A DNA stretch of 64,000 nucleotides, taken from NCBI GenBank assembly GCA_015062245.1, contig SUVA01000006.1:1753-65752 (forward strand), given 5' to 3'. This document shows, one piece after another, positions 1 through 64,000 of the stretch (positions within the stretch are counted from its first letter, which is position 1; each line of letters opens with the position of its first letter). The stretch comes from Alphaproteobacteria bacterium (GTDB lineage Bacteria > Pseudomonadota > Alphaproteobacteria > CAAHEQ01 > UBA3637). Both the position numbers and the translations under genes were made by a program. Below the pieces are notes generated by a model that did not search any database, had not been told where the DNA came from, and saw only the letters and a list, made by a program, of their open reading frames with translations.

Positions 1-633
1 GTGGGTGATAAAATTATTTCCATTAATGATAGACAGGTTGCGGATTTTTCGGATATTGGCCGTATTGTGCGCTTGGTTGAATATGGAAAATCTTTAAAAA
101 TCAATATATTAAGAAACGATATTCAACAAGAACTAACAGTGGAACCCATTTGGGAAACAAAACACCAATTGCCTTTGCTGGGTGTTCAATCTTTGGTTGA
201 TAATTATCAGGTTGAAGAAAAGCTTGGTTTTATTGAATCTGTTTCTTTATCGGCCGAAACTTTATGGAATGTAACGGTTGATACCTTGCGTTATTTGGGG
301 CAAATTATAACTGGGGCTCGTGTTCCACGTGATTTGAGGGGGCCTTTGGGGATTGCCGAGGCGTCGGGAGATGCGTTGATGGGTGGATGGATTGTTTTAA
401 TCGGTTTTATTGCCAATGTATCCATTGCCATTGGTTTGATGAATTTGTTGCCGATTCCTGTTTTGGACGGTGGGCATTTAATGCTTTATGCGGTTGAAGC
501 TGTTCGTCGTAAGCCTTTGTCGGAAAAAATACAAAATCGCTTGGTTTATACAGGCCTTTCGTTTTTGTTGGTTATTTTTGCGTATTCAATGTTTTTGGAT
601 GTTCCACGTATTATCAAAAGGATCTTTGAATGA
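1..633 (+). CDS. rseP: RIP metalloprotease RseP, 5'-truncated at window edge
   Basis: PDZ-like N-part, then GPLGIAE and NLLPIPVLDGGHL (M50 family motif); directly upstream of bamA. Confidence 0.93.
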   Translation: MGDKIISINDRQVADFSDIGRIVRLVEYGKSLKINILRNDIQQELTVEPIWETKHQLPLLGVQSLVDNYQVEEKLGFIESVSLSAETLWNVTVDTLRYLGQIITGARVPRDLRGPLGIAEASGDALMGGWIVLIGFIANVSIAIGLMNLLPIPVLDGGHLMLYAVEAVRRKPLSEKIQNRLVYTGLSFLLVIFAYSMFLDVPRIIKRIFE

Positions 634-2891
634 AAAAATTAAAATATACTTTACCAATATTTGCTTTGATGGCTTTTTCTGTTCAGGCAGAAGAATTGGA
701 AAAAATCAATATTTCGGGAACACGCCGAATTGAAAATTCAACGGTGATGAGTTATTTGGGTCTTAAAAAAGGCGATGATGTTATGACAGAAGATTGGAAT
801 CGTGCTTCTCAAACATTATTTGCCACAGGTTTGTTTTCGGATGTAAAAATTGACTTTGAAGACGGAGTTGCCCAAATTGATGTGGTGGAAAATCCCATTG
901 TTCATGATGTGTTTTTTGAAGGCAATAAATCATTGGATGACGATATTTTAAAGGTGGAAGTTTTATTAAAATCCGGCGATACTTTTACCAAAAGAAAATT
1001 GCAAAAAGATGCGGACCGTTTGTTGGAAATTTATAAAAGACACGGGCGCTATGCTGCTTCAATCAAACCGACCTATCGTGAATTAGAACAAAATCGTGTG
1101 GATGTCGTTTTTGAAATTTCAGAAGGCGAAAAAGCCATGGTTAAACAAATCAATTTTGACGGTAATCAGGCCTATTCGGATTCTGATTTAAAAGATAAAA
1201 TGATGACTCAGGAAAAAGCCTGGTATCGTTTCTTGTCGTCCACGGATACCTATGATCCGGATCGCTTTAACTATGATCAGGAATTGATTCGTCGTTTTTA
1301 TTTGCAAAACGGTTATTTGGATTTTGAAATTGTGCGTTCTATGGCCGAATTAATGCCGGATAAAGAAGGCTTTGTTTTAACCATTCAATTAAACGAAGGT
1401 GAAAAATATCATGTTTCGGATGTGGATATTCAGGTTCAGTTGCCGGAATATCAGGGTAAAACGGATTTAAAAGACTTGGTTCGTTTGGAAAAAGGTGATA
1501 CGGTTGATGTGGATGAAGTTAATGCTTCGGCTGACGATATCACGGATGCTTTAATCAATGATGGGTATGCTTTTGTGAATGTAACGCCGGATATTATTCG
1601 TGATGATGAAAATAAAACGGCCAAATTGGTTTTCCGTGTGTCCGAAGGCGATAAAGTTTTTGTTCGTCGTATCAATATCAAAGGAAATACACGCACAAAA
1701 GATAAAGTGATTCGTCGTGAATTCAGAATTAAAGAAGGTGATGCCTTTAATGCCTCTAAATTGCGCCGTTCCAAACAACGTGTCAGCGATTTGGATTATT
1801 TTTCAAATGTGGATATGCAAACGATTCCCGTGCCTGAAAATCCATCCATGGTGGATGTTGAAATGTCCTTGGCCGAAAAATCAACAGGTGCTTTTAATAT
1901 TGGTGTGGGTTGGTCGTCCTATGACGGTATGATGTTTGAAACCGGTATTCAGGAAAGAAACATTTTGGGAACAGGTAATATCGCCCGTTTGAATTTGATG
2001 CTCAGCCAAAAAGAAACGCAATACACTTTGGGACTGACCGATCCGTATTTTATGGATTATAATTTATCGGCCGGTATTGATTTGTTCCGCACAACTCGTG
2101 ATAATTCGGATTCATCGTCTTATGAATACGAAACAACCGGCGGAACGGTTCGTTTGGGTTGGGATTATACGGATTATTTGCGCAACAGTGTTTATTATAC
2201 TTTGCGTCAAGACGATATCACCGATATTGATTCTGATGCCGCTTTGGCCATTAAAGAACAAAAAGGTAAAACAAATGTATCATTGTTTGGCCAGGATTTA
2301 ATTTTTGATAAACGTGACAGTCGTATTGACCCGACAACGGGATATTATTTATCCTTAGGTGCCGAAATTGCCGGTCTTGGCGGTGACAGTAAATATTACC
2401 GTGTCAACGCAACGGCCATTCGTTATTTTTCGGTTGTTGAAGATGTTGTCTTTTCTGTGCGAGGAGATGCCGGTCGTGTTTGGGGCTGGGGTGGACAAAA
2501 GGTTCGCATAAATGATCGTTATTTCTTGGGCGATTCTTCTTTGCGTGGTTTTGAATACGGCGGTGTCAGCGCCCGTGATATTGCATCTGATGACGCATTG
2601 GGTGGTAATTGGTACACTTCGGCCAGTGCGGAATTAACTTTCCCGATGGGATTACCCAAGGAAATGGGTATCAAAGGTAAATTATTTACGGATGCCGGCT
2701 ACATTTCAAAACCCGATAATTATGACCCTGAAACAACATATTATTCCAATAAAATACGTGTAGGTGTTGGTACAGGTATTTTATGGGCTTCACCAATGGG
2801 GATAATCAATCTGGACTTCACGTACCCGTTGGTTAAAGAAAAATTTGATAAAACACGTGTGTTCAGATTAAACTTTGGAAAAGGATTTTAA
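630..2891 (+). CDS. bamA: Outer membrane protein assembly factor BamA
   Basis: Signal peptide, POTRA-like repeats (INIKGNTRTKDKVIRRE), LRGF loop motif, C-terminal FNFGKGF. Confidence 0.97.
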   Translation: MKKLKYTLPIFALMAFSVQAEELEKINISGTRRIENSTVMSYLGLKKGDDVMTEDWNRASQTLFATGLFSDVKIDFEDGVAQIDVVENPIVHDVFFEGNKSLDDDILKVEVLLKSGDTFTKRKLQKDADRLLEIYKRHGRYAASIKPTYRELEQNRVDVVFEISEGEKAMVKQINFDGNQAYSDSDLKDKMMTQEKAWYRFLSSTDTYDPDRFNYDQELIRRFYLQNGYLDFEIVRSMAELMPDKEGFVLTIQLNEGEKYHVSDVDIQVQLPEYQGKTDLKDLVRLEKGDTVDVDEVNASADDITDALINDGYAFVNVTPDIIRDDENKTAKLVFRVSEGDKVFVRRINIKGNTRTKDKVIRREFRIKEGDAFNASKLRRSKQRVSDLDYFSNVDMQTIPVPENPSMVDVEMSLAEKSTGAFNIGVGWSSYDGMMFETGIQERNILGTGNIARLNLMLSQKETQYTLGLTDPYFMDYNLSAGIDLFRTTRDNSDSSSYEYETTGGTVRLGWDYTDYLRNSVYYTLRQDDITDIDSDAALAIKEQKGKTNVSLFGQDLIFDKRDSRIDPTTGYYLSLGAEIAGLGGDSKYYRVNATAIRYFSVVEDVVFSVRGDAGRVWGWGGQKVRINDRYFLGDSSLRGFEYGGVSARDIASDDALGGNWYTSASAELTFPMGLPKEMGIKGKLFTDAGYISKPDNYDPETTYYSNKIRVGVGTGILWASPMGIINLDFTYPLVKEKFDKTRVFRLNFGKGF

Positions 2892-2892
2892 A

Positions 2893-3486
2893 ATGAAAAA
2901 AGTAAAATTAGCCGTAAAAAAAGTAAAAGAAAATAAAAAAGCGACAATGATTTGTGGCGGTGTGTTGTTGGCCGGTTTGTTGGGTTGTTGTTCGTGGTTG
3001 GCCATGCGTCCTGAGGTTGGCGTGATTGATTTTAATGTGGTTCAGGAAAAGGCAAAAGTGTATCAGTATATTTTGGCCGAACAAAATAAATATGCCGAAC
3101 AGGTTCGTATTCGTATTATGGCTGATTCCAAAGACATTGAAGCTGATGCCAAAAAATTGGAAGCCAAAAAAGATAAAATGAAACCCGAAGAACTTCAAAG
3201 AAAATTACGTGATTTGGAAAAGAGAGCTTTGAAAGTTCAGGAAAAATATCGTCCGACAATGGAACGTATTATGTTTGCTTCTCAATTGGCTTCAAATTCT
3301 ATCTCTAAGGAAATTATTCAGGTTTTTAAAGAAACAGCAGAATCAGAAGGGATGAAAGTTTTATTGCCCAAAAATAATACATTCCATGCTTGTGAAAGTG
3401 TGGATGTGACGGATGAATTTGTGGAAAATTTGGATAAAGTAATTCAAACAGTTGCTTATCCTGATCCGGCAAAAATCGGTCAATAA
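2893..3486 (+). CDS. skp: OmpH/Skp family periplasmic chaperone
   Basis: Between bamA and lpxD; VGVIDF followed by coiled-coil; ATG at 2893 preferred over 2875. Confidence 0.75.
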
Positions 3487-3497
3487 GGAGTTGGATT

Positions 3498-4577
3498 ATG
3501 GCAGATGCACGTTTTTTCCATAAAATTGAAGGTGGTCTTACTTTGGCGAAATTGGCCGAAGTCGGTGAAGTTGTTTTGCCCGAAGGCATTGATGCCAATA
3601 AAACATTTTATGATGTAGCGGATTTGGAAAATGCCACGGAAAATGATGTTTCTTGGGCTTTTATTCCGGCTGTTCGGAATGCTTTGAAAAACACCAAAGC
3701 CGGTGCCGTTATTGTACCGGAAAAATTTAAAGAATATGTACCAAGTGGTACAGTTGCTTTGATATCCCAAGATGCCCATCGTTCTTATGGATTGGTGGCC
3801 TCTGCCTTTTATCCCAGAAATTTTGAAGCGGGTATTTCGTCATCTGCTCATGTGGATCCGACCGCCAAAATCGGTGCAGGTTGCCGTATTGCGGCCGGTG
3901 CTGTCATTGAAAAAAATGTGATTTTGGGTGATGGTTGCGACATTCATGCCAACGCCGTGATAGAAGAGGGCGTTCAAATGGGGGCTTTATGTACGGTTGG
4001 TGCCAATGCCACTGTTTCCCATTGTATTGCGGGGCATAAAGTTTATATTTATCCTGGTGCTCAGGTGGGGCAAGACGGTTTCGGTTTTGCTATGTCGCCC
4101 ACAAAAGGCCCGCAAAAATGTCCGCAATTGGGGCGTGTAATTATCGGTGATGATGTTGAAATTGGTTCATGTACCACAGTGGACAGAGGGGCCATGGGCG
4201 ATACTGTTATCGGTTCGGGTACCCGTATTGATAATCTTTGTCAAATTGCACACAATGTTAAATTGGGACGTTGCTGTGTCATCGTGGCACAAAACGGTAT
4301 TGCGGGAAGCTGTGAGTTTGGCGATGGTGTTGTGTCTGCTGGTCAAGTGGGTTATGCCGGTCATTTAAAAATCGGATCAGGCGCCCAAATCGGTGCCAAA
4401 TCCGGTGTGATGAGCAATGTTGAACCCATGAAGAAAATGATGGGCGCACCGGCACAAGAAGGTCATGAATTTATGCGTCAAATGGTGGCTTTGCGTGGTT
4501 TGACAAAAAAGAAAACAACCCAAGTGAAAGCCGATGCCAAGATTTGGTTTTGGAAAAAGTTTATCAAGAAAGGCTAA
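3498..4577 (+). CDS. lpxD: UDP-3-O-acylglucosamine N-acyltransferase
   Basis: Hexapeptide repeats, [18 protein letters not shown]. Confidence 0.96.
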
Positions 4578-4580
4578 AAA

Positions 4581-5369
4581 ATGACAAAAATTCATCCGTC
4601 CAGTATTGTGGATTCAAAGGCCGAATTGGCTGATGATGTTGAAATCGGTCCATTTTGTACGGTCGGGCCTCAGGTTAAAATCGGTGCCGGTACTCGTTTG
4701 ATTTCACACAATGTAATTGATGGGGATACGGTTGTAGGAAAAGGTAATACCCTTTATCCGTTTGCCAGTTTGGGACTTCCTTGTCAACATAAGCGCAACA
4801 AAGCATCTGATTTAAAATTGCGTATCGGGGATGATAACGTATTTCGTGAACATTTTACCGCCCATACAGGATCGGATGTGGATCAAAAGATTACCCGAAT
4901 CGGTTCACGTAACTGGTTTTTGGTGGGATCTCATGTGGCTCATGATTGTATTGTGGGGGATGATATTGTGATGAGCAATAATGCCGGTCTTGCCGGTCAT
5001 GTTGTGGTGGGTAATCGGGCGATTATCGGTGCTATGGCGGGTGTTTTGCAATTTACCCATATTGGTGAAGGGGCTATGATTGGCGGTATGGTCGGAGTCA
5101 TGCGTGATGTTATTCCTTTTGGGATTGTGATGCGTGATGGTTTGGCTGGTTTAAACTTGGTCGGTTTACAACGTGCCGGCGTTGATAAAAAGTTGATTCT
5201 GGAACTACAAACAGCTTATAAGGAACTCTTTTTCGGTGAAGGCATTTTGACCGATAGAATTGCCAAATTGGCCGAACAATATTCGGATCATCCGTTGATT
5301 GGTAAAGTTGTCAGCTTTTGCCAAAATCCATCCAAAAACGGAATCATGCAACCGGAGAAAAAGAAATGA
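4581..5369 (+). CDS. lpxA: Acyl-ACP--UDP-N-acetylglucosamine O-acyltransferase
   Basis: IHPSSIVD start, hexapeptide repeats, HVAHDC. Confidence 0.95.
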   Translation: MTKIHPSSIVDSKAELADDVEIGPFCTVGPQVKIGAGTRLISHNVIDGDTVVGKGNTLYPFASLGLPCQHKRNKASDLKLRIGDDNVFREHFTAHTGSDVDQKITRIGSRNWFLVGSHVAHDCIVGDDIVMSNNAGLAGHVVVGNRAIIGAMAGVLQFTHIGEGAMIGGMVGVMRDVIPFGIVMRDGLAGLNLVGLQRAGVDKKLILELQTAYKELFFGEGILTDRIAKLAEQYSDHPLIGKVVSFCQNPSKNGIMQPEKKK

Positions 5370-6184
5370 AAAAACTGGGGATTATTGCCGGCGCCGGTGC
5401 TTTGCCACATTGTTTGATTGAAGCATGTGAAAGAATGCATCGGGACTTTTATGTTCTGGGCTTGAAAGGTCAGGCAAACCCCAAAGAATACGATAAAGCG
5501 CTTCCGATGTCTTGGATTCGTTTGGGGTCGGTTGGTAAAGCTTTTCGTATATTTAAAAAACAAAAGGTTCAAGAGGTTGTCTTTATCGGTGCGGTAAAAC
5601 GTCCGTCTTTGATTGGCTTATGGCCTGATTTTCGGGGGATTAAAACACTTGCTAAGTTGAGCTTGAAGGCTTTGGGTGATGACGGATTATTAAAGTTTAT
5701 CGTCAAAGAGGTTGAATCCGAAGGCATGAAGGTGGTCGGTATTGATGATATTTTACCGCAACTGTTGGCCAAAAAAGGCGTTTATACACGTTTGGTTCCC
5801 ACCCCCCAAGATTCCGTTGATATTAAACGTGGTATGGAAGTGGCTCATTTATTGGGTAAAGCAGATGTCGGTCAAAGTGTTATAGTGCAACAAGGCTTGG
5901 TTTTATCGGTAGAAGGGATTGAAGGAACGGATGCTTTAATACGCCGTTCGGCCGATTTAAAGCGTCGTGGTGGTGGCGGTGTCTTGGTTAAAATGTGCAA
6001 ACCGCAACAGGACAGACGTATGGATTTGCCGACAATCGGTCCGCAAACGGTTCAATCCGTTAAAAATGCGGGATTTTCAGGTATCGCCATTCAGGCGGGG
6101 GCTGTTTTAATTTCTCAATCCGAACAAACTGTTAAATTGGCCAATCAATTGGGAATCTTTATTATCGGGGTGGAATCAAAATGA
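5366..6184 (+). CDS. lpxI: UDP-2,3-diacylglucosamine pyrophosphatase LpxI
   Basis: KLGIIAGAGALP, DVGQSV, EGIEGTD, QDRRMDLPTIG; ATG 5366 overlaps the lpxA stop. Confidence 0.93.
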   Translation: MKKLGIIAGAGALPHCLIEACERMHRDFYVLGLKGQANPKEYDKALPMSWIRLGSVGKAFRIFKKQKVQEVVFIGAVKRPSLIGLWPDFRGIKTLAKLSLKALGDDGLLKFIVKEVESEGMKVVGIDDILPQLLAKKGVYTRLVPTPQDSVDIKRGMEVAHLLGKADVGQSVIVQQGLVLSVEGIEGTDALIRRSADLKRRGGGGVLVKMCKPQQDRRMDLPTIGPQTVQSVKNAGFSGIAIQAGAVLISQSEQTVKLANQLGIFIIGVESK

Positions 6185-7329
6185 CTTTGCGTGTTTATTT
6201 GATTGCGGGTGAACCTTCGGGGGATTTGTTGGGCTCCCGTTTAATGCGCGCTTTGAAACGTCAAACAAAAGGACAGGTAACCTTTACGGGTGTTGGGGGA
6301 GAAACCATGCATGATGAAGGTTTAAAGTCTTTATTTGATATTCGGGATTTGGCGGTTATGGGATTGTTTGAGGTGATTCCCAGTATCCCGAAAATCTTGG
6401 GTCATTTAAATGAAATTATGGCGGATATTCAAAAGAAAAAGCCGGATATCATTATGACAATAGACAGCTATTCTTTTTCCATTCGGGTGCATAAAAAGTT
6501 AAAAAAATTGAATTTAGGTATTCCACATGTGCATTGTGTGGCACCTCAGGTATGGGCTTGGAAAAAAGGACGTGCTAAAGTTTTACATAAATATATTGAT
6601 CATTTATTTTGTTTATTGCCCAATGAAGAAAAGTATTTTAAGCCTTATGGTTTGAAAACAACTTTTATCGGACATCCCGTCATTGAAGGCGGGGCTGATA
6701 AAGGGTCAGCCAAGGCATTTTTCCAAAAATATCATTTAAATCCAAAAACAAAAGTTGTAATTTTATTACCGGGTAGTCGTAAAAATGAAGTATCTCGTTT
6801 GATGCCGATTTTTAAAGAAGTTTGTGAAAAATTATCCCAAACGTATCCGAATTTATTTGTGGTCATTCCATCGGTTAAAACGGTGGCGCCAACTGTTTGT
6901 GATATGGTTAAACGTTGGCATATTCCCCATACGGTTATTATGGGTGAAAAAAAGCGTTATGATGCATTTGCGGCATCCGATGTGGCGATAGCGGCCAGCG
7001 GAACGGTCAGCTTGGAATTATCCTTGGCGGGAGTGCCTCATTTAATTGCCTATCGTGTGCATCCGATAACAGGGTGGATGGCCAAAAAATTATTAAAGAT
7101 TCGCTTTGTCAACCTAATCAACCTGTTACAAAACAAAGAAGTGATTCCCGAATTATTGCAGGATAACTGTACAGTTGAAAAAATTTATCAACAAACACAA
7201 AAGTTGTTGCAAAATCCAAAACAAAATGTTAAAAAGAGTTTAGATAAATTAAAAACAGATGTTTTACCGTCTGAAAAGATGGCAAAAGTTTTGATAAATT
7301 TAACAAAAAGGAATAAGAATGATAAATAA
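6181..7329 (+). CDS. lpxB: Lipid-A-disaccharide synthase
   Basis: IAGEPSGD, VAPQVWAW, LLPGSR, ASGTVSLE. Confidence 0.96.
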   Translation: MTLRVYLIAGEPSGDLLGSRLMRALKRQTKGQVTFTGVGGETMHDEGLKSLFDIRDLAVMGLFEVIPSIPKILGHLNEIMADIQKKKPDIIMTIDSYSFSIRVHKKLKKLNLGIPHVHCVAPQVWAWKKGRAKVLHKYIDHLFCLLPNEEKYFKPYGLKTTFIGHPVIEGGADKGSAKAFFQKYHLNPKTKVVILLPGSRKNEVSRLMPIFKEVCEKLSQTYPNLFVVIPSVKTVAPTVCDMVKRWHIPHTVIMGEKKRYDAFAASDVAIAASGTVSLELSLAGVPHLIAYRVHPITGWMAKKLLKIRFVNLINLLQNKEVIPELLQDNCTVEKIYQQTQKLLQNPKQNVKKSLDKLKTDVLPSEKMAKVLINLTKRNKNDK

Positions 7330-7999
7330 GGGTTTGTTTTTATACCATTTTCCTTTGGATCCTTTTTGTCGAAAAGTGCGTTTAACTTTGTTGGAAAAAG
7401 GGATGCCTGTCCAATTGGTTTTAACAAAACCGTGGGAAAGAGATCCGAATTTTTTACAGGTCAATCCTTTGGGGACCGTTCCTGTTTTATATGAAACAGA
7501 CGGTCATACTTTATCGGGGCATCAGGCCGTTGCCGAATACCTAAATGAAATCCAACTGACACCGAATTTGTTGGGTGAAACGCCACGGGGCAGGGCCGAA
7601 ATACGTCGTTTAACCCAATGGTTTGACGGACCTTTTTATCAAGATGTTGTCTATCCGATTTTAATGGAAAGATTATTAAAGGTTATTTGGACGCATGAAG
7701 CACCGGATCCTGCATTGATACGGGCAGGGCGTGAAAATTTACAAAAGTATTTGAAATATATTGATTGGTTGGCCGGTCGTCGTTCGTTTTTGGGCGGTCG
7801 TAATTTATCTTTTGCAGATTTGGCGGGCGCTTCGCATTTATCCGTTTTGGATTATTTGGGTGAATTGAATTGGCAAGGATTTGCGGATGCGGCTTTATGG
7901 TATGCCAAAATAAAATCACGCCCGACATTTGCACCGTTATTGGATGATCAGGTGGCGGGTATTTTGCCTTCACCACATTATGGGGATTTGGATTTTTAA
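7319..7999 (+). CDS. fzlA: GST-like FtsZ-binding protein FzlA
   Basis: PFCRKVRL GST N-domain; C-terminal KSRPTFAPLL...HYGDLDF typical of alphaproteobacterial FzlA. Confidence 0.8.
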   Translation: MINKGLFLYHFPLDPFCRKVRLTLLEKGMPVQLVLTKPWERDPNFLQVNPLGTVPVLYETDGHTLSGHQAVAEYLNEIQLTPNLLGETPRGRAEIRRLTQWFDGPFYQDVVYPILMERLLKVIWTHEAPDPALIRAGRENLQKYLKYIDWLAGRRSFLGGRNLSFADLAGASHLSVLDYLGELNWQGFADAALWYAKIKSRPTFAPLLDDQVAGILPSPHYGDLDF

Positions 8000-8014
8000 T
8001 AGGGGGGATATAAA

Positions 8015-8413
8015 ATGAAAAAAGCTTTATGTCTTTTGTTTTTGTTATCAGGTTGTGCCATGATTGAAGAAGGACAAAAAACCTTTTATTGGCAACGCCC
8101 CAATACTGGGGTGGCATGGTTTGCCAAAGATCACAATGAATGTATGCATGAATCCGATTGGTTTCCTTTTGAATGGCCAAAATGGCCTTGGTCGGAAGAA
8201 TCTCCCCGAAAACTAAATTTACGCTTTGATAATGAATCGTCCAGTGGGATTTGGGCGCAATTTGTTCCTTATCCTGGGGCTCAGCCGGTGTATGTGAATT
8301 ATGCCACGGATGATTGGTCAGTGGATTATGATGATTATCAAAGATGTATGGAAGCCCGAAATTATACCCAGCGTATGGCACCCCGTGTCAATTATCAGGT
8401 TTTTCCCGAATAA
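8015..8413 (+). CDS. Hypothetical lipoprotein
   Basis: Lipobox LLSGC after a short hydrophobic leader; SD upstream. Confidence 0.7.
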   Translation: MKKALCLLFLLSGCAMIEEGQKTFYWQRPNTGVAWFAKDHNECMHESDWFPFEWPKWPWSEESPRKLNLRFDNESSSGIWAQFVPYPGAQPVYVNYATDDWSVDYDDYQRCMEARNYTQRMAPRVNYQVFPE

Positions 8414-8422
8414 GGAGTTTAG

Positions 8423-9550
8423 ATGAAAAAAACAATTATGCAGGTTTTACCTTCTTTAAAACAAGGCGGTGTTGAAACAGGAACGATTGAAATAGCATCG
8501 GCTTTACAAAGAAAAAAAATACCAAACATTGTGGTTTCAAATGGTGGGGCGATGGTGGCGCAATTAAAAAAAATGGGCGTGACTCATTTTCAATTACCTG
8601 TTCACTCTAAAAATCCTTTTCAAATGTGGTTAAATTCACGAAAGCTGATTAAAATTGCCCGTGAAAATAATGTGGGTTTGATGCATGTGCGTTCCCGTGC
8701 ACCGGCATGGTCTGTGAAATGGGCCAGCAAAAAATCAGGCATACCTTTTATTGCATCTTATCATGGGATGTATGGTATAAAGCCTGCTGTTAAAAAGCTG
8801 TATAATCGTGTGATGTTACAGGGTAAATGCACAATAGCCGTTTCCGAATGCGTCAAAAAACACCTGATGGATACTTATCAATATCCTGCAAAAAAAATTC
8901 ATGTAATTCATCGTGGGGCTGATTTAAAACGCTTTAATCCTGAACGGATTCAAACAGACGAATTGATTCATTTTGCACAAAAAAATCATATTCCGATGGA
9001 TAAGCCAGTCATTACTTTGGTGGGGCGTTTATCTAAATTAAAAGGGCAAAATTTGTTGTTGCAGGCCTTATCCAAGATGAAACATACGGAATTGACCTGT
9101 TTGTTGGTGGGAGGGAAAGCCAAACCCGAATATGAAAAATTATTACAAGATGAGATTCAAAAATTACCCGATACAATTACTGTTCGGACACTTTCTGTAT
9201 CACCTCAGGAAATTCCGATGATTTATGCCGTATCGGATGTGGTTGTTTCAACTTCAATTGTGCCGGAAACATTCGGTCGTACCATCAGTGAGGCTAATGC
9301 TATGAATCGCGTTGTTGTGGCATTTAATCATGGTGGCCCATCTGAAATTATTCTAGATGGTCAGACTGGTTTTTTAACGCCTGTTGCGGACATCTTGACA
9401 TTGGCAAAAAAATTGGATAAAGTATTGGATATGAAGCCACAGGATAAGAAAAAAATGGAAAAACTTGCCCGTGAACGGACCGAAGCGTTATTTTCCATTG
9501 AAAAAATGTGCGAAACAACATTGAATTTATATAAGGAGATATTAAAATGA
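8423..9550 (+). CDS. Glycosyltransferase family 4
   Basis: GGVETGT, HVRSRAPAW, ETFGRTISEA. Confidence 0.9.
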   Translation: MKKTIMQVLPSLKQGGVETGTIEIASALQRKKIPNIVVSNGGAMVAQLKKMGVTHFQLPVHSKNPFQMWLNSRKLIKIARENNVGLMHVRSRAPAWSVKWASKKSGIPFIASYHGMYGIKPAVKKLYNRVMLQGKCTIAVSECVKKHLMDTYQYPAKKIHVIHRGADLKRFNPERIQTDELIHFAQKNHIPMDKPVITLVGRLSKLKGQNLLLQALSKMKHTELTCLLVGGKAKPEYEKLLQDEIQKLPDTITVRTLSVSPQEIPMIYAVSDVVVSTSIVPETFGRTISEANAMNRVVVAFNHGGPSEIILDGQTGFLTPVADILTLAKKLDKVLDMKPQDKKKMEKLARERTEALFSIEKMCETTLNLYKEILK

Positions 9551-9984
9551 TTTCATTTTTACACAGAAAATTTCCCAAAGAAACGGTGGAAAATGTGGAT
9601 ATGGTTCATAAAAAAAATGCACCATCTATCCGTCCGACAATGGCAGAACGTCACAAATTAAGCCAATTGGAAAAATTGGCCGATCGTTTGGAAAGAATGC
9701 GTTTGGGCGATTATGTGACAAATTTAAATAAAACTTCACGTATTATTTGGTTAAATTTTGTCAGCGGTATTGCCCGTGGTGTCGGCTTAACAATTGGTGC
9801 GACATTAGTTATTGCAATTATCTTTAAAATTATATCAGCGTTGGTCAGTATGAATGTGCCTTATTTAAGCGATATGATGAAAGACGTTCAACAAACATTG
9901 GAAAGTCGTTATGCCCCTGTGTCAACAACTCATCAACCTGTTCGGCACAACAATGAATATGTTCATCCACGCAGAAGAAATTAA
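9547..9984 (+). CDS. DUF5665-like membrane protein
   Basis: NFVSGIARGVGLTIG resembles DUF5665 (from memory, not searched). Confidence 0.6.
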   Translation: MISFLHRKFPKETVENVDMVHKKNAPSIRPTMAERHKLSQLEKLADRLERMRLGDYVTNLNKTSRIIWLNFVSGIARGVGLTIGATLVIAIIFKIISALVSMNVPYLSDMMKDVQQTLESRYAPVSTTHQPVRHNNEYVHPRRRN

Positions 9985-10004
9985 TTTTTATTTAAGGATT
10001 CAAA

Positions 10005-10754
10005 ATGAAACAATCAGATATTAAAGTTGGAATTATCGGTTATGGTGTTATCGGTTCTACATTCAGTCAGTGGTTAAAAGAACATACCCAATGCCGTCAG
10101 GCAATATCTGATCCGCCAAAGGGAATAAATGAAGATTTAACGGGTTGTAATGTCTTTTTTGTTGGGATTCATATTCCGACCGAAGCCGATGGAACACAGG
10201 ATTTAACCCTTTTAAAACAGATCATTTCAAATTTACCACAAGGACCGGTCTTTATCAGGACAACCTTATTACCGGGAACAGCGGATAAATTGACGAATGA
10301 ATTGATGCGACCTGTGTATTTTATGCCTGAATTTTTAACAGAACGTACGGCCTATGCTGATTTTTGTTCTCAGGATGTGGTGATTACAGGCGAACATGAA
10401 TTGATGGATGCGATATTTGCAAACAAAAAACGCTTGTATATGTCCAATATCGAAGCTGAATTGACCAAATATGCCCATAATGTTTTTGGGGCTGTGGCTG
10501 TTACATATTTCAACGGTATTTATGATTTGTGTCAAAAGGCTGGCGCAGAATATGAAAAAGTACGTCAAGGACTTTTGCTCAGTGGTTATATTGCGCCAAC
10601 GCATTCTCATGTGCCGGGGCCCGATGGTAAATTTGGTTATGGTGGAAAATGTTTCCCAAAAGACGTAAATGCCTTTACCGAATACAGCAAAGGAAGCCCT
10701 TTATTCAATCTGTTGGAATCGGTTATCAATGCCAATAAAGTGTTCAGAAACTAA
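10005..10754 (+). CDS. Short UDP-glucose/GDP-mannose dehydrogenase family protein
   Basis: GYGVIG Rossmann motif, PEFL, AELTKY, GYGGKCFPKD; ends before the usual C-terminal UDP-binding domain. Confidence 0.8.
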   Translation: MKQSDIKVGIIGYGVIGSTFSQWLKEHTQCRQAISDPPKGINEDLTGCNVFFVGIHIPTEADGTQDLTLLKQIISNLPQGPVFIRTTLLPGTADKLTNELMRPVYFMPEFLTERTAYADFCSQDVVITGEHELMDAIFANKKRLYMSNIEAELTKYAHNVFGAVAVTYFNGIYDLCQKAGAEYEKVRQGLLLSGYIAPTHSHVPGPDGKFGYGGKCFPKDVNAFTEYSKGSPLFNLLESVINANKVFRN

Positions 10755-11944
10755 TCGTTTCTGAACATTGGCAATCCTTTTTTCATCAATGTTTCTTGTT
10801 GTTCCATAAAGGTGGCCAGGTTGATGTTACCGCCACGGATGGTCATACGCATTTGATCGGCCGCAGACGAATTGGGGTTAGCAAAGGCGGTTTTATAGTG
10901 CAGTTTTAATTTTTCAACACCGTCCAAACGTTGATAGATAACACCCAAAATACCACGGGCCAATAAATCGGCCACCAAACCGCTGTCCAATCCGGTGGAT
11001 GAAGCATATTTAATCATAGAGTTTAAAGCATCTTCCACACCGTTGGCGTGAATGGTTGAAAACACCAAGTGTCCTGATGTGGCCGCCACTAAACATTGGG
11101 CTGCCGTTTCAGGCGTACGGATTTCCCCCACCAAAATATAACGTGGTTTTGAACGCAAGGCAGAACGCAAACCCGCACCCCATTGATCGTTTTCAACGGT
11201 TGTTTGTTTGCATAATCCCAATCCGCCGTTTTTGGCGTGATAAAGACCGGATAAAGGCATTTCGGGCGGATCTTCAATTGTAAGTAAAAATCCACCTTCT
11301 GTTTCCAAATAACGTTTCATAATGGCGGACGCAGATGTTGTTTTACCTTGACCTGTTGGACCGGCAAATAAAAGCAAACCTGATGATTTGCCCAGCCCTG
11401 ATAAATGTTTTACAATCTCTGGCGCAAAGCCCAGTTGTTCAATTTCCGGTGCTTTGTTGGGCATTTTACGACAGTTAAACTGAACACCCTCATTGGCCAC
11501 AATTCTTTCCACACGGTAATAATCGCCACCGAATTTGACAGAATAACTGGAAGTGCCGGTATAACCTTGTTCCAACGCCCGTTTAAATTCAGGCAGATCC
11601 GGTGTTTCAATCGGAATCAAAGCAAAACGAGTTCTGGGATCACGCACATAGGCAATGTCTTCCGGCGTGTACCAAATATCGGAAAAGCCTGTGTCATGCA
11701 GGCTTTCGCCCTTAATAACGGTTGCATCAGCACTGATTTGATCGGCTTCATTTGAAAAGGTATGCTCTGCTTTTTTTTCGCCTGTTACAGAAGGGTTGGT
11801 TGACGCACCACCACGCAAAGCCGCCAAAGGATCTTCCGTTGGTGTTTGCATTTGTTGAACGGGCTGTCCGCTTGGTTGATTATTGTCAAGAGATTCGGGT
11901 TGGTTATGGGATAAAAAATTTGGTAAAATTGGTTTGTCAAACAT
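10751..11944 (-). CDS. PilT/DotB-like secretion or retraction ATPase
   Basis: Walker A GPTGQGKTT, TIEDPPE Asp box, ALRSKPRYILVGEIR Walker B, GHLVFSTIH His box. Confidence 0.85.
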   Translation of the reverse strand: MFDKPILPNFLSHNQPESLDNNQPSGQPVQQMQTPTEDPLAALRGGASTNPSVTGEKKAEHTFSNEADQISADATVIKGESLHDTGFSDIWYTPEDIAYVRDPRTRFALIPIETPDLPEFKRALEQGYTGTSSYSVKFGGDYYRVERIVANEGVQFNCRKMPNKAPEIEQLGFAPEIVKHLSGLGKSSGLLLFAGPTGQGKTTSASAIMKRYLETEGGFLLTIEDPPEMPLSGLYHAKNGGLGLCKQTTVENDQWGAGLRSALRSKPRYILVGEIRTPETAAQCLVAATSGHLVFSTIHANGVEDALNSMIKYASSTGLDSGLVADLLARGILGVIYQRLDGVEKLKLHYKTAFANPNSSAADQMRMTIRGGNINLATFMEQQETLMKKGLPMFRND

Positions 11945-11999
11945 AATAACTCCTTTTTCTTTTTAAAATTGCATATTTTTTTTAAATTGTCCAGTAAAA

Positions 12000-12785
12000 T
12001 TATTTTGTTTTTCTTTTTAATGCCATTGCAACAAACGGGCAAAATTGTTTTTTCTTGTCAAAAACGTTTGTTTTTGATATTTTTCCCGTATCATCAATGG
12101 TGGCATATTCTATACTGCTTATCGGTAAGTTTTCTTTGCCTGTGTATTTTAAAGCTATACCATTGGTCAGGACGCTTTGTTGCATAAAACGATTATAATC
12201 CTGTTTGAAATCGGGATTGTTTTGACACAAATAATCGGTTAAAGTTTGGAAAAATACGGCATCGGCACATCCTTGACAGGGATTGCCCCCTTCTTTTCGT
12301 ATGAAATTTTGTTGCATTGTCGGGGCAAAGTGGCTGGCACCTTTGATTGTTAAACAGATATCATCATTTTCTTTTTTTAATTGAATGGATTGAATGCTGG
12401 TTAAAAGACTTTCATTTGACGGTAATTGAATGTTCAGATTTTGCATTTTTTTATTAATAAAATCTTGATGTTTTGCAAATAAATCGCATAACCCCGGTGC
12501 ACATTCCACATCTGCTTGCCACAACGGATAAGTAATTTTTTCTTTTTCTGTATCAATCCCCACAATGATGGCTTCTTTCAACATTTGTTGAAAATTTAAA
12601 AATTGAATATGGTTTTCGGCCAGATTTTCATTTGACCAAACATAAAATCCATTTGCCTGTCCACCAATACCTTGACCGATGGGTTTTGCACCTTCTTTAA
12701 AAAATGATTTAAAATCATCGGGATTTGTTCCGACATGGTAAAAACGGACGCTTTGTTTTTGTTCTAATGTTTTTTGAAGGGTCAT
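12000..12785 (-). CDS. Orphan protein, paralog of 48464..49243; possible ADP-ribosyltransferase fold
   Basis: Shares FYH, DFKSFF[KR]EGAK, GFYVWSN, KYTGK and CPF with 48464..49243; SD GGAGG upstream; fold is inference. Confidence 0.7.
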   Translation of the reverse strand: MTLQKTLEQKQSVRFYHVGTNPDDFKSFFKEGAKPIGQGIGGQANGFYVWSNENLAENHIQFLNFQQMLKEAIIVGIDTEKEKITYPLWQADVECAPGLCDLFAKHQDFINKKMQNLNIQLPSNESLLTSIQSIQLKKENDDICLTIKGASHFAPTMQQNFIRKEGGNPCQGCADAVFFQTLTDYLCQNNPDFKQDYNRFMQQSVLTNGIALKYTGKENLPISSIEYATIDDTGKISKTNVFDKKKQFCPFVAMALKRKTK

Positions 12786-12891
12786 TTTTTCCTCCTTTTT
12801 ATGAAAAAACTAGCATAAAACACACTTTTAGGCAACTTAAAACTTGCTCTTTTTACAAAAAATGCTAAACTCTTTTAAAAAAGGAGGAAAA

Positions 12892-14262
12892 ATGCGTATT
12901 TTAATTGCAGGTGCCGGTGAAACAGGGATTGCTTTGGCCCGATATTTAAGGGCCGAAAATCATGAAATTGTTATGATAGATAAAAATCCGGATGCTTTGG
13001 AAGGTGTTAGTGAACAGCTGGATATTCAAACGCTGACGGGTTCATGTGATTCGCCTTTGATCTTGGAGAGGGCAGGTGCCGACAGTGTTGATATTTTGTT
13101 GGCAATGACAGGTGATGACCAAAGTAATATCATTGCCTGTTCTTTGGCAAAAGAATTGTTTCGGGTTTCCAAAAGAATTGCACGGGTTTCGTCAAATGAT
13201 TATTTAATGCCGAAATATTCTAATTTTTTAAAGGCGTTATCGGTTGATGTTGTTGTATCACCTGAAGTTGAAACAGCAAATCAGATTTTAACGGCTTTAT
13301 CTATCAACGGTGCTACTGATATGACAATATTGGGCCGTGGTTTGGTGCGTTTTTTGGGATTGAAGTGTCGTTCGGATATTCCTTTGTTGGGAAAAACATT
13401 ATCACAATTGAAACGCCAATTGGAGGAATTAAATATATCCGTTGTGGCGGTTGTTCGCCGGCATCAATTGATGGATTTGAAAAAAGTAACCTTACAAGTA
13501 GGTGATGAAGTTTATTTCTTTGTTGATACGGTTCATTTGCCGTATTCATTGGATTTATTCGGTTGTTCGGAAATGTCGTTGGATTATGTTTTGATGTATG
13601 GTGGGGGTTCAGTTGGTTTTCAAACGGCCAAAGCCTTGGAAAACGATTCAGATGACAGCCAAATCACCCTGTTAGAACGAGATAAAACCAGGGCCGGCTT
13701 TTTGGCGGAACACTTGAAAAGAACTTTGGTGATTCATGGGGACGGTTTTGATGATACGGTTTTGGATGATTTGGATTTGCGTGCCAATCAGGTCAGTATT
13801 GCCACCACTCAATCCGATGAAAACAATGTATTGTTATCTTTGATTGCCAAGCGTGCCGGAGTGCGTCGCACATGTGCTTTGGTCAGAAATACCCTTTATA
13901 AACAGTATTTGCGTGGATTAGGGGTTGATATTTTAATCAATCCGAATGCGGTGATGGTGTCGGCTGTTTTGCAATGCTTAAGAAAGGGGCGCCTGCAAAA
14001 CGATTACTTTTTGCAATCGGGTATGGGTGAAGTTTTGGAAATAGAAGCATTAAAAACTTCCCGTATCACCAGCTTGCCTTTTGAAAGGTTAAAAATTCCA
14101 AATGGTGTTCAAATCGGCGGCGTTTTGCGTAAAGGTAAATTTATTCGTCTGCATAAAGGATTTCGTGTAATGGAAGGCGATAAGGTTTATGTTTTTGTAC
14201 AACGTGGTCAGGTGGCCCGTGCCGAAAAATTATTTACGGTGAGGTTGGCATTTTTTACATGA
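12892..14262 (+). CDS. trkA: Trk potassium uptake NAD-binding subunit
   Basis: Two RCK units (IAGAGETG, GGGSVG); ATG 12892 follows AAGGAGG. Confidence 0.93.
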   Translation: MRILIAGAGETGIALARYLRAENHEIVMIDKNPDALEGVSEQLDIQTLTGSCDSPLILERAGADSVDILLAMTGDDQSNIIACSLAKELFRVSKRIARVSSNDYLMPKYSNFLKALSVDVVVSPEVETANQILTALSINGATDMTILGRGLVRFLGLKCRSDIPLLGKTLSQLKRQLEELNISVVAVVRRHQLMDLKKVTLQVGDEVYFFVDTVHLPYSLDLFGCSEMSLDYVLMYGGGSVGFQTAKALENDSDDSQITLLERDKTRAGFLAEHLKRTLVIHGDGFDDTVLDDLDLRANQVSIATTQSDENNVLLSLIAKRAGVRRTCALVRNTLYKQYLRGLGVDILINPNAVMVSAVLQCLRKGRLQNDYFLQSGMGEVLEIEALKTSRITSLPFERLKIPNGVQIGGVLRKGKFIRLHKGFRVMEGDKVYVFVQRGQVARAEKLFTVRLAFFT

Positions 14263-17200
14263 TAAATCAAATTTACAGTGGGGTTCCTGATGGCTATGAA
14301 GCTTTTGTTTTGGTAAAACAGCTTCAAAAGGGGCATGTATTGTATGTGGCCTCGGATGAAAAAAAAGCAATGCGGACTTATGAAACATTGTTGCGTATTT
14401 TTCCAAAAATTCCGGTTTTGTTCTATCCTGCATGGGATACGGTTCCTTATGACAGAACATCACCTTCATCGGATATCGTTGGTAATCAGTTGGATACATT
14501 GATTCAATTACAACGTTTGAAAAAAAACACTGTTGTTATTACCTCGGTGCCGGCTGTTTCTCAATTGATTCCGCCGACTGATGTTTTTTCAAAATCCATT
14601 AAAAAATTGGCTGTTGGTGATAAGGTTGATTTTGATGAATTAAAGTCTTTTTTGGTTCGGTTGGGTTATCAATCCACGGATGTGGTGATGCAGGCGGGTG
14701 ATTTTGCCGTTCGGGGTGAGATTGTGGATATTTTTACACCGGGGCTTTCTTTACCTGTGCGGTTGGATTTTTTTGATGATGAACTGGAAAGCATTCGCTT
14801 TTTTAATCCCACCACGCAAAGAACAACGGATATTTTGAAAGAATTTGAAATAAAGCCGGTACGCTTGTTTGAATTGACCGAAGACAATTGTCATTTATTT
14901 CGTTCACGTTATCGTGAATTATTTGATAATCCTGTTCAGGATATGATTTATCAGGCTGTATCACAAATGCGTTATATGGATGGGATGGAACATTATTTGC
15001 CACTTTTTTATTCCCAAATGGTTTCTTTATTTGATTATTTGCCGAATGCAACCGTTTTTGTGGGGACAACCTTTGAAGAATCCCTTAAAGCACGAGAAGC
15101 TCAGGTCAATGATTATTATCAGGCCAGAAGTCAGTTTCAATCACCCAATGCGCCGGCCTATCATCCGTTACCGCCGGATTTGTTTTTTATCAGTTCGGAT
15201 TCCATGAATCAGTATTTGAAAAAACAAAATGTGATTCGTTTAACACCGTTTCAAAGTGAAAAAAGTAAAAATCAAGGGGCAACACCTTCACGGGATTTTG
15301 TAGATATTCGTGTTCAAAAAGATAAAGATTTGTTTTTGGAAATTGCCGATTATGTGCGTTCTTGTCCCAAAAGGGTGGTTATGACAACTTTAACGGAAGG
15401 GGCGGGGGATCGCTTGGTGGCTTTGTTTAAAGAAAAAGAGCTTGCCTTGAACTTTTCAGATGATTTTAATCAAGCCCTTAAAAAAGCCCCATCTGTGATG
15501 GTGGCCCCTTTTGAAACAGGCTTTCAAACCGAAGATTTACTTGTTTTAACTGAAACGGATATGTTTGGGCAACGCCTGCAATCTTTACCTAAACGCCGTA
15601 AGGCCCAAGATTTTATTGCCGATATTTCCTCTTTATCCAAGGGGGATTTGGTGGTTCATACACTTCACGGCATCGGTCGTTTTGTCGGCTTGGAAACAAT
15701 ACAGGTGGCTGGTGCTGCCCACGATTGTTTGTTGTTGGAATATGCCGAAAATGCCCGTTTATTTGTGCCGGTTGAAAATACGGACGTCCTTTCTCGTTAT
15801 GGCTCAGGTGAGGTGGCATTGGACCGTTTAGGTAATCCTTCGTTTGCCAATCGTAAAGCCAAACTTCAAAAAGACTTAATGCAAATGGCGGATAAGTTGA
15901 TGAAGATTGCGGGTAAGCGTGCCCTACATCAAATGCCAAAAATTTTGGCCCCCCATGGTTTATATCAGGAATTTTGTGCCCGTTTTCCCTATACTGAAAC
16001 AGAAGATCAACTGCGAACAGTTTCGGAAATTGAATCAGATTTATCAATGGGCAAGCCTATGGATCGTTTGGTGTGTGGTGATGTTGGTTTTGGTAAGACG
16101 GAAGTGGCTATGCGGGCGGCCTTTTTGGCTGTTATGGCCGGATATCAGGTGGCTGTGATTGCCCCCACCACATTATTGGCCAGACAGCATACACAAAATT
16201 TTATTCAACGTTTTGATGGTTTTCCTATTCGTATCGCTTCACTTTCCAGATTAGTGTCGGCCCGTCAAAGCAAACAAGTCAAAGACGAATTACAAAAAGG
16301 TTCTTTGGATATTGTTGTGGGGACGCATGCCTTACTTTCAAAAACTTTATCGTTTAAAAATTTAGGGTTGGTGATTGTGGATGAAGAACAACACTTTGGT
16401 GTCAAACATAAAGAACGTTTAAAGGAAATGCAAACAGGCGTTCATGTTTTGACTCTAACAGCCACCCCCATTCCACGCACTTTGCAATTATCGTTGTCGG
16501 GTGTTCGTGATTTATCGGTGATTGCCACACCGCCCGTGGACAGATTGGCCGTTAAAACCTATGTCATGTCCTTTGATCCGGTTGTGATGAAAGAGGCAAT
16601 TTTGCGTGAAAATTTTCGTGGTGGTCAAACCTTTGTCGTGGTTCCCCGAATTTCGGATATGGATGATGTCTATGATGATTTGAAAATACTCTTGCCTGAT
16701 TTGAAAATGGTCAAAGCGCATGGGCAAATGCCCCCCACTCAGTTGGAAAAAATAATGTCTGATTTTACCCAAGGCGATTATGATGTTTTAATTGCCACCA
16801 GTATTATTGAATCCGGTCTTGATTTACCCCGTGTCAATACAATGATAGTCTATCGGGCCGATATGTTTGGTTTGGCCGGTCTTTATCAGTTGCGTGGTCG
16901 GGTCGGGCGAGGCAAACAAAAAGCCTATGCTTATTTGACGACCACGGGAAAATTATCCGAAAATGCCCGTAAACGTTTGGAGGTTATGCAAAAACTGGAT
17001 TCTTTGGGGGCAGGCTTTATGTTGGCCAGCCATGATTTGGATATTCGTGGGGCGGGTAATTTATTGGGTTCAGAACAATCGGGGCATATTCGTGAAATTG
17101 GTGTGGCGCTGTATCAAAAGATGTTGGCCGAAGCCGTTCAATCTTTAAAACACGATAAAACAAAATCGGTGGATATGGATTTTTCACCGCAAATTTCCGT

Positions 17201-17630
17201 TGGATTGCCCGTTTTAATACCGGCCGATTATATCAATGAATTGGATGTGCGGATGGATTTATATCATCGTATGGGTGAAATTCGCACATTGGAAGAAGTA
17301 AATACGATGCGTTCAGAGTTAAAGGACCGTTTTGGTATGTATCCTGTGGAAACGGAAAATCTGTTTTTGACATTGGAATTAAAACTTTTGGCCCGTCAAG
17401 CGCATATCGAACGATTGGATGCGGGTGAAAAGGGTGCAACAATTTCATTCTTTAACAACACTTTCCCGAATCCGGCCGGTTTAGTGGATTATATCAAATC
17501 TCAGGTTGGGACAATGAAAATCCGACCTGATCAAAAAGTGGTGGCCATTCGTTCATGGAAAAATACGGATACCCGATTAAAAGGTATCCGTGATATGATT
17601 CAAAAAATTGCCGAATTGGCCGTTCATTAA
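14259..17630 (+). CDS. mfd: Transcription-repair coupling factor
   Basis: GDVGFGKTEVA, DEEQHFGV, QLRGRVGR, TRCF C-terminus. Confidence 0.97.
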   Translation: MINQIYSGVPDGYEAFVLVKQLQKGHVLYVASDEKKAMRTYETLLRIFPKIPVLFYPAWDTVPYDRTSPSSDIVGNQLDTLIQLQRLKKNTVVITSVPAVSQLIPPTDVFSKSIKKLAVGDKVDFDELKSFLVRLGYQSTDVVMQAGDFAVRGEIVDIFTPGLSLPVRLDFFDDELESIRFFNPTTQRTTDILKEFEIKPVRLFELTEDNCHLFRSRYRELFDNPVQDMIYQAVSQMRYMDGMEHYLPLFYSQMVSLFDYLPNATVFVGTTFEESLKAREAQVNDYYQARSQFQSPNAPAYHPLPPDLFFISSDSMNQYLKKQNVIRLTPFQSEKSKNQGATPSRDFVDIRVQKDKDLFLEIADYVRSCPKRVVMTTLTEGAGDRLVALFKEKELALNFSDDFNQALKKAPSVMVAPFETGFQTEDLLVLTETDMFGQRLQSLPKRRKAQDFIADISSLSKGDLVVHTLHGIGRFVGLETIQVAGAAHDCLLLEYAENARLFVPVENTDVLSRYGSGEVALDRLGNPSFANRKAKLQKDLMQMADKLMKIAGKRALHQMPKILAPHGLYQEFCARFPYTETEDQLRTVSEIESDLSMGKPMDRLVCGDVGFGKTEVAMRAAFLAVMAGYQVAVIAPTTLLARQHTQNFIQRFDGFPIRIASLSRLVSARQSKQVKDELQKGSLDIVVGTHALLSKTLSFKNLGLVIVDEEQHFGVKHKERLKEMQTGVHVLTLTATPIPRTLQLSLSGVRDLSVIATPPVDRLAVKTYVMSFDPVVMKEAILRENFRGGQTFVVVPRISDMDDVYDDLKILLPDLKMVKAHGQMPPTQLEKIMSDFTQGDYDVLIATSIIESGLDLPRVNTMIVYRADMFGLAGLYQLRGRVGRGKQKAYAYLTTTGKLSENARKRLEVMQKLDSLGAGFMLASHDLDIRGAGNLLGSEQSGHIREIGVALYQKMLAEAVQSLKHDKTKSVDMDFSPQISVGLPVLIPADYINELDVRMDLYHRMGEIRTLEEVNTMRSELKDRFGMYPVETENLFLTLELKLLARQAHIERLDAGEKGATISFFNNTFPNPAGLVDYIKSQVGTMKIRPDQKVVAIRSWKNTDTRLKGIRDMIQKIAELAVH

Positions 17631-18022
17631 ATGGCATCATCCTTTGGTGGTGTATAGGTGTTTTCCGTTTCGTTCCAATTATTACCCCATTGGTTGATGA
17701 CGCTGTTTTTAACTTTTGGGCAATCATCAGTTGTTGAAAATTCAATCGTTACCACGCCGTTTGAATTAACGCTTAAAGAGCTAACACATTTATAATCATC
17801 CTTTTTTTTACCGATGGCTTTCCAAATAGCATCATTGTCATAAAATTTTATCATTGTTTTGCCGGTCATAGATGCGATGGATACCAATTCGGCTGTTTGA
17901 TTGGCTTTGTTCATACTAACCGCAGATTGATATCCCATAACACCGGTCATACCGATAATCCCAATTAAAGCCAAAACAGCCAGCATTTCAACCAATGACT
18001 TTCCTGTTTCATTTTTTTTCAT
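17627..18022 (-). CDS. Short type IV pilin-like protein
   Basis: Class III signal peptide ETG|KSLVEMLAVLALIGII with Glu at +5; one Cys pair; own promoter. Confidence 0.8.
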   Translation of the reverse strand: MKKNETGKSLVEMLAVLALIGIIGMTGVMGYQSAVSMNKANQTAELVSIASMTGKTMIKFYDNDAIWKAIGKKKDDYKCVSSLSVNSNGVVTIEFSTTDDCPKVKNSVINQWGNNWNETENTYTPPKDDAI

Positions 18023-18049
18023 GTTATATCCTTTCTTTTTTTTAGAAAA

Positions 18050-18078
18050 AGTATAATTTTTTTAAATCAGAAGGTCAA
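18050..18078 (-). promoter_or_regulatory. Sigma70-type promoter of the short pilin gene
   Basis: TTGACC-17 nt-TATACT on the minus strand. Confidence 0.6.
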
Positions 18079-18085
18079 GATAAAA

Positions 18086-18808
18086 TTAAACTTGTTTTTG
18101 ATTTTTGGTGTAAGGAATAAAAATTCCATCTCTTTTACGGCTGATATGATTGATAAATCCGTTGTAATCATACACAGGTTGAGGATGATTTTGTTCGTTC
18201 ATCCAAATTTTTAACCTTGGTAAATTTTCGGGCGTGCTGATTAAACCGTAAAGGTGCGCTGGGTTTTGTTTGAAATTGACATTTGCCATATAGGCATCAT
18301 CTTTTGCCATTTGGTATTCTGCATCATTTTGTGCTTTTAAAACGAAAATAACACCGGCGGGTAAAAATCCAATATAAGAATTTAAACCGGCATATCCCAA
18401 GACACTCGTTTCCACTTGATCTTTTGTTGTGGCGGAAAATTTGCCCTTTGGATCGCCACTGGTGGGAATTGTCCATAAATCTCTGCCCGAAATAATGCGC
18501 CCGCTTTTGATAATTTTTTCGGCATTATAAATGGGTGTTGCATGAAAAATCAAACCGTCTGAATCAATCAAATTTTTTTCCAACTTTTTGCTAAAAGTAT
18601 GCATCTGTTCATTCCGATAATCTATGTCAGATTGACTATTTCTTCTTAAAAATTTCAGTTTTCCACGAACGTTTGTCAGACGGAATTGAGTTTCCAGCAT
18701 TTTGTGGCGTAATTCAGGAGAATAATTGTTTAAAATCTGCTGAATTTTTTCTCTTAAATATTCAGCCTTTCTTTCCAATAAAAATCTTTTTTCTTTAATG
18801 GTTTGCAT
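18086..18808 (-). CDS. Orphan protein downstream of rho; possible ART-like fold
   Basis: 240 codons starting 4 nt after the rho stop; LIFHAT...IIKSGRIIS resembles the first strand and helix of ART folds (inference). Confidence 0.6.
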   Translation of the reverse strand: MQTIKEKRFLLERKAEYLREKIQQILNNYSPELRHKMLETQFRLTNVRGKLKFLRRNSQSDIDYRNEQMHTFSKKLEKNLIDSDGLIFHATPIYNAEKIIKSGRIISGRDLWTIPTSGDPKGKFSATTKDQVETSVLGYAGLNSYIGFLPAGVIFVLKAQNDAEYQMAKDDAYMANVNFKQNPAHLYGLISTPENLPRLKIWMNEQNHPQPVYDYNGFINHISRKRDGIFIPYTKNQKQV

Positions 18809-18812
18809 CGAA

Positions 18813-20075
18813 TTATTGATTCATTGAGGTAAAGAAATCGTCATTATTTTTGGTCAGTTTTAATTTTTCCATTAAAAATTCCATAGATTCGGTTACCCCC
18901 ATCGGGATTAAAATACGGCGCAACATCCACATTTTGGGCAGTTTATTTTTATCCACCAACAATTCTTCTTTGCGTGTGCCGGATTTTGTTACATCAATGG
19001 CGGGGAAGATACGTTTGTCGGAAACTTTTCTGTCCAAAACGATTTCGCTGTTTCCCGTTCCTTTGAATTCTTCAAAGATAACTTCGTCCATTCGTGAGCC
19101 TGTATCCACCAAGGCTGTTCCGAAAATGGTCAAAGAACCACCTTCTTCTATATTACGGGCAGCACCGAAAAAGCGTTTGGGTTTTTGCAAGGCATTGGCA
19201 TCCACACCACCGGTTAAAACTTTACCTGAACTGGGCACAACCGTGTTATAGGCCCGTGCTAAACGTGTAATGGAATCCAATAAAATAACCACATCTTTTT
19301 TATGTTCCACCAAGCGTTTTGCCTTTTCAATCACCATTTCGGCCACCTGCACATGGCGTGAGGCCGGTTCGTCAAATGTGGAAGAAATCACTTCACCTTT
19401 GACCGAACGAATCATATCTGTCACTTCTTCGGGGCGTTCGTCAATCAACAGCATAATTAAATGGGCATTGGGATAGTTGGCGCTGATAGCATGGGCAATA
19501 TTTTGCAACATCACGGTTTTACCTGTTCTGGGTGGGGCCACAATCAATGAGCGTTGACCAAAACCCTGCGGACAGATTAAATCCACAATTCGGTCGGTTA
19601 AATCTTTTTTCTTGGTATCGTTTGTTTCGTGTTCCATTTTGATGGGCGTTTCGGGATATAAAGGGGTTAAATCATCAAAGTTGACACGATAGCGCAATTT
19701 TTCCGGATCATCAAAATTGACCTGATTGATTTTGGATAAAGAAAAGTATTTTTCATTATTTTTGGGGGCCAAAATTTCACCGCTGACGGTATCGCCAGTG
19801 CGTAATCCATAACGTTTAATGTGTTGCGGGGCGACATAGATATCATCAGAACCGGCCAAATAATTGGCTTCAGGCGAACGCAAAAAACCAAATCCGTCTT
19901 GCATAACCTGTAAAACACCTTCACCGAATAAAGTCGTTTCGGTTTCGGCCAAGCGTTTTAAAATGGCATACATCATATCTTGGGTGCGTAAACTGGCGGC
20001 GTTTTCGATGCCCAATTCTTCGGCATATTGTAATAATTCGGTGGGTGATTTTTTCTTTAAATCCTGCAATTGCAT
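18813..20075 (-). CDS. rho: Transcription termination factor Rho
   Basis: [36 protein letters not shown]. Confidence 0.98.
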
Positions 20076-20132
20076 GATAAGGCCTTTCTGAAAAAAATGG
20101 GAAATAAATCAAACGGACGTTTGATAAGAACA

Positions 20133-20161
20133 ATTATAATTTAAAAATCACTTTTTGTCAA
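20133..20161 (-). promoter_or_regulatory. Sigma70-type promoter of rho
   Basis: TTGACA-17 nt-TATAAT on the minus strand. Confidence 0.75.
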
Positions 20162-20249
20162 GAAAATAAATAATCAATTTTCCCGCTTGACAAGGTGTGT
20201 AAATTATGCTAGTGTGGGGATAAGGCATAAGAAAGGAGAGCCGATTACA

Positions 20250-20327
20250 ATGTGTTTAAATTGCGTTAAAGGTCAAAATAAAAGGACTTTGTACACACAC
20301 ACACACACAAGTAGTTTTGCAAATTAA
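20250..20327 (+). CDS. 25-aa leader peptide MCLNCVKGQNKRTLYTHTHTSSFAN
   Basis: AAGGAG SD upstream; same length and frame as the paralogous peptide at 31944. Confidence 0.7.
   Translation: MCLNCVKGQNKRTLYTHTHTSSFAN
20293..20309 (+). repeat. AC dinucleotide tract, 17 nt
   Basis: acacacacacacacaca read directly. Confidence 0.97.
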
Positions 20328-20417
20328 GTTATGCCTTGGCATAATAAACCCACTGTATGATTACAGTGGGTTTAATTGCGTTTAAATAATGTCAAACAAT
20401 TAACAAAGGAGTAAAAA

Positions 20418-20711
20418 ATGGCATTAGCATTCATAACAACAAAACAAACCGCAGAATTTCGAAAGAGGCATGGCATAGACCCAAAAGCAAAGCTTACAGA
20501 GGAACAACGCCAACAATTGTATACCGAAGAAGTTGTAGATAGATATAAAAGGCTTGCTGAAAAATCAACACTGACGCAACGTTTAAGGGCGGCTTCCTTG
20601 GATGGAAAAAATAATGATAGTATGCAAATTAATCAAAATTTAAGAGAATCTGAACAGAAAAACTCTGAAAACACAGCAGTCATGAATAAAATGAAAAGAG
20701 AAGGCCGTTAG
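20418..20711 (+). CDS. Orphan 97-aa protein downstream of leader copy 1
   Basis: AAGGAG SD; ends NKMKREGR; followed by a terminator. Confidence 0.75.
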   Translation: MALAFITTKQTAEFRKRHGIDPKAKLTEEQRQQLYTEEVVDRYKRLAEKSTLTQRLRAASLDGKNNDSMQINQNLRESEQKNSENTAVMNKMKREGR

Positions 20712-20728
20712 AAAAAGACTATAAAATC

Positions 20729-20756
20729 AGCCCTTTGTTTTAAGGGGCTTTTTTTT
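20729..20756 (+). terminator. Intrinsic terminator, probably bidirectional
   Basis: agcccttt-gtttt-aaggggct stem followed by a T run, between convergent genes. Confidence 0.75.
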
Positions 20757-21762
20757 ACACCAGATTGATTGGTTTATTGGTCAAAAATGCACGGATGTTT
20801 TCGCATGTGGTGGCATTGATACGCCGAATGGCATCATGTGTGTTAAAGGCGATATGTGGCGTGGCAATCACATTGGGACATTGTAACAATTTTAAATTGA
20901 TGGCTGATGTCAATAAAAAATCCGAATTTTTCAGGTTGGGGGATGTTTCCGCTTCATCATGCAATAAAAAGTCTTCATTTTCCAACACATCCAAGCCGGC
21001 GCCGCCCACAATGCCTTTTTTAATGGCCTGATAAAGGGCAGATGCATCAATTAAATCGCCCCGTGCTGTGTTGATAATATAAACACCTTTTTTCATTTTT
21101 GAAAAGGCATCTTTGTTTAAAAAATGCCTGTTTTCGGGCGTGGATGGTATGTTTAACGAAATCACATCACTTTTTTGATAAAGTTCATTTAATGAGCTTG
21201 CATATAATTTTTTTAATGATGGATTTTGATATAAATCATAGGCGATAACTTTCATGCCGAAACCTTGGGCCAATTGAATAATATGTCGCCCGATAGAACC
21301 CGTTCCGATAACACCGATGGTTTTGCCGTTTAAATCTATGCCTGTATAGTTGGGCAAAAAGACGTTGCCATGGCGCATATCAAAGCTGGCTTTGGGGATT
21401 TTTCGTGTCAATGACAACAACAAACCAAAGGCAAATTCTGCCACTGTAACGGCGCCGTAGTTGGGGACATTGCAAACGGAAATTTTTCTTTTTTTACAAT
21501 AATCCAAATCAATGTGGTTAAATCCTGTGGAACGGGTAGCTATCAATTTTAAATTTTTAAATAAGTCCAGTTTTTCATTGGGAATATATGCCGAATGGGT
21601 AAAAACAGAAATGATTTCAGAGTCTGAAAATTTTTTCAATTTTTGTTCTTTTACCTGATAAAAAGGTTCATCAAAAAAAACATATTGAACGCCTTTTATT
21701 TGACAATTGGTTGCAAATCTTTTTAAATCTTCATCTGTATCAAAAAATAAGATATCTTTCAT
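20755..21762 (-). CDS. D-isomer-specific 2-hydroxyacid dehydrogenase (D-lactate dehydrogenase-like)
   Basis: TRSTGFNHID, GTGSIG, INTARG, TPHIAF; ATG at 21762 has an SD. Confidence 0.9.
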   Translation of the reverse strand: MKDILFFDTDEDLKRFATNCQIKGVQYVFFDEPFYQVKEQKLKKFSDSEIISVFTHSAYIPNEKLDLFKNLKLIATRSTGFNHIDLDYCKKRKISVCNVPNYGAVTVAEFAFGLLLSLTRKIPKASFDMRHGNVFLPNYTGIDLNGKTIGVIGTGSIGRHIIQLAQGFGMKVIAYDLYQNPSLKKLYASSLNELYQKSDVISLNIPSTPENRHFLNKDAFSKMKKGVYIINTARGDLIDASALYQAIKKGIVGGAGLDVLENEDFLLHDEAETSPNLKNSDFLLTSAINLKLLQCPNVIATPHIAFNTHDAIRRINATTCENIRAFLTNKPINLV

Positions 21763-21802
21763 TTTTACCCCCTTCGTGAATATATAGGGGATAAAATGAA
21801 AA

Positions 21803-22648
21803 TTACAAGTCAAAGAAGCTTAAAATTTGAATCAACTTTTCACGCAGATTTTTTCGACTGACCACTTGGTCAATCATGCCGTGTTCCAATAAATATTCGG
21901 ATTTTTGGAAATTAGGCGGTAAAGTTTCATGAATTGTTTGTTCAATCACACGTGATCCCGCAAAGCCGATAATGGCACCGGGTTCGGCCAAAGTAATATC
22001 GGCCAACATAGCAAACGAAGCCGTTACACCGCCCGTTGTCGGGTTTGTCAATATGGCGATATAGGGAATTTTCTTTTTATTTAACTCTTTAACGGCAACG
22101 GTTGTGCGGGCCATTTGCATCAAAGACAAAATGCCTTCTTGCATACGGGCGCCGCCACTGGCCGGAATTAAAATCAAAGCCGCTTGTTGTATTTCGGCCA
22201 ATTTTGATGCTGTAATAATGGCTTGACCAACGGCCGTTCCCATAGAGCCACCCATAAATTCAAAATTAAAAACACCAACAACGGCACGTTTGCCACCAAT
22301 TAAACCATGCGCCACAATGATGGCATCTTCTTGGTTGGTCTTTTTTTTGGCTTCTTTTAAACGATCGGTATATTTCTTTTTGTCATGAAAGTGTAAGGGG
22401 TCTTCTGTTGTTTTTGGTAAATGGATAATGTTGTATTCAGCTTTATCAAATAATAAATCCAATCTTTCTTTGACAGGCAAACGGAAATGATAATCACAAT
22501 GTGGGCATACAAAATAAGATTTTGTCATTTCGCTGTGAAACAACATAGCGCCACATTTTGGACATCTGTCCCAAAAATTGTCAGGGATATCTTTACTGAT
22601 GCCTATTTTTTTGACGGTAGGTCTGGTTAAATTGGAAATCCAACTCAT
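21803..22648 (-). CDS. accD: Acetyl-CoA carboxylase carboxyltransferase beta subunit
   Basis: CPKC...CPHC zinc finger, FMGGSMG, SGGARMQEG, PTTGGVTASF. Confidence 0.96.
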   Translation of the reverse strand: MSWISNLTRPTVKKIGISKDIPDNFWDRCPKCGAMLFHSEMTKSYFVCPHCDYHFRLPVKERLDLLFDKAEYNIIHLPKTTEDPLHFHDKKKYTDRLKEAKKKTNQEDAIIVAHGLIGGKRAVVGVFNFEFMGGSMGTAVGQAIITASKLAEIQQAALILIPASGGARMQEGILSLMQMARTTVAVKELNKKKIPYIAILTNPTTGGVTASFAMLADITLAEPGAIIGFAGSRVIEQTIHETLPPNFQKSEYLLEHGMIDQVVSRKNLREKLIQILSFFDL

Positions 22649-22926
22649 TTTTTACCATTCAATGCATTCAAGACGGCTTTTCCGGGTTTAAAGTAAGGGA
22701 CACGTTTTTCACCCACAAACACCTGTTCACCTGTCTTGGGATTACGTCCCATACGTGCTTTGCGTGTTTTTAACGATAAAATACCAAAATTACGCAATTC
22801 CACACGCCCTCCGTTGACCAAAGTTTGGACGATCGTATCAAAAATTGTGTCCACTACAATTTTTGAATCATTTACACTTAAACGGCTTACTTGTGCCAAA
22901 CGCTCAATTAATTCTGATTTTATCAT
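22645..22926 (-). CDS. ihfB: Integration host factor beta / HU family
   Basis: MIKSELI, RVELRNFG, GRNPKTG, FKPGK. Confidence 0.85.
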   Translation of the reverse strand: MIKSELIERLAQVSRLSVNDSKIVVDTIFDTIVQTLVNGGRVELRNFGILSLKTRKARMGRNPKTGEQVFVGEKRVPYFKPGKAVLNALNGKK

Positions 22927-22969
22927 TTTAACTCCTTTTTGGCTAGTTTATGTATTTTTTCTATATTTG

Positions 22970-23860
22970 TCAAGCGTTTTTTTGAGTTTTATTGATTGCT
23001 TCGGCCCCCGAAACAATGTCAATCAGCTCATTGGTAATTTGATTTTGACGTTCTTGTTGATAAATTAATTCCAATTCTGCCAATTTTTCATCAATGTTTT
23101 TTTCGGCCTGTTGCATATGTATCATTCGGGTGTAATGTTCTGTTGCCAAAGAGGCCGTCAAAGCATGGGATAAAGACACAATAAAGTGTTCACGAATCAA
23201 TGCTGAAAACAGTTCATCGTATTCTGCCGTAATCAAAGGTAAGGTTTTACCATCCCATTTTTTTGTTTTGATATGATCCAAAAGTTTTTGTTGAAAAGGA
23301 ATCATTTGTTCACCGATAACGGATGTTTTCATATCTTGGCGAACGGTATAAAATAACCATACGGCATCAAATTGATCTTTGGTGAGCAACTGATGAATTT
23401 TGGTTAAAAGTGCGCCGGCCAAAGCCGATACTTCTTTAGTAGTGTTGGAATTATTGTAATGGGCCAATAAATTCAATCCATTTGAGGTAATCATGGCGGA
23501 TAATCTTTTGCCGACACTGATAATTTTTATTTGATTTTTATCGCATATCGGCTCTAAAATTTTTTTCATATTATCCAAAATTTCACGATTAAAAGGACCG
23601 ACTAAACCATTGTCAGAACCAATCAGAATGGCCAGAATTTTTTGCTTTTTAATACGGTTGATGGGGGGATTATAGTGAAAATTTTCCTGTGCAAAAAGTC
23701 CACGAAAAGCATTTTGTAAATTTTCAGTATACTGATTTAAGGATTTTAAAGCCCGTTCAAATTGCCCCACAGAAACGGATGACAACATCTTCATGGTACT
23801 GACAATACCACGTAAATCCGTTGTTGTTTTAATCCGTTTGTTCAGTGTTTCTTGTGTCAT
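22970..23860 (-). CDS. atpG: N-ATPase gamma subunit
   Basis: IVSTMK, RQNQITNELIDIVSGAEA. Confidence 0.92.
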   Translation of the reverse strand: MTQETLNKRIKTTTDLRGIVSTMKMLSSVSVGQFERALKSLNQYTENLQNAFRGLFAQENFHYNPPINRIKKQKILAILIGSDNGLVGPFNREILDNMKKILEPICDKNQIKIISVGKRLSAMITSNGLNLLAHYNNSNTTKEVSALAGALLTKIHQLLTKDQFDAVWLFYTVRQDMKTSVIGEQMIPFQQKLLDHIKTKKWDGKTLPLITAEYDELFSALIREHFIVSLSHALTASLATEHYTRMIHMQQAEKNIDEKLAELELIYQQERQNQITNELIDIVSGAEAINKTQKNA

Positions 23861-25383
23861 TTTGTGGTAATGATTCCTTTTTTAATTAAAGCCTGTTGGA
23901 ATGTTTTAATTAAGGTATCTTTATCTTTTTCGGATAATTTTTCTCTTTTTTCTGTCCATTGTTTCAAAAGATGGGCAAAGTTATTTTTTAATACCTGTTG
24001 AATGACATCTTGGGCTTGGGAAATTTTACTTTCTTCAACATTATCCAGCAATCCGTTGTTCAAAGCCAAAAAGACCCCGATTTGTGAGGGGGCATCCATC
24101 AATTGATATTGACGTTGTTTTAAAACGTTTCGGATTGTGCGACCCCGTTTCAAACGGGCCAAAGTGTCGCCTTCCATTTGAACGCCGAATTTTGAAAAAG
24201 ATTCCAATTCTTCAAATTGGGAATAAAACAGTTTTAACGGTGCTACCAAAGAACGATAAGCCGGTAATTGGGCTGCACTTCCCACACGGGAAACAGAACG
24301 ACCCGTATCAATGGCGGGCATTTGACCTTTTTGGTATAAACTGTTGGACAGATAGATTTGACCGTCTGTAATTGAAATCACATTGGTTGGAATATAAGCG
24401 GATATGTTGCCGGCTTCGGTGGATACAATAGGCAAAGCCGTTAATGAACCGCCACCGAATTTGGGACGCAAATGTGTGGCGCGTTCCAATAACCGTGAAT
24501 GTAAATAAAAGATATCGCCCGGATAGGCTTCACGTCCCGGCGGTGTACGCAACAATAACGACATTTGGCGATAGGCTCTGGCATGGGCGGTTAAATCATC
24601 ATAAACCACCAAAACATCTTTGCCTTTGCTCATGAAGTATTCACCGATTGATGTGGCAGAATAGGGCGCGATATATTGTAATCCGGCTTCGTCTTCACCG
24701 CTGGCAATAACAACAACACAATTTTTCATCATATCGTATTCATTTAAAGTGTTGATGACTCTTGCTGTATCACTCATTCTTTGACCGACAGCACAGTAAA
24801 TACAGATAACGCCTGAATCTTTTTGATTCAAAATTGTATCAATGGCAATGGCGGTTTTTCCTGTTTGGCGATCGCCCAAAATCAATTCACGTTGACCACG
24901 ACCGATAGGGGTAAAACAATCAATGGCTTTGATGCCGGTTTGTAAGGGTGTATCTACGGGCAGACGTGCCATAATGGACGGAGCATCCCGTTCAATAGGC
25001 AGGCTTTGTTTCGCACTGATTATACCTTTATCATCCAATGGTTGCCCCAAAGGATTGATAACACGTCCCAATAATTCATTACCCACAGGAACATCCAACA
25101 CCTGATTTGTTTGTGTGGCTCTGTCGCCGGCTTTTAAGGAATCGGCATTGGTTAAAAAGATAACACCGGCACCTTGATCGGATAAGCTGTGCACCATACC
25201 GATAACGCCGTTTTTAAAGGTTAAAAGTTCATTGATTTTAGCGTGCGTCAAGCCTGATACAATGGCTGTTCCGGCGGCCATTGATTCAATGGTGTTGACT
25301 TCTTTTACACATAATTGAAAATCAGATTTTCTTAAAACCTTTTCGGCATTTTTTCGTGCTTTTGTGGCAACTGAGTTTGACAT
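23857..25383 (-). CDS. atpA: N-ATPase alpha subunit
   Basis: GDRQTGKT, PPGREAYPGD, SITDGQI. Confidence 0.96.
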   Translation of the reverse strand: MSNSVATKARKNAEKVLRKSDFQLCVKEVNTIESMAAGTAIVSGLTHAKINELLTFKNGVIGMVHSLSDQGAGVIFLTNADSLKAGDRATQTNQVLDVPVGNELLGRVINPLGQPLDDKGIISAKQSLPIERDAPSIMARLPVDTPLQTGIKAIDCFTPIGRGQRELILGDRQTGKTAIAIDTILNQKDSGVICIYCAVGQRMSDTARVINTLNEYDMMKNCVVVIASGEDEAGLQYIAPYSATSIGEYFMSKGKDVLVVYDDLTAHARAYRQMSLLLRTPPGREAYPGDIFYLHSRLLERATHLRPKFGGGSLTALPIVSTEAGNISAYIPTNVISITDGQIYLSNSLYQKGQMPAIDTGRSVSRVGSAAQLPAYRSLVAPLKLFYSQFEELESFSKFGVQMEGDTLARLKRGRTIRNVLKQRQYQLMDAPSQIGVFLALNNGLLDNVEESKISQAQDVIQQVLKNNFAHLLKQWTEKREKLSEKDKDTLIKTFQQALIKKGIITTK

Positions 25384-25391
25384 CTTTTCTC

Positions 25392-26156
25392 CTATTTCTT
25401 ATGGTTAAGAATCTGTTCCAAACCTTGTTCCAGTTCATTCAGATAATTTTTAACCGTCCAATCAACGGCAATATCCGCAAAACGAATTTCTATTCCCAAT
25501 ACCAAAGTTGATTCTGTTTTATATTGAATTTTTGTTTTTGGTGGGATTTCAAAATAATCCCGCAAAAAACGATTCATATCACGCTTGTGATTTTCTGATA
25601 AAGTTTCAGATGAATTGACAAAAATAACTTTTTGATTTTTAATTATTTTAATTATTTTTGTTTTTTCTGATTTTGTCAGCTTTACCAATTTTTCATAAAA
25701 CAGATTTAACACCCTTTCAATGGGGGTTGCATCGGTCAAATCAGTGATAATTTTACCGGCGATTTTTAAAAAATCATGGCTGATAAAATTTTCCAATTCT
25801 GATTTTAGGTTTTCGTTTTGTATTTTGATTTGATCATGCAATTGCAATTTTAATTGGTTTGCCTCTTGTTTAATAACTTCCAAACTTTCTTTTCGTTGTT
25901 GGGTCAATTCCTTTGTCAAATCATTGCGCTGTTTTTGTAATGATTTTTCAAAGTCTTCTTTTTCGGATTTCAGTGATTGAAATTCCGATTCAGCCTGACG
26001 TTGTAAAGAAGTGGCCGAATCAATCTTTTCATTGATTTCGTTTTTACGTTTTTCAATAACATCCAAAATAGGTTGGTATAAAAAACGTTTTAATATCCAA
26101 ACCAAAATGAACAGATTGAAAATTTGGGCAACAAAGGTAATCCAATCAATTTGCAT
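25392..26156 (-). CDS. atpF: N-ATPase b subunit with delta-like C-terminal extension
   Basis: IDWITFVAQIFNLFIL anchor, coiled coil, 254 aa; no separate atpH in the operon. Confidence 0.88.
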   Translation of the reverse strand: MQIDWITFVAQIFNLFILVWILKRFLYQPILDVIEKRKNEINEKIDSATSLQRQAESEFQSLKSEKEDFEKSLQKQRNDLTKELTQQRKESLEVIKQEANQLKLQLHDQIKIQNENLKSELENFISHDFLKIAGKIITDLTDATPIERVLNLFYEKLVKLTKSEKTKIIKIIKNQKVIFVNSSETLSENHKRDMNRFLRDYFEIPPKTKIQYKTESTLVLGIEIRFADIAVDWTVKNYLNELEQGLEQILNHKK

Positions 26157-26170
26157 ATTTTAAATCTTCC

Positions 26171-26449
26171 TTATTTGGCAGCCTGTTCAACGACATAATC
26201 CCAAAATGGGTTGGCATACAAAATCAAAATGGTAATCACGAACGCATAAATAGCAGTAGATTCAATCATCGCCATTGACACAAACAAAGTGCGTGTGATA
26301 TTTGATGATTCATCCGGTTGTTGTGCCATAGAACGCAGGGCATTTGCAGCCACATTGGCCTCACCGATTGCCGGCCCGATACCACCGATAGCGATACACA
26401 AAGCCGCCGAAATAATTGACATAGCACCGATTAAAGTGATAGCATCCAT
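26171..26449 (-). CDS. atpE: N-ATPase c subunit
   Basis: Two TM helices with PAIGE and IESTAIY (Na+-type ligand pattern). Confidence 0.93.
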   Translation of the reverse strand: MDAITLIGAMSIISAALCIAIGGIGPAIGEANVAANALRSMAQQPDESSNITRTLFVSMAMIESTAIYAFVITILILYANPFWDYVVEQAAK

Positions 26450-26452
26450 TTT

Positions 26453-27151
26453 TTATTCTCCTTTTGTATCGGTTGATTGAACAAAAGACTCTTTGGGGGC
26501 GACCGCCGATACATATACAATCGCCAAGAGTGCAAAAATATAAGCCTGAATTGTTCCCGTTAATAATCCCAATATTTGCATGGGCAAAGGAACAATGAAA
26601 GGAACCAACATAATTAAAACCGAACCAATAACGGCGCCACTGAGCATATTTCCGTATAAACGAAACGCCAATGAAAAAGTTGATGAAAAATCGCTGATGA
26701 TATTCATGGGCAACATCACCGGTGTCGGTTCTATAAACTTTTTAAAATATCCTTTCCAACCGGCATTTTTAACGCCATAATAAGGAATGGCAAAAAATAC
26801 ACAAGATGCAAAGGCAACCGTTGTTGTTAAACTGGTTGTCGGGACTTTAAACCACGGAATGATACTGAGCAGATTTGACATAGCGATAAACAGGAAAAAA
26901 GTACCGATTAAAGACAGATACTTTTTGGGATTATCACCGGATACGTCTTTGATTTGACCTTGAATGGCCGAAACAATCATTTCCATGATAATTTGAATTT
27001 TACCAATTTTTCCATTGGTCTTTAAATTGTGTGTCATCCAAACGGATAAGCCGGCCAAAACCGCCATCACAATCCATGTATAAAAAATCGTGGCGTTTAT
27101 GGTAATCGGTCCGATTTGAAAGACAATCGTTTGGTCTAAATTTTCAAGCAT
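26453..27151 (-). CDS. atpB: N-ATPase a subunit
   Basis: SLAFRLYGN, GTIQAYIFALL. Confidence 0.93.
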   Translation of the reverse strand: MLENLDQTIVFQIGPITINATIFYTWIVMAVLAGLSVWMTHNLKTNGKIGKIQIIMEMIVSAIQGQIKDVSGDNPKKYLSLIGTFFLFIAMSNLLSIIPWFKVPTTSLTTTVAFASCVFFAIPYYGVKNAGWKGYFKKFIEPTPVMLPMNIISDFSSTFSLAFRLYGNMLSGAVIGSVLIMLVPFIVPLPMQILGLLTGTIQAYIFALLAIVYVSAVAPKESFVQSTDTKGE

Positions 27152-27440
27152 GTTTTTTTCCTTTGTCTTTCAAAAAATAAACCAAAAGTAATCGTGTGAT
27201 AATGAATGCTAAAAACATCCATATCAATTTAACGGGATTTTTTGATGCCAATAAAATGGCAACGCTTAAAAAGATAGTCAGGCGCAAAAGAGATGAAAAA
27301 AACAAAAACATTCCTTTTCGTTTGATATTCGGTAAAATCTTTAAAGAATACCATAGTAATGAAAAATAGACCAAACTGAGCAGAATACCGCACAATAAAG
27401 ATTCCAAAACCATATCAATGGAGAGCTTAAAGTTTTCCAT
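27144..27440 (-). CDS. atpR: N-ATPase AtpR subunit
   Basis: Small hydrophobic ORF with SSLLRL at the atpR position of atpDCQRBEFAG. Confidence 0.75.
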   Translation of the reverse strand: MENFKLSIDMVLESLLCGILLSLVYFSLLWYSLKILPNIKRKGMFLFFSSLLRLTIFLSVAILLASKNPVKLIWMFLAFIITRLLLVYFLKDKGKKHA

Positions 27441-27727
27441 TTTTGCTCCTTTTTTTAACCTGATAAGATTTTTTTAACCAAACGGTGGCGTTGATGAAAC
27501 CAAATATAAAGCCGACAATAATCAAATTCAAAGTCCATGAAATCATCTCTTGCGGATAAACTTTATCCAAAAAGCGCCCCAAAAGCAAAAACAAAAGAAC
27601 AGGGATAGCAATCTGCCAACCGTAAATGCTTAAAATTGCCACATTATAATCAATTTTAATCGTTCCTCTTTGTTGACGATTATTTGCTTTTTTTATCAAC
27701 TGTTTTGCGGTCTTGTTCATTTGTTTT

Positions 27728-27741
<14 letters not shown>
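27427..27741 (-). CDS. atpQ: N-ATPase AtpQ (AtpI/AtpZ-like) subunit
   Basis: GWQIAIP...LGRFLD pattern and operon position. Confidence 0.78.
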
Positions 27742-29572
<1,831 letters not shown>

Positions 29573-29589
29573 GTAAAAAAATGCGAAAT

Positions 29590-29618
29590 TTGACAAAAAA
29601 GCCTTTCGGGTGTATAAT
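29590..29618 (+). promoter_or_regulatory. Promoter of the NAD kinase-like gene
   Basis: TTGACA-17 nt-TATAAT, divergent from the atp promoter. Confidence 0.75.
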
Positions 29619-29641
29619 TATATCAGCCAAGGAGTCCTCAC

Positions 29642-30391
29642 TTGAAAATACATTTTATTTGTCAAAAAGAAAATGCCAAAAACGATTTTGAATCCTGTAT
29701 ATCCAAATATAGTCAAACTGATTGGTCAAAGGCGGATGTCCACGTTGTTATGGGGGGAGATGGTTCTGTTTTGGATGATTTGCATGAACAGGTTAAAAAA
29801 GATGTTTCTATTCCGATTTTTGCGTTAAATTATGGAACGGTTGGCTATTTAACAAACGAAAAAGATTGGCAGAGTTTGCCTGAAAGAATTTCACGGGCTG
29901 AAAAAATAACCGTTCCGCCATTACAGGTTGAAACAACATTGGCGAGCTCTGGTCAAAAGGTGAGAGCCTACGCCTTTAATGAAGTTTCATTTTTTAGGGG
30001 GCCATCCATGCAGGCGGTGGATTTAGACCTTTTAATCAATGATTCACGATATAATATATTTGGGGATGGTGCTATGATTGCTACGCCGATGGGGGCGCAT
30101 GCTTATTTGAAATCAGCCGGCGGTCCTCAGATGCCCAAAGGTCAAAATATGTTGGCAATTCACAGCAATAACTCGGCAAATTCTTTTTCGGCTGTTGTGC
30201 CTTCGGATACGGTTGTGGCGGTTGCTTCACGTCAAAATCAAAAAAGACCGGTTCGTATTGAGTGTGATTCAAAATTGGCGATAGATCATATTTCTCGGGC
30301 TGTGGTAAAGCAGGCAGTTCACAAAAGTCAAGTTCTTTTATTTGATGGAGTCAAAAAAAATATTTTGGCTAATCGTTTAAGAATGCGATAG
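29642..30391 (+). CDS. NAD kinase-like protein (divergent)
   Basis: GGDGS, NYGTVGYL, FNEV, GDGAMIATPMGAHAYLKSAGGP; TTG start after AAGGAG. Confidence 0.85.
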   Translation: MKIHFICQKENAKNDFESCISKYSQTDWSKADVHVVMGGDGSVLDDLHEQVKKDVSIPIFALNYGTVGYLTNEKDWQSLPERISRAEKITVPPLQVETTLASSGQKVRAYAFNEVSFFRGPSMQAVDLDLLINDSRYNIFGDGAMIATPMGAHAYLKSAGGPQMPKGQNMLAIHSNNSANSFSAVVPSDTVVAVASRQNQKRPVRIECDSKLAIDHISRAVVKQAVHKSQVLLFDGVKKNILANRLRMR

Positions 30392-30488
30392 AAAAATCAA
30401 AAAAATTAAAAAAGTGCTTGCAATTCATTTTTTTATTGTTTAAACTGGTGTTATTAAAGGGGAAATACCCATACGAAAGGGGATTATA

Positions 30489-31406
30489 ATGAAAAAAAGT
30501 CTTTTGTTTTCAACGTTTTTTTGCTTGACAACTGTTTTGGGCGTGCCAACGGCAGAGGCAGGCTATTGCGCTTGTGCTGGTCGTTGCGTGACAGGGGCTG
30601 TTTGTAATTGTTCAACGGGGGCTTGCACAATTCCGGCGCAACAATCCAGATATGCTTATGGTTATGTGGATACTTCGGCACCGGTTGTTTATTCGCAACC
30701 AGTTATTGCACCCAGTTATCAAACGCCGACACCGTACCGTTCCCATCATGAATATACAGGTGCTCGCCCTGTGCCGTACATCGCTGCCCGTGTGGGTGTG
30801 AATATGATGGAAGGGGATGCCGAATATCGTTCCTCAGTTGATGGGACATGGAAAAAGGATTTTGATGACAGTGTTTTTTCTGGTGCCTTGGCTTTTGGTG
30901 TAAAGATAAATTCTTGGCGTGCAGAAGTAGAAGGGGCTTTGTATTCAAAAGCAGAAAAAGAACTTGATTTTTCTACACCAACAGGTTATCACTTTGGTCA
31001 TGATTTGAAGGCTAGAATACAAGCAAAAACATTGTTGTTTAATTTGTTTTATGATATTCCCACAGGAACACAGCTAACACCATTTATCGGTGGCGGTGTT
31101 GGTTTTGCTCACTTAAAAGGTACTTTGGAAGGTAAAGATGAGACACCTACCAGTATTTTAGTTCCTTTTTCTGAAAGTCATAGCAAAGCTAATTTTGCTT
31201 GGCAAATTGGGGCAGGCCTTTCTTATGCTTTAAATCGTAATACAAATGTGGATTTTGGCTATCGTTATACAAATTATGGAAAGGTGAAATTGCAATCCTT
31301 TGAAGGAATTGATAGGGGTGGAACTGGTACATATGTAAAGGAAAAAACCGAAGTCAAAGATTTAACCTCTCATTCAATATCGGCAGGTTTAAGATTTAGT
31401 TTTTAG
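30489..31406 (+). CDS. Outer membrane beta-barrel (OmpA/opacity-like) with Cys-rich N-terminal module
   Basis: Signal peptide ending AEA, YDIPTGTQLTPFIGGGVG, NFAWQIGAG, VDFGYRY, C-terminal LRFSF. Confidence 0.85.
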   Translation: MKKSLLFSTFFCLTTVLGVPTAEAGYCACAGRCVTGAVCNCSTGACTIPAQQSRYAYGYVDTSAPVVYSQPVIAPSYQTPTPYRSHHEYTGARPVPYIAARVGVNMMEGDAEYRSSVDGTWKKDFDDSVFSGALAFGVKINSWRAEVEGALYSKAEKELDFSTPTGYHFGHDLKARIQAKTLLFNLFYDIPTGTQLTPFIGGGVGFAHLKGTLEGKDETPTSILVPFSESHSKANFAWQIGAGLSYALNRNTNVDFGYRYTNYGKVKLQSFEGIDRGGTGTYVKEKTEVKDLTSHSISAGLRFSF

Positions 31407-31414
31407 GATAGCTT

Positions 31415-31876
31415 ATGGATAAAAAAGATAAAACCTCATTGATGATGTTGGCGGGTGGTGCTGCTGTTGCAGGTGCTACGGTTTTAGCTTCACAGTCATT
31501 AAGCGGACTGGAACTCACAAATGATCTTTTGGAAATTGTTGAGAATGTTTTGAATTTATTGAGAGGAACATCCATGATTGCTTCTGCGATCGGTCTTGCT
31601 CGGATAGGTTTGAAATATGGAACAAAAATGTGGAATTGGTTGAAAGAAAAAATAAGCTATCATTCAAACAATAAGAAAAAAGAATTGGCAAAGACGCATT
31701 CTAAATCTAACGATTCAAAAAGTTCATCAAAAGGACATGTAAAAGAAGGCGAAATGACAGGTATTATGAAAAAGGGTTTTAATCGTGGGGCGGATATAAA
31801 TTTGGCCCAACAATCAAGACCAGTGCAAAAAACGGTATCAAATGCAAAAGTTGTTCAACAACAATCTCAAAGATAA
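31415..31876 (+). CDS. Orphan membrane-associated protein
   Basis: Two hydrophobic segments, Ser/Lys-rich tail ending VVQQQSQR. Confidence 0.6.
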   Translation: MDKKDKTSLMMLAGGAAVAGATVLASQSLSGLELTNDLLEIVENVLNLLRGTSMIASAIGLARIGLKYGTKMWNWLKEKISYHSNNKKKELAKTHSKSNDSKSSSKGHVKEGEMTGIMKKGFNRGADINLAQQSRPVQKTVSNAKVVQQQSQR

Positions 31877-31943
31877 TCGCTTGACAAGTGGTGAAAGGTT
31901 CGCTAGTATGGGGATAAGTAAAGAAAATGGGAGGCTATTTAAA

Positions 31944-32021
31944 ATGTGTTTAAACCACGGTAAAGGTGTAAATAGATGGACCTTGTACACACACACACAC
32001 ACATGTAATTTTGGATATTAA
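31944..32021 (+). CDS. 25-aa leader peptide MCLNHGKGVNRWTLYTHTHTCNFGY
   Basis: GGGAGG SD upstream; same length and frame as the peptide at 20250. Confidence 0.7.
   Translation: MCLNHGKGVNRWTLYTHTHTCNFGY
31987..32003 (+). repeat. AC dinucleotide tract, 17 nt
   Basis: acacacacacacacaca read directly. Confidence 0.97.
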
Positions 32022-32159
32022 GTTGTGCCTTGGCACAACCGACCCACTGTATGTCAAATACGGTGGGTTAAACTGTATTTGTCATTTTGAAATGGGCTCG
32101 CCCATTCAGAATGACAATTTTAATTACTGTCATAACAAATAAAAGAAAGGAGTCAAAAA

Positions 32160-33314
32160 ATGTCAGTAAAAAACAAAACAAACAAAAACGATAAAAGAAG
32201 TCAAAAGGGGCGCAGTATGGTTGAAATGCTGGGGGTGCTTGCCATCGTGGGCGTTTTGTCCGTGGGCGGTGTGTACGGCTATGGTGTCGCCATGAAAAAA
32301 CACAAAGCCAATGAATTATTGCACCAGGCCTCAATGCTGGCCACTACCATATCGGCACAAATCCAAAGTAAAGGTGAATTGCCCCAAAGCATTGAAGATT
32401 TTGGCAATGGTAAATACGGGACATTTAATCCCCCCAGTGAAGCAAATGCTGAACAATTTACCATGCAAATCACAGGTATGGATTCTGCGGTTTGTACCCA
32501 AATGGAAAAGATGGCGAGCGGAATGGTGCGTGAAGCCAAATGTAATGGCACAACATTGACCTTAACCTATAACAACAATTTATCCAGCGACAAAGTCGCC
32601 GCCGATTATAATGGTGATGAAGACGGTTGTAAAGACAGTGGTCGTAAATACTGTTCAGGTTCAAATTCTTGCGTTGCTTTGGATAAGGAATGCGGATGTA
32701 GTGGCACAAATAACGGCTGTCAAAAATGCGATACAGAAACGGGTTCTTTGGTTGCCGATGATGAAAAAGAAGGTGAAAATTGCACCACATCTGATGGTAA
32801 AGCAGGAACATGTAATGATGGCGTGTGTGAGGAAAAAGTGGATTGTCCTAATGGCTTGGATGCGAATGAAGAGGGAAAGTGTATTTGTACAGACCACACA
32901 ACGAATCAATGTGGATTGGGATATTATTGCAAGTTTGTTCCGGATGATGATGCTTGTGGTGATAGCGACCGTGGAGATGGTGTTTGTACAGCCGTTGGCA
33001 GTGGTACTTCCATCAAAGACGGGGCTTATTTAAAGAGTTCTGATCCTATGGATTGGTGGAGTGCATACAGTTGGTGTAAAGGGAACGACATGGATTTGAT
33101 AACGGGGACAATAGACGGCATACCGTTGAACAGTGATTACTTTGATGAGGATAATTATATATTGTATAACTACTTTGGAGAGTATTTTAAATTTTGGACA
33201 GGTTATGAGGATGACCATTCCTGTTACACGTGGTACGCTTACGCTGAGCCTGACCATGAGTGGGTCGGCTCGGACGCCAGTCGCGACTGCGAGTTCTCCG
33301 CTTTGTGTCAGTAG
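32160..33314 (+). CDS. Large type IV pilin-like protein with Cys-rich stalk and putative C-type-lectin-fold tip
   Basis: SQKG|RSMVEMLGVLAIVGVL class III signal; many Cys; DWWSAYSWC...FWTG...SCYTWY...SALCQ tip (fold is inference). Confidence 0.85.
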   Translation: MSVKNKTNKNDKRSQKGRSMVEMLGVLAIVGVLSVGGVYGYGVAMKKHKANELLHQASMLATTISAQIQSKGELPQSIEDFGNGKYGTFNPPSEANAEQFTMQITGMDSAVCTQMEKMASGMVREAKCNGTTLTLTYNNNLSSDKVAADYNGDEDGCKDSGRKYCSGSNSCVALDKECGCSGTNNGCQKCDTETGSLVADDEKEGENCTTSDGKAGTCNDGVCEEKVDCPNGLDANEEGKCICTDHTTNQCGLGYYCKFVPDDDACGDSDRGDGVCTAVGSGTSIKDGAYLKSSDPMDWWSAYSWCKGNDMDLITGTIDGIPLNSDYFDEDNYILYNYFGEYFKFWTGYEDDHSCYTWYAYAEPDHEWVGSDASRDCEFSALCQ

Positions 33315-33330
33315 TGCGTGTTCGGCTTTT
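33219..33330 (+). other. Candidate DGR variable region plus 3' flank
   Basis: Abrupt GC rise (hand count 64/110 versus 31/100 just upstream); 14 of the last 31 sense codons end in C and none in A; no template or RT found in window. Confidence 0.55.
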
Positions 33331-33338
33331 TAAGATAA

Positions 33339-33378
33339 ACAACATCCTGTCGGTTTAATCGGCGGGATGTTTTCTTTT
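33339..33378 (+). terminator. Hairpin with T tail after the pilin-like gene
   Basis: aacatcctgtcg-gtttaat-cggcgggatgtt then ttcttttt. Confidence 0.75.
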
Positions 33379-34074
33379 TCATCCGATCATTTGTTGGATT
33401 TGGGTAAGGAGTTGTTTGAAAAATTCACGACAGGCAGGGCTGATATATTGGTGCCACAGGCTTAAACCCGCCCAGCCTTTCAGGGCAAAACACCACAAAT
33501 AACCGATGACAAAAAGATTTGCCCCCGGTATAAATAATGTGGTGAATAACCATCCGGCTTTTTTAAAGTCTGTCTGTTCGCTGTGGATTTGGGTGAAGTT
33601 GGCCGAAATGTGAAAGCCGACCCAAAAACCGTAAGTGATGATATACCACGGTTCAAATTGTCCGTTTTGCGTGCCAAAAAATAACCCAACTAACATCCAA
33701 ATAAAAGGAAAAGTCGGTAAAAAATACGGCGCCATGGTAATCAACCAATTGCCTTTGCCCAAATACGAAAACGATCCGCCTTTGTCTTGCTCTATCTTCA
33801 TGCCCACGGGTTTATGTCCCGTCAATACCGCCGCCAACATGTGGGTGGATTCATGGGCAAAGATAGTGAATGAAGCGCCGGCCAATCCCGGAATTAAATT
33901 CCACAAAGCAACTGTGCCGATAATGGGCAACAAAAAATAAACGCCCAAATGCATATTAAATGTTTCACTTATCAAACGAATCAATGCCTGTAACAGCGGA
34001 AAAGTAAAAAAAGCACAACTTAAGGCCACCGGATATTTTATAATCTTTAAGAACGAATTGATAAAACCTTGCAT
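33379..34074 (-). CDS. M50B-like membrane metallopeptidase
   Basis: Multiple TM helices and HESTH (HExxH). Confidence 0.7.
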   Translation of the reverse strand: MQGFINSFLKIIKYPVALSCAFFTFPLLQALIRLISETFNMHLGVYFLLPIIGTVALWNLIPGLAGASFTIFAHESTHMLAAVLTGHKPVGMKIEQDKGGSFSYLGKGNWLITMAPYFLPTFPFIWMLVGLFFGTQNGQFEPWYIITYGFWVGFHISANFTQIHSEQTDFKKAGWLFTTLFIPGANLFVIGYLWCFALKGWAGLSLWHQYISPACREFFKQLLTQIQQMIG

Positions 34075-34129
34075 TTAATTCTCCTTTTATGATAGAATAA
34101 ACCAGTTTTTAAAAAAAAGAAAGGATTTT

Positions 34130-35239
34130 TTGATGTTGTTGTCAATTGTTTTGGTTTTATTGTTTGTTGTTTTGGTGATGTGTGTGGTCGTTTTGGTAAA
34201 GTTGGCGCATATCAATAATCGTCCAGCTCAGACAAATTTGACGGATTTAGCCCAATTGATGCACTCGGACGCCAAAGATTTAAGAACTGAGCTGGGGCAA
34301 AACCTGTTAAACTTTAACGAAACGATTCGTAAAGTGTTGGAAGAACGATTGGAAAATATGCGTTCCACCGTGGATGAAAAATTGCAAGGAACTTTAAATA
34401 AACGTATCAGCGAATCGTTTTCTATGGTATCGGAACGTTTGGAACAGGTGCATAAAGGTTTGGGGGAAATGCAAAATCTGGCCACGGATGTGGGGGGCTT
34501 AAAGCGTGTCTTAACCAATGTTAAATCCCGTGGAACTTGGGGCGAAGTTCAATTGGGTGCGTTATTGGAACAGATTTTAACACCTGAACAATTCGTGAAA
34601 AATGTGCATATCAAAGATTCTTCCGAGGTGGTAGAATTTGCCGTAAAACTGCCCGATGGGGATGTCTTGATTCCCATTGATTCCAAATTCCCCATAGAAG
34701 ATTATGAACGCTTGATGTCAGCGTCCGAAAGCGGTCATCCTGAGGCGGTAGAGCAGGCCGCCAATGAATTGGAAAAAAGCATTAAAGTTCAGGCAAAACG
34801 CATTTCGGAAAAATATATCTTGCCCCCAAAAACCACCGATTTTGCCATTATGTTTTTACCAACGGAAGGTTTATATGCCGAAGTAATGAAACGCCCCGGA
34901 TTATCGGCTTATGTTCAAAACAAAAACAGAATCTGTATTGCAGGGCCCAGCACTTTGGGCGCGTTTTTAAACAGCCTGCAAATGGGATTCAGAACTTTGG
35001 CCATTCAAAAGCGTTCGGGTGAAGTGTGGCAGGTTTTAAATGAAGTAAAAACTGAATTTGAAAAATACGCCCTTTGGGTGGAAAAAGTGAAAAAACATTT
35101 GGAACAAACATCCAAAACTTTGGATGAAGCCGAAACACGCACCCGTGCGGTCAATCGTCGCTTGCGTGGTGTGGAAAATTATTTAGAAACTTCCAATGAT
35201 TCCAAACTGGCCGAAACACCCCATCAGATGATTGAATAA
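34130..35239 (+). CDS. rmuC: DNA recombination protein RmuC
   Basis: RGTWGEVQL, IPIDSKFP, FAIMFLPTEGLYAE. Confidence 0.95.
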   Translation: MMLLSIVLVLLFVVLVMCVVVLVKLAHINNRPAQTNLTDLAQLMHSDAKDLRTELGQNLLNFNETIRKVLEERLENMRSTVDEKLQGTLNKRISESFSMVSERLEQVHKGLGEMQNLATDVGGLKRVLTNVKSRGTWGEVQLGALLEQILTPEQFVKNVHIKDSSEVVEFAVKLPDGDVLIPIDSKFPIEDYERLMSASESGHPEAVEQAANELEKSIKVQAKRISEKYILPPKTTDFAIMFLPTEGLYAEVMKRPGLSAYVQNKNRICIAGPSTLGAFLNSLQMGFRTLAIQKRSGEVWQVLNEVKTEFEKYALWVEKVKKHLEQTSKTLDEAETRTRAVNRRLRGVENYLETSNDSKLAETPHQMIE

Positions 35240-35282
35240 TCGGATTTTTGACTTTTAAGATGAAATTGTGTATAATAAGAAT

Positions 35283-36266
35283 ATGTTAGAAAAAGTTTGT
35301 CCTTATTTTAATCGTTGTGGTGGATGTGTGTGGCAGGATTTGCCCCAAAAAGATTATGTTACCAAAAAAGAAAACTTTGTGCGTTTTTGTTTTCGTGATG
35401 CGGGAATTGATATTGATTTAAAGCCTTTAATTTTGATTCCGACAGGTACACGTCGCAGGGCCTCTTTTTCATTTGTTCGTGGTCATTTGGGCTTTAATGC
35501 CGTTAAAAGTCATCAGATTGTTGAAATTGAATCTTGTCCTTTGTTGTTGGATAAAATCAATGACTTTTTGCCGAATTTAAGAAAAATAATAAAACAATTA
35601 AATACTTCGGGTGATTTATTTATTGCTTCAACCGATATGGGGTTGGATATTCACATTCGTGATAAATCGGGTTTGCCTGATTTAAATAAGTTGGAGTTAT
35701 TGACATCCTTAAACCAATATGATGAAGTGGCCCGTGTTGTTTATAACGATACACCTATTTTTGAAAAAGGCATCTATGGGGGCAGTGCCGATAATTTTGC
35801 CCAACCATCCAAAGAAGGGGAAAAAGTTTTGGTGGATTTGGTTTTGGAAAATGCGAATAATTCCAAAAGAGCAGTTGATTTATTTTGTGGTTCGGGAACA
35901 TTTACACGACCTTTAATTGAAAAGGGTATTTCAACCATGGGATATGATAGTGTTCCTCAGGCTATTGCCCGTTTGGGTGAAAATGGAGAGGTCCGTGATT
36001 TGTTTCGCCGACCATTGTTGCCAGAGGAATTATCTGATGTTGATTTGATTGTTTTGGATCCACCCAGGGCAGGGGCTATGGCGCAATGTCAACAATTGGC
36101 CGAATTGGAAAAAGGCAGAATTGTAATGGTGTCCTGTAATCCCAAAACGGCTGCCCGTGATATTAAAATTTTATTAAACGCTGGTTGGAAATTGGGAACG
36201 ATTACACCGGTTGATCAATTTACCTATACCAATCATGTGGAAATTGTGGCTGTTTTGACAAAATAA
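35283..36266 (+). CDS. RNA m5U methyltransferase, TrmA/RlmD family
   Basis: CPYFNRCGGC, DLFCGSG, LDPPRAG, VSCNP, DQF...HVE. Confidence 0.9.
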   Translation: MLEKVCPYFNRCGGCVWQDLPQKDYVTKKENFVRFCFRDAGIDIDLKPLILIPTGTRRRASFSFVRGHLGFNAVKSHQIVEIESCPLLLDKINDFLPNLRKIIKQLNTSGDLFIASTDMGLDIHIRDKSGLPDLNKLELLTSLNQYDEVARVVYNDTPIFEKGIYGGSADNFAQPSKEGEKVLVDLVLENANNSKRAVDLFCGSGTFTRPLIEKGISTMGYDSVPQAIARLGENGEVRDLFRRPLLPEELSDVDLIVLDPPRAGAMAQCQQLAELEKGRIVMVSCNPKTAARDIKILLNAGWKLGTITPVDQFTYTNHVEIVAVLTK

Positions 36267-36273
36267 ACTTTCA

Positions 36274-36302
36274 TTGACAAAGGTTGCTTTTTTTGATATA
36301 AT
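36274..36302 (+). promoter_or_regulatory. Promoter of argS
   Basis: TTGACA-17 nt-TATAAT with TGn extension. Confidence 0.75.
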
Positions 36303-36332
36303 TTTATCTAAATTTTAAAAGGAGAAAACAAA

Positions 36333-38084
36333 ATGATTTTAAGCCAGTTTTTAAAGGATAAAATTTCCGATTTAGCCCAAGATGTCTTTTCTTTGGATTC
36401 GGATGCACGTCAATTGTTGCAAAATCACATGACCTTGGAAAAACCGGCCAATAAATCATTTGGTGATTTTGCCACCAATGTGGCGATGTTGCTTTCCAAA
36501 CATTTGCGTCAAAATCCACGGGCTTTGGCCACTCAATTGGTTGAAAAGTTGAAAGAACTTGATTGTTTTGAAACGGTTGAAATTGCCGGTCCGGGTTTTA
36601 TCAATATGCGTTTGACATCCAAGATTTGGGATGAAGCTTTTGCCGAAATTTTTGTTCAAAAGGATGCTTTCGGTTCTTCCGATATTGGTGGCGGGCAAAA
36701 GATAAATGTGGAATTTTTATCGGCTAATCCGACGGGGCCTTTACATGTGGGACATAGTCGTGCGGCTATTTTTGGTGATGCCGTGGCACGTTTGTTGTCC
36801 AAAATCGGCTATGATGTTTCAAAAGAATACTATGTCAATGATTTTGGTAAACAAGTGGATGTTTTGGCTGAATCCGTGTATTGGCGCTATGAAGAATTAT
36901 TTGGTCGTCATCAGGGTGAAAAAATTCCCGAAGGCCGTTACCCCGGCGATTATGTAATTCCAGTGGCGCAAAGTATCAAAGATACCGACGGCGATAAATG
37001 GTTGGATACAAATGATTGGTTAGAATATTTTAAAACAAAATCCATTGAACAAATGTTAAAACTGATTCAATCGGATGCTGCCAAGTTGGGCATTAAATTT
37101 GATGTCTTTTCTTCCGAAAAAGCTTTGGTAGAACAAGGTGCTGTGGATAAAACAGTTCAAAAAATGTTTGATATGAATCTGTTATATAAAGGCGTATTAC
37201 CTAAACCCAAAGGCGAAGAAACAGAAGATTGGGCCCCTGTTGAACAGACTTTATTTAAATCATCCGAATTTGGTGATGATGGTGATCGTGTGATTTTGCG
37301 TGCCGATGGTTCCAAAACATATTTCACATCTGATATTGCTTATCACGTGGATAAATTTAACCGTGGATTTACCCAAATGGTGGATATCTTTGGGGCTGAC
37401 CATGGCGGTTATGTGAAACGTTTAAAGGCTTCTGTCAAAGCCCTGACAGACGACAAAGCAACCTTGGATATTGCTTTATGTCAGGTGGTCAGTTTGCAAA
37501 AAGACGGTAAACCTTTCCGTATGTCCAAACGGGCCGGGAACTTTGTCTTGGTGGATGATATTTTGGATGAAATTGATGCTGATGCTTTCCGTTTGTTTAT
37601 GTTGACAAAATCGGCTGACAGTCAGATGAGCTTTGATTTGGCCAAAACAAAAGAGCAATCCAAAGACAATCCTGTTTTCTATATTCAATATGCTTCGGCA
37701 CGGACTTATTCGGTCTTGAATACCTATGAAAAAACTTTTGGCCGTAAAGTTGAAGAAGCAGACTTGGATAAAAATTTATATCAAGATGCCAATGAAACAG
37801 AACGTGAATTGATTCAAAAAATGTTGGGTTTAACACGAATTGTGGAAGTTTCCGCCCAAAATAAAGCACCGCATTTGTTGGCTGGTTATTTATACGATAT
37901 TGCCGGTTTGTTTCACAGTGTATGGACTTTGGGTGCCAAAAGTGGTCATCGTTTTGTGGATGCAAATGATATGTCCAAAACACGCAAAAACTTGGCTTTG
38001 GTCTTGGCTGTACAGCAGGTTTTGAAAAACGGCTTAATGACTTTGGGAATTACACCCAAAACCGAAATGGCCCGTGAAGAATAG
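36333..38084 (+). CDS. argS: Arginine--tRNA ligase
   Basis: SANPTGPLHVGH, GADHGGY, MSKRAG, YIQYA. Confidence 0.97.
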   Translation: MILSQFLKDKISDLAQDVFSLDSDARQLLQNHMTLEKPANKSFGDFATNVAMLLSKHLRQNPRALATQLVEKLKELDCFETVEIAGPGFINMRLTSKIWDEAFAEIFVQKDAFGSSDIGGGQKINVEFLSANPTGPLHVGHSRAAIFGDAVARLLSKIGYDVSKEYYVNDFGKQVDVLAESVYWRYEELFGRHQGEKIPEGRYPGDYVIPVAQSIKDTDGDKWLDTNDWLEYFKTKSIEQMLKLIQSDAAKLGIKFDVFSSEKALVEQGAVDKTVQKMFDMNLLYKGVLPKPKGEETEDWAPVEQTLFKSSEFGDDGDRVILRADGSKTYFTSDIAYHVDKFNRGFTQMVDIFGADHGGYVKRLKASVKALTDDKATLDIALCQVVSLQKDGKPFRMSKRAGNFVLVDDILDEIDADAFRLFMLTKSADSQMSFDLAKTKEQSKDNPVFYIQYASARTYSVLNTYEKTFGRKVEEADLDKNLYQDANETERELIQKMLGLTRIVEVSAQNKAPHLLAGYLYDIAGLFHSVWTLGAKSGHRFVDANDMSKTRKNLALVLAVQQVLKNGLMTLGITPKTEMAREE

Positions 38085-38100
38085 AGGGATATTACAAAAG

Positions 38101-38129
38101 AAAAAGCGGGGATTTACCCGCTTTTTTTT
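38101..38129. terminator. Bidirectional intrinsic terminator
   Basis: aaaaagcggg-attta-cccgcttttt between convergent genes. Confidence 0.85.
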
Positions 38130-39303
38130 ATTTCAATCCGTTAAATGTATGGCACATGGGGCATAATCCGTGCCAAGAGGGGGATTTATAACCGCATGTT
38201 TCGCATGCCCAAGCGTTTTCGTCTTCTTCCGTTTCAACGGCTTTATCCTCCCATTCACGGGCTTTATCTTCATGATTCCACGCATCTCGTTCCACACGGG
38301 CCTGCATCAAAGCCACCTGTTTTGTCAAAGCATAGCTTTGCAAAAATTCATCCAGATATTTTTTTGCCTGAATCGGTTCTTGATTATTCAATGATATATC
38401 GGCCAATGCCAACAAAGAAAGGCGTTCATAAGGATTTTCTGATACCAAATTTTTAATGGCTGAAAAGCGTTTTTTACCATCCAAAGATACCAATAATTCT
38501 TTATAAGCTTCATAAACGGGCCAACAAGGATTTTTTTGCCATATTTTTTGGAATATCTTGCCGGCTTTTTGTGGGTTTTGTTTGGCATAGGCAATGGCAA
38601 TGGCCGGATTTAACGGATCGGTTTTATAGGCGCTTTTCACATCATCGCATAAAAATAAACAAGTTGCTCTTCGGCGATTATAATCTTCTGTGCTTAAAAT
38701 CGGTTTCATTTTCTTTAAATAGACAAGTGCTTCTTCCCAATTGTTTTCCTGACAGGACAATTGAAAGTTTGCCTGTAATGCCCAAGGTGTTTTTTTCTTT
38801 TTATCGGGCAATCCGTCCAACAAAAGACGCATTTGTTGTAAATCCCCATCATTATTGGCTGTGCGGAATAAACCACGAATGCCACCCAATGTTGTTTGGG
38901 GAAATTGCATCAATTGGTGATAGGAATCTTCATCCGGCAACAACAAACAACGGATTGTCCAATAAATATAACTTTCCTGACCAAAAAGTTTTTCGGCTTT
39001 TTCCAATAATTCAGGGACAGCTTCCATTTCTTGGTTGGTAAGGGTCAATAATACCGTTAAAATTAAATCATGCCTTTTTTGTTCTTTAATTTTAAGATGA
39101 TGTTTTTTCAAAAAACCAAATAAACGAAAAGGTAAAAACAGTAAATGCCAACACCACAAGACGGCAAAAATTAAGCCGGCAAAAGTGAAAATTGAACCGT
39201 AAAGACGATAATTTTCAAATTGAATTTCCATCATTGTATCGGAATTTGTGATTTGAAAACCCAAAAAGAATAAGATGGCGGATAAAAGGAATAGTTTAAT
39301 CAT
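38128..39303 (-). CDS. HemY-like TPR membrane protein
   Basis: Two N-terminal TM helices, helical repeats, C-terminal WACETC...CPMC as in alphaproteobacterial HemY. Confidence 0.7.
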   Translation of the reverse strand: MIKLFLLSAILFFLGFQITNSDTMMEIQFENYRLYGSIFTFAGLIFAVLWCWHLLFLPFRLFGFLKKHHLKIKEQKRHDLILTVLLTLTNQEMEAVPELLEKAEKLFGQESYIYWTIRCLLLPDEDSYHQLMQFPQTTLGGIRGLFRTANNDGDLQQMRLLLDGLPDKKKKTPWALQANFQLSCQENNWEEALVYLKKMKPILSTEDYNRRRATCLFLCDDVKSAYKTDPLNPAIAIAYAKQNPQKAGKIFQKIWQKNPCWPVYEAYKELLVSLDGKKRFSAIKNLVSENPYERLSLLALADISLNNQEPIQAKKYLDEFLQSYALTKQVALMQARVERDAWNHEDKAREWEDKAVETEEDENAWACETCGYKSPSWHGLCPMCHTFNGLK

Positions 39304-40126
39304 TTTGCACCCCCTGTTCAGCGTTAAGTTCGTTTAATCCATCTTTGATTTTGATAATTGTTTCACCAAAGTCGGTTGTTTTTTTAAGTTTTTGTTGCCA
39401 ATTTTCGGGTAGCTTTAAAGTCAAAGTCATGGCATTTTGTATTTGATGGTCTATGATTGCCTGTTGAATTTGATTTAAAATATCCTTTGGGGTACTTCCT
39501 GATGAATTCGTGTTTTGAATATCAAAGAAAAAGTAGGGAATAACTTTGATATACTTTATGGGCGATTTTTCCATAAGTGTTTGTGAAACAAGTAATTCCT
39601 TTTTTTCTTGTCTGAAAGTATAAAGCCATTTGTCCCAGGCCGACATTTCATTGGTATTACAATAAGGTTTTAAAAGTTGTGTTAAATCTTTGAAGTCGGA
39701 ATTTTTATTTAAATTACTGATAAATTCACGGCAATCCTTTTGGGTGACAAAATCGGCCCAAGTATAATTTAAAATCGTTTCATCTGATTGAGATGGTATT
39801 TCATTATCCGCAGGTAATAAATCATTTTGTTCGGTGGTTTCTGATATATCATTTCCTTCGTCTGTGTTTGTTTCAGACTCGCTTGTTTGTGAATCCAAAG
39901 ATATTTCTTCGTGGTTATCTTCAACTGAATTTGGTTCAGAAATTTCTGTTTGAACGACCGTTTGGGATTGTAAATCAATCTCGGTTTCTGAATCAGCCTC
40001 AACTTCTGTTGCCGTGTTTTCTTGCGTTGAATCAAGTTCTTGTGATAAAACGGGATTGACATAAGTCAACATCCCGCAAAAGACAGTCAAAGAAAATACT
40101 TTGGCGATATTTGTTTTTTTTATCAT
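39296..40126 (-). CDS. Hypothetical membrane-anchored protein (possibly COG4223/HemX-like)
   Basis: N-terminal anchor, acidic linker, position upstream of the hemY-like gene. Confidence 0.45.
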   Translation of the reverse strand: MIKKTNIAKVFSLTVFCGMLTYVNPVLSQELDSTQENTATEVEADSETEIDLQSQTVVQTEISEPNSVEDNHEEISLDSQTSESETNTDEGNDISETTEQNDLLPADNEIPSQSDETILNYTWADFVTQKDCREFISNLNKNSDFKDLTQLLKPYCNTNEMSAWDKWLYTFRQEKKELLVSQTLMEKSPIKYIKVIPYFFFDIQNTNSSGSTPKDILNQIQQAIIDHQIQNAMTLTLKLPENWQQKLKKTTDFGETIIKIKDGLNELNAEQGVQND

Positions 40127-40149
40127 TTCTCCCCCCCCCTTTTTTTGTT

Positions 40150-41625
40150 TTATTCTTCTGTCATATAGGCAGAAAAGAATTTTTGTATTGTTTTTTCGTT
40201 CACTTTTACATCAAAATCTTTTGCGTATGATTGTTGTGTTGCTGATAATAAGTCTTGGGTATAAACAGCCAAAGCATCCATTTTTTCAGATGTTGAAATT
40301 TTTTCTGAGTTGGGAATGACTTTATTGACAACAATAATCCATGAGCCACCATTTGTCGGGTAAGATTTGGCATTTTTCATACCGACAGATTGATCAAAAA
40401 TGGCAGATAATAATTCCACAGGAATTTGTTTTGCTTTTGTCAGTTCTACAACTTCCTTAAAAGGCTTGTACTTGGACCAATTACCTTTTTCGGTCAAGGT
40501 TGTAAGTGTTTGTTGAATCGTTTGTGGCAATTTTGCTTTTTGTTCTTCGGCTTTCCAAAGGGCGATAACATCCTTTTTTACATTTTCAAAAGGTTTTAAG
40601 GCTGCGGGAATAACTTTATCCACTTCGGCCACCAAAAAGCCGTTGCCATAATCGGCAATGCTGGTTGATTCACCGGATGAAAGGGTAAAGACCTCTTGCA
40701 ATAAAGGATTTTTATCCAAAGTTTTATCGGCCAATTTTCCGTTTTGGTTCAATCCCGAAAAATCTGTTATAAGCAAAGTTGGTTTTGGCAAACCTAATTT
40801 TTCGGCTGATTCCTTTAATGGTGCGCCACTTCCCAAAGCATCTTCCAAATCCTGAACAGCTTGGTACATTCTGTCATAGGCTGTTTCTTTTTCGCCTTTG
40901 AAATCAGACGGTGTAATGTATAACAGTTGAATTTGACGGTATTCAGGGGCGGTAAATTCTTCCTGATACGCTTCGTAATAATCTTTTAATGTTGTATTAT
41001 CGGGTTGACCGACAGAAATATCGCTTTCTTTTATTAACAAGGCAGATATTTCACGCTTTTCTTTTTGAATATTTGCGATGTTTTCAATAATTGTTTTATT
41101 TTGTGTGGCCACCTTTGATAAAGCAATTGATAAATGCTTATTTGCCAATTCTTTTTTCAATTCTTCGGATAATTCGGCTTGATTCATTCTTAACTGGCCC
41201 AAATAGGTGTAAAAGAGATTTGCGTCAAAATTACCTTGGGCATCTTGAAAGGCGGGATGACGTTCCACATATTTGCGAACAGCTTCATCAGATGCCGTTA
41301 AACCGATTTTATCCGATATTTTTTGTGAAACTTGTTCAGCAACCAATTGCTGGACGGTTTTATCCAGTAAACCGATTTCAATGGCTTTTTTTACGGTTAG
41401 ATTCTGTCCTGTTAAACCCGAAATTTTTGCCCGTTCCCTGTCCAAAGCCTGATTCAGGTGATTGACAGTGATAATCGTTGAATCAACGCTAATGGCCTTG
41501 TTATCAGCCGAAAAGCCATCCGATAATCCACCCAATCCCCAAAAGGCCATCATACTTAAAGCCAAAGCAGCACAAATAATTTTAGCGGCCCAACTGTTTC
41601 CGAGTTTATTAAAAAAAGAAATCAT
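40150..41625 (-). CDS. PpiD-like periplasmic chaperone (SurA N-terminal domain)
   Basis: ALSMMAFWGLGG anchor, FQDAQGNFD, FTAPEYR. Confidence 0.8.
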   Translation of the reverse strand: MISFFNKLGNSWAAKIICAALALSMMAFWGLGGLSDGFSADNKAISVDSTIITVNHLNQALDRERAKISGLTGQNLTVKKAIEIGLLDKTVQQLVAEQVSQKISDKIGLTASDEAVRKYVERHPAFQDAQGNFDANLFYTYLGQLRMNQAELSEELKKELANKHLSIALSKVATQNKTIIENIANIQKEKREISALLIKESDISVGQPDNTTLKDYYEAYQEEFTAPEYRQIQLLYITPSDFKGEKETAYDRMYQAVQDLEDALGSGAPLKESAEKLGLPKPTLLITDFSGLNQNGKLADKTLDKNPLLQEVFTLSSGESTSIADYGNGFLVAEVDKVIPAALKPFENVKKDVIALWKAEEQKAKLPQTIQQTLTTLTEKGNWSKYKPFKEVVELTKAKQIPVELLSAIFDQSVGMKNAKSYPTNGGSWIIVVNKVIPNSEKISTSEKMDALAVYTQDLLSATQQSYAKDFDVKVNEKTIQKFFSAYMTEE

Positions 41626-41748
41626 CTTTGTATCCTTTCACTTTTAAACTATCTTAAACAAAAATCATTTAAAAAGCAAGAACTTTTTATTTTGCTTGAT
41701 TTTTTATAAAACATATGCTAAATCTGAATAAAAAAAACTGGGGGAAAA

Positions 41749-43947
41749 ATGACCTGTTTGTCTTCAAATGAAATTGTTGTTTTGGAAAAAGGTTTGTTAA
41801 AAGGTGATCCTTTTGCTGTTTTAGGTATGCATAAGGGCAGTTTGGGGCAAGGAATTGTTATTCGTACGGTTCAACCACAGGCAAAAGAAGTTTTTGTTTT
41901 GGATAAAAATGGCAAAAATCTGGGGTTGATGCATCGTGTAGGGCAGGGTGTTTTTCAATTGGATTTTGAACAGGATGATTTTTTTGATTATCGGCTCCAA
42001 ATAAAATTATATGATGACAGGGTTTATGAAACAGAGGATGCTTATCGTTTCTTGCCGGTTTTATCTGATTTAGATTTGTATTTATATTCCGAAGGCACAC
42101 ATTGGCAAATATATGATAAGCTGGGGGCTCATTTAATAACCCATCAGGGGGTTGAAGGTGTTTGTTTTGCTGTTTGGGCGCCTAATGCCAGTCGTGTCAG
42201 CGTGGTTGGTAATTTTAATGATTGGGATGGACGGCGTCATTTAATGCGTCCCAGAGGCAGCAGCGGTATTTGGGAAATTTTTATTCCGGCTTTAAAGGAA
42301 TGGGATATTTATAAATATGAACTGTTGGATAAAGATGGTCGTTTATTGCCCTTAAAAGCCGATCCGTTTGCCTTTGTGTCTGAAATGCGTCCCAAAACAG
42401 GCAGTTTGGTTTATAATAACAATACTTATCAATGGCATGATGATGTTTGGATGAAAAAGCGGATGGAAAATTCCCAGTCCCGTGATAAACCGATAAGCAT
42501 TTATGAGGTTCATTTAGGGTCGTGGAAGCGCAAAGAAAATAATCGCTTTATGACCTATTTGGAAATGGCCGAAGAATTGCCACGCTATGTCAAAGAAATG
42601 GGATATACTCATGTGGAATTTTTGCCTGTTTCTGAATTTCCCTTTGATGGCAGTTGGGGGTATCAAGTTGTTGGCATGTATGCGCCCAGTTCCCGCTATG
42701 GAACACCGGGGGATTTTAAATATCTGATAGATTGTTTGCATCAAGCCGGTATCGGTGTTATTATAGATTGGGTGCCTGGGCATTTTCCAAAAGATGCTTT
42801 TGGTTTAATCAATTTTGATGGAACAGCCCTGTATGAACATGAAGATCCCCGTAAAGGAGAGCATAAAGATTGGGGAACAAAAATTTATAATTACGGGCGT
42901 AATGAAGTTTCTAACTTTTTATTGGCAAATGCTTTATTCTGGTTGCGTGTTTATCATGTGGATGGATTGCGGGTAGATGCTGTGGCCAGTATGCTTTATT
43001 TGGATTATTCACGCAAACCCGGTGAATGGGTTCCCAATCAATATGGCGGTCATGAAAATTTAGAAGCTATCACTTTTTTCAGACGTTTGAATGAATTGGT
43101 CTATGGTGAAAATTCCGGCGCAATAACAATTGCCGAAGAATCAACGGCCTGGCCAATGGTTTCCCGTCCTGTTTATATGGGCGGACTTGGGTTTGGCTAT
43201 AAATGGAATATGGGCTGGATGCATGATACGTTAAATTATATGTCCCAAAATCCATTATACCGAAAATATCATCAAAATGAATTGACTTTCAGCTTTTTGT
43301 ATGCATTTACGGAAAACTTTGTTCTGCCTCTTTCTCATGATGAAGTTGTTCATGGTAAAGGCACAATATTGGGGCGAATGCCAGGCGATGAATGGCAAAA
43401 ATTTGCCAATTTAAGGGCTTATTACGGCTATATGTTCATGCACCCGGGTAAAAAGTTATTGTTTATGGGCCAAGAGTGGGGATCAACCAAAGAATGGAAT
43501 TATGCCTCTCAATTACAATGGGATTTATTGCAATATCCGGTTCACAGTGGTGTTCAAAAATTGGTTAAAGATTTAAATCGATTTTATACTACTCACACGG
43601 AACTGTACCAGATGGATGAAGAAGAGGGCGGTTTTGAATGGATAAATGGATCGGATACGGAAAATTCGTGTTTGACTTTTATGCGTAAAGATAAAAAAGG
43701 AAATACTTTAATTGTAGCCATGAATTTGACCCCGGTACCCAGATATGATTATAAAATCGGTGTGAATCAGTCGGGTGTTTATCATGAGGTTTTAAATACT
43801 GATTCTGAGATATACGGGGGCAGTGGTGTGCATAATTTGGATGAAATTCATACTTTAGAACCAGGTTGGGATTTTAAACCGTATCAAATAAAGGTTGTTT
43901 TACCACCGCTTTCAATGGTGTGTTTTCAAGTAAAGGATAGAAAATGA
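41749..43947 (+). CDS. glgB: 1,4-alpha-glucan branching enzyme
   Basis: FAVWAPNA, IYEVHLGSW, GLRVDAVASM, LSHDEVVHGK. Confidence 0.97.
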   Translation: MTCLSSNEIVVLEKGLLKGDPFAVLGMHKGSLGQGIVIRTVQPQAKEVFVLDKNGKNLGLMHRVGQGVFQLDFEQDDFFDYRLQIKLYDDRVYETEDAYRFLPVLSDLDLYLYSEGTHWQIYDKLGAHLITHQGVEGVCFAVWAPNASRVSVVGNFNDWDGRRHLMRPRGSSGIWEIFIPALKEWDIYKYELLDKDGRLLPLKADPFAFVSEMRPKTGSLVYNNNTYQWHDDVWMKKRMENSQSRDKPISIYEVHLGSWKRKENNRFMTYLEMAEELPRYVKEMGYTHVEFLPVSEFPFDGSWGYQVVGMYAPSSRYGTPGDFKYLIDCLHQAGIGVIIDWVPGHFPKDAFGLINFDGTALYEHEDPRKGEHKDWGTKIYNYGRNEVSNFLLANALFWLRVYHVDGLRVDAVASMLYLDYSRKPGEWVPNQYGGHENLEAITFFRRLNELVYGENSGAITIAEESTAWPMVSRPVYMGGLGFGYKWNMGWMHDTLNYMSQNPLYRKYHQNELTFSFLYAFTENFVLPLSHDEVVHGKGTILGRMPGDEWQKFANLRAYYGYMFMHPGKKLLFMGQEWGSTKEWNYASQLQWDLLQYPVHSGVQKLVKDLNRFYTTHTELYQMDEEEGGFEWINGSDTENSCLTFMRKDKKGNTLIVAMNLTPVPRYDYKIGVNQSGVYHEVLNTDSEIYGGSGVHNLDEIHTLEPGWDFKPYQIKVVLPPLSMVCFQVKDRK

Positions 43948-44738
43948 AAATTGATTTGAATGATAAAGTAACGCGTTTTTTGGTTCAAGATTATGTGAAT
44001 CAAATTTGTAATTATCAATCAAAAGATGAGTTAAACTTTGATATCCATAAGTTGATTCACACGTTTGATGTCGTAAAAATGGCAGAACATTTAATTTGTG
44101 AAACTAAGCCTAAATTACCTCTAAAATTGCAAAAACAAATTTTGAATGCAGTGCTTTTACATGATTGGGGCAGGTGTTATGAATTTAAAAACGGAGCTCG
44201 TTTAAAAAATATTGACCATGGAAAAATAGGGGCCGATTTAATTAAAAAGAATTTTCCTAATATGAAAGTAGAGATGCAATCAACTCTATATCATAATAAA
44301 ATGCCATCATCTAGGGATCCGAAAGTTGCTCAACCTGTGTTAGATTATGTTCGAGATTCAGATATGTTAGCAAATATTCAGTACGAGATAGAACATTTTG
44401 ATATTTTTATAGAACACATTTGGGGAAATAATCATAATAAAGTTTCAAAATTAGTTATTGACGATGAAATTATAAAAGCTGTTCAAGATAAGAGAGCAGC
44501 TATATTATCAGATGTTAAGGGATGTGATTTATTAACATTATCTTTGTGGCAATTATGTTGGATCTATAATTTACGAACGGAAGCTGGTAAAAAAATTAAC
44601 AAAAAGAATAAGTTATTTTTAAGATTTAAAGAGCTTATTTATCAAAGAATTGTTCCATTGGTTGTATTAAATAAAAAAGAACAGCATACAATTAGGGGAC
44701 AGATTGATAAAATTTTCCCAAATAAAATACTTTTGTAA
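43944..44738 (+). CDS. HD-domain phosphohydrolase
   Basis: HTFDV...LLHDWGR...DHG...HN...RDSD; visibly more AT-rich than its neighbours. Confidence 0.8.
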   Translation: MKIDLNDKVTRFLVQDYVNQICNYQSKDELNFDIHKLIHTFDVVKMAEHLICETKPKLPLKLQKQILNAVLLHDWGRCYEFKNGARLKNIDHGKIGADLIKKNFPNMKVEMQSTLYHNKMPSSRDPKVAQPVLDYVRDSDMLANIQYEIEHFDIFIEHIWGNNHNKVSKLVIDDEIIKAVQDKRAAILSDVKGCDLLTLSLWQLCWIYNLRTEAGKKINKKNKLFLRFKELIYQRIVPLVVLNKKEQHTIRGQIDKIFPNKILL

Positions 44739-44793
44739 AAGATTTTCTTTGCAAAATTTTTAAAATTGATTATATTTAGTTTTGGGAGATAAG

Positions 44794-46839
44794 ATGAATT
44801 TAGAAATTTTACCGGGCTTGCCGTATCCTTTGGGGGCAAATTTTGATGGAAATGGTGTGAATTTTGCGCTGTTTTCAAAAAATGCGACCCGTGTTCAGCT
44901 ATGCTTATTTGATGCGGACGGTAAAAACGAAAAACGAATCGATTTGCCCCGTTATACGGATGAGGTTTGGCATGGTTATATAAAAGGATTGCGCTGGGGG
45001 CAAAGGTATGCCTATCGTGTTTATGGTCCTTATGAACCCGAAAAGGGATTTCGGTTTAACCCGAACAAGCTTTTGCTGGATCCGTATGCCAAAAAATTGA
45101 CAGGTCCCATTAAAGCGCACAATTCTCAATTGGGGTATAATTTGAAATCGCCAAAATCAGATTTATCATTTTCAAAAATAGATGATGCCAATTATGTTCC
45201 CAAATGTGTCGTTGTGGATGATAATTACTTTCAATGGAATAATTCTCAAAAACCCAAACATAATTGGGATGAAGAGGTTATTTATGAAATGCATGTTAAA
45301 GGTTTTACGGCCTTAAATCCAGATGTGGACAAAGCTTTTCGTGGAACTTTTAAGGGTCTGTCCCAACAAAAGGTGATTGATTATTTGAAATCTCTGCGTA
45401 TTTCTGCGGTTGAATTGCTGCCTATTGCAACTTTTATGACACCAGGGCATTTGGCCCCAAAAGGATTAACAAATTATTGGGGATATGACCCTGTTTTATT
45501 TATGTGTCCATATACTCCTTATATGTTTAACGGTAGTACGTCTGAATTAAAAAAAGCCGTATATACTTTGCACGAAGCGGGGATAGAGGTTATTTTGGAT
45601 GTTGTGTTTAATCATACCGCCGAAGGAAATCAATTGGGGCCGACACTTTGTTATCGTGGAATTGATAACGCCGTTTATTACAGGTTAAATCCTCAAAATA
45701 ATCGTTATTATGAAGATACCACCGGTTGTGGCGCCAGTTTCAATTTGGGTCATCCAAGGGTTTTACAATTGGTAATGGATTCGCTTCGTTATTGGGCGGA
45801 AAATATGCAAATAGACGGCTTTCGTTTTGATTTGGCAACCACTTTGGCCCGTGATGATGAAAATACATTTACACGTAATAGTGATTTTTTGGGTGTTGTT
45901 CAACAAGATCCCGTTTTGCAACGTCTAAAGTTGATTGCTGAACCTTGGGATTTAGGTAATGGCGGATATCAGGTTGGTAAGTTCAGACCCGGTTGGGCCG
46001 AATGGAATGATAAATTTCGTGATACGGTGCGTCGTTTTTGGCGTGGGGATGAAGGTATGGCCGGTGATTTTGCCCAACGTATGACAGGGTCGGCTGATTT
46101 ATATCAACAAAACGGTCGCAAACCATGGGAATCAATCAATTTTATTACAGCGCATGATGGTTTTTCTTTGGCGGATTTGGTCAGTTATAATAATAAGCAT
46201 AACGAACAAAATAAAGAAGAAAATCGTGATGGTACAGATGCAAATTATTCGTGGAACAGTGGTCTGGAAGGTCAAACAGATAATCCCGAGATTTTATTGA
46301 ATCGTGATAGGCGCGCCCGTTCCATGATGGCATCTTTATTGTTGTCTTTTGGGACACCTATGCTTTGTGCGGGTGATGAAATAATGCAATCGCATCAAGG
46401 AAACAACAATTTATATGCTCAGGATAATAAGCTATCTTGGATTGATTGGAAAAATATTTCTTCGGCCGGTCAAAGTATGTTGGATTTTACCCGTCAATTG
46501 ATGGTGTTTCGCCGTTCACATCCGATTATGTCCTATTATGATTTTTTTAAATCTGAAAAATTGGAATGGTTTAAGCCGAATGGTCAGGAAATGCAAGGCG
46601 AAGATTGGGCATTTTATGTCAAGAGTCTTTCTTATCGTATTCGCCAAAAAACGGGTGATTTATTCTTTGTTTTTAACGCGTATCAGGCGGATATTGAATG
46701 GCAATTACCCAAAAATAAAAAGGGATTTCATTGGGAGTTGGCATTGAACAGCACATTAGAACCGATTGAAATAAGCGATAAAAAAGCCAAGATTCCGGCT
46801 TGGAGTGTAGTTGTTTTTGAAGAAATTAAAGAAAAATAA
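44794..46839 (+). CDS. glgX: Glycogen debranching enzyme
   Basis: NYWGY, DVVFNHTAEG, DGFRFDLA, AEPWD, AHDGF. Confidence 0.96.
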   Translation: MNLEILPGLPYPLGANFDGNGVNFALFSKNATRVQLCLFDADGKNEKRIDLPRYTDEVWHGYIKGLRWGQRYAYRVYGPYEPEKGFRFNPNKLLLDPYAKKLTGPIKAHNSQLGYNLKSPKSDLSFSKIDDANYVPKCVVVDDNYFQWNNSQKPKHNWDEEVIYEMHVKGFTALNPDVDKAFRGTFKGLSQQKVIDYLKSLRISAVELLPIATFMTPGHLAPKGLTNYWGYDPVLFMCPYTPYMFNGSTSELKKAVYTLHEAGIEVILDVVFNHTAEGNQLGPTLCYRGIDNAVYYRLNPQNNRYYEDTTGCGASFNLGHPRVLQLVMDSLRYWAENMQIDGFRFDLATTLARDDENTFTRNSDFLGVVQQDPVLQRLKLIAEPWDLGNGGYQVGKFRPGWAEWNDKFRDTVRRFWRGDEGMAGDFAQRMTGSADLYQQNGRKPWESINFITAHDGFSLADLVSYNNKHNEQNKEENRDGTDANYSWNSGLEGQTDNPEILLNRDRRARSMMASLLLSFGTPMLCAGDEIMQSHQGNNNLYAQDNKLSWIDWKNISSAGQSMLDFTRQLMVFRRSHPIMSYYDFFKSEKLEWFKPNGQEMQGEDWAFYVKSLSYRIRQKTGDLFFVFNAYQADIEWQLPKNKKGFHWELALNSTLEPIEISDKKAKIPAWSVVVFEEIKEK

Positions 46840-46858
46840 AAAAAATATAAAAAAATGA

Positions 46859-46887
46859 TTGACATTCTAAAATACATATCGTATAAT
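46859..46887 (+). promoter_or_regulatory. Promoter of tRNA-Lys
   Basis: TTGACA-17 nt-TATAAT. Confidence 0.8.
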
Positions 46888-46897
46888 ACTTGCTATT

Positions 46898-46973
46898 GAG
46901 TGCGTAGCTCAGCTGGTAGAGCACCTGACTTTTAATCAGGTGGCCGAGGGTTCGAATCCCTCCGCGCTCACCA
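46898..46973 (+). tRNA. tRNA-Lys (anticodon TTT)
   Basis: 76-nt cloverleaf; cctga-cttttaa-tcagg anticodon arm, GGTTCGAATCC T arm, CCA end. Confidence 0.97.
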
Positions 46974-47109
46974 CTTATAAGTCCTTGTTTTTCAAGGACT
47001 TTTCTTATGCTTGGTATGCGAGCTTGGTTACGCCCCATCTTCCAAAAAGCCCTTTAATTCCATGCACTTATAAAATTAGATTGCATGCAAAATCTATACC
47101 CTAAAGCCC

Positions 47110-47141
47110 TGTGATGCAAAGTGTGATGCAACTGTGATGCA
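47110..47141 (+). repeat. Three direct TGTGATGCA repeats (candidate integrase arm sites)
   Basis: At 47110, 47122 and 47133; variants at 48057 and 48068. Confidence 0.75.
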
Positions 47142-47180
47142 CATTCTACCTCGTAAGTCATTTTAGTTATATTTTACAAT

Positions 47181-47215
47181 AAATAAAAAATAACCTCACA
47201 AAAAGTGAGGTTATT
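47181..47215 (-). terminator. Terminator of the cassette-1 gene
   Basis: aataacctcac-aaaaa-gtgaggttatt with a T run on the minus strand. Confidence 0.75.
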
Positions 47216-47233
47216 AAAAGATATAAATTCTTA

Positions 47234-47953
47234 TTAACGTTCAGAACCAGACCTTTGTTTCAAAAGACGTGGTGTTTTATTAGCCGCCGCAGAAAGGAGA
47301 GATTTAAGTCCTGTCTTTACTACAACTTTTCCATCAGAATCATCCTCATAGACTGTAACCTTACCTTCTGCATCTTTCACTAAAGTCCGTCCTGGACGCC
47401 CCATTGTATCAAATGCAGAATGTTCTTTAATCTCCATTACTTTTCCTGCATTATCTTTGTGAATTTCACTAATAATATATCCCTTTTCGTCATACCCTAA
47501 TTCAATACTTTTTACTGTTCTACCAATCCCATCCTTTATAATTGTTTTTATAGCGTTTCCATTTTCATCAAACGTGTCTTCAAAGATTGATGTTATATTG
47601 CCATTTTCATCCTTCTTGAATTCAGTATCTCCTAGTAGTTTACCATTAGCATCTTTATGATTAATTAGTCTAACACTTGGGTCTTCATTTGCAGTTCCAT
47701 CTTCATTAAGGATATATTCATCAGTACCTACTACTTTACCATCTGCATCCTTTATGATTACAGCAGTATTATTTCCTTTTTCATCAAAGATCCATTCCTC
47801 TGTACTTGTTACTTTACCATTCGCATCTTTAAAAGACTGAATACCTTTTCCTGTTTTTTCATCAAATCTCTGCTCCACAGTGGATAATACTTTCCCTGTT
47901 TCATCTCGTTCAAATATTGTCTTACCTTCTTTGAAATATTGTATAACTTTCAT
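47234..47953 (-). CDS. Orphan beta-hairpin repeat protein (YD/RHS-like repeats)
   Basis: Repeated KD[AG]xG[KR]V...[FY]DE[KN]G units; tail RLLKQRSGSER. Confidence 0.75.
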   Translation of the reverse strand: MKVIQYFKEGKTIFERDETGKVLSTVEQRFDEKTGKGIQSFKDANGKVTSTEEWIFDEKGNNTAVIIKDADGKVVGTDEYILNEDGTANEDPSVRLINHKDANGKLLGDTEFKKDENGNITSIFEDTFDENGNAIKTIIKDGIGRTVKSIELGYDEKGYIISEIHKDNAGKVMEIKEHSAFDTMGRPGRTLVKDAEGKVTVYEDDSDGKVVVKTGLKSLLSAAANKTPRLLKQRSGSER

Positions 47954-48128
47954 ATATTTTCCTTTCTTTGATATTTGACCTCAAACAACTATATTTAACA
48001 TAAACCAACGATAAAATCAAGCACTTTTTTTCATATTTTTCTTAATATATAAAAACTGTGATGCGAGTGCGATGCAAAATGGTGTAAATATTTCAAATAA
48101 CATATTGAAAATAAACGATTATTTTATC

Positions 48129-48153
48129 GGTTGGAGTCCCTCCGCGCTCACCA
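48129..48153 (+). repeat. Duplicated tRNA-Lys 3' end (attR-like)
   Basis: ggttggagtccctccgcgctcacca versus ggttcgaatccctccgcgctcacca. Confidence 0.9.
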
Positions 48154-48463
48154 TTTTGAACAAGTCGTCTGAAAAGGCGACTTGTTCAATTCCAACATCA
48201 ATTCATTCTGCGTTACCACTTGAATTCATTGTGTTTCATTGCTTTACGCATAAAAATTGTCCACTGGACACTTTTTATTTTGCGCAGTTTATTTACAAGC
48301 GTTTAAGCCGGTTCGATTGGACTCAACACAAAAAGCGCCTATTTTCATCAACAATCGAACTCACAATCACGAAAGTACTTGATTTTATTATATTTTATGT
48401 TTTTTGATGCTGTTTAGACGGCCCATCCTACATTCGAATTTTTAAGCTACTTTTATAGGTAAT

Positions 48464-49243
48464 TTACCGCTGTAGATTTTTTAATTTCAAAAAAGGACAA
48501 ACTTGTTGGCTCCCTTTTTCTTTATCCCATAAAACAGTTTGCTTTAAATGATCCTTTTCATCCACTAAAACATGTGTTGCTGATGTGATGGTTAAAGGTT
48601 TTTTTCCAGTATATTTAAAGGCATTTCCCTTTTGATAAGTTGTTTGCATTAATTGAGAATAATCCTCTTTAAATTGAGGGTTGGTATTGCATAATACATC
48701 TACAAGAGTTTGCCATAAAACAGCTTCTGATGCTGGATGAATAGGACTATACTTTTTATAATGGGTAAGTACAAGAGGAAAATCTGAATTAAAAGATGTT
48801 TTCCCCTTAAACTGAAAAATCGTTTTGTCTTCTTCTTTTTGACATGAAATTTCACATATTTTTTTCAAAAATAATTCATTATTGTGCAAGGTAATATTCA
48901 AATTTTTTAAATTTTGATTGATAAAATTATCATATTGATCGAATAACTCAAATAATCCCATGGCATATTCCACATCTATCTGCCATATAGGATATTTCAG
49001 AGATTCTTTCGGAACACTGATTCCCAGAATCAATGCTTCACGTTGGGATAAAGATTTATTTAAAAATCCGGAATTTAACAAATGGATATGGTTTTTAGCC
49101 AAAGTCTTATTTGACCACACATAAAATCCTTTGGCATCAGCATTAGATAAGGTCGTTTTGGCTCCTTCGCGAAAGAATGATTTAAAATCGTTTGTATCTG
49201 TTGCGATGTGATAAAAAGTTATAAATTTATTTTTTAGAGCCAT
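48464..49243 (-). CDS. Orphan protein, paralog of 12000..12785; possible ADP-ribosyltransferase fold
   Basis: Full-length motif conservation with 12000..12785; own promoter at 49262-49290. Confidence 0.72.
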   Translation of the reverse strand: MALKNKFITFYHIATDTNDFKSFFREGAKTTLSNADAKGFYVWSNKTLAKNHIHLLNSGFLNKSLSQREALILGISVPKESLKYPIWQIDVEYAMGLFELFDQYDNFINQNLKNLNITLHNNELFLKKICEISCQKEEDKTIFQFKGKTSFNSDFPLVLTHYKKYSPIHPASEAVLWQTLVDVLCNTNPQFKEDYSQLMQTTYQKGNAFKYTGKKPLTITSATHVLVDEKDHLKQTVLWDKEKGSQQVCPFLKLKNLQR

Positions 49244-49261
49244 TTTTATCCTTTTTCATGT

Positions 49262-49290
49262 ATTATATATGATGTATAAATCTATGTCAA
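49262..49290 (-). promoter_or_regulatory. Promoter of the cassette-2 gene
   Basis: TTGACA-17 nt-TATAAT on the minus strand. Confidence 0.78.
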
Positions 49291-49334
49291 CTTATTTAGC
49301 TCGCGTTCGGCAAGATACCCCTCACCATTTTTTT

Positions 49335-49359
49335 AAGCCGTCCGAAAGGGCGGTTTTTT
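49335..49359 (+). terminator. Intrinsic terminator
   Basis: aagccgtcc-gaaa-gggcggttt followed by a T run. Confidence 0.75.
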
Positions 49360-49389
49360 GCTATAAGGTTTTAGATTTAATTTTTTTAA

Positions 49390-49418
49390 TTGCCTTTTAA
49401 AAGATTTTGTTTTATAAT
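49390..49418 (+). promoter_or_regulatory. Promoter of the structured leader and SLOG gene
   Basis: TTGCCT-17 nt-TATAAT. Confidence 0.7.
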
Positions 49419-49424
49419 GTATTT

Positions 49425-49673
49425 GCTTGGGTGCAATGCCCCTCAAGCTAGGATTTAGTACTCCGATTAGTTGCAAGGGCAGAAATAAATTCTGTCGGCA
49501 TCCGCCATGGGATACGCCGAAAGAGTGTATTAGTTCATGGGTGGATGCCTGCCGAATAAGGTATCCACCCCAATAAGGCAGGACTATTTCTCTTGTGACT
49601 AATAGGTACTAACATCCACCCACCTGAATAAGGTGGGCGAAATGTTAAATAGAACAAAAAAAAGGGGTGGATG
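49425..49673 (+). ncRNA. Highly structured leader RNA of unknown class
   Basis: Long stem 49455-49489 with 49586-49612; GGGTGGATG at 49539 and 49665 with complements at 49497, 49563 and 49613. Confidence 0.55.
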
Positions 49674-50114
49674 ATGGGCAAAAAATGTGCTTTTTTCGGA
49701 CATAGAGATTTGTGCGGAAAATCAGATGAAATTATTCCAAAATTACAAAAAGCAATGATTGATTTAATTCATCAGGGGGTGGATGTTTTTTATGTCGGAA
49801 ATCATGGGGAATTTGATATTCTGTGTTCAAAAATTGCCCGTGATTTAAAAACAATTTATCCTGAAATTCAAGTGATAGCGGTCCTTTGTTATCCAAATGA
49901 ATTGCAATACCTAAAATGTCAATTTACGGATTTTTTGATGCCTTTGGAAATTGAATCAGCCCCCAAACGGGCCTGTATTATCAAACGCAATCAATGGGTG
50001 ATAAAAAATAGCGATTACATAATATCTTATACCCGATACAAAATCGGCGGTGCATATCAGGCCATTCAATACGCCAAAAAAAATCATAAAAACGTAATGC
50101 AAATATCCACTTAA
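49671..50114 (+). CDS. SLOG superfamily protein (YspA/DUF1273-like)
   Basis: CAFFGHR, FYVGNHGEFD, IIKRNQWVIKNSDYIISY, GGAYQAIQYA. Confidence 0.78.
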   Translation: MMGKKCAFFGHRDLCGKSDEIIPKLQKAMIDLIHQGVDVFYVGNHGEFDILCSKIARDLKTIYPEIQVIAVLCYPNELQYLKCQFTDFLMPLEIESAPKRACIIKRNQWVIKNSDYIISYTRYKIGGAYQAIQYAKKNHKNVMQIST

Positions 50115-52738
50115 TGGGCATCACGCCAGTTGTTTGCGACACCAACTTCGGCCACCAAAGGAATGGATAATTGAACAACTTTTTCCATGTTTTCTTTGAT
50201 AATTGATTTTGCCTTTTCTATGTCTTTTTCGGCAACTTCAAAAATCAATTCATCATGAACCTGTAAAAGTGGTTTGATATCCAATTGGGATTTATCCAGT
50301 ACTTTGAAAACACGAATCATGGCCATCTTGATAATGTCGGCTGCACCACCTTGAATGGGGGCATTGATGGCCGAACGATTGGCGAATTGACGCATGGCGG
50401 GGATATTAAAGCCATCAATATAAATACGCCGACCAATGGGCGTTTTAACAAATCCGTTCTTTTGGGCAAATTGAATTGTTTCATCCATATATGTTTTAAT
50501 TTCGGGATATTGTGCAAAATAGGCATCAATATATTGTTTTGCTTGGGCTTTGCTGATACCTAAATTGCGGGCTAAACCGAAACCGGAAATCCCATAGATA
50601 ATGCCGAAGTTCACGGCTTTTGCCTGACGGCGTTGATCAGGGGTTACTTGGTTTAATGGAATATTTAAAATTTGGCTGGCCGTTTGGGCGTGAATATCAT
50701 CACCATTGATAAAAGCATCTTTTAATTTTTTAACATTGGCATAATCAGCCATTAAACGCAGTTCAATTTGTGAATAGTCGGCCGAAATTAAGGCATACCC
50801 TGGGCGTGATATAAAGGCTTGTCGGATATATTTTCCTTCTTCCGAACGAATGGGAATGTTTTGCAAATTCGGATTTGAAGAAGCCAAACGACCCGTGTTT
50901 GTATTATTTAAAGAATAGGTCGTATGAATTCTTTTGTCAATTTTGTTGCGTTCAATTAAATCATCAATATAGGTGGTTTTTAATTTGTTTAAACTGCGAT
51001 ATTCCAAGATCAAACGAATCAATTCGTCATCTGTTTCTTCCAATAATTTTTCCAAAACTTTGACATCGGTTATCCAATGCCCCGATGGGCCTTTTTTGCC
51101 ACCGGTCAACCCACGTTCTTCAAACAAAATTACCCCCAATTGAGCCGGTGAATTGACATTAAAATCTTCGCCGGTTATAGTATGGATTTGTTGGGATAGA
51201 TTTTGTAACTTTTCCGTAAAAGTTTTTTCCAATAAAATCAGCTGAGCTTTGTCGGTTAAAATGCCGGTTTTTTCCATTTGGAATAACCAAGGAATTAAGG
51301 GCAAATCAACATCTTGATAAATGGAGTATATATCCTGTTTTTCAAGCTTGTCTTTTATGATTTTGAATAACGGATGGGCAAAAATGGCAAAATGTTTGTC
51401 CGAAACATCATTTAAATTCAGATAATGGCTTGTCAATTGAGTTATTTTTTTGCGTTTTGTTCCTTCTGAATCATATTCCATTAAAAGAATGTCGTGGAAA
51501 TTTTTGGGTAAATTGATATTGATTTTATCCAACAGATGCAAACTTTTTTTGATGTCATAGCCCAAAAAGGTGATGTCCAGATTGAATATATTATTTAAAC
51601 TTTCCTTTGTTCGTGAATCAATTTCATTTGGGGCAAAAGAAAACAAATCCAAAGATTGAGCTTGTTTTAATGTCAGATGATAAAGATTGTCTGTATTGGG
51701 GGCAAAAAAGATATCCGTTATAAAGGATTCCTTGTCATCCGTTTTTATATCAAAGGCTAAAAGCTTTTCTTTTTGGGCCAGATGCGTAAGTTCTTCAAAA
51801 TCCTTATTTGAATTTAATTCCTTTATGGAAATGTTGGAAATTTCGGGTAAAGGTTGTTTTTGCGCAATTGAAAAAACATCAATATTCAATTTTTTTATCA
51901 GACTTTGAAAATTGTTTTCTTTTAAAAATTTCAAAATTTTTTCACTATCCAATTCTTTTTGGGGGAAAACAGAAAGGTCCGGATCAACGGGCGCATGGGC
52001 ATCTAATGTAACCAATTGCTTTGAAATAAAGACGTTTTCTTTGTCTTGGGTCAATTTTTCACGTTGTTTTTTTGATTTGATTTCGTCTAAGCGTTTATAA
52101 AGTTTTTCAATATCCCCGAATTTTTGAATTAAATCGGCGGCTGTTTTGGGGCCGATACCACTGGCACCGGGGATATTATCCGTTGAATCACCCATTAAAG
52201 ATTGCACTTCTGTTACTTTTGAAGGGCGGACACCGAATTTTTTAATAACGTCCTGTTCTGTTAAATCCCTTTTCTTCATCGGGTCATGTAAGACAACCCC
52301 CCTTTGCATCAGTTGCATTAAATCTTTATCGGCCGAAATAATGCGCACATTTTTGCCTTGCGCTTTGGCAATTCGGGTATAAGTTGCAATTAAATCATCG
52401 GCCTCATAACCTTCCATTTCAATCCGATCAATGTTTAAGGCATCGCAAGCTTGACGAATTAAAGGAAATTGAGGAATCAGCTCAGGGGGTGTTTCCAATC
52501 TGTTGGCTTTATATTCGGGATAAATGTCATTCCTGAAATTTTTACGTTTCGCATCAAAAACAACTAAAATCTGATTGCCCTTGTTTTCATGTATCAGGTT
52601 TATCATCATAGACGTAAAACCATACACCGCATTGGTGGGTGTTCCGTCTTGCCTGTTCATCGGGGGCAGGGCATAAAAGGCCCGAAAAATATATCCGGAA
52701 CCATCAACTAAACAAAGGGTTTGGCCGGATGTGGTCAT
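50111..52738 (-). CDS. polA: DNA polymerase I
   Basis: LVDGSGYIFRAFYA, TGRLASSNPNLQNIP, ADYSQIELR, QVHDEL. Confidence 0.97.
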   Translation of the reverse strand: MTTSGQTLCLVDGSGYIFRAFYALPPMNRQDGTPTNAVYGFTSMMINLIHENKGNQILVVFDAKRKNFRNDIYPEYKANRLETPPELIPQFPLIRQACDALNIDRIEMEGYEADDLIATYTRIAKAQGKNVRIISADKDLMQLMQRGVVLHDPMKKRDLTEQDVIKKFGVRPSKVTEVQSLMGDSTDNIPGASGIGPKTAADLIQKFGDIEKLYKRLDEIKSKKQREKLTQDKENVFISKQLVTLDAHAPVDPDLSVFPQKELDSEKILKFLKENNFQSLIKKLNIDVFSIAQKQPLPEISNISIKELNSNKDFEELTHLAQKEKLLAFDIKTDDKESFITDIFFAPNTDNLYHLTLKQAQSLDLFSFAPNEIDSRTKESLNNIFNLDITFLGYDIKKSLHLLDKININLPKNFHDILLMEYDSEGTKRKKITQLTSHYLNLNDVSDKHFAIFAHPLFKIIKDKLEKQDIYSIYQDVDLPLIPWLFQMEKTGILTDKAQLILLEKTFTEKLQNLSQQIHTITGEDFNVNSPAQLGVILFEERGLTGGKKGPSGHWITDVKVLEKLLEETDDELIRLILEYRSLNKLKTTYIDDLIERNKIDKRIHTTYSLNNTNTGRLASSNPNLQNIPIRSEEGKYIRQAFISRPGYALISADYSQIELRLMADYANVKKLKDAFINGDDIHAQTASQILNIPLNQVTPDQRRQAKAVNFGIIYGISGFGLARNLGISKAQAKQYIDAYFAQYPEIKTYMDETIQFAQKNGFVKTPIGRRIYIDGFNIPAMRQFANRSAINAPIQGGAADIIKMAMIRVFKVLDKSQLDIKPLLQVHDELIFEVAEKDIEKAKSIIKENMEKVVQLSIPLVAEVGVANNWRDAH

Positions 52739-52739
52739 G

Positions 52740-53117
52740 TTATTTTTTCTCTTTAATAGGTTCAGGGGCCATATTTAAATAAGCTTCCTGACAATGTTGT
52801 TGACAATAAGGCTTACCTGTTAAAGTTTGTTTGCCACAAAAACAAAAATCTTCATCTTTTGGATCGCCAATTGGCCAGCGACAGGTATTCAATTTCAAAT
52901 CCATCAATTGAACCCTTTCAATGACTTTTTTGGGTGTGGTTATGGTTTTTTTTGTGTCCTTTTTAATCGGAGAAGGGCGTTCTTTTAAATTTAAACGATG
53001 CACTTTGCCGATAATGGAATTTTTTGACATGCCCAAATTTTTCGCAATTTCAGCTGTGGGTTTACCTGCTTGCCACATCTTTTTTAATTTTTTTATTTTA
53101 TCTTCTGTCCAAACCAT
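52740..53117 (-). CDS. gcrA: Cell-cycle regulator GcrA
   Basis: WTEDKIKKLKKMW...SKNSIIGKVHRL, CRWPIGDP...FCG...YCQQH. Confidence 0.93.
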   Translation of the reverse strand: MVWTEDKIKKLKKMWQAGKPTAEIAKNLGMSKNSIIGKVHRLNLKERPSPIKKDTKKTITTPKKVIERVQLMDLKLNTCRWPIGDPKDEDFCFCGKQTLTGKPYCQQHCQEAYLNMAPEPIKEKK

Positions 53118-53168
53118 AAAGAACTCCTTTTTTTTGTTTGATAAGTATAACCAAAAAAAATGTTTTTG

Positions 53169-53957
53169 TCAATCTGAATAAAGCTTTGTATCCAATAAAG
53201 ATTCAAAACCAGCCTCTTTAAAAACAAAGGGCAATAAAGACATATAGCTTTTTACCAAAATCTGTTCCTCAGATGGGGGAACGTTTTGTCCCCGCAGATA
53301 GTGGCGATAGATCTGGGCTGTTTTATCAACTTTTTGGGCAAAATCACGAACGGAAGAATAGCCGAGCTCTCTTATTTCAAGTTCCATTTGAGGGGAATTA
53401 AACGAAAGCAGTTGGCTTAAATTCAGATTTTGTTTTGTTTTTAACTGTTCTTTTTGATCTTTTCTTAAATGATTATAGATAATTTTTAATCCGCTTTTTA
53501 ATTCTATCAATTCATTTGGTTTTGCCAATTCTGTTTCATTTGAATGATTTTGTATAAAATTCATAAAAAGCTGGTTCATATTTGCTTCTTCTGAGGATAT
53601 CTGTTCTTCCGGCCACATTTCAGGGGCCAAAAAATGATAAAATTGAGCCGGTAAAAATTCCAATAATTCAGGATCATTTTGAAATCTTTTGGCGATACGT
53701 GTTGGTCGTTTGTTTTTCCATACCAAAATATCCGGATGTGTTTTTATTTTCTTGGGTGTATTTTTTTGTTCCGAAAGCATCGGAAATATGTATTGACGTT
53801 TTTCAAAGGGAATTTTCAATAAAAAATCCAGTAATTCGTCTTGGCGATTGATTGTATGTTGGCGATGTATTTGAATTTTGTTGATTGGTATATTTTCTGT
53901 GGCGTGCAAAGTTGATGAAAGGCCCAGAAATAAAGTCAAGATAATCCATTTTTTCAT
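53169..53957 (-). CDS. Hypothetical exported protein
   Basis: Signal-peptide-like N-terminus; intact 262-aa ORF in operon-like context. Confidence 0.6.
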   Translation of the reverse strand: MKKWIILTLFLGLSSTLHATENIPINKIQIHRQHTINRQDELLDFLLKIPFEKRQYIFPMLSEQKNTPKKIKTHPDILVWKNKRPTRIAKRFQNDPELLEFLPAQFYHFLAPEMWPEEQISSEEANMNQLFMNFIQNHSNETELAKPNELIELKSGLKIIYNHLRKDQKEQLKTKQNLNLSQLLSFNSPQMELEIRELGYSSVRDFAQKVDKTAQIYRHYLRGQNVPPSEEQILVKSYMSLLPFVFKEAGFESLLDTKLYSD

Positions 53958-53966
53958 ATTACATCC

Positions 53967-55208
53967 TTACTGTTGTTTTTTATAAATTTTAAAAATCTCT
54001 TTTTGTTTTGGATAGAAAATAAATATATCCAATAAAATAATACCTAAAATGGCACTAATCAACAATAAAGCCCAAAAGAAAGAGAGGTTGATTTTTAAAA
54101 ACAGAGAAATCAAAAGTGTTAAAGTTAGCAAAATGAAAACGCCGATAACGATTTCGCCCATTCTATAAAGCCAGCTGATAAAGGCATTCTCAGAGTGCTT
54201 TTTGAAACGCTTTAATTGATACAACAAAGATCTGGCGTGTATTTCATAGCCCGATAGTGAAAAATAACAAAGCATAATAATAAAAGAGATTAAAAACAAA
54301 GAAAATGGTGAAAGGTTGTTTAATGCATTATCTTCGTTTTGGGGATTTACATTTTTTGCACTTAAATATATTTGGGCAAAAGCCGGTATAATATGGTTGT
54401 TTTGGAAAAAGGTATTTCCTTTATCATCTGTTTGAATGTTAAAGTTGGAAGGTATTTCCAATTTGTTTTGACCAAATAAAAACTTTATATTTTCTAATAG
54501 ATTTTGGTTTGCCAAAATAATACCTGACATATTATCCACCACCAAGGACCAATCCGATGCTGTCAATGGCAATAATATCTCGGGAGAGTTTTTTGGGTTA
54601 TATAAAACATATTCTAAAATTATTTTATGTATTCCTTTTGGGGTTAAAGGAAGTTTTAATGAGGTTAAATCACTTGTTTTTTCCAAAAATGGTTTAATGT
54701 TTTGGCCGTTGATTTTTGCACTGATTAAAAAGAAATGCTTGGAATCAATTGGCCAAGAACGTACAATAGGTGTATCTTGTGTTGTTAAAAACTGTAAATG
54801 TTCCTGAACATATATATTTTGTCCGTCCATCAATTGAATAATAAAGTTCCAATCGCTGGTATGTGGGATATATTTGACTTCTTTGCTTTTCCCGAAAAAA
54901 CTATTGACCGGTATGCCGATTTCTTTTTGTTGGTTGTCAAAGGATGGGGTGGCGTTTAGTTGAGGGGCATCCGGCCTTTGCGGAATGTCCATCGACCCAA
55001 ATAAACGGATTTTTGCTTTATCCATCCACGTTTTGGGTTGGGGTTTGTCCGAAATGCCCTGAATATAGACGAAAGAACCACCGGAATAGACTTTGGCTTC
55101 ATTATCATACACCAAATTTGGGTTGTTTTCATTAAAAGTATTGTCTGCTATTTCTTGGGCTAAAATCGGAAAGCAAAAAAAACATAAAAGGAAAAATATT
55201 TTCTTCAT
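53967..55208 (-). CDS. Hypothetical membrane protein (DUF2207-like layout)
   Basis: Signal peptide, beta-rich soluble domain, three C-terminal TM helices. Confidence 0.5.
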   Translation of the reverse strand: MKKIFFLLCFFCFPILAQEIADNTFNENNPNLVYDNEAKVYSGGSFVYIQGISDKPQPKTWMDKAKIRLFGSMDIPQRPDAPQLNATPSFDNQQKEIGIPVNSFFGKSKEVKYIPHTSDWNFIIQLMDGQNIYVQEHLQFLTTQDTPIVRSWPIDSKHFFLISAKINGQNIKPFLEKTSDLTSLKLPLTPKGIHKIILEYVLYNPKNSPEILLPLTASDWSLVVDNMSGIILANQNLLENIKFLFGQNKLEIPSNFNIQTDDKGNTFFQNNHIIPAFAQIYLSAKNVNPQNEDNALNNLSPFSLFLISFIIMLCYFSLSGYEIHARSLLYQLKRFKKHSENAFISWLYRMGEIVIGVFILLTLTLLISLFLKINLSFFWALLLISAILGIILLDIFIFYPKQKEIFKIYKKQQ

Positions 55209-55849
55209 TTTTCAGCCTTTTCATCAGATTGACATACATCATACAACGGACATTCATTACATTTTGGTTTTCGGGCGGTGCATATATAACGACCCAATAA
55301 AACCGTCGCCAAAGCAAAAGTTGTTTTATATTTTTCGGGAACAATTTTTTCCAATTTTGTTTGTACTTCTTGTGGTGTTTTTCCTGTGCATATTTTCAAT
55401 CTGTGTGCCAAACGAAAAACGTGCGTATCCACACCGATATAGGGTTTATGATAGGCCACGTTTAAAAAGACGCTGGCTGTTTTTTTGCCAATACCCGGTA
55501 AAGTTATCAGTGTTTCAAAATCGGTCGGTATTTGTCCATTATAGTTATGGACAATTTCGTTGGCCAAATTGACAATGGCTTTTGTTTTATTGTTGAAATA
55601 ATTGACGGTTTTCACCAAGGGGGTAATGCCTTCAATGCCTAATTTTAATGCTTTTTCTGGGGTGTTGGCAACTTTAAAAAGGGCAGGGGTTGTTTTATTG
55701 ACATTTTTATCCGTTGATTGGGCGGACAAAATAATCGCCATCATCAATTCCCAAGGATTTGACCAATCCAGTTCGCATTTGGGATTCGGATAAAGCCGAT
55801 GTAATGCCTCAATAAATTTTAGGCGATCTTTTTCATTCATCAGACTCAT
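55205..55849 (-). CDS. nth: Endonuclease III
   Basis: ILSAQSTD, HhH LPGIGKKTA, VDTHV, CTARKPKCNECPLYDVC FeS motif. Confidence 0.96.
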   Translation of the reverse strand: MSLMNEKDRLKFIEALHRLYPNPKCELDWSNPWELMMAIILSAQSTDKNVNKTTPALFKVANTPEKALKLGIEGITPLVKTVNYFNNKTKAIVNLANEIVHNYNGQIPTDFETLITLPGIGKKTASVFLNVAYHKPYIGVDTHVFRLAHRLKICTGKTPQEVQTKLEKIVPEKYKTTFALATVLLGRYICTARKPKCNECPLYDVCQSDEKAEK

Positions 55850-55869
55850 TTTTCCCCCTTTTATTTTTA

Positions 55870-56106
55870 TTATTCGTCCAAAGGCTCAGAAGATATTGGC
55901 TCACCTTGTTTGTCCAAAAGCAATTTTTCAACCTTCATTTGGGCATTTTTTAATTTTTCTTCGCAAATTTTTTTTAATTGGTTTCCTTCTTCGTAAACTT
56001 TGACGGCATCTTCTAATTTTATTTGCCCTGATTCCAATTGCGAAACGATGTTTTCCAATTTTTCCAAAGCTTGTTCAAAAGAAAGTTCATTTATTTTTTC
56101 TGACAT
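55870..56106 (-). CDS. xseB: Exodeoxyribonuclease VII small subunit
   Basis: LSFEQALEKLENIVSQLESG...KLKNAQMKV. Confidence 0.93.
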   Translation of the reverse strand: MSEKINELSFEQALEKLENIVSQLESGQIKLEDAVKVYEEGNQLKKICEEKLKNAQMKVEKLLLDKQGEPISSEPLDE

Positions 56107-56501
56107 TTTTTCTTTCCTTTATTGCAACATTTTTTGGTTTTCTTTTCTTCATGGCAACAACAATGATGTTCTTCATCATCATGATGATGACAACAACAAT
56201 GATGACGTGTGTGTTGACAGGTTGTCGGATGTGGTAAAGTTTTTAACTGTAATTCACGTTCGGCCATTAAAGTCATTAAATCCCACATCATTTCACGGGT
56301 TTCTGCCAGCATTTGAACAGCAGTGATTTCAGTGGCTGTTTCTTCTAGTTCAGAAATTAATTTCTCTATTTTTTCCTGCAATTTAAAAGCTTTTGGGGCT
56401 AAAATTTGCATTTCTTCCCATAAAAGTTTGGGGTCCTGAGCCGTTTTGACCATAACTTTTAAACTATGCATATGTTTTGCTAAATCTGTTTCTTTTGTCA
56501 T
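56091..56501 (-). CDS. Hypothetical protein with His/Cys-rich C-terminal tail
   Basis: CQHTRHHCCCHHHDDEEHHCCCHEE...CC...C; SD GGAG upstream. Confidence 0.7.
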   Translation of the reverse strand: MTKETDLAKHMHSLKVMVKTAQDPKLLWEEMQILAPKAFKLQEKIEKLISELEETATEITAVQMLAETREMMWDLMTLMAERELQLKTLPHPTTCQHTRHHCCCHHHDDEEHHCCCHEEKKTKKCCNKGKKKCQKK

Positions 56502-56536
56502 TTTAATTCTCCGTTTTTTATCAGTATAATCTAATT

Positions 56537-57229
56537 TTATTTATTTTTCAATAAATAATTTCTTCCATCAGGTAAAGAGGCGTTTAAAACATTTTTTTGT
56601 AAAAAATAACCTGTTAAATTTAAAGCGTTTTTTAAATCTATTATGTTGGGGGATTCGCCTGATTTTTGCCATAAAAATTTGGGTAAAGAAAGCAATTTAT
56701 CACGATAAGGCAGGCCTTTTTCATAGCTGACAGAGCGTCCTGTTTTGGGGGACACGAAAGCCAAGTTGTTTTTATCGCCACCGCCGGCGCAATCCGAAAA
56801 ATCCAAACCAAAACCCAATTCTTGTAATAAATTTAATTCAAAAAGAATATAATGTTTTACATAATCTTCATTGTTTAAGTTATTGATTAAAATAAAAACT
56901 TCGTCATATAAGTTAGAATATATTTGCCGTTCCGGTAATGTTTTGTTCAATAATTCGCAAATGCATCGGATACAACATAATCTGGGCCAATCATCCATAT
57001 AAAAACCTGAGGTTGACTTTAAATTTTCCAAATAAAAGGTTCCCAATTGTTCGCTTAGGCGGGCTTGCCATCTGGCGTTGACTATATCGGCCGGTTGTGG
57101 GGAAGATTTACCTTTATATACACCCAAATAGCGTCCGCTTTCTTTTGTAAAAAGTGAAACAACAAAGGATTTTTCGCCCAGCTTTTTAGACCCCAGAACA
57201 ATTGCATTTGCGTACTTTTGTTCAGGCAT
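56537..57229 (-). CDS. recO: DNA repair protein RecO
   Basis: LLQELGFGLDFSDC, VSPKTGRSVS; downstream of era. Confidence 0.92.
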   Translation of the reverse strand: MPEQKYANAIVLGSKKLGEKSFVVSLFTKESGRYLGVYKGKSSPQPADIVNARWQARLSEQLGTFYLENLKSTSGFYMDDWPRLCCIRCICELLNKTLPERQIYSNLYDEVFILINNLNNEDYVKHYILFELNLLQELGFGLDFSDCAGGGDKNNLAFVSPKTGRSVSYEKGLPYRDKLLSLPKFLWQKSGESPNIIDLKNALNLTGYFLQKNVLNASLPDGRNYLLKNK

Positions 57230-58103
57230 TAAAATTTAACCCCCATTGTTGGTATTGATTGACATCATCCACCCAATCTTGGCGAACCTTTACAAATAAG
57301 AACAGGTTGACTTTTTTGCCCAATTGGCGTGTCATTTCCATACGGGCTGCTTCGCCGATTTTTTTAATCATTTTACCGCCGGCCCCCAAAATAATGGATT
57401 TATGGGCGGTACGGGAAACAATGATATTTTGTTCAATTCGGATGGATTGTTTTTGTTCCTTAAATAAAACAGGTTCTACCGTCAATTGATAAGGCAATTC
57501 TTCCCTTAAATACAAAAACAGCTTTTCTCGGGTGATTTCGGCACAAAAAAGTTTATCGGGCAAGTCGGTTAATTCATCATCAGAAAACATCCATGGGCCG
57601 TTAGGGGCATTTTCCAATAAATAATCTTTTAATTCTTTAACGCCTTCGCCTGTTTGGGCGGACACACAAAAAACAGTTTTGATATTATCTATGGCATTTA
57701 AATCTGTCAATTTTTTAACTAAGTCATCTTTTTGAACTAAATCAATTTTGTTTAAAACCAAAATGACAGGGGCTTTAATTTTCTTTAAAATGGAAATATC
57801 TGTTTCGGTCAACCCCTTTTTGGCGTCTATAACCATCATTTGTAAATCAGAATCGGCCGATTCTGTCCAAGCGCAATCCAACATTGCCCGATCCAAACGT
57901 CTTTGTGGCTTAAAAATCCCCGGCGTATCCACTAAAACCAACTGGGTTTCTTTTTCGCTTAAAATACCACGGACACGGGAACGGGTTGTTTGAACTTTCG
58001 GTGAAACGATGCTGACTTTTTGCCCGATTAAACGGTTGATAAGGGTTGATTTTCCCACATTTGTTTTTCCAATAATCGCCACAAAAGCAAATTTAGTTGT
58101 CAT
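57222..58103 (-). CDS. era: GTPase Era
   Basis: GKTNVGKST, QTTR, DTPG, NKID, KH domain. Confidence 0.96.
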   Translation of the reverse strand: MTTKFAFVAIIGKTNVGKSTLINRLIGQKVSIVSPKVQTTRSRVRGILSEKETQLVLVDTPGIFKPQRRLDRAMLDCAWTESADSDLQMMVIDAKKGLTETDISILKKIKAPVILVLNKIDLVQKDDLVKKLTDLNAIDNIKTVFCVSAQTGEGVKELKDYLLENAPNGPWMFSDDELTDLPDKLFCAEITREKLFLYLREELPYQLTVEPVLFKEQKQSIRIEQNIIVSRTAHKSIILGAGGKMIKKIGEAARMEMTRQLGKKVNLFLFVKVRQDWVDDVNQYQQWGLNFNA

Positions 58104-58728
58104 GTTCTATTTCCTGTAAAAGCAAATAAGCAGCCTCTTGTTCGGCTTTTTTTATGGATCCGCCTTTGGCCATTTTAATATAGGGACCGGCCTCTAATTT
58201 AACAATAAATTCAGGGGCGTGGGCCTGACCGTGTTGTTCAACCAAAGTATATGTTGGCAGAATACCGAAATTTTTTTGACTATATTCTTGTAATTGAGAT
58301 TTGGAATCCTGAGGGGCGTGTTCATAGGAAAGCATTAAAGGTTCCCATATGGGAATAATAAATTCTTTGGCTTTTTCCAAACCTTGATCCAAATAAAGTG
58401 CACCGATAACGGATTCGCATACATCCGATAAAATTGATTTGTTATGACGAATACAGTGGGCCGATTTTTCACCAAAGCTTTCCAAGTTCCACGTTTTTGT
58501 TATTTTTGCCAGTGTTTTACCGCATGTCAATGCCACAAAACGTTTGGCCAATAATCCCTCGGCTTCGTTTGGATAAGCGTTGTATAACATTTCAGCCACA
58601 ACTATGCCCAAAACACGGTCGCCCAAAAATTCCAATCTTTCATAACCGGATTTTTGTCCGTTTAATGCCAATTTCGTGGCTTGGTAATATAAATCTTTAT
58701 TTTTAAAAAGAGAAATAATTTTATCCAT
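58093..58728 (-). CDS. rnc: Ribonuclease III
   Basis: ERLEFLGDRVLG plus dsRBD. Confidence 0.96.
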   Translation of the reverse strand: MDKIISLFKNKDLYYQATKLALNGQKSGYERLEFLGDRVLGIVVAEMLYNAYPNEAEGLLAKRFVALTCGKTLAKITKTWNLESFGEKSAHCIRHNKSILSDVCESVIGALYLDQGLEKAKEFIIPIWEPLMLSYEHAPQDSKSQLQEYSQKNFGILPTYTLVEQHGQAHAPEFIVKLEAGPYIKMAKGGSIKKAEQEAAYLLLQEIEHDN

Positions 58729-58738
58729 TTTTTATTCC

Positions 58739-59557
58739 TTATTTGATATCAGTAAAAAAGCGTTCTAAACGTAAAAATTCTTTCCAACGCCAAAATTGAA
58801 AGAACCATCCGGTTCCGTCAGTAGAATAGAAAATCAAACGGGATTTTCCTTCTAAATTTTTTGCGGGAACAGGTCCGAATTCACGGCTGTCCAATGAATT
58901 ATCCCGATTGTCCCCCATCATAAAAAATGAATCGGGCGGAATTTCAATTTTGGGGGTGTCATCATATCGGTTTTCATCGGTCAATTCATAGATGTCGTGT
59001 ACAACACCGTTGGGTAATGTTTCTGTATAGCGGGAATAAAGTTGTTCACCTAATTCCGTATTCCACAATTCTTGTCCTTTAAATTCACGAGGGATAAGTT
59101 GATCGTTAATGTATAAACGTCCGGCACGCATTTGAATTGTATCACCGGGTATTCCAATGACTCGCTTTACGTAATCTGTATCATTTTCGGGTGGTTTTTT
59201 GAACACGGCAACATCCCCACGTTTGGGTTCATTGTAAAAAATCCGCCCTCTGGGAATAATAGGCAGAGAAAAAGGAAAAGAATGGCGTGAATATCCGTAA
59301 TCAAACTTTGTTACGAACAAATAATCTCCCACCAATAAAGTCGGCACCATTGAACTGGATGGAATATTATAGGGTTCAAAAATTAAAGAACGTATGGCTA
59401 AGGCCGCTATAACAGTCCAAAAAATTCCTTTCCATCCGTTTTTGCGTTCTTTTTCTTCACGCAATAAACGTTTATTCAATGCATCTATTTTTTCCTGACG
59501 AATGCGGGCTTCTTCCGGTGATAAAGCATTTTGTTGTGTGTTTATATTGTCGTTCAT
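58739..59557 (-). CDS. lepB: Signal peptidase I
   Basis: IPSSSMVPTL, YVKRVIG, GDNRDNSLDSR. Confidence 0.96.
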   Translation of the reverse strand: MNDNINTQQNALSPEEARIRQEKIDALNKRLLREEKERKNGWKGIFWTVIAALAIRSLIFEPYNIPSSSMVPTLLVGDYLFVTKFDYGYSRHSFPFSLPIIPRGRIFYNEPKRGDVAVFKKPPENDTDYVKRVIGIPGDTIQMRAGRLYINDQLIPREFKGQELWNTELGEQLYSRYTETLPNGVVHDIYELTDENRYDDTPKIEIPPDSFFMMGDNRDNSLDSREFGPVPAKNLEGKSRLIFYSTDGTGWFFQFWRWKEFLRLERFFTDIK

Positions 59558-59702
59558 TTGATTTTCCTTTCTAATTTAAGGTAATTTAGCATAAAATAAA
59601 AAGGTTGTCCAGCAAAATAAAAAGATTTTTATGTAATAATATTTGACATTTGGTTTGAAAATATGTATTCTATACACTATAACTAACTGAAAGGAAATAA
59701 AA

Positions 59703-61181
59703 ATGGCAATGGAAGAAAATTTAGGACATGAACAACGTCAGGTTCGTTTGAACAAACTGCGTGCTTTGGAAAGTAAAGGTATCAATCCTTATCCGCATGC
59801 ATTTAAACCGACGGCAACCAGTGCGACTTTGTCCCAAAAATACGCCCAATTGCCATCGGATACCCAAACAGAAGATGTTGTTCTGGTGGCAGGGCGTGTG
59901 CGTGCCATTCGTAATTCGGGTATGTTTATGGATGTTTATGACGTGACCGGAAAAGTTCAAATTTATACTTCCAAAGAACATTCAGATTCATCCGTTTTGG
60001 AAATGCTGGATATGATTGATATCGGTGATATGATTGGTATTCAAGGAACAGTTCGCAGAACAAAACGTGGTGAGTTGTCTGTCAATACGCAACAAATTAC
60101 CATGTTGGCAAAGGCTTTGTTGCCACTTCCTGAAAAATTCCACGGTTTGACAGATACAGACACAAAGTATCGCCACCGTGAATTGGATATGATAATGAAT
60201 GATGAAACGATAAAAACCTTTATCAAACGCAGTAAAATTTATGAATCTATCCGTCAATTGTTATTATCAAAAGGATTGTTGGAGGTTGAAACACCTATAT
60301 TACAGGCAGTCAAGGGGGGCGCTGCTGCAAAACCTTTTATTACACACCATAATACATTAGATATGGATTTGTTTTTACGTGTGGCGCCGGAGCTATTTTT
60401 AAAACGTTTGGTTGTAGGGGGGCTGCCTGGTGTTTTTGAATTTGCAAAAGATTTTCGTAATGAAGGTATTGATACGACCCACAATCCTGAATTTACATGT
60501 TTGGAGTTGTATATTCCTTATATGGACTATAACGATATGGCCGATTTATTTGAAGAAATCGTTCGTAAAGCGTGTTTGGACGTGAATGGAACGTTGGAAA
60601 TTGATTATGATGGCAAACATTTTGATTTATCCCAACCTTTCGCCCGTGTGACAATGAACGATATGATTAAAAAATACACAGGCGTTGATTTTATGGCGAT
60701 TGAATCTGATGAACAGGCCAGGATAGAAGCCGAAAAATTGGCTGTTCATGTGGATGAAACAGATGATTGGGGGCATTGTATGGCGGCTGTTTTTGAAGAA
60801 AAATGTGAAGAGCATTTAATTCAACCGACCATTGTAATGGATCATCCGAAATCATTGAATCCGTTATGTAAAACGCATCGCACTGAACCACGTTTGGTGG
60901 AACAGTTTGAACCCTATATCAACGGTAAAGAAATGGGGAATGCCTATTCTGAATTGACAAATCCTTTGGATCAACGTGAACGTTTTGAAGAACAGGTTGC
61001 CGCCCGTGAAGCCGGTGATGAAGAGGCAGATATGATGGATGATGATTTTGTTCAAGCTTTGGAACATGGTTTGCCACCGACAGGCGGTATGGGAATCGGT
61101 ATAGACCGTTTGGTGATGTTTTTGACGGGCAATACATCCATTCGTGATGTTTTGGCGTTCCCGACAATGCGTAAAAAGTAA
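59703..61181 (+). CDS. lysS: Lysine--tRNA ligase, class II
   Basis: OB fold, FRNEGID..HNPEFT, GLPPTGGMGIGIDRL. Confidence 0.97.
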   Translation: MAMEENLGHEQRQVRLNKLRALESKGINPYPHAFKPTATSATLSQKYAQLPSDTQTEDVVLVAGRVRAIRNSGMFMDVYDVTGKVQIYTSKEHSDSSVLEMLDMIDIGDMIGIQGTVRRTKRGELSVNTQQITMLAKALLPLPEKFHGLTDTDTKYRHRELDMIMNDETIKTFIKRSKIYESIRQLLLSKGLLEVETPILQAVKGGAAAKPFITHHNTLDMDLFLRVAPELFLKRLVVGGLPGVFEFAKDFRNEGIDTTHNPEFTCLELYIPYMDYNDMADLFEEIVRKACLDVNGTLEIDYDGKHFDLSQPFARVTMNDMIKKYTGVDFMAIESDEQARIEAEKLAVHVDETDDWGHCMAAVFEEKCEEHLIQPTIVMDHPKSLNPLCKTHRTEPRLVEQFEPYINGKEMGNAYSELTNPLDQRERFEEQVAAREAGDEEADMMDDDFVQALEHGLPPTGGMGIGIDRLVMFLTGNTSIRDVLAFPTMRKK

Positions 61182-61242
61182 TGGTAATAAGGAAAAATGA
61201 ATAAGGTTTGAAAGTTTAAAAATATCTTTACAAGGAGGGAAA

Positions 61243-61500
61243 ATGAAAGAAGTTTTTAAAAACCTGATGAATTTGGATAAGCCGATTTTGACGAAGAAAT
61301 TGGCGCCTGCTTTAACGCCTTTTGCCCGATTGATTTACTTGATTGGTTTGATTATTTTAAGCTTGGCGTGTTTGGGGGCTTTATACCTGCTGTTTAAATT
61401 AGAGGTGTCCGAATTTTTGCTCAGTTTAATCGGTATTTGCGCCGAATTTGCATTACTTCGTATGTTTTGTGAGTATTTGGTATCCAGCGGTCGCAAATAA
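61243..61500 (+). CDS. Small two-TM hypothetical protein
   Basis: GGAGG SD, two hydrophobic helices, LRMFCE. Confidence 0.6.
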   Translation: MKEVFKNLMNLDKPILTKKLAPALTPFARLIYLIGLIILSLACLGALYLLFKLEVSEFLLSLIGICAEFALLRMFCEYLVSSGRK

Positions 61501-61505
61501 GAAAC

Positions 61506-61582
<77 letters not shown>

Positions 61583-61591
61583 GCTTTTTTT

Positions 61592-62035
61592 ATGGAGTAT
61601 CATTTGGATTTTCAGGCAACGGCTGTTTCTTATAAAAATCAGGCTGTTTTAATCACAGGTCCTTCTGGTGTTGGAAAAACAACGCTGGCTTTGCATTTGA
61701 TTGAAAAGGGTGGAAAAATTATTGGTGATGATATTGTTGAAATATTTATAAAAAACAATCAATTATTTTGCAAATCTAAATCAAAACTTAAAGGAGTTGT
61801 TGAGGTTCGTGGTTTGGGTTTAGTCAGTGGTTTAAAGGTTGCAAAACCCACCAAAGTTGCCTGTCTTATTCGTTTGCACAACCAAAAAACAGAACGGATG
61901 CCTGAAATGAAAACGATTGTTTTATTGGATAAAAAAATACCTGTTTTTGATTTTTATGCTTGCGAAACAAATTTAATTCAAGTATTATATGCCTTGAAAG
62001 TGTTAAACGGAGATTTAAATCTTTTAAAGGAGTAA
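61592..62035 (+). CDS. hprK: Short alphaproteobacterial HPr kinase
   Basis: ITGPSGVGKT, GDD, VEVRGLG; precedes EIIA and HPr. Confidence 0.85.
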   Translation: MEYHLDFQATAVSYKNQAVLITGPSGVGKTTLALHLIEKGGKIIGDDIVEIFIKNNQLFCKSKSKLKGVVEVRGLGLVSGLKVAKPTKVACLIRLHNQKTERMPEMKTIVLLDKKIPVFDFYACETNLIQVLYALKVLNGDLNLLKE

Positions 62036-62039
62036 AGTT

Positions 62040-62459
62040 GTGCTAGGTATTGTATTGGTGGGGCATAATGACTTGGCTGAATCAATGAAGTCTGTGGCCG
62101 AACATGTGGTTGGGGCTTTGCCCGATGTTGTCTGCGTTTCTGTTTTACCGACAGATGATATTGAAGAAAAACGTCAGGAAATTTTTCAAAAAATAAAACA
62201 GGTTGACAAAGGAAAAGGCGTTGTTTTATTGACAGATATGTTTGGTGGAACACCTTCTAATTTGGCTATTTCTTTAATGCAGGAAGGGAAAGTTGAGGTT
62301 ATTTCCGGAATGAATATCCCAATGATAGTTAAATTGGTTCGTATGCGCAAGAAGAAGCTGATGGATGCTGTTATTCAATCGGCTGAATCCGGACAACATT
62401 ATATAATGGTTGCTTCTGAATTTTTGGGAAAAAAGAACGATGACAAGTCAAAAAGTTAA
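62040..62459 (+). CDS. PTS EIIA, mannose/fructose family
   Basis: IVLVGH, LTDMFGGTPSN, GMNIPM. Confidence 0.92.
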   Translation: MLGIVLVGHNDLAESMKSVAEHVVGALPDVVCVSVLPTDDIEEKRQEIFQKIKQVDKGKGVVLLTDMFGGTPSNLAISLMQEGKVEVISGMNIPMIVKLVRMRKKKLMDAVIQSAESGQHYIMVASEFLGKKNDDKSKS

Positions 62460-62712
62460 AATTCAAAACGTGCGTGGCCTGCATGCTCGGGCAACGGCCG
62501 AGTTTGTAAAGTTGGCTGATACTTTTTCGGGTGAAGTATATGTCACCAATGAACAAGGTTTGCGTGTTGATGGAAAATCAATTATGGGCCTGTTGATGTT
62601 GGGGGCATCAATGGGAACGACTTTAACCATTGAAACCGAAGGTGAATCTTCGGATGAAATTTTGGAAAAATTGATAGATTTGGTCAATAATAAATTTGGG
62701 GAAGACGCATGA
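62440..62712 (+). CDS. ptsH: Phosphocarrier protein HPr/NPr
   Basis: GLHARA (His15 motif) and KSIMGLLML (Ser46 motif); ATG at 62440. Confidence 0.92.
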   Translation: MTSQKVKIQNVRGLHARATAEFVKLADTFSGEVYVTNEQGLRVDGKSIMGLLMLGASMGTTLTIETEGESSDEILEKLIDLVNNKFGEDA

Positions 62713-63206
62713 CGGATAAGTGGCAAAAAATATTGGTAGGTTTTGTTTTGGTTTGCCTGTTGGCTGTCTTATTGGCATGGGCCCATAGTGGTTCTGTTAA
62801 ACAGCAAAAAAAACAAGACTTTATTTTATATGCTTATTTTTCAAAGACAGATGGTTTAAATGTTGGTGCACCTGTGCGTTTATCGGGTTTGCCGATTGGG
62901 CGTGTTTTTGCTATGGACTTTGGTGAGGATTATATGGTGCGTGCGACTTTGGCCTTTGATAGAAAATTTGAATTGCCGATTGATACCTCTGTGTCCATTG
63001 AAACAGATGGTATTTTTGGTTCAAAACATATTGAGCTTATTCCGGGCGGTGATGAAGAATTGTTGTTGACAGGTAATACGATTGCTTATGCTCAAAATGC
63101 GTTGTTATTGGATGAATTGTTGGAAAAGTTGAATGCTTTTATGGCGAACAAGAAAAAAGATTTGAACGAAGAAAAAGGAGTTGAAAATGAAAAAGAATCC
63201 TATTGA
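62709..63206 (+). CDS. mlaD: MlaD/MCE domain protein
   Basis: DGLNVGAPVRLSGLPIGRV, ETDGIFGSKHIELIPG. Confidence 0.85.
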   Translation: MTDKWQKILVGFVLVCLLAVLLAWAHSGSVKQQKKQDFILYAYFSKTDGLNVGAPVRLSGLPIGRVFAMDFGEDYMVRATLAFDRKFELPIDTSVSIETDGIFGSKHIELIPGGDEELLLTGNTIAYAQNALLLDELLEKLNAFMANKKKDLNEEKGVENEKESY

Positions 63207-63630
63207 AACAATTTTAGGTTTTTGTGTTTTAATCTTTGCCGTTGTGTTTATGTTTTATGCGGCGGGCAGGGTGGATACACGTCAAGTGGAAGGCTATCAC
63301 GTTTGGGCTAATTTTTCAAAAATCGGTGGCTTACAGGTTGGGTCGGATGTGATGATTTCCGGTATTAAAGTCGGAACGGTTATGAAAACACAGTTGAATC
63401 AAGATGATTATACGGCCGACGTTTTGTTGAGTATCAATTCAAATGTGAATTTACCGATTGATACGGTGGCAGCCATTGCCGATGCCGGTTTAATGGGGGA
63501 TAAGTATGTGCGTTTGGAACCCGGTAAAAGCCGTGCCTTGTTAAAAGAGGGTAGCAAAATGTTGAATACCAAAAACTATAAATCTTTGGAAGATAACGTT
63601 TCAGAATTTATCTTTTTATCCACAAAGTAG
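63187..63630 (+). CDS. mlaD: MlaD/MCE domain protein
   Basis: GGLQVGSDVMISGIKVGTV, GLMGDKYVRLEPG. Confidence 0.88.
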   Translation: MKKNPIETILGFCVLIFAVVFMFYAAGRVDTRQVEGYHVWANFSKIGGLQVGSDVMISGIKVGTVMKTQLNQDDYTADVLLSINSNVNLPIDTVAAIADAGLMGDKYVRLEPGKSRALLKEGSKMLNTKNYKSLEDNVSEFIFLSTK

Positions 63631-63636
63631 GCGATT

Positions 63637-64000
63637 ATGAAAAAACTGTTTTTTCTTTTGATTTTATGGGTTCTTCCCGTTTTTAGTGCTACAATACCAA
63701 CGGATTCTGTTATTTTACAGGCAATGGATAAAGTAACAGGACGGGTGAAAGAATTGTCTTTGCCTGTTGGTGCCAGTATTGATTTTGGCGAATTGACCAT
63801 TACGGTGGATAAATGTTTGACAAAAACGCCCGAAGAAACACCCGAAAATGCGGCCTTTTTAAGGATTACACAAGAAGATAAAGAACTTTTTTCGGGATGG
63901 ATGTTTTCTTCCAATCCGGCCATATCGGCTATGGAAGATCCGGTGTATGATATTTGGGTTGTTTCATGTGTTTATGAAACACCGATTTTGGATGAAGAAG
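63637..64000 (+). CDS. DUF2155 family protein, runs off the window end
   Basis: My translation: QAMDKVTGR...FSGWMFSSNPAISAMEDPVYDIWVVSC; absent from the supplied track because it has no stop. Confidence 0.8.
   Translation, partial: MKKLFFLLILWVLPVFSATIPTDSVILQAMDKVTGRVKELSLPVGASIDFGELTITVDKCLTKTPEETPENAAFLRITQEDKELFSGWMFSSNPAISAMEDPVYDIWVVSCVYETPILDEE

What the first reader, a model, noticed from the sequence alone, without database searches (positions are those of the whole stretch)
20184..20417. The same ~200-nt leader sits in front of an unrelated gene, with covarying hairpins
Seen: the two copies are about 11.7 kb apart and colinear from CGCTTGACAAG to the second hairpin, but their downstream genes are unrelated. 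Hairpin 1 is TTATGCC-TT-GGCATAA here and GTTGTGCC-TT-GGCACAAC in copy 2 (paired A-T to G-C change). Hairpin 2 is a perfect 12-bp stem here and an 11-bp stem with a G-U pair and a different loop in copy 2. The uORF length (25 aa) and the MCLN..KG.N..TLYTHTHT pattern are conserved despite substitutions. Inference: selection acts on RNA structure and reading frame, so this is a portable regulatory module defining a set of independently switching genes.
Basis: partly seen in the sequence, partly recalled or inferred. Interest (0 to 1): 0.8.

Follow-up and report, generated by a model that had tools for sequence, protein, structure and literature searches.

The report
Repeat-switched leader peptide attenuator module
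A portable ~200-290-nt leader (promoter, tiny upstream reading frame holding an unstable AC-AC-AC… run, then terminator-like hairpins) sits in front of several pilin-like surface-protein genes and one unrelated gene in an uncultured alphaproteobacterium. The number of AC units differs between samples in a way that should flip each gene on or off heritably, a mechanism so far shown experimentally only in Streptococcus gallolyticus pili.

Summary
Two colinear copies (20184-20417 and 31878-32159, 78% identical) precede unrelated genes, and no Rfam, phage, plasmid or transposon match was found.

The decisive feature is the (AC)8 run inside the 25-codon upstream ORF (uORF). In 9 distinct leader sequences from 5 loci in related metagenome assemblies, the flanks are 84-100% alike but the AC count is 5, 6, 7, 8, 9 or 10.

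The three reading frames have a fixed layout:
- **n≡1 (mod 3):** stop two codons after the repeat.
- **n≡2:** stop 1 nt before hairpin 1.
- **n≡0:** the frame stays open through all hairpins and ends 12-22 nt past the last one. In the pilin-type leaders that is 15-17 nt before the main ATG.

Natural alleles of all three states exist, including 13 read-through uORFs called as genes.

Best reading: a slipped-strand, heritable version of leader-peptide attenuation. It matches in principle the GCAGA-repeat leader of S. gallolyticus pil1/pil3 but shares no recognisable sequence with it, and here it is multi-copy and in a Gram-negative lineage. The function is inferred, not shown.

Hairpin covariation is weak: one compensatory pair.

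Verdict: a new variant of a known kind.

The parts
20187..20215 (+). Copy 1 promoter: TTGACA (20187-20192), 17-nt spacer, TAGTGT (20210-20215), followed by the invariant TGGGGATA
   Evidence: Read. The homologous site in copy 2 scores 10/12 in the promoter scan. The block is invariant or nearly so in all 10 leaders aligned. It lies back to back with a 12/12 promoter on the minus strand (20161-20133) that faces rho.
20250..20327 (+). Copy 1 uORF (25 codons plus TAA) with its own Shine-Dalgarno sequence (SD), AAGGAG at 20239-20244
20293..20308 (+). (AC)8 simple-sequence repeat inside the uORF (codons TAC ACA CAC ACA CAC ACA)
   Evidence: Orthologous alleles carry 5, 7 and 10 units.
20312..20314 (+). 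TAG stop used when n≡1 (mod 3); second codon after the repeat
   Evidence: It is kept as TAG or TAA in every leader although the neighbouring bases vary (AAGTAG / ATGTAA / ATTTAG / ATTTAA).
20329..20344 (+). Hairpin 1 (7 bp; the n≡2 stop TAA at 20325-20327 lies 1 nt upstream)
   Evidence: The only compensatory pair is here (A-U / G.U / G-C), and three different loops are seen.
20345..20374 (+). Hairpin 2, terminator-like (13 bp, loop 4, tail ATTGCGTTTA); the last hairpin in the copy-1 type
   Evidence: Terminator scan, inverted-repeat search. The stem is invariant and four loop variants exist.
20383..20385 (+). TAA stop of the read-through frame (n≡0 mod 3); about 9-12 nt past hairpin 2 and 32 nt before the main ATG
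20408..20711 (+). SD (GGAG 20408-20411) and 97-aa ORF of unknown function (20418-20711), followed by a canonical terminator at 20729-20749
31881..31909 (+). Copy 2 promoter: TTGACA-17-TAGTAT
   Evidence: Promoter scan, 10/12 matches.
31944..32021 (+). Copy 2 uORF (25 codons plus TAA) holding (AC)8 at 31987-32002; the n≡1 stop TAA is at 32006-32008
32022..32039 (+). Copy 2 hairpin 1 (GTTGTGCC-TT-GGCACAAC)
32041..32069 (+). Copy 2 hairpin 2 (12 pairs including one G.U, -17.8 kcal/mol)
32079..32117 (+). Copy 2 hairpin 3 (16 pairs, -20.1 kcal/mol, tail TTTTAATT); absent from copy 1 and the likely main terminator of the pilin-type leaders
   Evidence: It is present in L066, L070a/b, L073 and L084.
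32140..32142 (+). TAA stop of the read-through frame (n≡0 mod 3); 22 nt past hairpin 3 and 17 nt before the main ATG
   Evidence: The natural read-through alleles L070a, L073 and L084 end at the homologous stop.
32149..33314 (+). SD (GGAG 32149-32152) and 384-aa protein (32160-33314) with a prepilin-like N-terminus
   Evidence: Large family; NCBI names relatives 'type II secretion system protein'. Sub-threshold prepilin N-terminal matches. AF2 model with a long N-terminal helix and a lectin-like C-terminus.

Best explanation
Each copy is a self-contained, heritable on/off (possibly three-level) switch.

1. A sigma-70-type promoter drives a leader RNA.
2. A ribosome translates a short uORF that contains an (AC)n run.
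3. Slipped-strand mispairing during replication adds or removes AC units (2 nt each), so the uORF cycles through the three reading frames.
4. With n≡1 (mod 3) the ribosome stops two codons after the repeat. With n≡2 it stops 1 nt before hairpin 1. In both cases the terminator-like hairpin(s) downstream can fold, and most transcripts should end, by intrinsic termination and/or Rho acting on untranslated RNA. The gene is low or OFF.
5. With n≡0 the uORF stays open through hairpins 1 and 2 (and 3). The ribosome following the polymerase prevents the hairpins from forming and leaves no untranslated gap. Transcription then reaches the pilin-like or 97-aa gene. The gene is ON.

Because every copy has its own repeat, each gene switches independently.

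**Shown here:** the anatomy, the repeat-number polymorphism, the conserved three-frame stop layout, and natural alleles in all three states.

**Inferred:** that the hairpins terminate transcription, that translation relieves this, which frame is ON, and the switching rate.
For: 1. **Repeat-number polymorphism with constant flanks.**
   - Copy-1 locus: window n=8, L065 n=7, L059 n=10, L063 n=5, at 94-96% identity to the window's leader, the difference lying largely in the repeat run itself.
   - htpG-linked locus: n=9 in L070a and n=6 in L073-L082.
   - L070b n=10; L066 and window copy 2 n=8; L083/L084 n=9.
2. **The AC runs stand out.** They are the only di- to heptanucleotide repeats in the window and in the eight related loci scanned.
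3. **The frame layout is identical in all eight leaders tested**.
   - n≡1: stop at post-repeat position 3.
   - n≡2: stop at position 16, 1 nt before hairpin 1.
   - n≡0: open to position 74 (copy-1 type, 12 nt past hairpin 2) or 134-137 (pilin type, 22 nt past hairpin 3 and 15-17 nt before the main ATG).
   - The frame-B stop survives as TAG or TAA while its neighbours vary.
4. **Read-through frame openness against dinucleotide shuffles**: 125-241 of 5000 for the pilin-type leaders, 65 of 5000 for L084 with its 96-nt insertion, and 581 of 5000 for copy 1. The hairpin-2 loop indel (3 nt) and the hairpin-3 insertions (51, 96 nt) are all multiples of 3.
5. **Natural read-through alleles exist.** Thirteen are called as genes: P0125-P0137, 42-98 aa, eleven of them with YTHTH (n=6) or YTHTHTH (n=9), and P0137 with a shorter, degenerate run (LHTH). 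A short-frame allele is P0138.
6. **Hairpin stems are invariant while loops vary**, and 99.5% of cells are paired. Hairpin 2 of copy 1 passes the terminator scan.
7. **The downstream genes suit phase variation.** They are a multi-paralogue family with near-identical prepilin-like N-termini and divergent C-terminal domains.
8. **The same logic has been demonstrated experimentally** for S. gallolyticus pil1/pil3 (PMC3894217).
Against: - No expression data exist. Everything about ON and OFF is inference.
- The U-tracts after hairpins 2 and 3 (TTTAATT, TTAAACT, TTTTAATT) are weaker than those of clear terminators in the same genome, such as 20729-20749 followed by T8. Intrinsic termination may therefore be partial.
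- Repeat numbers come from consensus assemblies of different samples. Variation within one population was not observed.
- The identical n=6 allele of the htpG-linked locus is found in at least 10 samples. That could mean it is stable, but the look-up was by exact peptide, so other alleles at that locus were invisible.
- Openness of the read-through frame is only modestly significant per leader, and the leaders are homologous rather than independent. The read-through alleles came from gene calls, which favours open frames.
- Covariation in the hairpins is not significant.
- No role is established for hairpin 1 or for the conserved K-G-x-N in the uORF.
Confidence: 0.6

Rival explanations
1. The switch is the same (AC-run frame choice) but the output is translational, not transcriptional. 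In the n≡0 frame the uORF ribosome terminates 15-17 nt before the main ATG, next to its SD, and re-initiates or opens the site (translational coupling). In the other frames the main ORF is poorly translated.
For: The read-through frame of the pilin-type leaders ends at a conserved TAA 5-7 nt before the SD and 15-17 nt before the ATG in all five variants, even with a 96-nt insertion.
Against: The main SD (AAAGGAG at optimal spacing) is predicted unpaired in the MFE of both copies, so there is nothing obvious to unmask. In the copy-1 type the read-through stop is 32 nt upstream of the ATG. The conserved strong hairpins would have no role.
Confidence: 0.15
2. The leader is a constitutive 5' UTR, for example for mRNA stability or binding of a regulator protein. 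The AC run is a neutral microsatellite (or a CA-rich translation enhancer) whose length drifts without consequence.
For: No functional data exist. Hairpin covariation is weak. One allele (n=6) is widespread.
Against: It does not explain the strictly conserved placement of stops in two frames, the long open third frame, the in-frame-only indels, the uORF's own conserved SD and ATG, or why the only non-homopolymer repeat tracts found in the window and related loci sit inside these uORFs.
Confidence: 0.12
3. It is an independent small gene, either an sRNA ending at hairpin 2/3 or a 25-66-aa micro-protein. It merely happens to lie upstream of other genes and acts in trans.
For: It has its own promoter and a terminator-like 3' end, and the AC run could serve as a seed. 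The uORF N-terminus keeps K7, G8 and N10.
Against: In all 9 distinct leader sequences it lies directly upstream of, and co-oriented with, an ORF at fixed spacing. No conserved second promoter is visible for that ORF. The peptide after the repeat is not conserved as protein: changes follow the nucleotides and stems, and hairpin-loop codons vary freely. No Rfam family matches.
Confidence: 0.08
4. It is a classical amino-acid-sensing attenuator that reads Thr/His-tRNA charging through the THTHT codons.
For: Thr and His codons run inside a leader peptide upstream of a terminator-like hairpin.
Against: No conserved alternative (antiterminator) pairing exists. The two candidate pairings are copy-specific (L066 checked by eye). 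The downstream genes are pilin-like or unknown, not biosynthetic. The number of Thr/His codons varies from 3 to 7 between alleles.
Confidence: 0.03

Closest known systems
S. gallolyticus pil1/pil3 leader-peptide phase variation with attenuation (Danne et al. 2014, PLoS Pathog, PMC3894217)
   Same: Both have a promoter, an SD plus a short leader ORF containing a simple-sequence repeat whose unit is not a multiple of 3, a downstream stem-loop before the structural gene, and repeat number differing between isolates. In one frame the leader peptide stops well upstream of the stem-loop. Other frames extend it into or past the stem-loop. Both are present at more than one pilus-type locus per genome, and the regulated genes are surface filament subunits or adhesins.
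   Different: There is no sequence relationship: AC dinucleotide with 5-10 units here, GCAGA pentamer with 13-23 units there. The host is an uncultured Gram-negative alphaproteobacterium, not a Firmicute. The targets are type IV-pilin-like proteins, not sortase pili. There are two or three hairpins instead of one. Here two frames are short and only one reads through; in S. gallolyticus both out-of-frame states lengthen the peptide. The module also precedes an unrelated 97-aa gene. Nothing has been tested experimentally here.
Classical SSR contingency loci (e.g. Neisseria opa CTCTT, H. influenzae lic1 CAAT, Campylobacter poly-G); from general knowledge and the discussion in PMC3894217
   Same: Slipped-strand changes in repeat number shift a reading frame and give stochastic, reversible, locus-by-locus switching of surface structures.
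   Different: There the repeat lies in the structural gene itself or in promoter spacing. Here the regulated protein is never frameshifted: the repeat is in a separate uORF and is proposed to act through transcription read-through.
Leader-peptide transcription attenuation (trp, his; tnaC/speFL with Rho), as reviewed in PMC12360218
   Same: The position of the ribosome on a leader ORF decides whether downstream termination occurs.
   Different: Those systems sense a metabolite through ribosome stalling, and the trp/his type also uses alternative RNA pairings. Here ribosome position would be fixed genetically by the reading frame, and no conserved antiterminator pairing was found.
Invertible-DNA leaders that toggle termination (E. 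coli fim, C. difficile flgB/cwpV); PMC12360218 and general knowledge
   Same: A heritable, stochastic switch located in the 5' leader acts through premature termination.
   Different: Those need a recombinase and inverted repeats. Here there are no flanking inverted repeats and the variable element is a microsatellite.

Membership tests
SSR-in-leader-peptide attenuation switch (S. gallolyticus pil1 type; a functional class, not a homology family) | Promoter followed by an SD and a short leader ORF directly upstream of, and co-oriented with, the regulated gene | tested here: met
   TTGACA-17-TAGTRT, an SD and a 20-25-codon uORF are present in all 10 aligned leaders.
SSR-in-leader-peptide attenuation switch (S. 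gallolyticus pil1 type; a functional class, not a homology family) | A simple-sequence repeat inside the leader ORF, with a unit length that is not a multiple of 3 | tested here: met
   (AC)n lies within the uORF at 20293-20308 and 31987-32002.
SSR-in-leader-peptide attenuation switch (S. gallolyticus pil1 type; a functional class, not a homology family) | Repeat number differs between strains or isolates at the same locus | tested here: met
   Copy-1 locus n = 5, 7, 8, 10; htpG-linked locus n = 6, 9. Variation within a single population was not testable.
SSR-in-leader-peptide attenuation switch (S. gallolyticus pil1 type; a functional class, not a homology family) | A stable stem-loop between the leader ORF and the structural gene that acts as a premature terminator | tested here: inconclusive
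   Conserved hairpins of -17.8 and -20.1 kcal/mol are present, and hairpin 2 of copy 1 passes the terminator scan. Their U-tracts are imperfect, and termination itself cannot be tested with these tools.
SSR-in-leader-peptide attenuation switch (S. gallolyticus pil1 type; a functional class, not a homology family) | Frame changes move the leader stop codon from well upstream of the stem-loop to within or beyond it | tested here: met
   One search shows this for all eight leaders tested. Natural alleles of each state were found.
SSR-in-leader-peptide attenuation switch (S. gallolyticus pil1 type; a functional class, not a homology family) | Heterogeneous, translation-dependent expression that tracks leader length | not testable with these tools
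   This needs reporters, single-cell assays or metatranscriptomes.
SSR-in-leader-peptide attenuation switch (S. gallolyticus pil1 type; a functional class, not a homology family) | Sequence homology to the S. gallolyticus element (GCAGA repeats) | tested here: not met
   The repeat unit is AC, not GCAGA. This is judged from the published description; no alignment to the streptococcal sequence was made. It is an analogue, not a homologue.
Any Rfam 15 RNA family | A covariance-model match at or above the gathering score | tested here: not met
   Only two tRNAs were found in the window. The best sub-threshold hits on the two leaders have E >= 1.
Amino-acid-sensing leader attenuator (trp/his/thr type) | A run of cognate codons, mutually exclusive terminator and antiterminator pairings, and a downstream biosynthetic operon | tested here: not met
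   No conserved alternative pairing exists. The downstream genes are pilin-like or unknown.
Transposon or MITE end, or phage/plasmid element | Terminal inverted repeats, an adjacent transposase, or matches in mobile-element collections | tested here: not met
   No terminal inverted repeats bound the module. There were 0 hits in viral contigs, plasmids and phages. The neighbours are housekeeping genes.
Type IV pilin / T2SS pseudopilin (for the 384-aa downstream protein) | A class III signal peptide (basic leader, Gly at -1, Glu at +5, hydrophobic helix) and a pilin fold | tested here: inconclusive
   The motif KG|RSMVEMLGVLAIVGVL has Glu at +5 but an atypical residue at +1. TIGR02532 scores 12.9 bits against a cutoff of 16.3, and Pfam N_methyl on the 131-aa paralogue scores 16.5 against 21.2. 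NCBI names relatives 'type II secretion system protein'. The best Foldseek pilin hit is 4d40 with E = 0.14 and probability 0.97.

The most novel reading that the evidence does not exclude
The module may be a genuine three-state device that uses all three reading frames.

- **n≡1:** the ribosome leaves before hairpin 1, giving tight OFF.
- **n≡2:** the ribosome parks on hairpin 1, giving an intermediate level.
- **n≡0:** full read-through, giving ON.

In this reading hairpin 1 is a pause or synchronising hairpin. The module would be spread by recombination or gene conversion among many loci, so a single uncultured gut alphaproteobacterium runs a combinatorial repertoire of lectin-tipped pilin-like adhesins plus unrelated genes. 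That would be a multi-locus 'leader-peptide phasome' in a Gram-negative lineage, evolved independently of the streptococcal case.
Probability: 0.25. Interest if true: 0.75.

Novelty: new variant of a known kind. Interest (0 to 1): 0.62.

Why it matters
Phase variation through a repeat in a leader peptide coupled to attenuation has, in the literature I could search, a single worked example: S. gallolyticus pil1/pil3.

An unrelated element built on the same logic turns that example from a curiosity into a recurring design. This one uses a different repeat unit, lies in a different phylum, regulates a different pilus type, and is multi-copy and demonstrably portable.

It also gives a simple sequence signature for finding more. 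The signature is an SSR inside a short SD-led uORF, with stops in two frames and the third frame open across a hairpin.

For the organisms concerned, uncultured low-GC Alphaproteobacteria known only from metagenome assemblies, it predicts stochastic surface variation of pilin-like proteins with a predicted lectin-like C-terminal domain. It also warns annotators that the 42-98-aa 'hypothetical proteins' called upstream of these genes are leader-peptide alleles.

Tried and rejected
- **Rfam:** a gathering-threshold scan of the window and permissive scans of both leaders found nothing.
- **DNA pattern scans:** the metagenome scan gave 57 loci, all chance microsatellite matches by BLAST against the leaders. 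The genome scan gave one true hit, L059.
- **Covariance model R1:** built from 10 leaders and searched over about 250 kb of held loci. It found no diverged extra copies, and the window has exactly two. Weak hits at 11991-12064 and 61158-61325 (E about 0.05) lack the AC run and were treated as noise.
- **Covariation test:** one compensatory pair, not significant.
- **Alternative pairings as antiterminators:** AAGGCATAA (20222-20230) against the 5' arm of hairpin 1 occurs only in the copy-1 type. The pairing of 31948-31962 with the 3' arm of hairpin 2 occurs only in window copy 2 and is not kept in L066. Both were rejected as conserved features.
- **UGUGU/ACACA pairing:** the MFE folds pair the uORF start with the repeat, but this is lost in leaders that start ATGGCT.
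- **Other pilin-like paralogues:** P0006 (L067/L068), P0020 (L072) and P0016 (L069) have different 5' regions. The leader is therefore not universal in the family.
- **Last contig look-up:** the P0070 look-up returned the contig already held.
- **The 97-aa protein:** Pfam, NCBIfam and PDB gave nothing usable.
- **Mobile elements:** phage, plasmid and viral collections gave no match.
Full report
**1. Observation**

The window holds two colinear copies of a leader, 20184-20359 and 31878-32053. They are 78% identical without gaps and 11,694 nt apart, and they form the longest repeat in the window. Alignment shows homology starting at CGCTTGACAAG and running through two hairpins.

- Hairpin 1: TTATGCC-TT-GGCATAA vs GTTGTGCC-TT-GGCACAAC.
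- Hairpin 2: a perfect stem vs a stem with one G.U and a different loop.
- A 25-codon uORF with the pattern MCLN..KG.N..TLYTHTHT.

The downstream proteins (97 aa at 20418-20711; 384 aa at 32160-33314) share no similarity. The 21-nt block TTGTACACACACACACACACA occurs twice against 0.00 expected. Both leaders fold better than shuffles, with z = -3.7 and -3.1. No Rfam family matches.

**2. Anatomy**

Each copy has the following parts, in order:
- A sigma-70-type promoter, TTGACA-17-TAGTRT, followed by the invariant TGGGGATA (for copy 2; read from the sequence for copy 1).
- A Shine-Dalgarno sequence and an ATG.
- Thirteen codons, then TAC(ACA CAC)n, which is an (AC)8 run.
- Hairpin 1 (7 bp, -8.3 kcal/mol).
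- Hairpin 2 (12-13 bp, -17.8 kcal/mol, flagged as terminator-like in copy 1).
- In copy 2 only, hairpin 3 (16 bp, -20.1 kcal/mol, tail TTTTAATT).
- A strong SD and the main ATG.

The AC runs are the only di- to heptanucleotide repeats in the 64-kb window and in the eight related loci scanned.

**3. Source and relatives**

The window is a JGI metagenome contig (3300032167, Ga0224413_10007509). The nearest named genome is a MAG labelled Alphaproteobacteria bacterium (JAZKXR01).

Further leaders were recovered through the downstream proteins and through gene-called uORFs:
- **Copy-1 locus (97-aa gene):** L059, L063 and L065 carry the leader. L064 lacks it.
- **Copy-2 ortholog:** L066.
- **Two leaders on one contig:** L070a before a 383-aa pilin-like gene next to htpG-gatCAB, and L070b before a 601-aa paralogue.
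- **Same sample as the window:** L073, a third copy before a 368-aa paralogue. The identical allele is on 13 contigs; the ten shown come from ten samples.
- **Leader with an insertion:** L083 and L084, with a 96-nt insertion in hairpin 3, before a 397-aa paralogue.

A covariance model built from 10 leaders finds no other copies in about 250 kb of held sequence, and exactly two in the window. Several contigs start at or just upstream of the gene (L063, L069, L071). For L063 and L071 the break falls inside the leader, which fits assembly breaks at a multi-copy element.

**4. The key result: AC-unit number varies while the flanks do not**

| Locus | Source | AC units (n) |
|---|---|---|
| Copy-1 locus | window | 8 |
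| Copy-1 locus | L065 | 7 |
| Copy-1 locus | L059 | 10 |
| Copy-1 locus | L063 | 5 |
| htpG-linked locus | L070a | 9 |
| htpG-linked locus | L073-L082 | 6 |
| 601-aa paralogue | L070b | 10 |
| Copy-2 locus | window, L066 | 8 |
| 397-aa paralogue | L083, L084 | 9 |

The copy-1 alleles are 94-96% identical to the window's leader overall, and L059 is identical from the repeat to the main ATG. Sources.

**5. Frame logic**

I replaced n by 7, 8 or 9 in silico in eight leaders. The outcome was the same in every one:
- **n≡1 (mod 3):** stop at the second codon after the repeat, 14 nt before hairpin 1.
- **n≡2:** TAA 1 nt before hairpin 1.
- **n≡0:** the frame is open through every hairpin. It ends 12 nt past hairpin 2 in the copy-1 type (32 nt before the main ATG). 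In the pilin type it ends 22 nt past hairpin 3 (15-17 nt before the main ATG).

The frame-B stop is kept as TAG or TAA although the three bases before it vary (AAG, ATG, ATT).

Openness of the read-through frame was tested against dinucleotide shuffles. It is reached in 125-241 of 5000 shuffles for the pilin-type leaders, 65 of 5000 for L084, and 581 of 5000 for copy 1. The indels seen are all multiples of three: 3 nt in the hairpin-2 loop, and 51 and 96 nt in hairpin 3.

These tests are not independent because the leaders are homologous. The read-through alleles were also found through gene calls, which favours open frames.

**6. Natural alleles of all three states**

A profile of the read-through peptides retrieved 13 called proteins of 42-98 aa, P0125-P0137. 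Eleven carry YTHTH (n=6) or YTHTHTH (n=9); P0137 carries a shorter, degenerate run (LHTH). It also retrieved one short-frame allele, P0138.

After the repeat the peptide is not conserved as protein. Differences follow the nucleotide and stem constraints, and hairpin-loop codons vary freely. What is maintained is an open frame, not a protein.

**7. RNA structure**

On the eight-sequence alignment, 99.5% of cells are paired. Only one pair shows a compensatory change: in hairpin 1, with G-C in 4 sequences, A-U in 3 and G.U in 1. Thirty of 500 shuffles reach the observed score. Covariation support is therefore weak.

Stems are invariant while loops change. Hairpin 1 has loops CUUG, GCAU and GUCA. 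Hairpin 2 has four loop variants. That pattern is compatible with structural constraint.

No conserved alternative (antiterminator) pairing was found.

**8. Downstream genes**

The 384-aa protein belongs to a family of at least 520 proteins, with several paralogues per contig. NCBI names some relatives 'type II secretion system protein'.

The paralogues share an almost identical N-terminus (MSVKNKTNKN.KRSQKGRSMVEMLGVLAIVGVLSVGG…) and diverge at the C-terminus. Prepilin N-terminal models match below threshold.

An AF2 model (pLDDT 84) shows a long N-terminal helix, a small alpha/beta head, a Cys-rich middle and a C-terminal domain. The weak Foldseek neighbours are the Bdellovibrio Bd2740 C-terminal domain, C-type lectin domains and type IV pilins, with no hit at E <= 0.001. 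'Pilin-like surface adhesin' is a reasonable but unproven label.

The 97-aa protein has no recognisable family. Other members of the pilin-like family (P0006, P0016, P0020) lack this leader.

**9. Mechanism proposed**

Slipped-strand changes in (AC)n set the uORF frame. In the two short frames the ribosome leaves before hairpins 2 and 3, and transcripts terminate by intrinsic termination and/or Rho. In the read-through frame the ribosome traverses the hairpins and transcription reaches the gene.

What is shown: the anatomy, the polymorphism, the frame layout and the natural alleles. What is inferred: termination at the hairpins, relief by translation, which frame is ON, and the rates. Hairpin 1 may act as a pause or synchronising hairpin, which is speculation.

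A translational-coupling version, a neutral-microsatellite reading, an independent sRNA or micro-protein, and an amino-acid-sensing attenuator are considered as rivals. I rate them lower.

**10. Comparison with known systems**

The literature search found one experimentally established precedent with the same logic: S. gallolyticus pil1/pil3. There, GCAGA repeats in a leader-peptide gene change the peptide's length. Long peptides reach or cross a stem-loop terminator and raise pilus transcription (PMC3894217). A second search found no other example.

The present element meets the sequence-level criteria of that class, but it is not homologous to it:
- AC dinucleotide rather than GCAGA pentamer.
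- An alphaproteobacterial host.
- Type IV-pilin-like targets.
- Two or three hairpins.
- Only one of three frames reads through.
- At least five loci, including an unrelated gene.

It is not a transposon end, phage element or plasmid element.

**11. Verdict**

It is a new variant of a known kind. It is the second, independently evolved instance of leader-peptide SSR attenuation that I could find, and the first in a Gram-negative lineage and in multi-copy form. Confidence in the mechanism is about 0.6. Interest is 0.62.

Noticed in passing
window 40131-40139: A C9 run (G9 on the minus strand) lies 5 nt upstream of the ATG of a 276-aa acidic protein with a hydrophobic, signal-peptide-like N-terminus (39296-40126, minus strand). 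That places it in the gene's ribosome-binding region, within the 23-nt gap after a SurA-like gene. It could be a second, homopolymer-type phase-variable site.
   Followed up: partly
L064 1-110: In one sample the whole leader in front of the 96-aa gene is missing. The junction, TTGACAAAG|GAGTAAAAAATG, fits a deletion between the direct repeats ACAAAGG that flank the leader. A strong terminator lies just upstream, so this allele may be locked off.
   Followed up: partly
L063 110-150: This copy-1 allele (n=5) carries six clustered substitutions right after the repeat. They make that ~30-nt patch look like the pilin-type leaders and turn the covarying hairpin-1 pair into G.U. This suggests gene conversion between leader copies. 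An assembly chimera seems less likely because the shared sequence on the right side is only ~11 nt.
   Followed up: partly
L084 205-330 and L083 3685-3810: A 96-nt GC-richer insertion with several small palindromes replaces the top of hairpin 3. It is in frame and stop-free in the read-through frame. Peptides P0132-P0134 point to related insertions of other lengths.
   Followed up: partly
window 20222-20230 vs 20329-20337: In the copy-1 type only, the 5' UTR contains AAGGCATAA, perfectly complementary to the 5' arm of hairpin 1. The MFE fold prefers this long-range pairing. It is absent from the pilin-type leaders, and its role is unknown.
   Followed up: partly
window 17627-18022 (minus strand): A 131-aa protein with the same kind of prepilin-like N-terminus (GKSLVEMLAVLALIGIIG) lies at the end of the apparent rho operon (rho 18813-20075, a 240-aa unknown at 18086-18808). 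It has no AC-run leader.
   Followed up: no
window 25392-29520: The ATP synthase operon between the two copies includes AtpR and ATPase_gene1 homologues (27144-27741). I recall such accessory genes as typical of N-type ATPase operons; this was not checked.
   Followed up: no
window 12593-12744 vs 49072-49217; 47557-47830: Two segments are 75-81% identical and about 36.5 kb apart (repeat families D5 and D7), probably from paralogous genes. Separately, there is a degenerate tandem array with ~42-96-nt spacing (D2). Neither was examined.
   Followed up: no
L063 start, L071 start, L069 start: Contigs from independent assemblies begin at the leader or just upstream of the pilin-like gene. For L063 and L071 this fits the multi-copy leader breaking short-read assemblies; the 133 nt held upstream of the gene in L069 show no leader. 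Copy number per genome is therefore probably under-counted.
   Followed up: no

What the first reader, a model, noticed from the sequence alone, without database searches (positions are those of the whole stretch)
31878..32160. Candidate slippage-controlled attenuator: an AC tract inside a leader peptide sets whether the ribosome crosses a terminator
Seen: promoter, SD, then a 25-codon uORF whose THTHT is encoded by a 17-nt AC tract. The stop (32019-32021) lies immediately before hairpin 1 and the terminator-like hairpin 2. Adding one AC unit shifts into a frame that stays open through all hairpins (VILDIKLCLGTTDPLY..., stop 32140-32142, 17 nt before the pilin ATG). Removing one unit gives an immediate stop. 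Copy 1 has the same three-frame outcome (+1 unit reads VVLQIKLCLGIINPLY... to 20383-20385, past the hairpin; -1 unit stops at once). Established: dinucleotide repeats slip during replication, and translating ribosomes block intrinsic terminators. Inference: repeat number mod 3 switches the downstream gene ON in one state and OFF in two, without touching its coding sequence; both copies would be OFF as assembled. Alternative: a Thr/His-sensing or stalling leader.
Basis: partly seen in the sequence, partly recalled or inferred. Interest (0 to 1): 0.92.

Follow-up and report, generated by a model that had tools for sequence, protein, structure and literature searches.

The report
Repeat-driven leader-peptide switch before pilin genes
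A slippery AC repeat inside a tiny upstream reading frame changes length between otherwise identical bacteria and decides whether ribosomes read through terminator-like hairpins ahead of pilin-like genes; this on/off trick has been proven so far only in Streptococcus gallolyticus and appears here, independently, in uncultured Alphaproteobacteria.

Summary
Both leader copies (about 20187-20417 and 31881-32159) carry a promoter, a ribosome-binding site, an ATG uORF, a 17-nt (AC)8A tract, two conserved hairpins (three in copy 2) and the same three-frame layout.

- **Tract length varies.** At the copy-1 locus, contigs from nine samples have 0 mismatches in 1,620 flanking nt, yet the tract is 15 nt in seven samples and 17 nt in two. 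Across 22 distinct full-length leaders it is 5-21 nt.
- **The layout is conserved.** Every complete leader has a stop at +2 (once +8), a stop at +15 at the foot of hairpin 1, and one frame open past the last hairpin. That frame ends 10-35 nt after the hairpin and usually 12-35 nt before the gene. Long-frame alleles exist in nature, including a third copy in the sample that holds the window's contig.

The mechanism is not new. GCAGA repeats in a leader peptide upstream of a terminator control the S. gallolyticus pil1 and pil3 pili (Danne 2014, PMC3894217). This is a non-homologous variant of that kind: a dinucleotide repeat, pilin-like cargo and a multi-copy cassette. Termination and ON/OFF output are inferred, not measured, and some relatives lack a U-rich tail.

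The parts
31881..31909 (+). Copy 2 promoter: TTGACA, 17-nt spacer, TAGTAT
   Evidence: 10 of 12 consensus matches. Conserved in all aligned leaders.
31929..31934 (+). Copy 2 ribosome-binding site (GGGAGG) of the uORF, 9 nt before the ATG
   Evidence: A GGAG-type site precedes the ATG in every leader.
31944..32021 (+). Copy 2 leader uORF as assembled (25 codons plus TAA): the 'mid' frame, stopping 1 nt before hairpin 1
31987..32003 (+). Copy 2 (AC)8A tract, the hypermutable element; it encodes THTHT within the uORF
   Evidence: Length polymorphism at this locus and in relatives.
32006..32008 (+). Copy 2 TAA used when the tract is one unit shorter or two units longer (the 'short' frame)
   Evidence: Conserved at +2 in 21 of 22 leaders; one has it at +8.
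32022..32039 (+). Copy 2 hairpin 1: 7-bp stem with a free 4-nt loop
   Evidence: -8.3 kcal/mol. Stem conserved, loop has 7 variants, one compensatory pair.
32041..32069 (+). Copy 2 hairpin 2 (about 12 bp); in this copy the tail is weak (UUAAACUG)
   Evidence: -18.6 kcal/mol, z = -4.6. Stem invariant across the family.
32079..32125 (+). Copy 2 hairpin 3 (32079-32117) plus UUUUAAUU tail: the best intrinsic-terminator candidate of this copy
   Evidence: -20.8 kcal/mol, z = -6.5. Absent from copy 1.
32140..32142 (+). Copy 2 stop of the long frame (reached at 13 or 19 nt of tract), 17 nt before the gene ATG and just 5' of its ribosome-binding site (32146-32152)
32160..33314 (+). Regulated gene: 384-aa type IV pilin-like / pseudopilin-like protein (KGRSMVEMLGVLAIVGVLSVGG N-terminus)
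   Evidence: N_methyl match below cutoff; 458 relatives, named 'type II secretion system protein' or PulG by their sources. N-terminal helix, and a weak C-type-lectin-like C-terminal domain.
20187..20215 (+). Copy 1 promoter: TTGACA, 17-nt spacer, TAGTGT
   Evidence: aligned with the copy 2 promoter. Not flagged by the simple scan.
20250..20327 (+). Copy 1 leader uORF as assembled (25 codons plus TAA, 'mid' frame); ribosome-binding site AGGAG at 20234-20238
20293..20309 (+). Copy 1 (AC)8A tract
   Evidence: It is 15 nt in seven samples and 17 nt in two, with identical flanks.
20328..20345 (+). Copy 1 hairpin 1 (GUUAUGCC/GGCAUAAU), with a compensatory change relative to copy 2
20346..20382 (+). 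Copy 1 hairpin 2 (20346-20373) plus U-rich tail: terminator-like
   Evidence: flagged: 13 pairs, tail ATTGCGTTTA. (-18.4 kcal/mol, z = -5.6).
20383..20385 (+). Copy 1 stop of the long frame, 32 nt before the gene ATG
20418..20711 (+). Regulated gene of copy 1: 97-aa protein of unknown function, followed by a canonical terminator at 20729-20749
   Evidence: no family match.

Best explanation
Each leader is a self-contained phase-variation cassette. It consists of a constitutive-looking sigma-70 promoter, a translated leader uORF whose codons 16 onward are an (AC)n tract, and then one to several stable hairpins before the ribosome-binding site of the regulated gene.

Replication slippage changes the tract by 2 nt at a time, which cycles the uORF through three frames.
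- With AC units equal to 1 mod 3 (tract 9, 15 or 21 nt), the ribosome stops 2 nt after the tract.
- With units equal to 2 mod 3 (tract 11 or 17 nt, both window copies), it stops at the UAA of AUUAAG, at the foot of hairpin 1.
- With units equal to 0 mod 3 (tract 13 or 19 nt), it reads through hairpins 1 and 2 (and 3) and stops just before the gene's ribosome-binding site.

In the two short states the terminator-like hairpin(s) form behind RNA polymerase, and most transcripts end before the gene (OFF or low). In the long state the ribosome following the polymerase keeps the hairpins melted, so transcription reaches the gene (ON). The ribosome is also released next to the gene's ribosome-binding site.

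Shown here:
- the tract is hypermutable;
- the three-frame layout, start codon, ribosome-binding site and hairpin stems are conserved;
- all three states occur in nature.

Inferred:
- that the hairpins terminate transcription;
- that the long state is ON;
- that hairpin 1 acts as a pause or synchronising hairpin (speculative).
For: 1. Hypermutability. Contigs from nine samples plus the window have 0 mismatches in 1,620 nt around copy 1. The tract is 15 nt in seven samples and 17 nt in two, and both alleles were recovered by both JGI and ENA/MEGAHIT assemblies. Two GTDB genomes assembled from metagenomes and other contigs show tracts of 5, 9, 11, 13, 15, 17, 19 and 21 nt.
2. Conserved design. 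In 22 distinct leaders the stops lie at +2 (one at +8) and at +15. The third frame is open to +73 up to +346, always 10-35 nt beyond the last hairpin. It ends 12-35 nt before the gene ATG in all but one leader (L034, 148 nt). The other two frames carry 1-8 stops in the same stretch.
3. Indels respect the frame. The hairpin 2 loop varies by exactly 3 nt, and the nested insert of L014 is +54 nt.
4. Long-frame alleles exist. 14 protein clusters of 42-134 aa have been called from public assemblies. They include a third locus on a second contig from the sample that holds the window's contig: 13-nt tract, pilin-like gene 16 nt after the uORF stop. L038 carries one long and one short leader.
5. L034 has a decayed repeat (5 nt) and is fixed in the long frame.
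6. Hairpins. The stems are 98% paired and almost invariant while the loops vary freely, and hairpin 1 has one compensatory pair. Stabilities are -18 to -21 kcal/mol, z = -4.6 to -6.5. Copy 1 hairpin 2 is flagged as terminator-like. Copy 2 hairpin 3 is followed by UUUUAAUU.
7. The ribosome-binding site of the regulated gene is unpaired in the minimum-energy folds. This argues for control before translation initiation.
8. Experimental precedent for exactly this logic exists in S. gallolyticus pil1 and pil3 (PMC3894217).
9. The cargo is mostly a large, fast-diverging family of surface pilin-like proteins, which is typical of phase-variable genes.
Against: - There are no expression, 3'-end or reporter data. 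ON/OFF assignment and termination are inferred.
- U-tails are imperfect. Copy 2 hairpin 2 is followed by UUAAAC. L026 has lost the tail of hairpin 3 through an 11-nt deletion. Leaders with nested inserts end in AAAAGGUAAUUAC.
- The openness of the long frame is only modestly improbable for a single leader (P = 0.015-0.29 in shuffles), and the leaders are related rather than independent.
- Covariation is thin: one compensatory pair, because the stems hardly vary.
- Slippage between identical flanks was seen only between the two 'short' states (15 and 17 nt). No single locus was caught in both long and short states with identical flanks, and the last look-ups ended in contig breaks.
- Many of the samples may come from related enrichment series, so the sample count may overstate independence.
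- The role of the conserved hairpin 1 is unexplained by the simple model.
Confidence: 0.64

Rival explanations
1. The same repeat-driven uORF switch operates, but the output is not set by intrinsic termination. One possibility is that long-frame translation protects a long untranslated structured leader from Rho (classical polarity). Another is that it acts at the level of translation, by unfolding the leader and releasing ribosomes next to the gene's ribosome-binding site (termination-reinitiation or coupling).
For: The long-frame stop lies 12-20 nt before the gene ATG, directly 5' of its ribosome-binding site, in all leaders that carry hairpin 3. Several family members lack a U-rich tail after their last hairpin. 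The genome encodes Rho (window 18813-20075). Stochastic Rho-dependent switches are known for fim and flgB (PMC12360218).
Against: The gene's ribosome-binding site is not sequestered in the predicted folds. The leader is highly structured and short (75-190 nt untranslated), which makes it a poor substrate for Rho loading. In copy-1-type leaders the stop is 24-35 nt from the ATG, and in L034 it is 148 nt away. Hairpin 2 of copy 1 and hairpin 3 of copy 2 do look like intrinsic terminators.
Confidence: 0.2
2. Tract length acts through RNA structure or a trans-acting factor rather than through the reading frame. Examples would be length-dependent RNase III processing or small-RNA or protein binding to the (AC)n stretch, as in H. 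influenzae hmw1A or H. pylori tlpB/RepG.
For: Repeats in 5' leaders are known to work this way (PMC12721329; PMC8295292). The leader has long perfect stems that could serve as RNase III substrates.
Against: No conserved pairing partner for the AC tract exists. The AUGUGU-ACACAU pairing in the minimum-energy folds is lost in leaders that start ATGAAT, ATGGAT or ATGGCT. The window holds no GU-rich complement. This model does not explain the conserved ATG and ribosome-binding site, the two conserved early stops, the stop-free third frame, or the 3-nt indels.
Confidence: 0.05
3. The tract is a neutral microsatellite in a 5' UTR. It is polymorphic but has no regulatory consequence, and the frame pattern is a coincidence inherited from a common ancestor.
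For: All leaders are related by descent. Openness of the long frame is only modestly improbable for each one. There are no functional data.
Against: The tract is kept at 4-10 units in about 20 leaders that have diverged by about 20%, and it sits in front of different genes. The long frame stays open through independent insertions of 54 nt (an unbiased case) and up to 270 nt. The loop indel is exactly 3 nt. The leader with a decayed repeat sits in the long frame.
Confidence: 0.05
4. The long-frame product (44-134 aa) is itself a functional, phase-variable small protein, and the hairpins are incidental.
For: Gene callers annotate it. It has several conserved Cys residues and a conserved N-terminal half.
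Against: Conservation follows the RNA stems, not the codons. The hairpin loops change amino acids freely (CLG, CAS, CER, CVS, CEC). The C-terminal part is replaced by unrelated palindromic modules of variable number. The product has no family match. The N-terminal 15 codons show changes mostly at codon positions 1 and 2.
Confidence: 0.04
5. The leader is a physiological attenuator that senses Thr or His supply, or is a stalling leader.
For: The tract is read as alternating Thr (ACA) and His (CAC) codons in every state.
Against: The number of such codons varies from about 2 to 7 between alleles. The cargo is pilin-like and other non-biosynthetic proteins. A ribosome stalled in the tract sits at least 20 nt upstream of hairpin 1, and there is no conserved antiterminator alternative. 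An alternative pairing at 32055-32081 exists only in copy-2-type leaders.
Confidence: 0.02

Closest known systems
Streptococcus gallolyticus pil1 / pil3 phase variation by GCAGA repeats in a leader peptide upstream of a terminator (Danne et al. 2014, PMC3894217)
   Same: A simple sequence repeat sits inside a short translated leader ORF. Slippage changes the frame and so the position of the leader's stop relative to a stem-loop. Short peptides leave the terminator intact (low expression). Peptides that end in or after the hairpin give high expression. The cargo is a pilus. More than one locus per genome uses the device.
   Different: There is no sequence relationship. The repeat is a dinucleotide (AC)4-10 rather than the pentanucleotide (GCAGA)13-23. 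The host is a Gram-negative, uncultured alphaproteobacterium rather than a Firmicute. The cargo is type IV pilin-like / pseudopilin-like proteins and also non-pilin genes, rather than a sortase pilus operon. Here only 1 of 3 frames reads through, and both early stops are conserved. There is an extra conserved hairpin 1 at the mid-frame stop, 1-3 or more hairpins, and nested in-frame palindromic inserts. The cassette includes its own promoter and occurs at 3-4 or more loci per genome. Nothing here has been tested experimentally.
Ribosome-mediated transcription attenuation (E. coli trp, his, and especially pyrBI, where the leader ORF runs through the attenuator)
   Same: A leader peptide is translated behind RNA polymerase, and the ribosome's position decides whether a terminator hairpin forms. 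As in pyrBI, the leader ORF overlaps the terminator itself. This comparison rests on established knowledge and the discussion in PMC3894217.
   Different: The signal here is genetic and heritable (repeat length), not metabolic (charged tRNA or UTP). There is no conserved antiterminator/terminator alternative pair, and the cargo is not biosynthetic.
Phase variation by conditional termination in a leader through DNA inversion (C. difficile cwpV and flgB, E. coli fim)
   Same: A stochastic, heritable change in the leader DNA switches premature termination on or off downstream of a constant promoter (PMC12360218; cwpV from my own knowledge).
   Different: Those switches use site-specific recombinases and inverted repeats. 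None are present here. The switch here is slippage of a repeat read by the ribosome.
Repeats in transcribed 5' leaders acting through RNA structure or small RNAs (H. influenzae hmw1A ATCTTTC repeats with RNase III, PMC12721329; H. pylori tlpB G-repeat with RepG, PMC8295292)
   Same: A hypermutable repeat lies in the 5' leader, not in the promoter spacer or the regulated coding sequence. Control acts after transcription initiation on a surface or adhesin gene.
   Different: Those systems respond to absolute repeat length through pairing or processing, and the repeat is not translated. Here the repeat is inside a uORF, and the conserved features are reading-frame features.
Classical repeat-driven phase variation in coding sequences or promoter spacers (Neisseria opa and pilC, Haemophilus lic and hif, Campylobacter poly-G)
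   Same: Slipped-strand mispairing of a short repeat, three-frame logic, and surface-protein cargo.
   Different: The tract lies 77 nt downstream of the -10 box and 156 nt upstream of the regulated ATG. It therefore alters neither promoter spacing nor the regulated protein.

Membership tests
Repeat-in-leader-peptide attenuation switch (S. gallolyticus pil1/pil3 type; a mechanistic class, not a homologous family) | A repeat whose unit length is not a multiple of 3 lies inside a short ORF that has its own ribosome-binding site and start codon, upstream of the regulated gene | tested here: met
   (AC)n starts at codon 16 of an ATG uORF preceded by GGAG-type sites in all 22 leaders.
Repeat-in-leader-peptide attenuation switch (S. 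gallolyticus pil1/pil3 type; a mechanistic class, not a homologous family) | Repeat number is polymorphic within or between closely related populations | tested here: met
   15 versus 17 nt with 0 of 1,620 flank mismatches across nine samples; 5-21 nt across the family.
Repeat-in-leader-peptide attenuation switch (S. gallolyticus pil1/pil3 type; a mechanistic class, not a homologous family) | A stem-loop terminator lies between the short-form stop and the gene, and the long forms stop within or beyond it | tested here: met
   This is geometry only. Short stops lie at +2 and +15. The long stop is 10-35 nt past the last hairpin, or inside its 3' arm in one partial leader. Hairpins are -18 to -21 kcal/mol. 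Copy 1 hairpin 2 is flagged as terminator-like.
Repeat-in-leader-peptide attenuation switch (S. gallolyticus pil1/pil3 type; a mechanistic class, not a homologous family) | The hairpin actually terminates transcription, and deleting it locks expression ON | not testable with these tools
   Needs Term-seq, in vitro transcription or reporters. U-tails are good in some leaders and poor in others.
Repeat-in-leader-peptide attenuation switch (S. gallolyticus pil1/pil3 type; a mechanistic class, not a homologous family) | Regulation depends on translation of the leader (start-codon and stop-codon mutants) | not testable with these tools
   Only indirect support: a conserved ATG and ribosome-binding site, and frame-preserving indels.
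Classical amino-acid attenuator (trp/his type) | Mutually exclusive antiterminator and terminator structures, and regulatory codons that match the cargo pathway | tested here: not met
   No conserved alternative pairing exists; one is present only in copy-2-type leaders at 32055-32081. The cargo is pilin-like or unknown proteins.
Promoter-spacer or in-gene repeat phase variation | The repeat lies between the -35 and -10 boxes, or inside the regulated coding sequence | tested here: not met
   The tract at 31987-32003 lies after the -10 box (31904-31909) and before the pilin ATG (32160).
Any curated RNA family (Rfam 15) | Covariance-model match at or near the gathering score | tested here: not met
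   The window holds only two tRNAs at gathering threshold. There is no hit with E <= 1 in 31850-32200.
Type IV pilin / T2SS pseudopilin (the regulated gene 32160-33314) | Class III signal peptide: G followed by x4 and E at +5, then a hydrophobic helix (Pfam N_methyl / TIGR02532) | tested here: inconclusive
   The motif KG|RSMVEMLGVLAIVGVLSVGG is visible and invariant in 47 homologs. However, N_methyl scores 15.7 bits against a cutoff of 21.2, and TIGR02532 scores 12.9 against 16.3. The model has a long N-terminal helix. The only pilin structural hit is weak: PilW, E = 0.22. Sources name relatives 'type II secretion system protein' or PulG.

The most novel reading that the evidence does not exclude
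The cassette may be more than a binary copy of the streptococcal switch. It could be a three-output device in which the conserved hairpin 1, placed exactly at the mid-frame stop, acts as a pause or synchronising element. If so, the 'short', 'mid' and 'long' states would give distinct expression levels.

The cassette also appears to behave as a portable promoter-plus-switch module. It recombines between loci, drives one-at-a-time expression from a very large pilin-like repertoire as well as non-pilin genes, and tolerates nested palindromic elements only when they keep the leader frame open.
Probability: 0.2. Interest if true: 0.7.

Novelty: new variant of a known kind. Interest (0 to 1): 0.55.

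Why it matters
Repeat-in-leader-peptide attenuation came up in the literature searches run here as a single experimentally characterised system, in one Gram-positive species. Finding an unrelated, well-conserved, multi-copy version in uncultured Alphaproteobacteria suggests the device evolves convergently and is under-reported.

- Standard phase-variation scans look for repeats in coding sequences and promoter spacers, so they would miss it.
- It explains why small 'hypothetical proteins' appear and disappear between assemblies.
- It may explain why contigs break upstream of these pilin genes.
- It provides a compact cassette of about 230 nt that can be tested directly in reporters.
- It points to stochastic, combinatorial expression of a large pilin-like, possibly lectin-tipped, surface repertoire in an unstudied lineage.

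Tried and rejected
- Two metagenome contigs pattern scans returned nothing although JGI contigs carry the element, so the collection evidently lacks these samples. A viral-contig scan was also empty.
- Rfam found no family at gathering threshold or at a permissive E-value.
- Covariation analysis gave little, because the stems are nearly invariant: one compensatory pair, and shuffle controls only weakly exceeded.
- PDB sequence searches for both cargo proteins gave nothing useful. The fold search gave only weak C-type-lectin-like and PilW hits, none with E <= 0.001.
- An attempt to catch the third locus in a non-long state failed. The only near-identical pilin contig starts 48 nt before the gene.
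- An early automatic uORF-start guess picked an out-of-frame internal ATG. It was replaced by the fixed ATG 39 nt before TTGT.
- A search for sample or genome accessions in papers found nothing.
- Rejected explanations: Thr/His sensing, a functional long peptide, pairing of the AC tract with the start-codon region (not conserved), and a rut-like role for (AC)n (it has no YC dimers, judged from my own knowledge).
Full report
**1. Observation**

Copy 2:
- Promoter TTGACA (31881-31886), 17-nt spacer, TAGTAT (31904-31909).
- Ribosome-binding site GGGAGG at 31929-31934.
- A 25-codon uORF starting at ATG 31944 and ending at TAA 32019-32021.
- A 17-nt (AC)8A tract at 31987-32003, which encodes THTHT.
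- Hairpin 1 at 32022-32039 (-8.3 kcal/mol), hairpin 2 at 32041-32069 (-18.6) and hairpin 3 at 32079-32117 (-20.8), the last followed by UUUUAAUU.
- The gene's ribosome-binding site at 32146-32152 and its ATG at 32160.

One more AC unit opens a frame that runs to TAA 32140-32142. One unit fewer gives TAA at 32006-32008.

Copy 1 (promoter 20187-20215, ATG 20250, tract 20293-20309) has the same three outcomes. It lacks hairpin 3.

The two leaders are 81% identical in alignment. They form the longest direct repeat in the window. The tract motif occurs twice against 0 expected. Both leaders fold far better than shuffled sequence. No Rfam family matches.

**2. The tract is hypermutable**

Exact-protein look-ups of the flanking genes recovered the same loci from many public assemblies.
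- At the copy-1 locus, contigs from nine samples and the window are identical at all 1,620 flanking positions examined. The tract is 15 nt in seven samples and 17 nt in two. Both alleles were recovered by both JGI and MEGAHIT-type assemblies.
- At the copy-2 locus, 17-nt and 15-nt alleles also occur, along with one allele whose last unit is mutated to AT. These alleles sit on leaders that also differ elsewhere.
- A pattern scan of GTDB representative genomes found six more leaders in two genomes assembled from metagenomes and labelled 'Alphaproteobacteria bacterium'. Their tracts are 9, 11, 13, 17, 19 and 21 nt.

In total I collected 22 distinct full-length leaders with tracts of 5-21 nt.

**3. 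The three-frame layout is conserved**

Every leader has the following:
- the ATG 39 nt before TTGT(AC)n;
- a GGAG-type ribosome-binding site;
- a stop 2 nt after the tract (one leader has it at +8);
- a stop at +15, the TAA of ATTAAG, 1 nt before hairpin 1.

The third frame has no stop until 10-35 nt beyond the last hairpin, in all 18 leaders that can be read that far. That stop is 12-35 nt before the regulated ATG in all but one leader (L034, 148 nt).

The state follows the number of AC units modulo 3: a remainder of 0 gives the long frame, 1 the short frame and 2 the mid frame.

In the same stretch the other two frames carry 1-8 stops. Shuffles leave the long frame open with P = 0.015-0.29 per leader. 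That is modest for any single leader, and the leaders are related. However, the frame survives independent indels:
- the hairpin 2 loop differs by exactly 3 nt;
- hairpin 3 is present in some leaders and absent in others;
- L014 carries a further 54-nt nested insert.

One partial leader (the ends of L039 and L042) has a 1-nt insertion. Its long frame stops at a TGA inside the 3' arm of hairpin 3. This is still compatible with ribosome-mediated melting.

**4. All three states occur in nature**

A profile of the hypothetical long peptides found 14 protein clusters of 42-134 aa that gene callers had predicted in public assemblies.
- One cluster (P0012) lies on at least 13 contigs. One of these is a 68-kb contig from the same sample as the contig that matches the window. 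There the leader has a 13-nt tract, and a pilin-like gene starts 16 nt after the uORF stop. If that contig belongs to the window's organism, that genome has one leader in the long state and two (the window's) in the mid state.
- Leaders found without selecting for the long ORF are in long, mid or short states at roughly 3: 7: 7.
- L034, whose repeat has decayed to ACACA, is fixed in the long frame.

**5. Hairpins**

Across 15 aligned leaders, 98% of stem positions pair. The stems are almost invariant, while the 4-nt loop of hairpin 1 has seven variants and the loop of hairpin 2 varies in sequence and length. There is one compensatory G-C to A-U pair.

Evidence that the hairpins are terminators:
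- Copy 1 hairpin 2 is flagged as terminator-like.
- Copy 2 hairpin 3 is followed by UUUUAAUU.

Evidence against a purely intrinsic-termination model:
- Copy 2 hairpin 2 has a poor tail.
- L026 has lost the tail of hairpin 3.
- Leaders with nested inserts end in AAAAGGUAAUUAC.

The ribosome-binding site of the regulated gene is unpaired in the predicted folds.

**6. Cargo**

The copy-2 gene encodes a 384-aa protein with a prepilin-like N-terminus (KG|RSMVEMLGVLAIVGVLSVGG).
- Pfam N_methyl and TIGR02532 match, but below their cutoffs.
- It has 458 relatives at E <= 1e-5. They are highly diverged, and their sources name them 'type II secretion system protein' or PulG.
- An AlphaFold model (pLDDT 79) shows a long N-terminal helix and a confident C-terminal domain. 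That domain resembles C-type lectin-like folds only weakly, with a best E of 0.02.

Copy 1 drives a 97-aa protein with no family match. Other leaders drive further non-pilin genes.

**7. Mechanism**

The best-supported reading is a slippage-driven, three-state leader-peptide switch. Only the long frame lets a ribosome follow RNA polymerase through the hairpins. This prevents premature termination and releases the ribosome next to the gene's ribosome-binding site.

The hypermutability, the conserved frame design and the natural occurrence of all three states are shown. Termination and the ON assignment are inferred.

Rivals, in order of weight:
1. The same switch, read out by Rho polarity or by translational coupling.
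2. Length-dependent RNA structure, RNase III processing or small-RNA targeting.
3. A neutral microsatellite.
4. A functional long peptide.
5. Thr/His sensing.

**8. Comparison with known systems**

A full-text search found the direct precedent. In S. gallolyticus, GCAGA repeats in a leader-peptide gene set the position of the peptide's stop relative to a stem-loop terminator. This gives Pil1-low or Pil1-high cells. It was verified with start-codon, stop-codon and terminator-deletion mutants, and the same arrangement is seen at pil3 (PMC3894217).

The present element matches every sequence-level feature of that class. It is unrelated in sequence and differs in several ways:
- the repeat unit;
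- the phylum;
- the type of pilus;
- the number of read-through frames (1 of 3);
- the extra hairpin 1;
- its multi-copy, portable nature.

Other relatives in logic are:
- pyrBI-type attenuation;
- inversion-controlled termination switches (PMC12360218);
- repeats in 5' leaders acting through RNase III or small RNAs (PMC12721329; PMC8295292).

It is not a promoter-spacer or in-gene repeat switch, and it is not an amino-acid attenuator.

**9. Verdict**

Its novelty is that of a new variant of a known but rare kind. It is still notable as an apparently undescribed Gram-negative, pilin-like, multi-copy instance with population-level evidence of switching.

Noticed in passing
L014 (downstream of hairpin 2); L044 1985-2272; L045 51-455; similar element in L038 about 17200-17300: Nested palindromic multi-hairpin inserts sit inside the leader. 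Their termini are GTCATTC...GAATGAC, and their inner modules include TCTCGGA-CTTGA-TCCGAGA and TCTTCGTG-CTTGA-CACGAAGA. They lengthen the long uORF to as much as 134 aa without closing it. A similar element lies in the N-terminal coding region of a 601-aa pilin-like gene. This in-frame behaviour recalls Rickettsia palindromic elements (from my own knowledge).
   Followed up: partly
L036 9682-10000; L039 9702-10000: Other pilin paralogs (P0020, P0120) have different structured leaders of about 300 nt, without an AC tract. These end in a canonical hairpin-plus-U-run terminator directly before the ribosome-binding site, which suggests a second, unknown conditional-termination leader. The only Rfam hit is a sub-threshold sRNA-Xcc1 match (32 bits against a gathering score of 53) at L037 1775-1868.
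   Followed up: partly
window 20418-20711; L026 (gene after the leader); L045 468-593: The cassette also drives non-pilin genes. These include a 97-aa protein with no family match, a protein beginning MKDKIENLEKK..., and one beginning MTEKLKPIVEYYDNGKVKR....
   Followed up: no
L035 versus L028; L014 versus window 31878-33314; contig ends in L017, L020, L021, L039, L042, L046: Leaders are mosaic. The same 5' half is joined to different 3' halves, pilin alleles and downstream genes, which suggests cassette exchange by recombination at the leaders. Many contigs break inside the leader.
   Followed up: partly
window 31963-31984 (alignment A3 columns 82-86 with 99-103): There may be a small hairpin inside the uORF just 5' of the tract (AAGGU/ACCUU). 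It is 100% paired in 15 leaders, and its three variable positions change only to G-U pairs. Its significance is unknown.
   Followed up: partly
window 32055-32081: The scan flags an alternative stem (CAAATACGGT/ACTGTATTTG, tail TCATTTTG). It competes with the 3' arm of hairpin 2. It is present only in copy-2-type leaders.
   Followed up: no
window 31976-31978: An out-of-frame internal ATG (AGATGGACC) lies 7 nt before TTGT in some leaders. It has no ribosome-binding site and is not conserved (absent in copy 1, L013, L026 and L028). If it were used, it would shift which tract lengths read through.
   Followed up: partly
window 18813-20075 (minus strand), promoter 20161-20133: The rho gene lies divergently next to leader copy 1. 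It has a perfect TTGACA-17-TATAAT promoter.
   Followed up: no
window 32160-33314 (about residues 190-384): The confidently modelled Cys-rich C-terminal domain of the pilin-like protein weakly resembles C-type lectin-like domains (best hits: Bd2740 C-terminal domain, E = 0.02; BDCA2, CLEC12A). This hints at an adhesin function.
   Followed up: partly
L039 about 14720-14853 and L042 5400-5532 (minus strand): One leader variant has a 1-nt insertion in hairpin 3 (CCCATCTCAGAATGAC). Its long frame therefore stops at a TGA inside the 3' arm of hairpin 3, rather than after the hairpin.
   Followed up: yes

What the first reader, a model, noticed from the sequence alone, without database searches (positions are those of the whole stretch)
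33219..33378. Pilin tip looks like a DGR variable region with no retroelement nearby
Seen: the last 31 sense codons (SCYTWYAYAEPDHEWVGSDASRDCEFSALCQ) break from the gene's composition. By hand count GC is 64/110 versus 31/100 just upstream, 14 codons end in C, none in A, and every Tyr, Asp and Glu is TAC, GAC or GAG. A short GC-rich flank and a hairpin follow. Established: DGRs mutate template adenines, turning AAC codons into NNC in the C-terminal variable region of C-type-lectin-fold targets, and can act on remote targets. Inference: this is a remote DGR target, meaning a hypervariable type IV pilin tip.
Basis: partly seen in the sequence, partly recalled or inferred. Interest (0 to 1): 0.82.

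Follow-up and report, generated by a model that had tools for sequence, protein, structure and literature searches.

The report
DGR-type variable tip on pilin
The last ~30 codons of a pilin-like surface protein carry the sequence signature of a diversity-generating retroelement variable region on a C-type-lectin fold, but no retroelement was found and this copy looks fixed, not actively hypervariable.

Summary
The tail of ORF 32160-33314 is the most GC-rich 100 nt of the window. It has no A-ending codon, and all nine Tyr/Asp/Glu codons are TAC/GAC/GAG against a 12% background.

The ORF is a modular type IV pilin-like protein: a pilin module, a Cys-rich spacer and a C-terminal domain that models confidently as a C-type-lectin fold.

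Relatives from uncultured Alphaproteobacteria share a DNA scaffold in which variation sits in NNC codons. Invariant columns are depleted of A. In the closest allele pair (flanking domain 92% identical), all 18 tail differences fall at codon positions 1-2 and none at position 3. A short motif just after the stop codon is conserved at non-syntenic loci. Family members without this tail show no such bias. Together this is the footprint of adenine-directed DGR mutagenesis.

No reverse transcriptase or template repeat was found in the window, in about 230 kb of related loci, or in pattern scans of public collections. The full genome was not available. All seven near-identical copies carry the same tail, and the window's tail has drifted at non-adenine sites. 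Whole C-terminal cassettes are also swapped between strains and loci by recombination.

Verdict: a DGR-made variable region, remote or orphan, currently static.

The parts
32160..33314 (+). Gene for a 384-aa modular pilin-like protein (pilin module, Cys-rich spacer, C-type-lectin-like domain).
   Evidence: ORF. There are 520 homologues, and those that carry a source name are labelled 'type II secretion system protein', 'pseudopilin PulG' or hypothetical protein, from uncultured Alphaproteobacteria. The full-length AF2 model has pLDDT 85.
32160..32594 (+). Pilin module. It has a class III signal-peptide-like N-terminus (KG|RSMVEMLGVLAIVGVLS, Gly17 at 32208, Glu22 at 32223), a long alpha-1 helix, a small beta-sheet head and invariant Cys112/Cys128.
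   Evidence: Weak N_methyl/TIGR02532 hits below the curated cut-offs. The region is nearly invariant in the family. The model shows a helix at 36-71 and strands at 93-138. The top Foldseek hits for the full-length model are type IV pilins (PilW 7t31, 4d40), with probability 0.96-0.97 but E about 0.1.
32595..32969 (+). Cys-rich spacer made of small beta-hairpin, EGF-like modules; variable and mosaic between relatives.
   Evidence: Alignments A1/A6. A few relatives give EGF/Dickkopf-type Pfam hits. Model.
32970..33311 (+). C-terminal C-type-lectin-like domain.
   Evidence: AF2 of residues 261-384 gives pLDDT 90.5. The leading Foldseek PDB and BFVD hits are overwhelmingly C-type lectin-like domains, including Bdellovibrio Bd2740 CTD, Legionella Lcl CTD and a phage DUF1566 protein. 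A profile search of PDB hits langerin at E about 1e-3. Pfam has no model for it.
33219..33311 (+). DGR-type variable region: TCC TGT nnC nCG TGG nnC ... CGC nnC ... GCT TTG TGT CAG.
   Evidence: Composition and codon statistics. Shared DNA scaffold and NNC variation in relatives. C3 excess in 9 of 9 VR-type tails against none in 2 controls. The L003/L021 allele pair differs only at codon positions 1-2, and L009/L022 at seven of its eight differing sites.
33315..33331 (+). Motif just after the stop codon, TGCGTGTTCGGCTTTTT. It is conserved, with variants such as GGTTCTCGGCTTTTTAA, behind VR-type pilin genes at non-syntenic loci. It marks the 3' edge of the unit shared between loci and is a candidate IMH-like or recombination anchor.
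   Evidence: Alignment of 3' flanks from 11 loci. In the L003/L021 and L009/L022 pairs homology ends right after it. Identity between the window and L022 flanks resumes at 33322.
33341..33381 (+). Hairpin (14 bp, 3-nt loop) plus T-run: an intrinsic terminator between the convergent pilin and M50B-peptidase genes.
10751..11944 (-). T2SSE-family ATPase, a possible part of the type IV filament machinery that would assemble the pilin.
   Evidence: PF00437, E = 1e-30. Its link to this pilin is inferred only.

Best explanation
The 3' end of this gene is a variable region of the kind written by a diversity-generating retroelement. It sits on the ligand-binding C-terminal strands of a C-type-lectin-like domain, which is carried at the end of a type IV pilin-like subunit.

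Inferred mechanism: a DGR elsewhere in the genome, or in an ancestor, transcribed an AAC-rich template repeat. Its reverse transcriptase misincorporated opposite adenines. The cDNA then replaced the stretch from about 33219 up to the conserved motif just after the stop codon. That turned AAC-type codons into NNC codons, which makes the tail GC-rich and free of A-ending codons in an AT-rich genome.

In this lineage the copy is a remote or orphan target that is currently fixed. It is identical in all sampled near-identical genomes and has since drifted at non-adenine sites.

A second, shown layer of variation is homologous recombination. It swaps whole pilin bodies between strains and C-terminal cassettes between loci, using the near-identical N-terminal pilin module and the motif after the stop codon as edges.

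Shown: the composition, the fold, the family-wide substitution pattern, the cassette exchange and the stasis. Inferred: the retroelement itself and the pilus-tip adhesin role.
For: Composition:
- The tail is the GC maximum of the window, has no A-ending codon, and 9/9 Tyr/Asp/Glu codons are the rare C/G-ending ones.

Fold:
- The AF2 model has pLDDT 90.5. The leading PDB and BFVD structural neighbours are overwhelmingly C-type lectin-like domains, and a PDB profile search also hits CTLDs.

Family scaffold:
- Six VR DNAs of the same subfamily share TCC TGY nnC GCG TGG nnC GTT nnC GCT nnC TCT ... GAG nnC (A/G)TC nnC nnC nnC nnT CGC ... GCT TTG TGT CAG.
- Leaving out the window's copy, only 1 of 31 invariant columns is A, against a 31% background (P about 1e-4). 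Variable columns number 12/20 and 12/20 at codon positions 1 and 2, but 5/20 at position 3.
- At 19 variable residue positions, 94% of residues belong to the 15 amino acids reachable from AAC. K/E/Q/M/W make up 5.6% against a 19% background (P about 3e-12).

Internal control:
- Nine VR-type tails have 14-21 of 28 codons ending in C, against about 21% in the rest of the gene (P 2e-3 to 1e-8). Two family members without this tail show no bias.

Close allele pairs:
- L003/L021: there are 25 ordinary substitutions upstream, 14 of them at position 3, then 18 substitutions in the tail, all at positions 1-2 (Fisher 6e-5).
- L009/L022: four variable codons differ (GAC/AGC, TAC/CAC, GAA/GGT, AGC/GAC), plus one synonymous Leu change (TTG/CTG).
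- In both pairs identity resumes through the stop codon and the motif behind it, then ends because the loci differ.

Motif after the stop codon:
- It is conserved at about four non-syntenic loci.

Stasis:
-.

Cassette exchange:
- Flanks are 93-96% identical while the pilin bodies between them cannot be aligned.
- Near-identical lectin cassettes occur at different loci.
Against: - No template repeat and no DGR-type reverse transcriptase was seen in the 64-kb window.
- None was seen in the roughly 230 kb of related loci fetched, including +/-10 kb around several paralogues.
- None was seen in pattern scans of viral contigs and metagenome contigs, or in phage genomes.
- The VR subfamilies differ in length, so a single template could not serve them all.
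- The window's own tail is the least typical. It has 14/28 C-ending codons, four nnG codons at sites where its relatives have nnC (three of them window-private C->G changes), 8 private changes at otherwise invariant non-A sites and one extra codon.
- There is no variation among seven copies from several assemblies.
- The hairpin is sufficiently explained as a terminator.
Confidence: 0.7

Rival explanations
1. One reading: this copy is an active remote DGR target. A DGR elsewhere in this genome is rewriting the pilin tip now, so the tip is hypervariable within populations.
For: All the DGR-type hallmarks listed above apply. Remote targets are known, and large surveys state that they miss them (PMC8144416). 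Only 64 kb of the genome could be read, so an RT elsewhere is not excluded. Assemblies report only the dominant haplotype, so minority variants would be invisible.
Against: Seven near-identical copies from separate JGI, ENA and NCBI assemblies share an identical tail, although the four full-length copies differ at three other residues. In more than 25 pairs with a 100% identical lectin domain, the tail is identical or differs at one residue, while the N-terminal parts differ by 10-30%. The window's tail shows 8 private non-adenine changes relative to its subfamily scaffold; fresh homing from a shared template would erase these.
Confidence: 0.2
2. No retroelement was ever involved. The tail is an ordinary recombined patch, and the diversity comes from gene conversion or cassette exchange among pilin paralogues, in the style of Neisseria pilE/pilS. 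The conserved N-terminus and the motif after the stop codon act as recombination anchors, and the composition was inherited from a donor.
For: Cassette exchange is directly visible. The window, L003 and L022 have 93-94% identical flanks but pilin bodies that cannot be aligned. L009 and L018 show the same at 95.8% flank identity. Near-identical lectin cassettes sit at different loci, and homology ends exactly at the motif after the stop codon. N-terminal parts are mosaic.
Against: Recombination only moves sequence. It does not explain why, inside otherwise 92-95% identical cassettes, differences fall only or almost only at codon positions 1-2. It does not explain why invariant columns lack A, why variable codons end in C in a 38% GC genome, or why only the last ~30 codons are GC-rich while the rest of the lectin domain has normal composition. 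No truncated or silent cassettes were seen; all paralogues fetched are full-length genes.
Confidence: 0.08
3. The signature reflects selection alone. Binding loops rich in Tyr/Asp/Gly/Ser/Asn evolve under diversifying selection, with a local codon preference.
For: The residues at variable sites (Y, D, G, S, N) are typical of binding sites.
Against: Selection on amino acids does not dictate TAC over TAT or GAC over GAT. The same gene uses TAT/GAT/GAA in 51 of 71 cases outside the tail. Third positions being the least variable is the reverse of ordinary coding divergence.
Confidence: 0.02

Closest known systems
DGR variable proteins with a C-terminal C-type-lectin-fold VR (Bordetella phage Mtd, Treponema TvpA, Legionella LdtA; DUF1566/Lcl-CTD-type and FGE-type CLec targets). 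The named examples are recalled from my own knowledge.
   Same: The VR covers the last ~30 codons. It shows NNC variation on an A-poor scaffold and ends in a conserved segment that runs past the stop codon. The fold is CLec, and the structural neighbours include the Legionella Lcl C-terminal domain and a phage DUF1566 protein.
   Different: No cognate TR, RT or Avd was found. The domain matches no Pfam CLec/DUF1566/FGE model and has few sequence relatives: 13 representative clusters at E<=1e-3 in a search of 1.84 billion cluster representatives. The carrier is a type IV pilin-like subunit. There are many dispersed paralogues with VRs of different lengths.
DGR-diversified type V pilus tip adhesins of Bacteroides (bioRxiv 10.1101/2024.11.15.621889)
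   Same: The concept matches: a CLec-fold variable head on a pilus subunit in gut-type bacteria, and some elements are inactive in vitro.
   Different: Those are type V, lipoprotein-type pilins, a different pilus system. The variable proteins studied there are described as encoded by their DGRs. Here the scaffold is a type IV filament subunit and no DGR is nearby.
[quoted passage not shown]
   Same: It shows that GspG-type pilin N-termini have been seen on DGR targets.
   Different: It is a single passing mention and the details are not held. It cannot be said whether it is this family.
Modular type IV pilins with a grafted C-terminal lectin or adhesin module (Streptococcus sanguinis PilB/PilC; recalled from my own knowledge)
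   Same: The architecture matches: a pilin module followed by an extra binding module, expected to be displayed on the filament.
   Different: Those modules are not hypervariable and have other folds.
Neisseria pilE/pilS antigenic variation with the conserved 3' Sma/Cla repeat (recalled from my own knowledge)
   Same: A conserved 5' pilin part and a conserved short 3' element bracket a variable C-terminal part. Cassettes move between loci.
   Different: All copies here are full-length genes. The within-cassette substitution pattern is adenine-type, not mosaic conversion tracts.

Membership tests
DGR target / variable region | The VR lies at the C-terminus of the target protein in a fold that tolerates massive variation (usually C-type lectin). 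| tested here: met
   AF2 pLDDT 90.5. The leading Foldseek hits in PDB and BFVD are overwhelmingly CTLDs (probability 0.99, TM 0.45-0.56, E about 1e-2). A PDB profile search hits langerin at 1e-3.
DGR target / variable region | A template repeat (TR) in the same genome that matches the VR except where the TR has adenine. | tested here: inconclusive
   None was found in the window (adenine-tolerant scan), in about 230 kb of related loci, or in scans of viral and metagenome contigs. The rest of the genome could not be read, and the metagenome collection did not even return the window's own VR.
DGR target / variable region | A DGR-clade reverse transcriptase (with or without Avd) in the genome. 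| tested here: inconclusive
   The window has no RT motif or domain, nor do the gene tables of the loci fetched with the look-up of encoding contigs. The full genome is not available.
DGR target / variable region | An adenine-specific substitution pattern (AAC->NNC; non-A positions invariant). | tested here: met
   Tested by proxy, VR against VR, because no TR is at hand. Only 1 of 31 invariant columns is A. Variation concentrates at codon positions 1-2. In L003/L021, 18 of 18 tail differences are at positions 1-2; in L009/L022, 7 of 8, and the one at position 3 is in GAA/GGT, where one allele has A. Of the residues at variable sites, 94% are AAC-accessible.
DGR target / variable region | A conserved 3' element at the VR end (IMH) and a nearby hairpin. 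| tested here: inconclusive
   A motif after the stop codon is conserved at non-syntenic loci and marks the homology edge. The hairpin varies between loci and looks like an intrinsic terminator. Function was not tested.
DGR target / variable region | Ongoing diversification: VR haplotypes differ among otherwise identical genomes. | tested here: not met
   The tail is identical in 7 of 7 members of the window's 90% cluster. In pairs with an identical lectin domain, the tail is identical or differs at one residue. This rests on consensus assemblies only; read-level data were not available.
Type IV pilin / pseudopilin (type IV filament subunit) | A class III signal peptide: Gly at -1, Glu at +5, then a hydrophobic alpha-1 helix. 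| tested here: met
   The sequence is KG|RSMVEMLGVLAIVGVLSVGG, with Arg instead of Phe/Met at +1. N_methyl and TIGR02532 hits fall below the curated cut-offs (E 0.011 and 0.075). The motif is nearly invariant in the family.
Type IV pilin / pseudopilin (type IV filament subunit) | The pilin fold: a long N-terminal helix packed on a beta-sheet. | tested here: inconclusive
   The model shows a helix at 36-71 and 4 strands at 93-138. The top Foldseek hits are pilins (7t31, 4d40, 9iuf) with probability up to 0.97 but E about 0.1.
Type IV pilin / pseudopilin (type IV filament subunit) | Assembly machinery (prepilin peptidase, ATPase, platform) in the genome; location of the protein at the pilus tip. 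| tested here: inconclusive
   A T2SSE ATPase lies at 10751-11944 and a second short pilin at 17627-18022. No peptidase was seen in the window. 'Tip' is an inference.
Pilin antigenic variation by silent cassettes (Neisseria pilE/pilS type) | Promoterless partial donor cassettes and mosaic conversion tracts. | tested here: not met
   All paralogues fetched are complete genes with signal peptides. Differences within cassettes are point-like at codon positions 1-2. Whole-cassette exchange between loci does occur.

The most novel reading that the evidence does not exclude
Uncultured gut-type Alphaproteobacteria keep a dispersed family of type IV pilin-like adhesins: at least four chromosomal loci, and hundreds of alleles across the lineage. 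Their C-type-lectin heads would be written in trans by one or a few distant DGRs with several templates, and the diversified heads then shuffled between loci and strains by recombination at a conserved element after the stop codon. This would be a two-tier system (retro-mutagenesis plus cassette exchange) for varying a pilus adhesin, in which the motif after the stop codon serves both as the DGR homing signal and as the recombination anchor.
Probability: 0.25. Interest if true: 0.8.

Novelty: new variant of a known kind. Interest (0 to 1): 0.6.

Why it matters
DGR surveys find targets by their proximity to the reverse transcriptase, and they say explicitly that they miss remote targets (PMC8144416). 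This family shows that a DGR-type variable region can be recognised from the target alone, using the codon-position pattern, A-depleted scaffold, CLec fold and conserved 3' edge.

It also suggests that type IV filament subunits, not only type V pilins and phage fibres, can carry such regions.

If the retroelement is found, this would be a multi-locus trans-acting DGR system coupled to cassette exchange. If it is absent, these would be orphan variable regions that persist as fixed allelic repertoires, which bears on how long DGR footprints survive after the element is lost. Either way, it points to a large adhesin repertoire in a poorly known group of host-associated Alphaproteobacteria.

Tried and rejected
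1. An adenine-tolerant ungapped scan of the window and all fetched loci for a template found only self-hits.

2. IUPAC 'VR-or-A' patterns were run on IMG/VR for the window, L009 and L006 VRs, plus a strict AAC template pattern; all gave no hits. A merged L003/L021 pattern matched only poly-A and simple repeats. This is a design flaw, because every position allowed A.

3. Metagenome contigs: the strict template pattern gave 0 hits. The relaxed VR/TR pattern found one further VR (L014) and two chance hits in 70% GC contigs. The collection evidently lacks the relevant samples.

5. A synthetic Asn-rich 'template peptide' query to the protein index found no candidates because the query was too short.

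6. tblastn of the lectin domain against phage genomes found nothing.

7. Pfam and NCBIfam have no model for the C-terminal domain.

8. The hairpin was rejected as a DGR-specific cruciform. It is a standard terminator, and its sequence differs between loci.

9. Horizontal acquisition from a GC-rich donor was rejected, because only the last ~100 nt are GC-rich while the rest of the same domain is 28-47% GC.

10. I ran no further search on a generic DGR RT query, because its top hits could not be tied to this lineage.
Full report
**1. What is there**

The finding lies at the 3' end of ORF 32160-33314 (+), which encodes 384 aa. The window is AT-rich core chromosome (38% GC). It carries BamA, the lpx genes, ATP synthase, a large helicase-type ORF, a Rho-type ORF, RmuC, ArgRS and PolA, with no mobile-element genes.

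The protein begins with a prepilin-like signal, KG|RSMVEMLGVLAIVGVLS. Hits to N_methyl and TIGR02532 are weak and below the curated cut-offs.

A homologue search gave 520 hits. All named ones come from uncultured Alphaproteobacteria MAGs and are labelled 'type II secretion system protein', 'pseudopilin PulG' or hypothetical protein.

The first ~145 residues are nearly invariant in the family. The middle is Cys-rich and mosaic. The C-terminus differs between family members.

A full-length AF2 model (pLDDT 85) shows a long helix plus a four-stranded sheet, then small disulfide-rich hairpin modules, then a compact C-terminal domain. Its best structural neighbours are type IV pilins, though weakly.

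**2.

- The tail contains the GC maximum of the whole window: 0.62 per 100 nt, a value reached nowhere else in the window.
- None of the 31 codons ends in A (P about 2e-5) and 14 end in C (P about 1e-4).
- All nine Tyr/Asp/Glu codons are TAC/GAC/GAG, against 12% in the window's genes and 28% in the rest of this gene (P about 6e-9; Fisher 4e-5).
- A GC-rich 12-mer and a hairpin follow the stop codon. The hairpin is a textbook intrinsic terminator shared with the convergent M50B-peptidase gene.

**3. The fold test**

Residues 261-384 were modelled with 58 aligned sequences and gave pLDDT 90.5.

The leading PDB neighbours are overwhelmingly C-type lectin-like domains. They include CLEC12A, Ly49, LOX-1, langerin, the Bdellovibrio Bd2740 fibre tip and the Legionella Lcl C-terminal domain. 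Probabilities reach 0.99-1.0, TM-scores are 0.45-0.56 and E is about 1e-2.

The BFVD neighbours are viral C-type lectins and a phage DUF1566 protein. A sequence profile search of PDB also hits langerin at 1e-3.

Pfam has no model for the domain. Single-sequence phmmer against 1.84 billion cluster representatives finds only 13 clusters.

The tail forms the last three or four strands of the lectin domain.

**4. Family comparison gives the DGR footprint without a template**

Many relatives end in W-x-x-D...SC-x-A-[FW]-x-V...V....R.....YALC[EQKR].

DNA was obtained for six members of the window's own subfamily: the window, L001, L011, L012, L013 and L014. They share a scaffold, TCC TGY nnC GCG TGG nnC GTT nnC GCT nnC TCT nnC nnN GAG nnC (A/G)TC nnC nnC nnC nnT CGC nnC ... 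GCT TTG TGT CAG.

Leaving out the window's copy:
- only 1 of 31 invariant columns is an A, against 31% A upstream (P about 1e-4);
- variable columns number 12/20, 12/20 and 5/20 at codon positions 1, 2 and 3, the reverse of normal coding divergence.

At 19 variable residue positions, 94% of residues are among the 15 reachable from AAC.

In nine VR-type genes from four chromosomal contexts, 14-21 of the 28 codons before 'ALC' end in C, against about 21% in the rest of the gene. Two family members with other C-termini (L019, L004) show no bias. This serves as an internal control.

The strongest evidence comes from two close allele pairs.
- L003 against L021: the lectin domain upstream of the tail is 92% identical by protein. 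At the DNA level it shows 25 ordinary substitutions, 14 of them at position 3. The tail then has 18 substitutions, all at positions 1-2 (Fisher 6e-5).
- L009 against L022: four variable codons differ (GAC/AGC, TAC/CAC, GAA/GGT, AGC/GAC), plus one synonymous Leu change (TTG/CTG).
- In both pairs identity resumes through the stop codon and a short motif, (G)GTTCTCGGCTTTTTAA or TGCGTGTTCGGCTTTTT. It then stops, because the two genes sit at different loci.

That motif is conserved behind VR-type genes at about four non-syntenic loci and is absent behind a non-VR paralogue.

Adenine-directed rewriting of AAC-type codons, bounded 3' by a conserved element, is what a DGR does. I know of no other process that gives this pattern.

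**5. What argues against an active remote target here**

No RT or template was found:
- The window has no RT motif, no RT domain and no template copy.
- The +/-10 kb around paralogues on long contigs has none.
- Nor does any fetched locus.
- Pattern scans of IMG/VR and of the metagenome collection found no template.
- Phage genomes hold no relative of the domain.
- These searches are incomplete.

More telling is the stasis:
- The seven members of the window protein's 90% cluster come from NCBI, JGI and ENA assemblies. They have identical tails, while the four full-length copies differ at D11Y, S93R and Y333H.
- In a second cluster the N-terminal two thirds are mosaic (81-89% identity), yet the last 125 residues are identical except for one Leu/Ile.
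- Over all pairs, a 100% identical lectin domain always comes with an identical tail, or one that differs at a single residue. Only at 85-92% domain identity does the tail fall to 44-86% identity.

The window's own tail is also the least canonical. It has 14/28 C-ending codons, four nnG codons, an extra codon and 8 private changes at otherwise invariant non-adenine sites. Its nearest available lectin domain is only about 80% identical in DNA. These features may therefore reflect ordinary divergence since the last rewriting event, or a diverged template.

**6. A second, directly visible mechanism**

At the window's locus (pilin, M50B peptidase, RmuC, TrmA, ArgRS), strains whose flanks are 93-94% identical carry pilin bodies that cannot be aligned. 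These are the window, L003 and L022. Identity stops in the middle of the gene and resumes within or just after the last codons.

The same is seen at the RND-efflux locus, where L009 and L018 have flanks 95.8% identical.

Conversely, near-identical lectin cassettes occur at different loci (L009 with L022, and L003 with L021). The window's subfamily also occurs at the Sod/OMP/L21 locus in L001 and L012.

So whole cassettes move by homologous recombination between the conserved pilin module and the 3' motif. Many assemblies break just upstream of these genes, consistent with a repeated N-terminal module.

**7. Interpretation**

The most economical reading has four parts:
- The tail is a DGR-made variable region on the binding face of a lectin head carried by a type IV pilin-like subunit.
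- The retroelement acts, or acted, in trans and only episodically.
- This particular allele is fixed in the sampled population.
- The population's diversity at this locus is maintained largely by exchange of pre-diversified cassettes.

The different VR lengths mean that several templates or several historical DGRs are needed.

The 'pilus tip adhesin' role is inferred from the architecture and from a T2SSE ATPase and a second short pilin in the window.

**8. Relation to the literature**

DGR-diversified type V pilus tips are described in Bacteroides (10.1101/2024.11.15.621889). [quoted passage not shown] The largest survey states that it cannot detect remote targets (PMC8144416).

I found no description of a dispersed type IV pilin-like family with DGR-type lectin heads.

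I rate it a new variant of a known kind. Interest is moderate to high, limited by the missing retroelement and by the evidence that this copy is static.

Noticed in passing
window 17627-18022 (-): A second, short (131 aa) prepilin-like ORF (GKSLVEMLAVLALIGIIG...) with no lectin tail and no Pfam hit.
   Followed up: partly
window 10751-11944 (-): A T2SSE-family secretion/pilus ATPase (PF00437, 1e-30) about 20 kb from the pilin gene. The adjacent 261-aa ORF 12000-12785 has no Pfam hit.
   Followed up: partly
window 30489-31406 (+), GC peaks at 30537-30642 and 30723-30823: An Opacity/OMP beta-barrel protein next to the pilin has a Cys/Pro-rich N-terminal part that holds two of the window's three other peaks of at least 58% GC per 100 nt. 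OMP_b-brl genes also flank the pilin at the L001/L019 locus. A further peak lies at 26310-26410.
   Followed up: no
beyond window 64000 (by synteny with L006 10001-11182): Window 54358-63983 is collinear with L006, where a VR-type pilin (P0067) follows the MlaD/DUF2155 genes. An orthologous pilin is therefore expected about 0.3 kb past the window's end.
   Followed up: no
L007, L009, L018, L020, L022 (gene starts 33-191 nt from a contig end): Metagenome contigs often end just upstream of a pilin paralogue. This suggests that assemblies break in the near-identical N-terminal pilin module.
   Followed up: no
window 31875 against L003; upstream genes differ: Synteny breaks immediately upstream of the pilin. 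The window has NAD kinase, an OMP and a 153-aa ORF, whereas L003 has ART-PolyVal-like and MORN proteins. The pilin sits at the edge of a variable region.
   Followed up: partly
proteins P0052, P0143, P0144, P0146; P0013: Some relatives carry two to four copies of the lectin domain in proteins of 560-1330 aa. P0013 carries long Cys-rich repeat insertions.
   Followed up: no
window 31415-31876 (+): A 153-aa ORF directly upstream of the pilin. It is conserved in L017, has no Pfam hit and is Ser/Lys-rich with a hydrophobic N-terminus.
   Followed up: no
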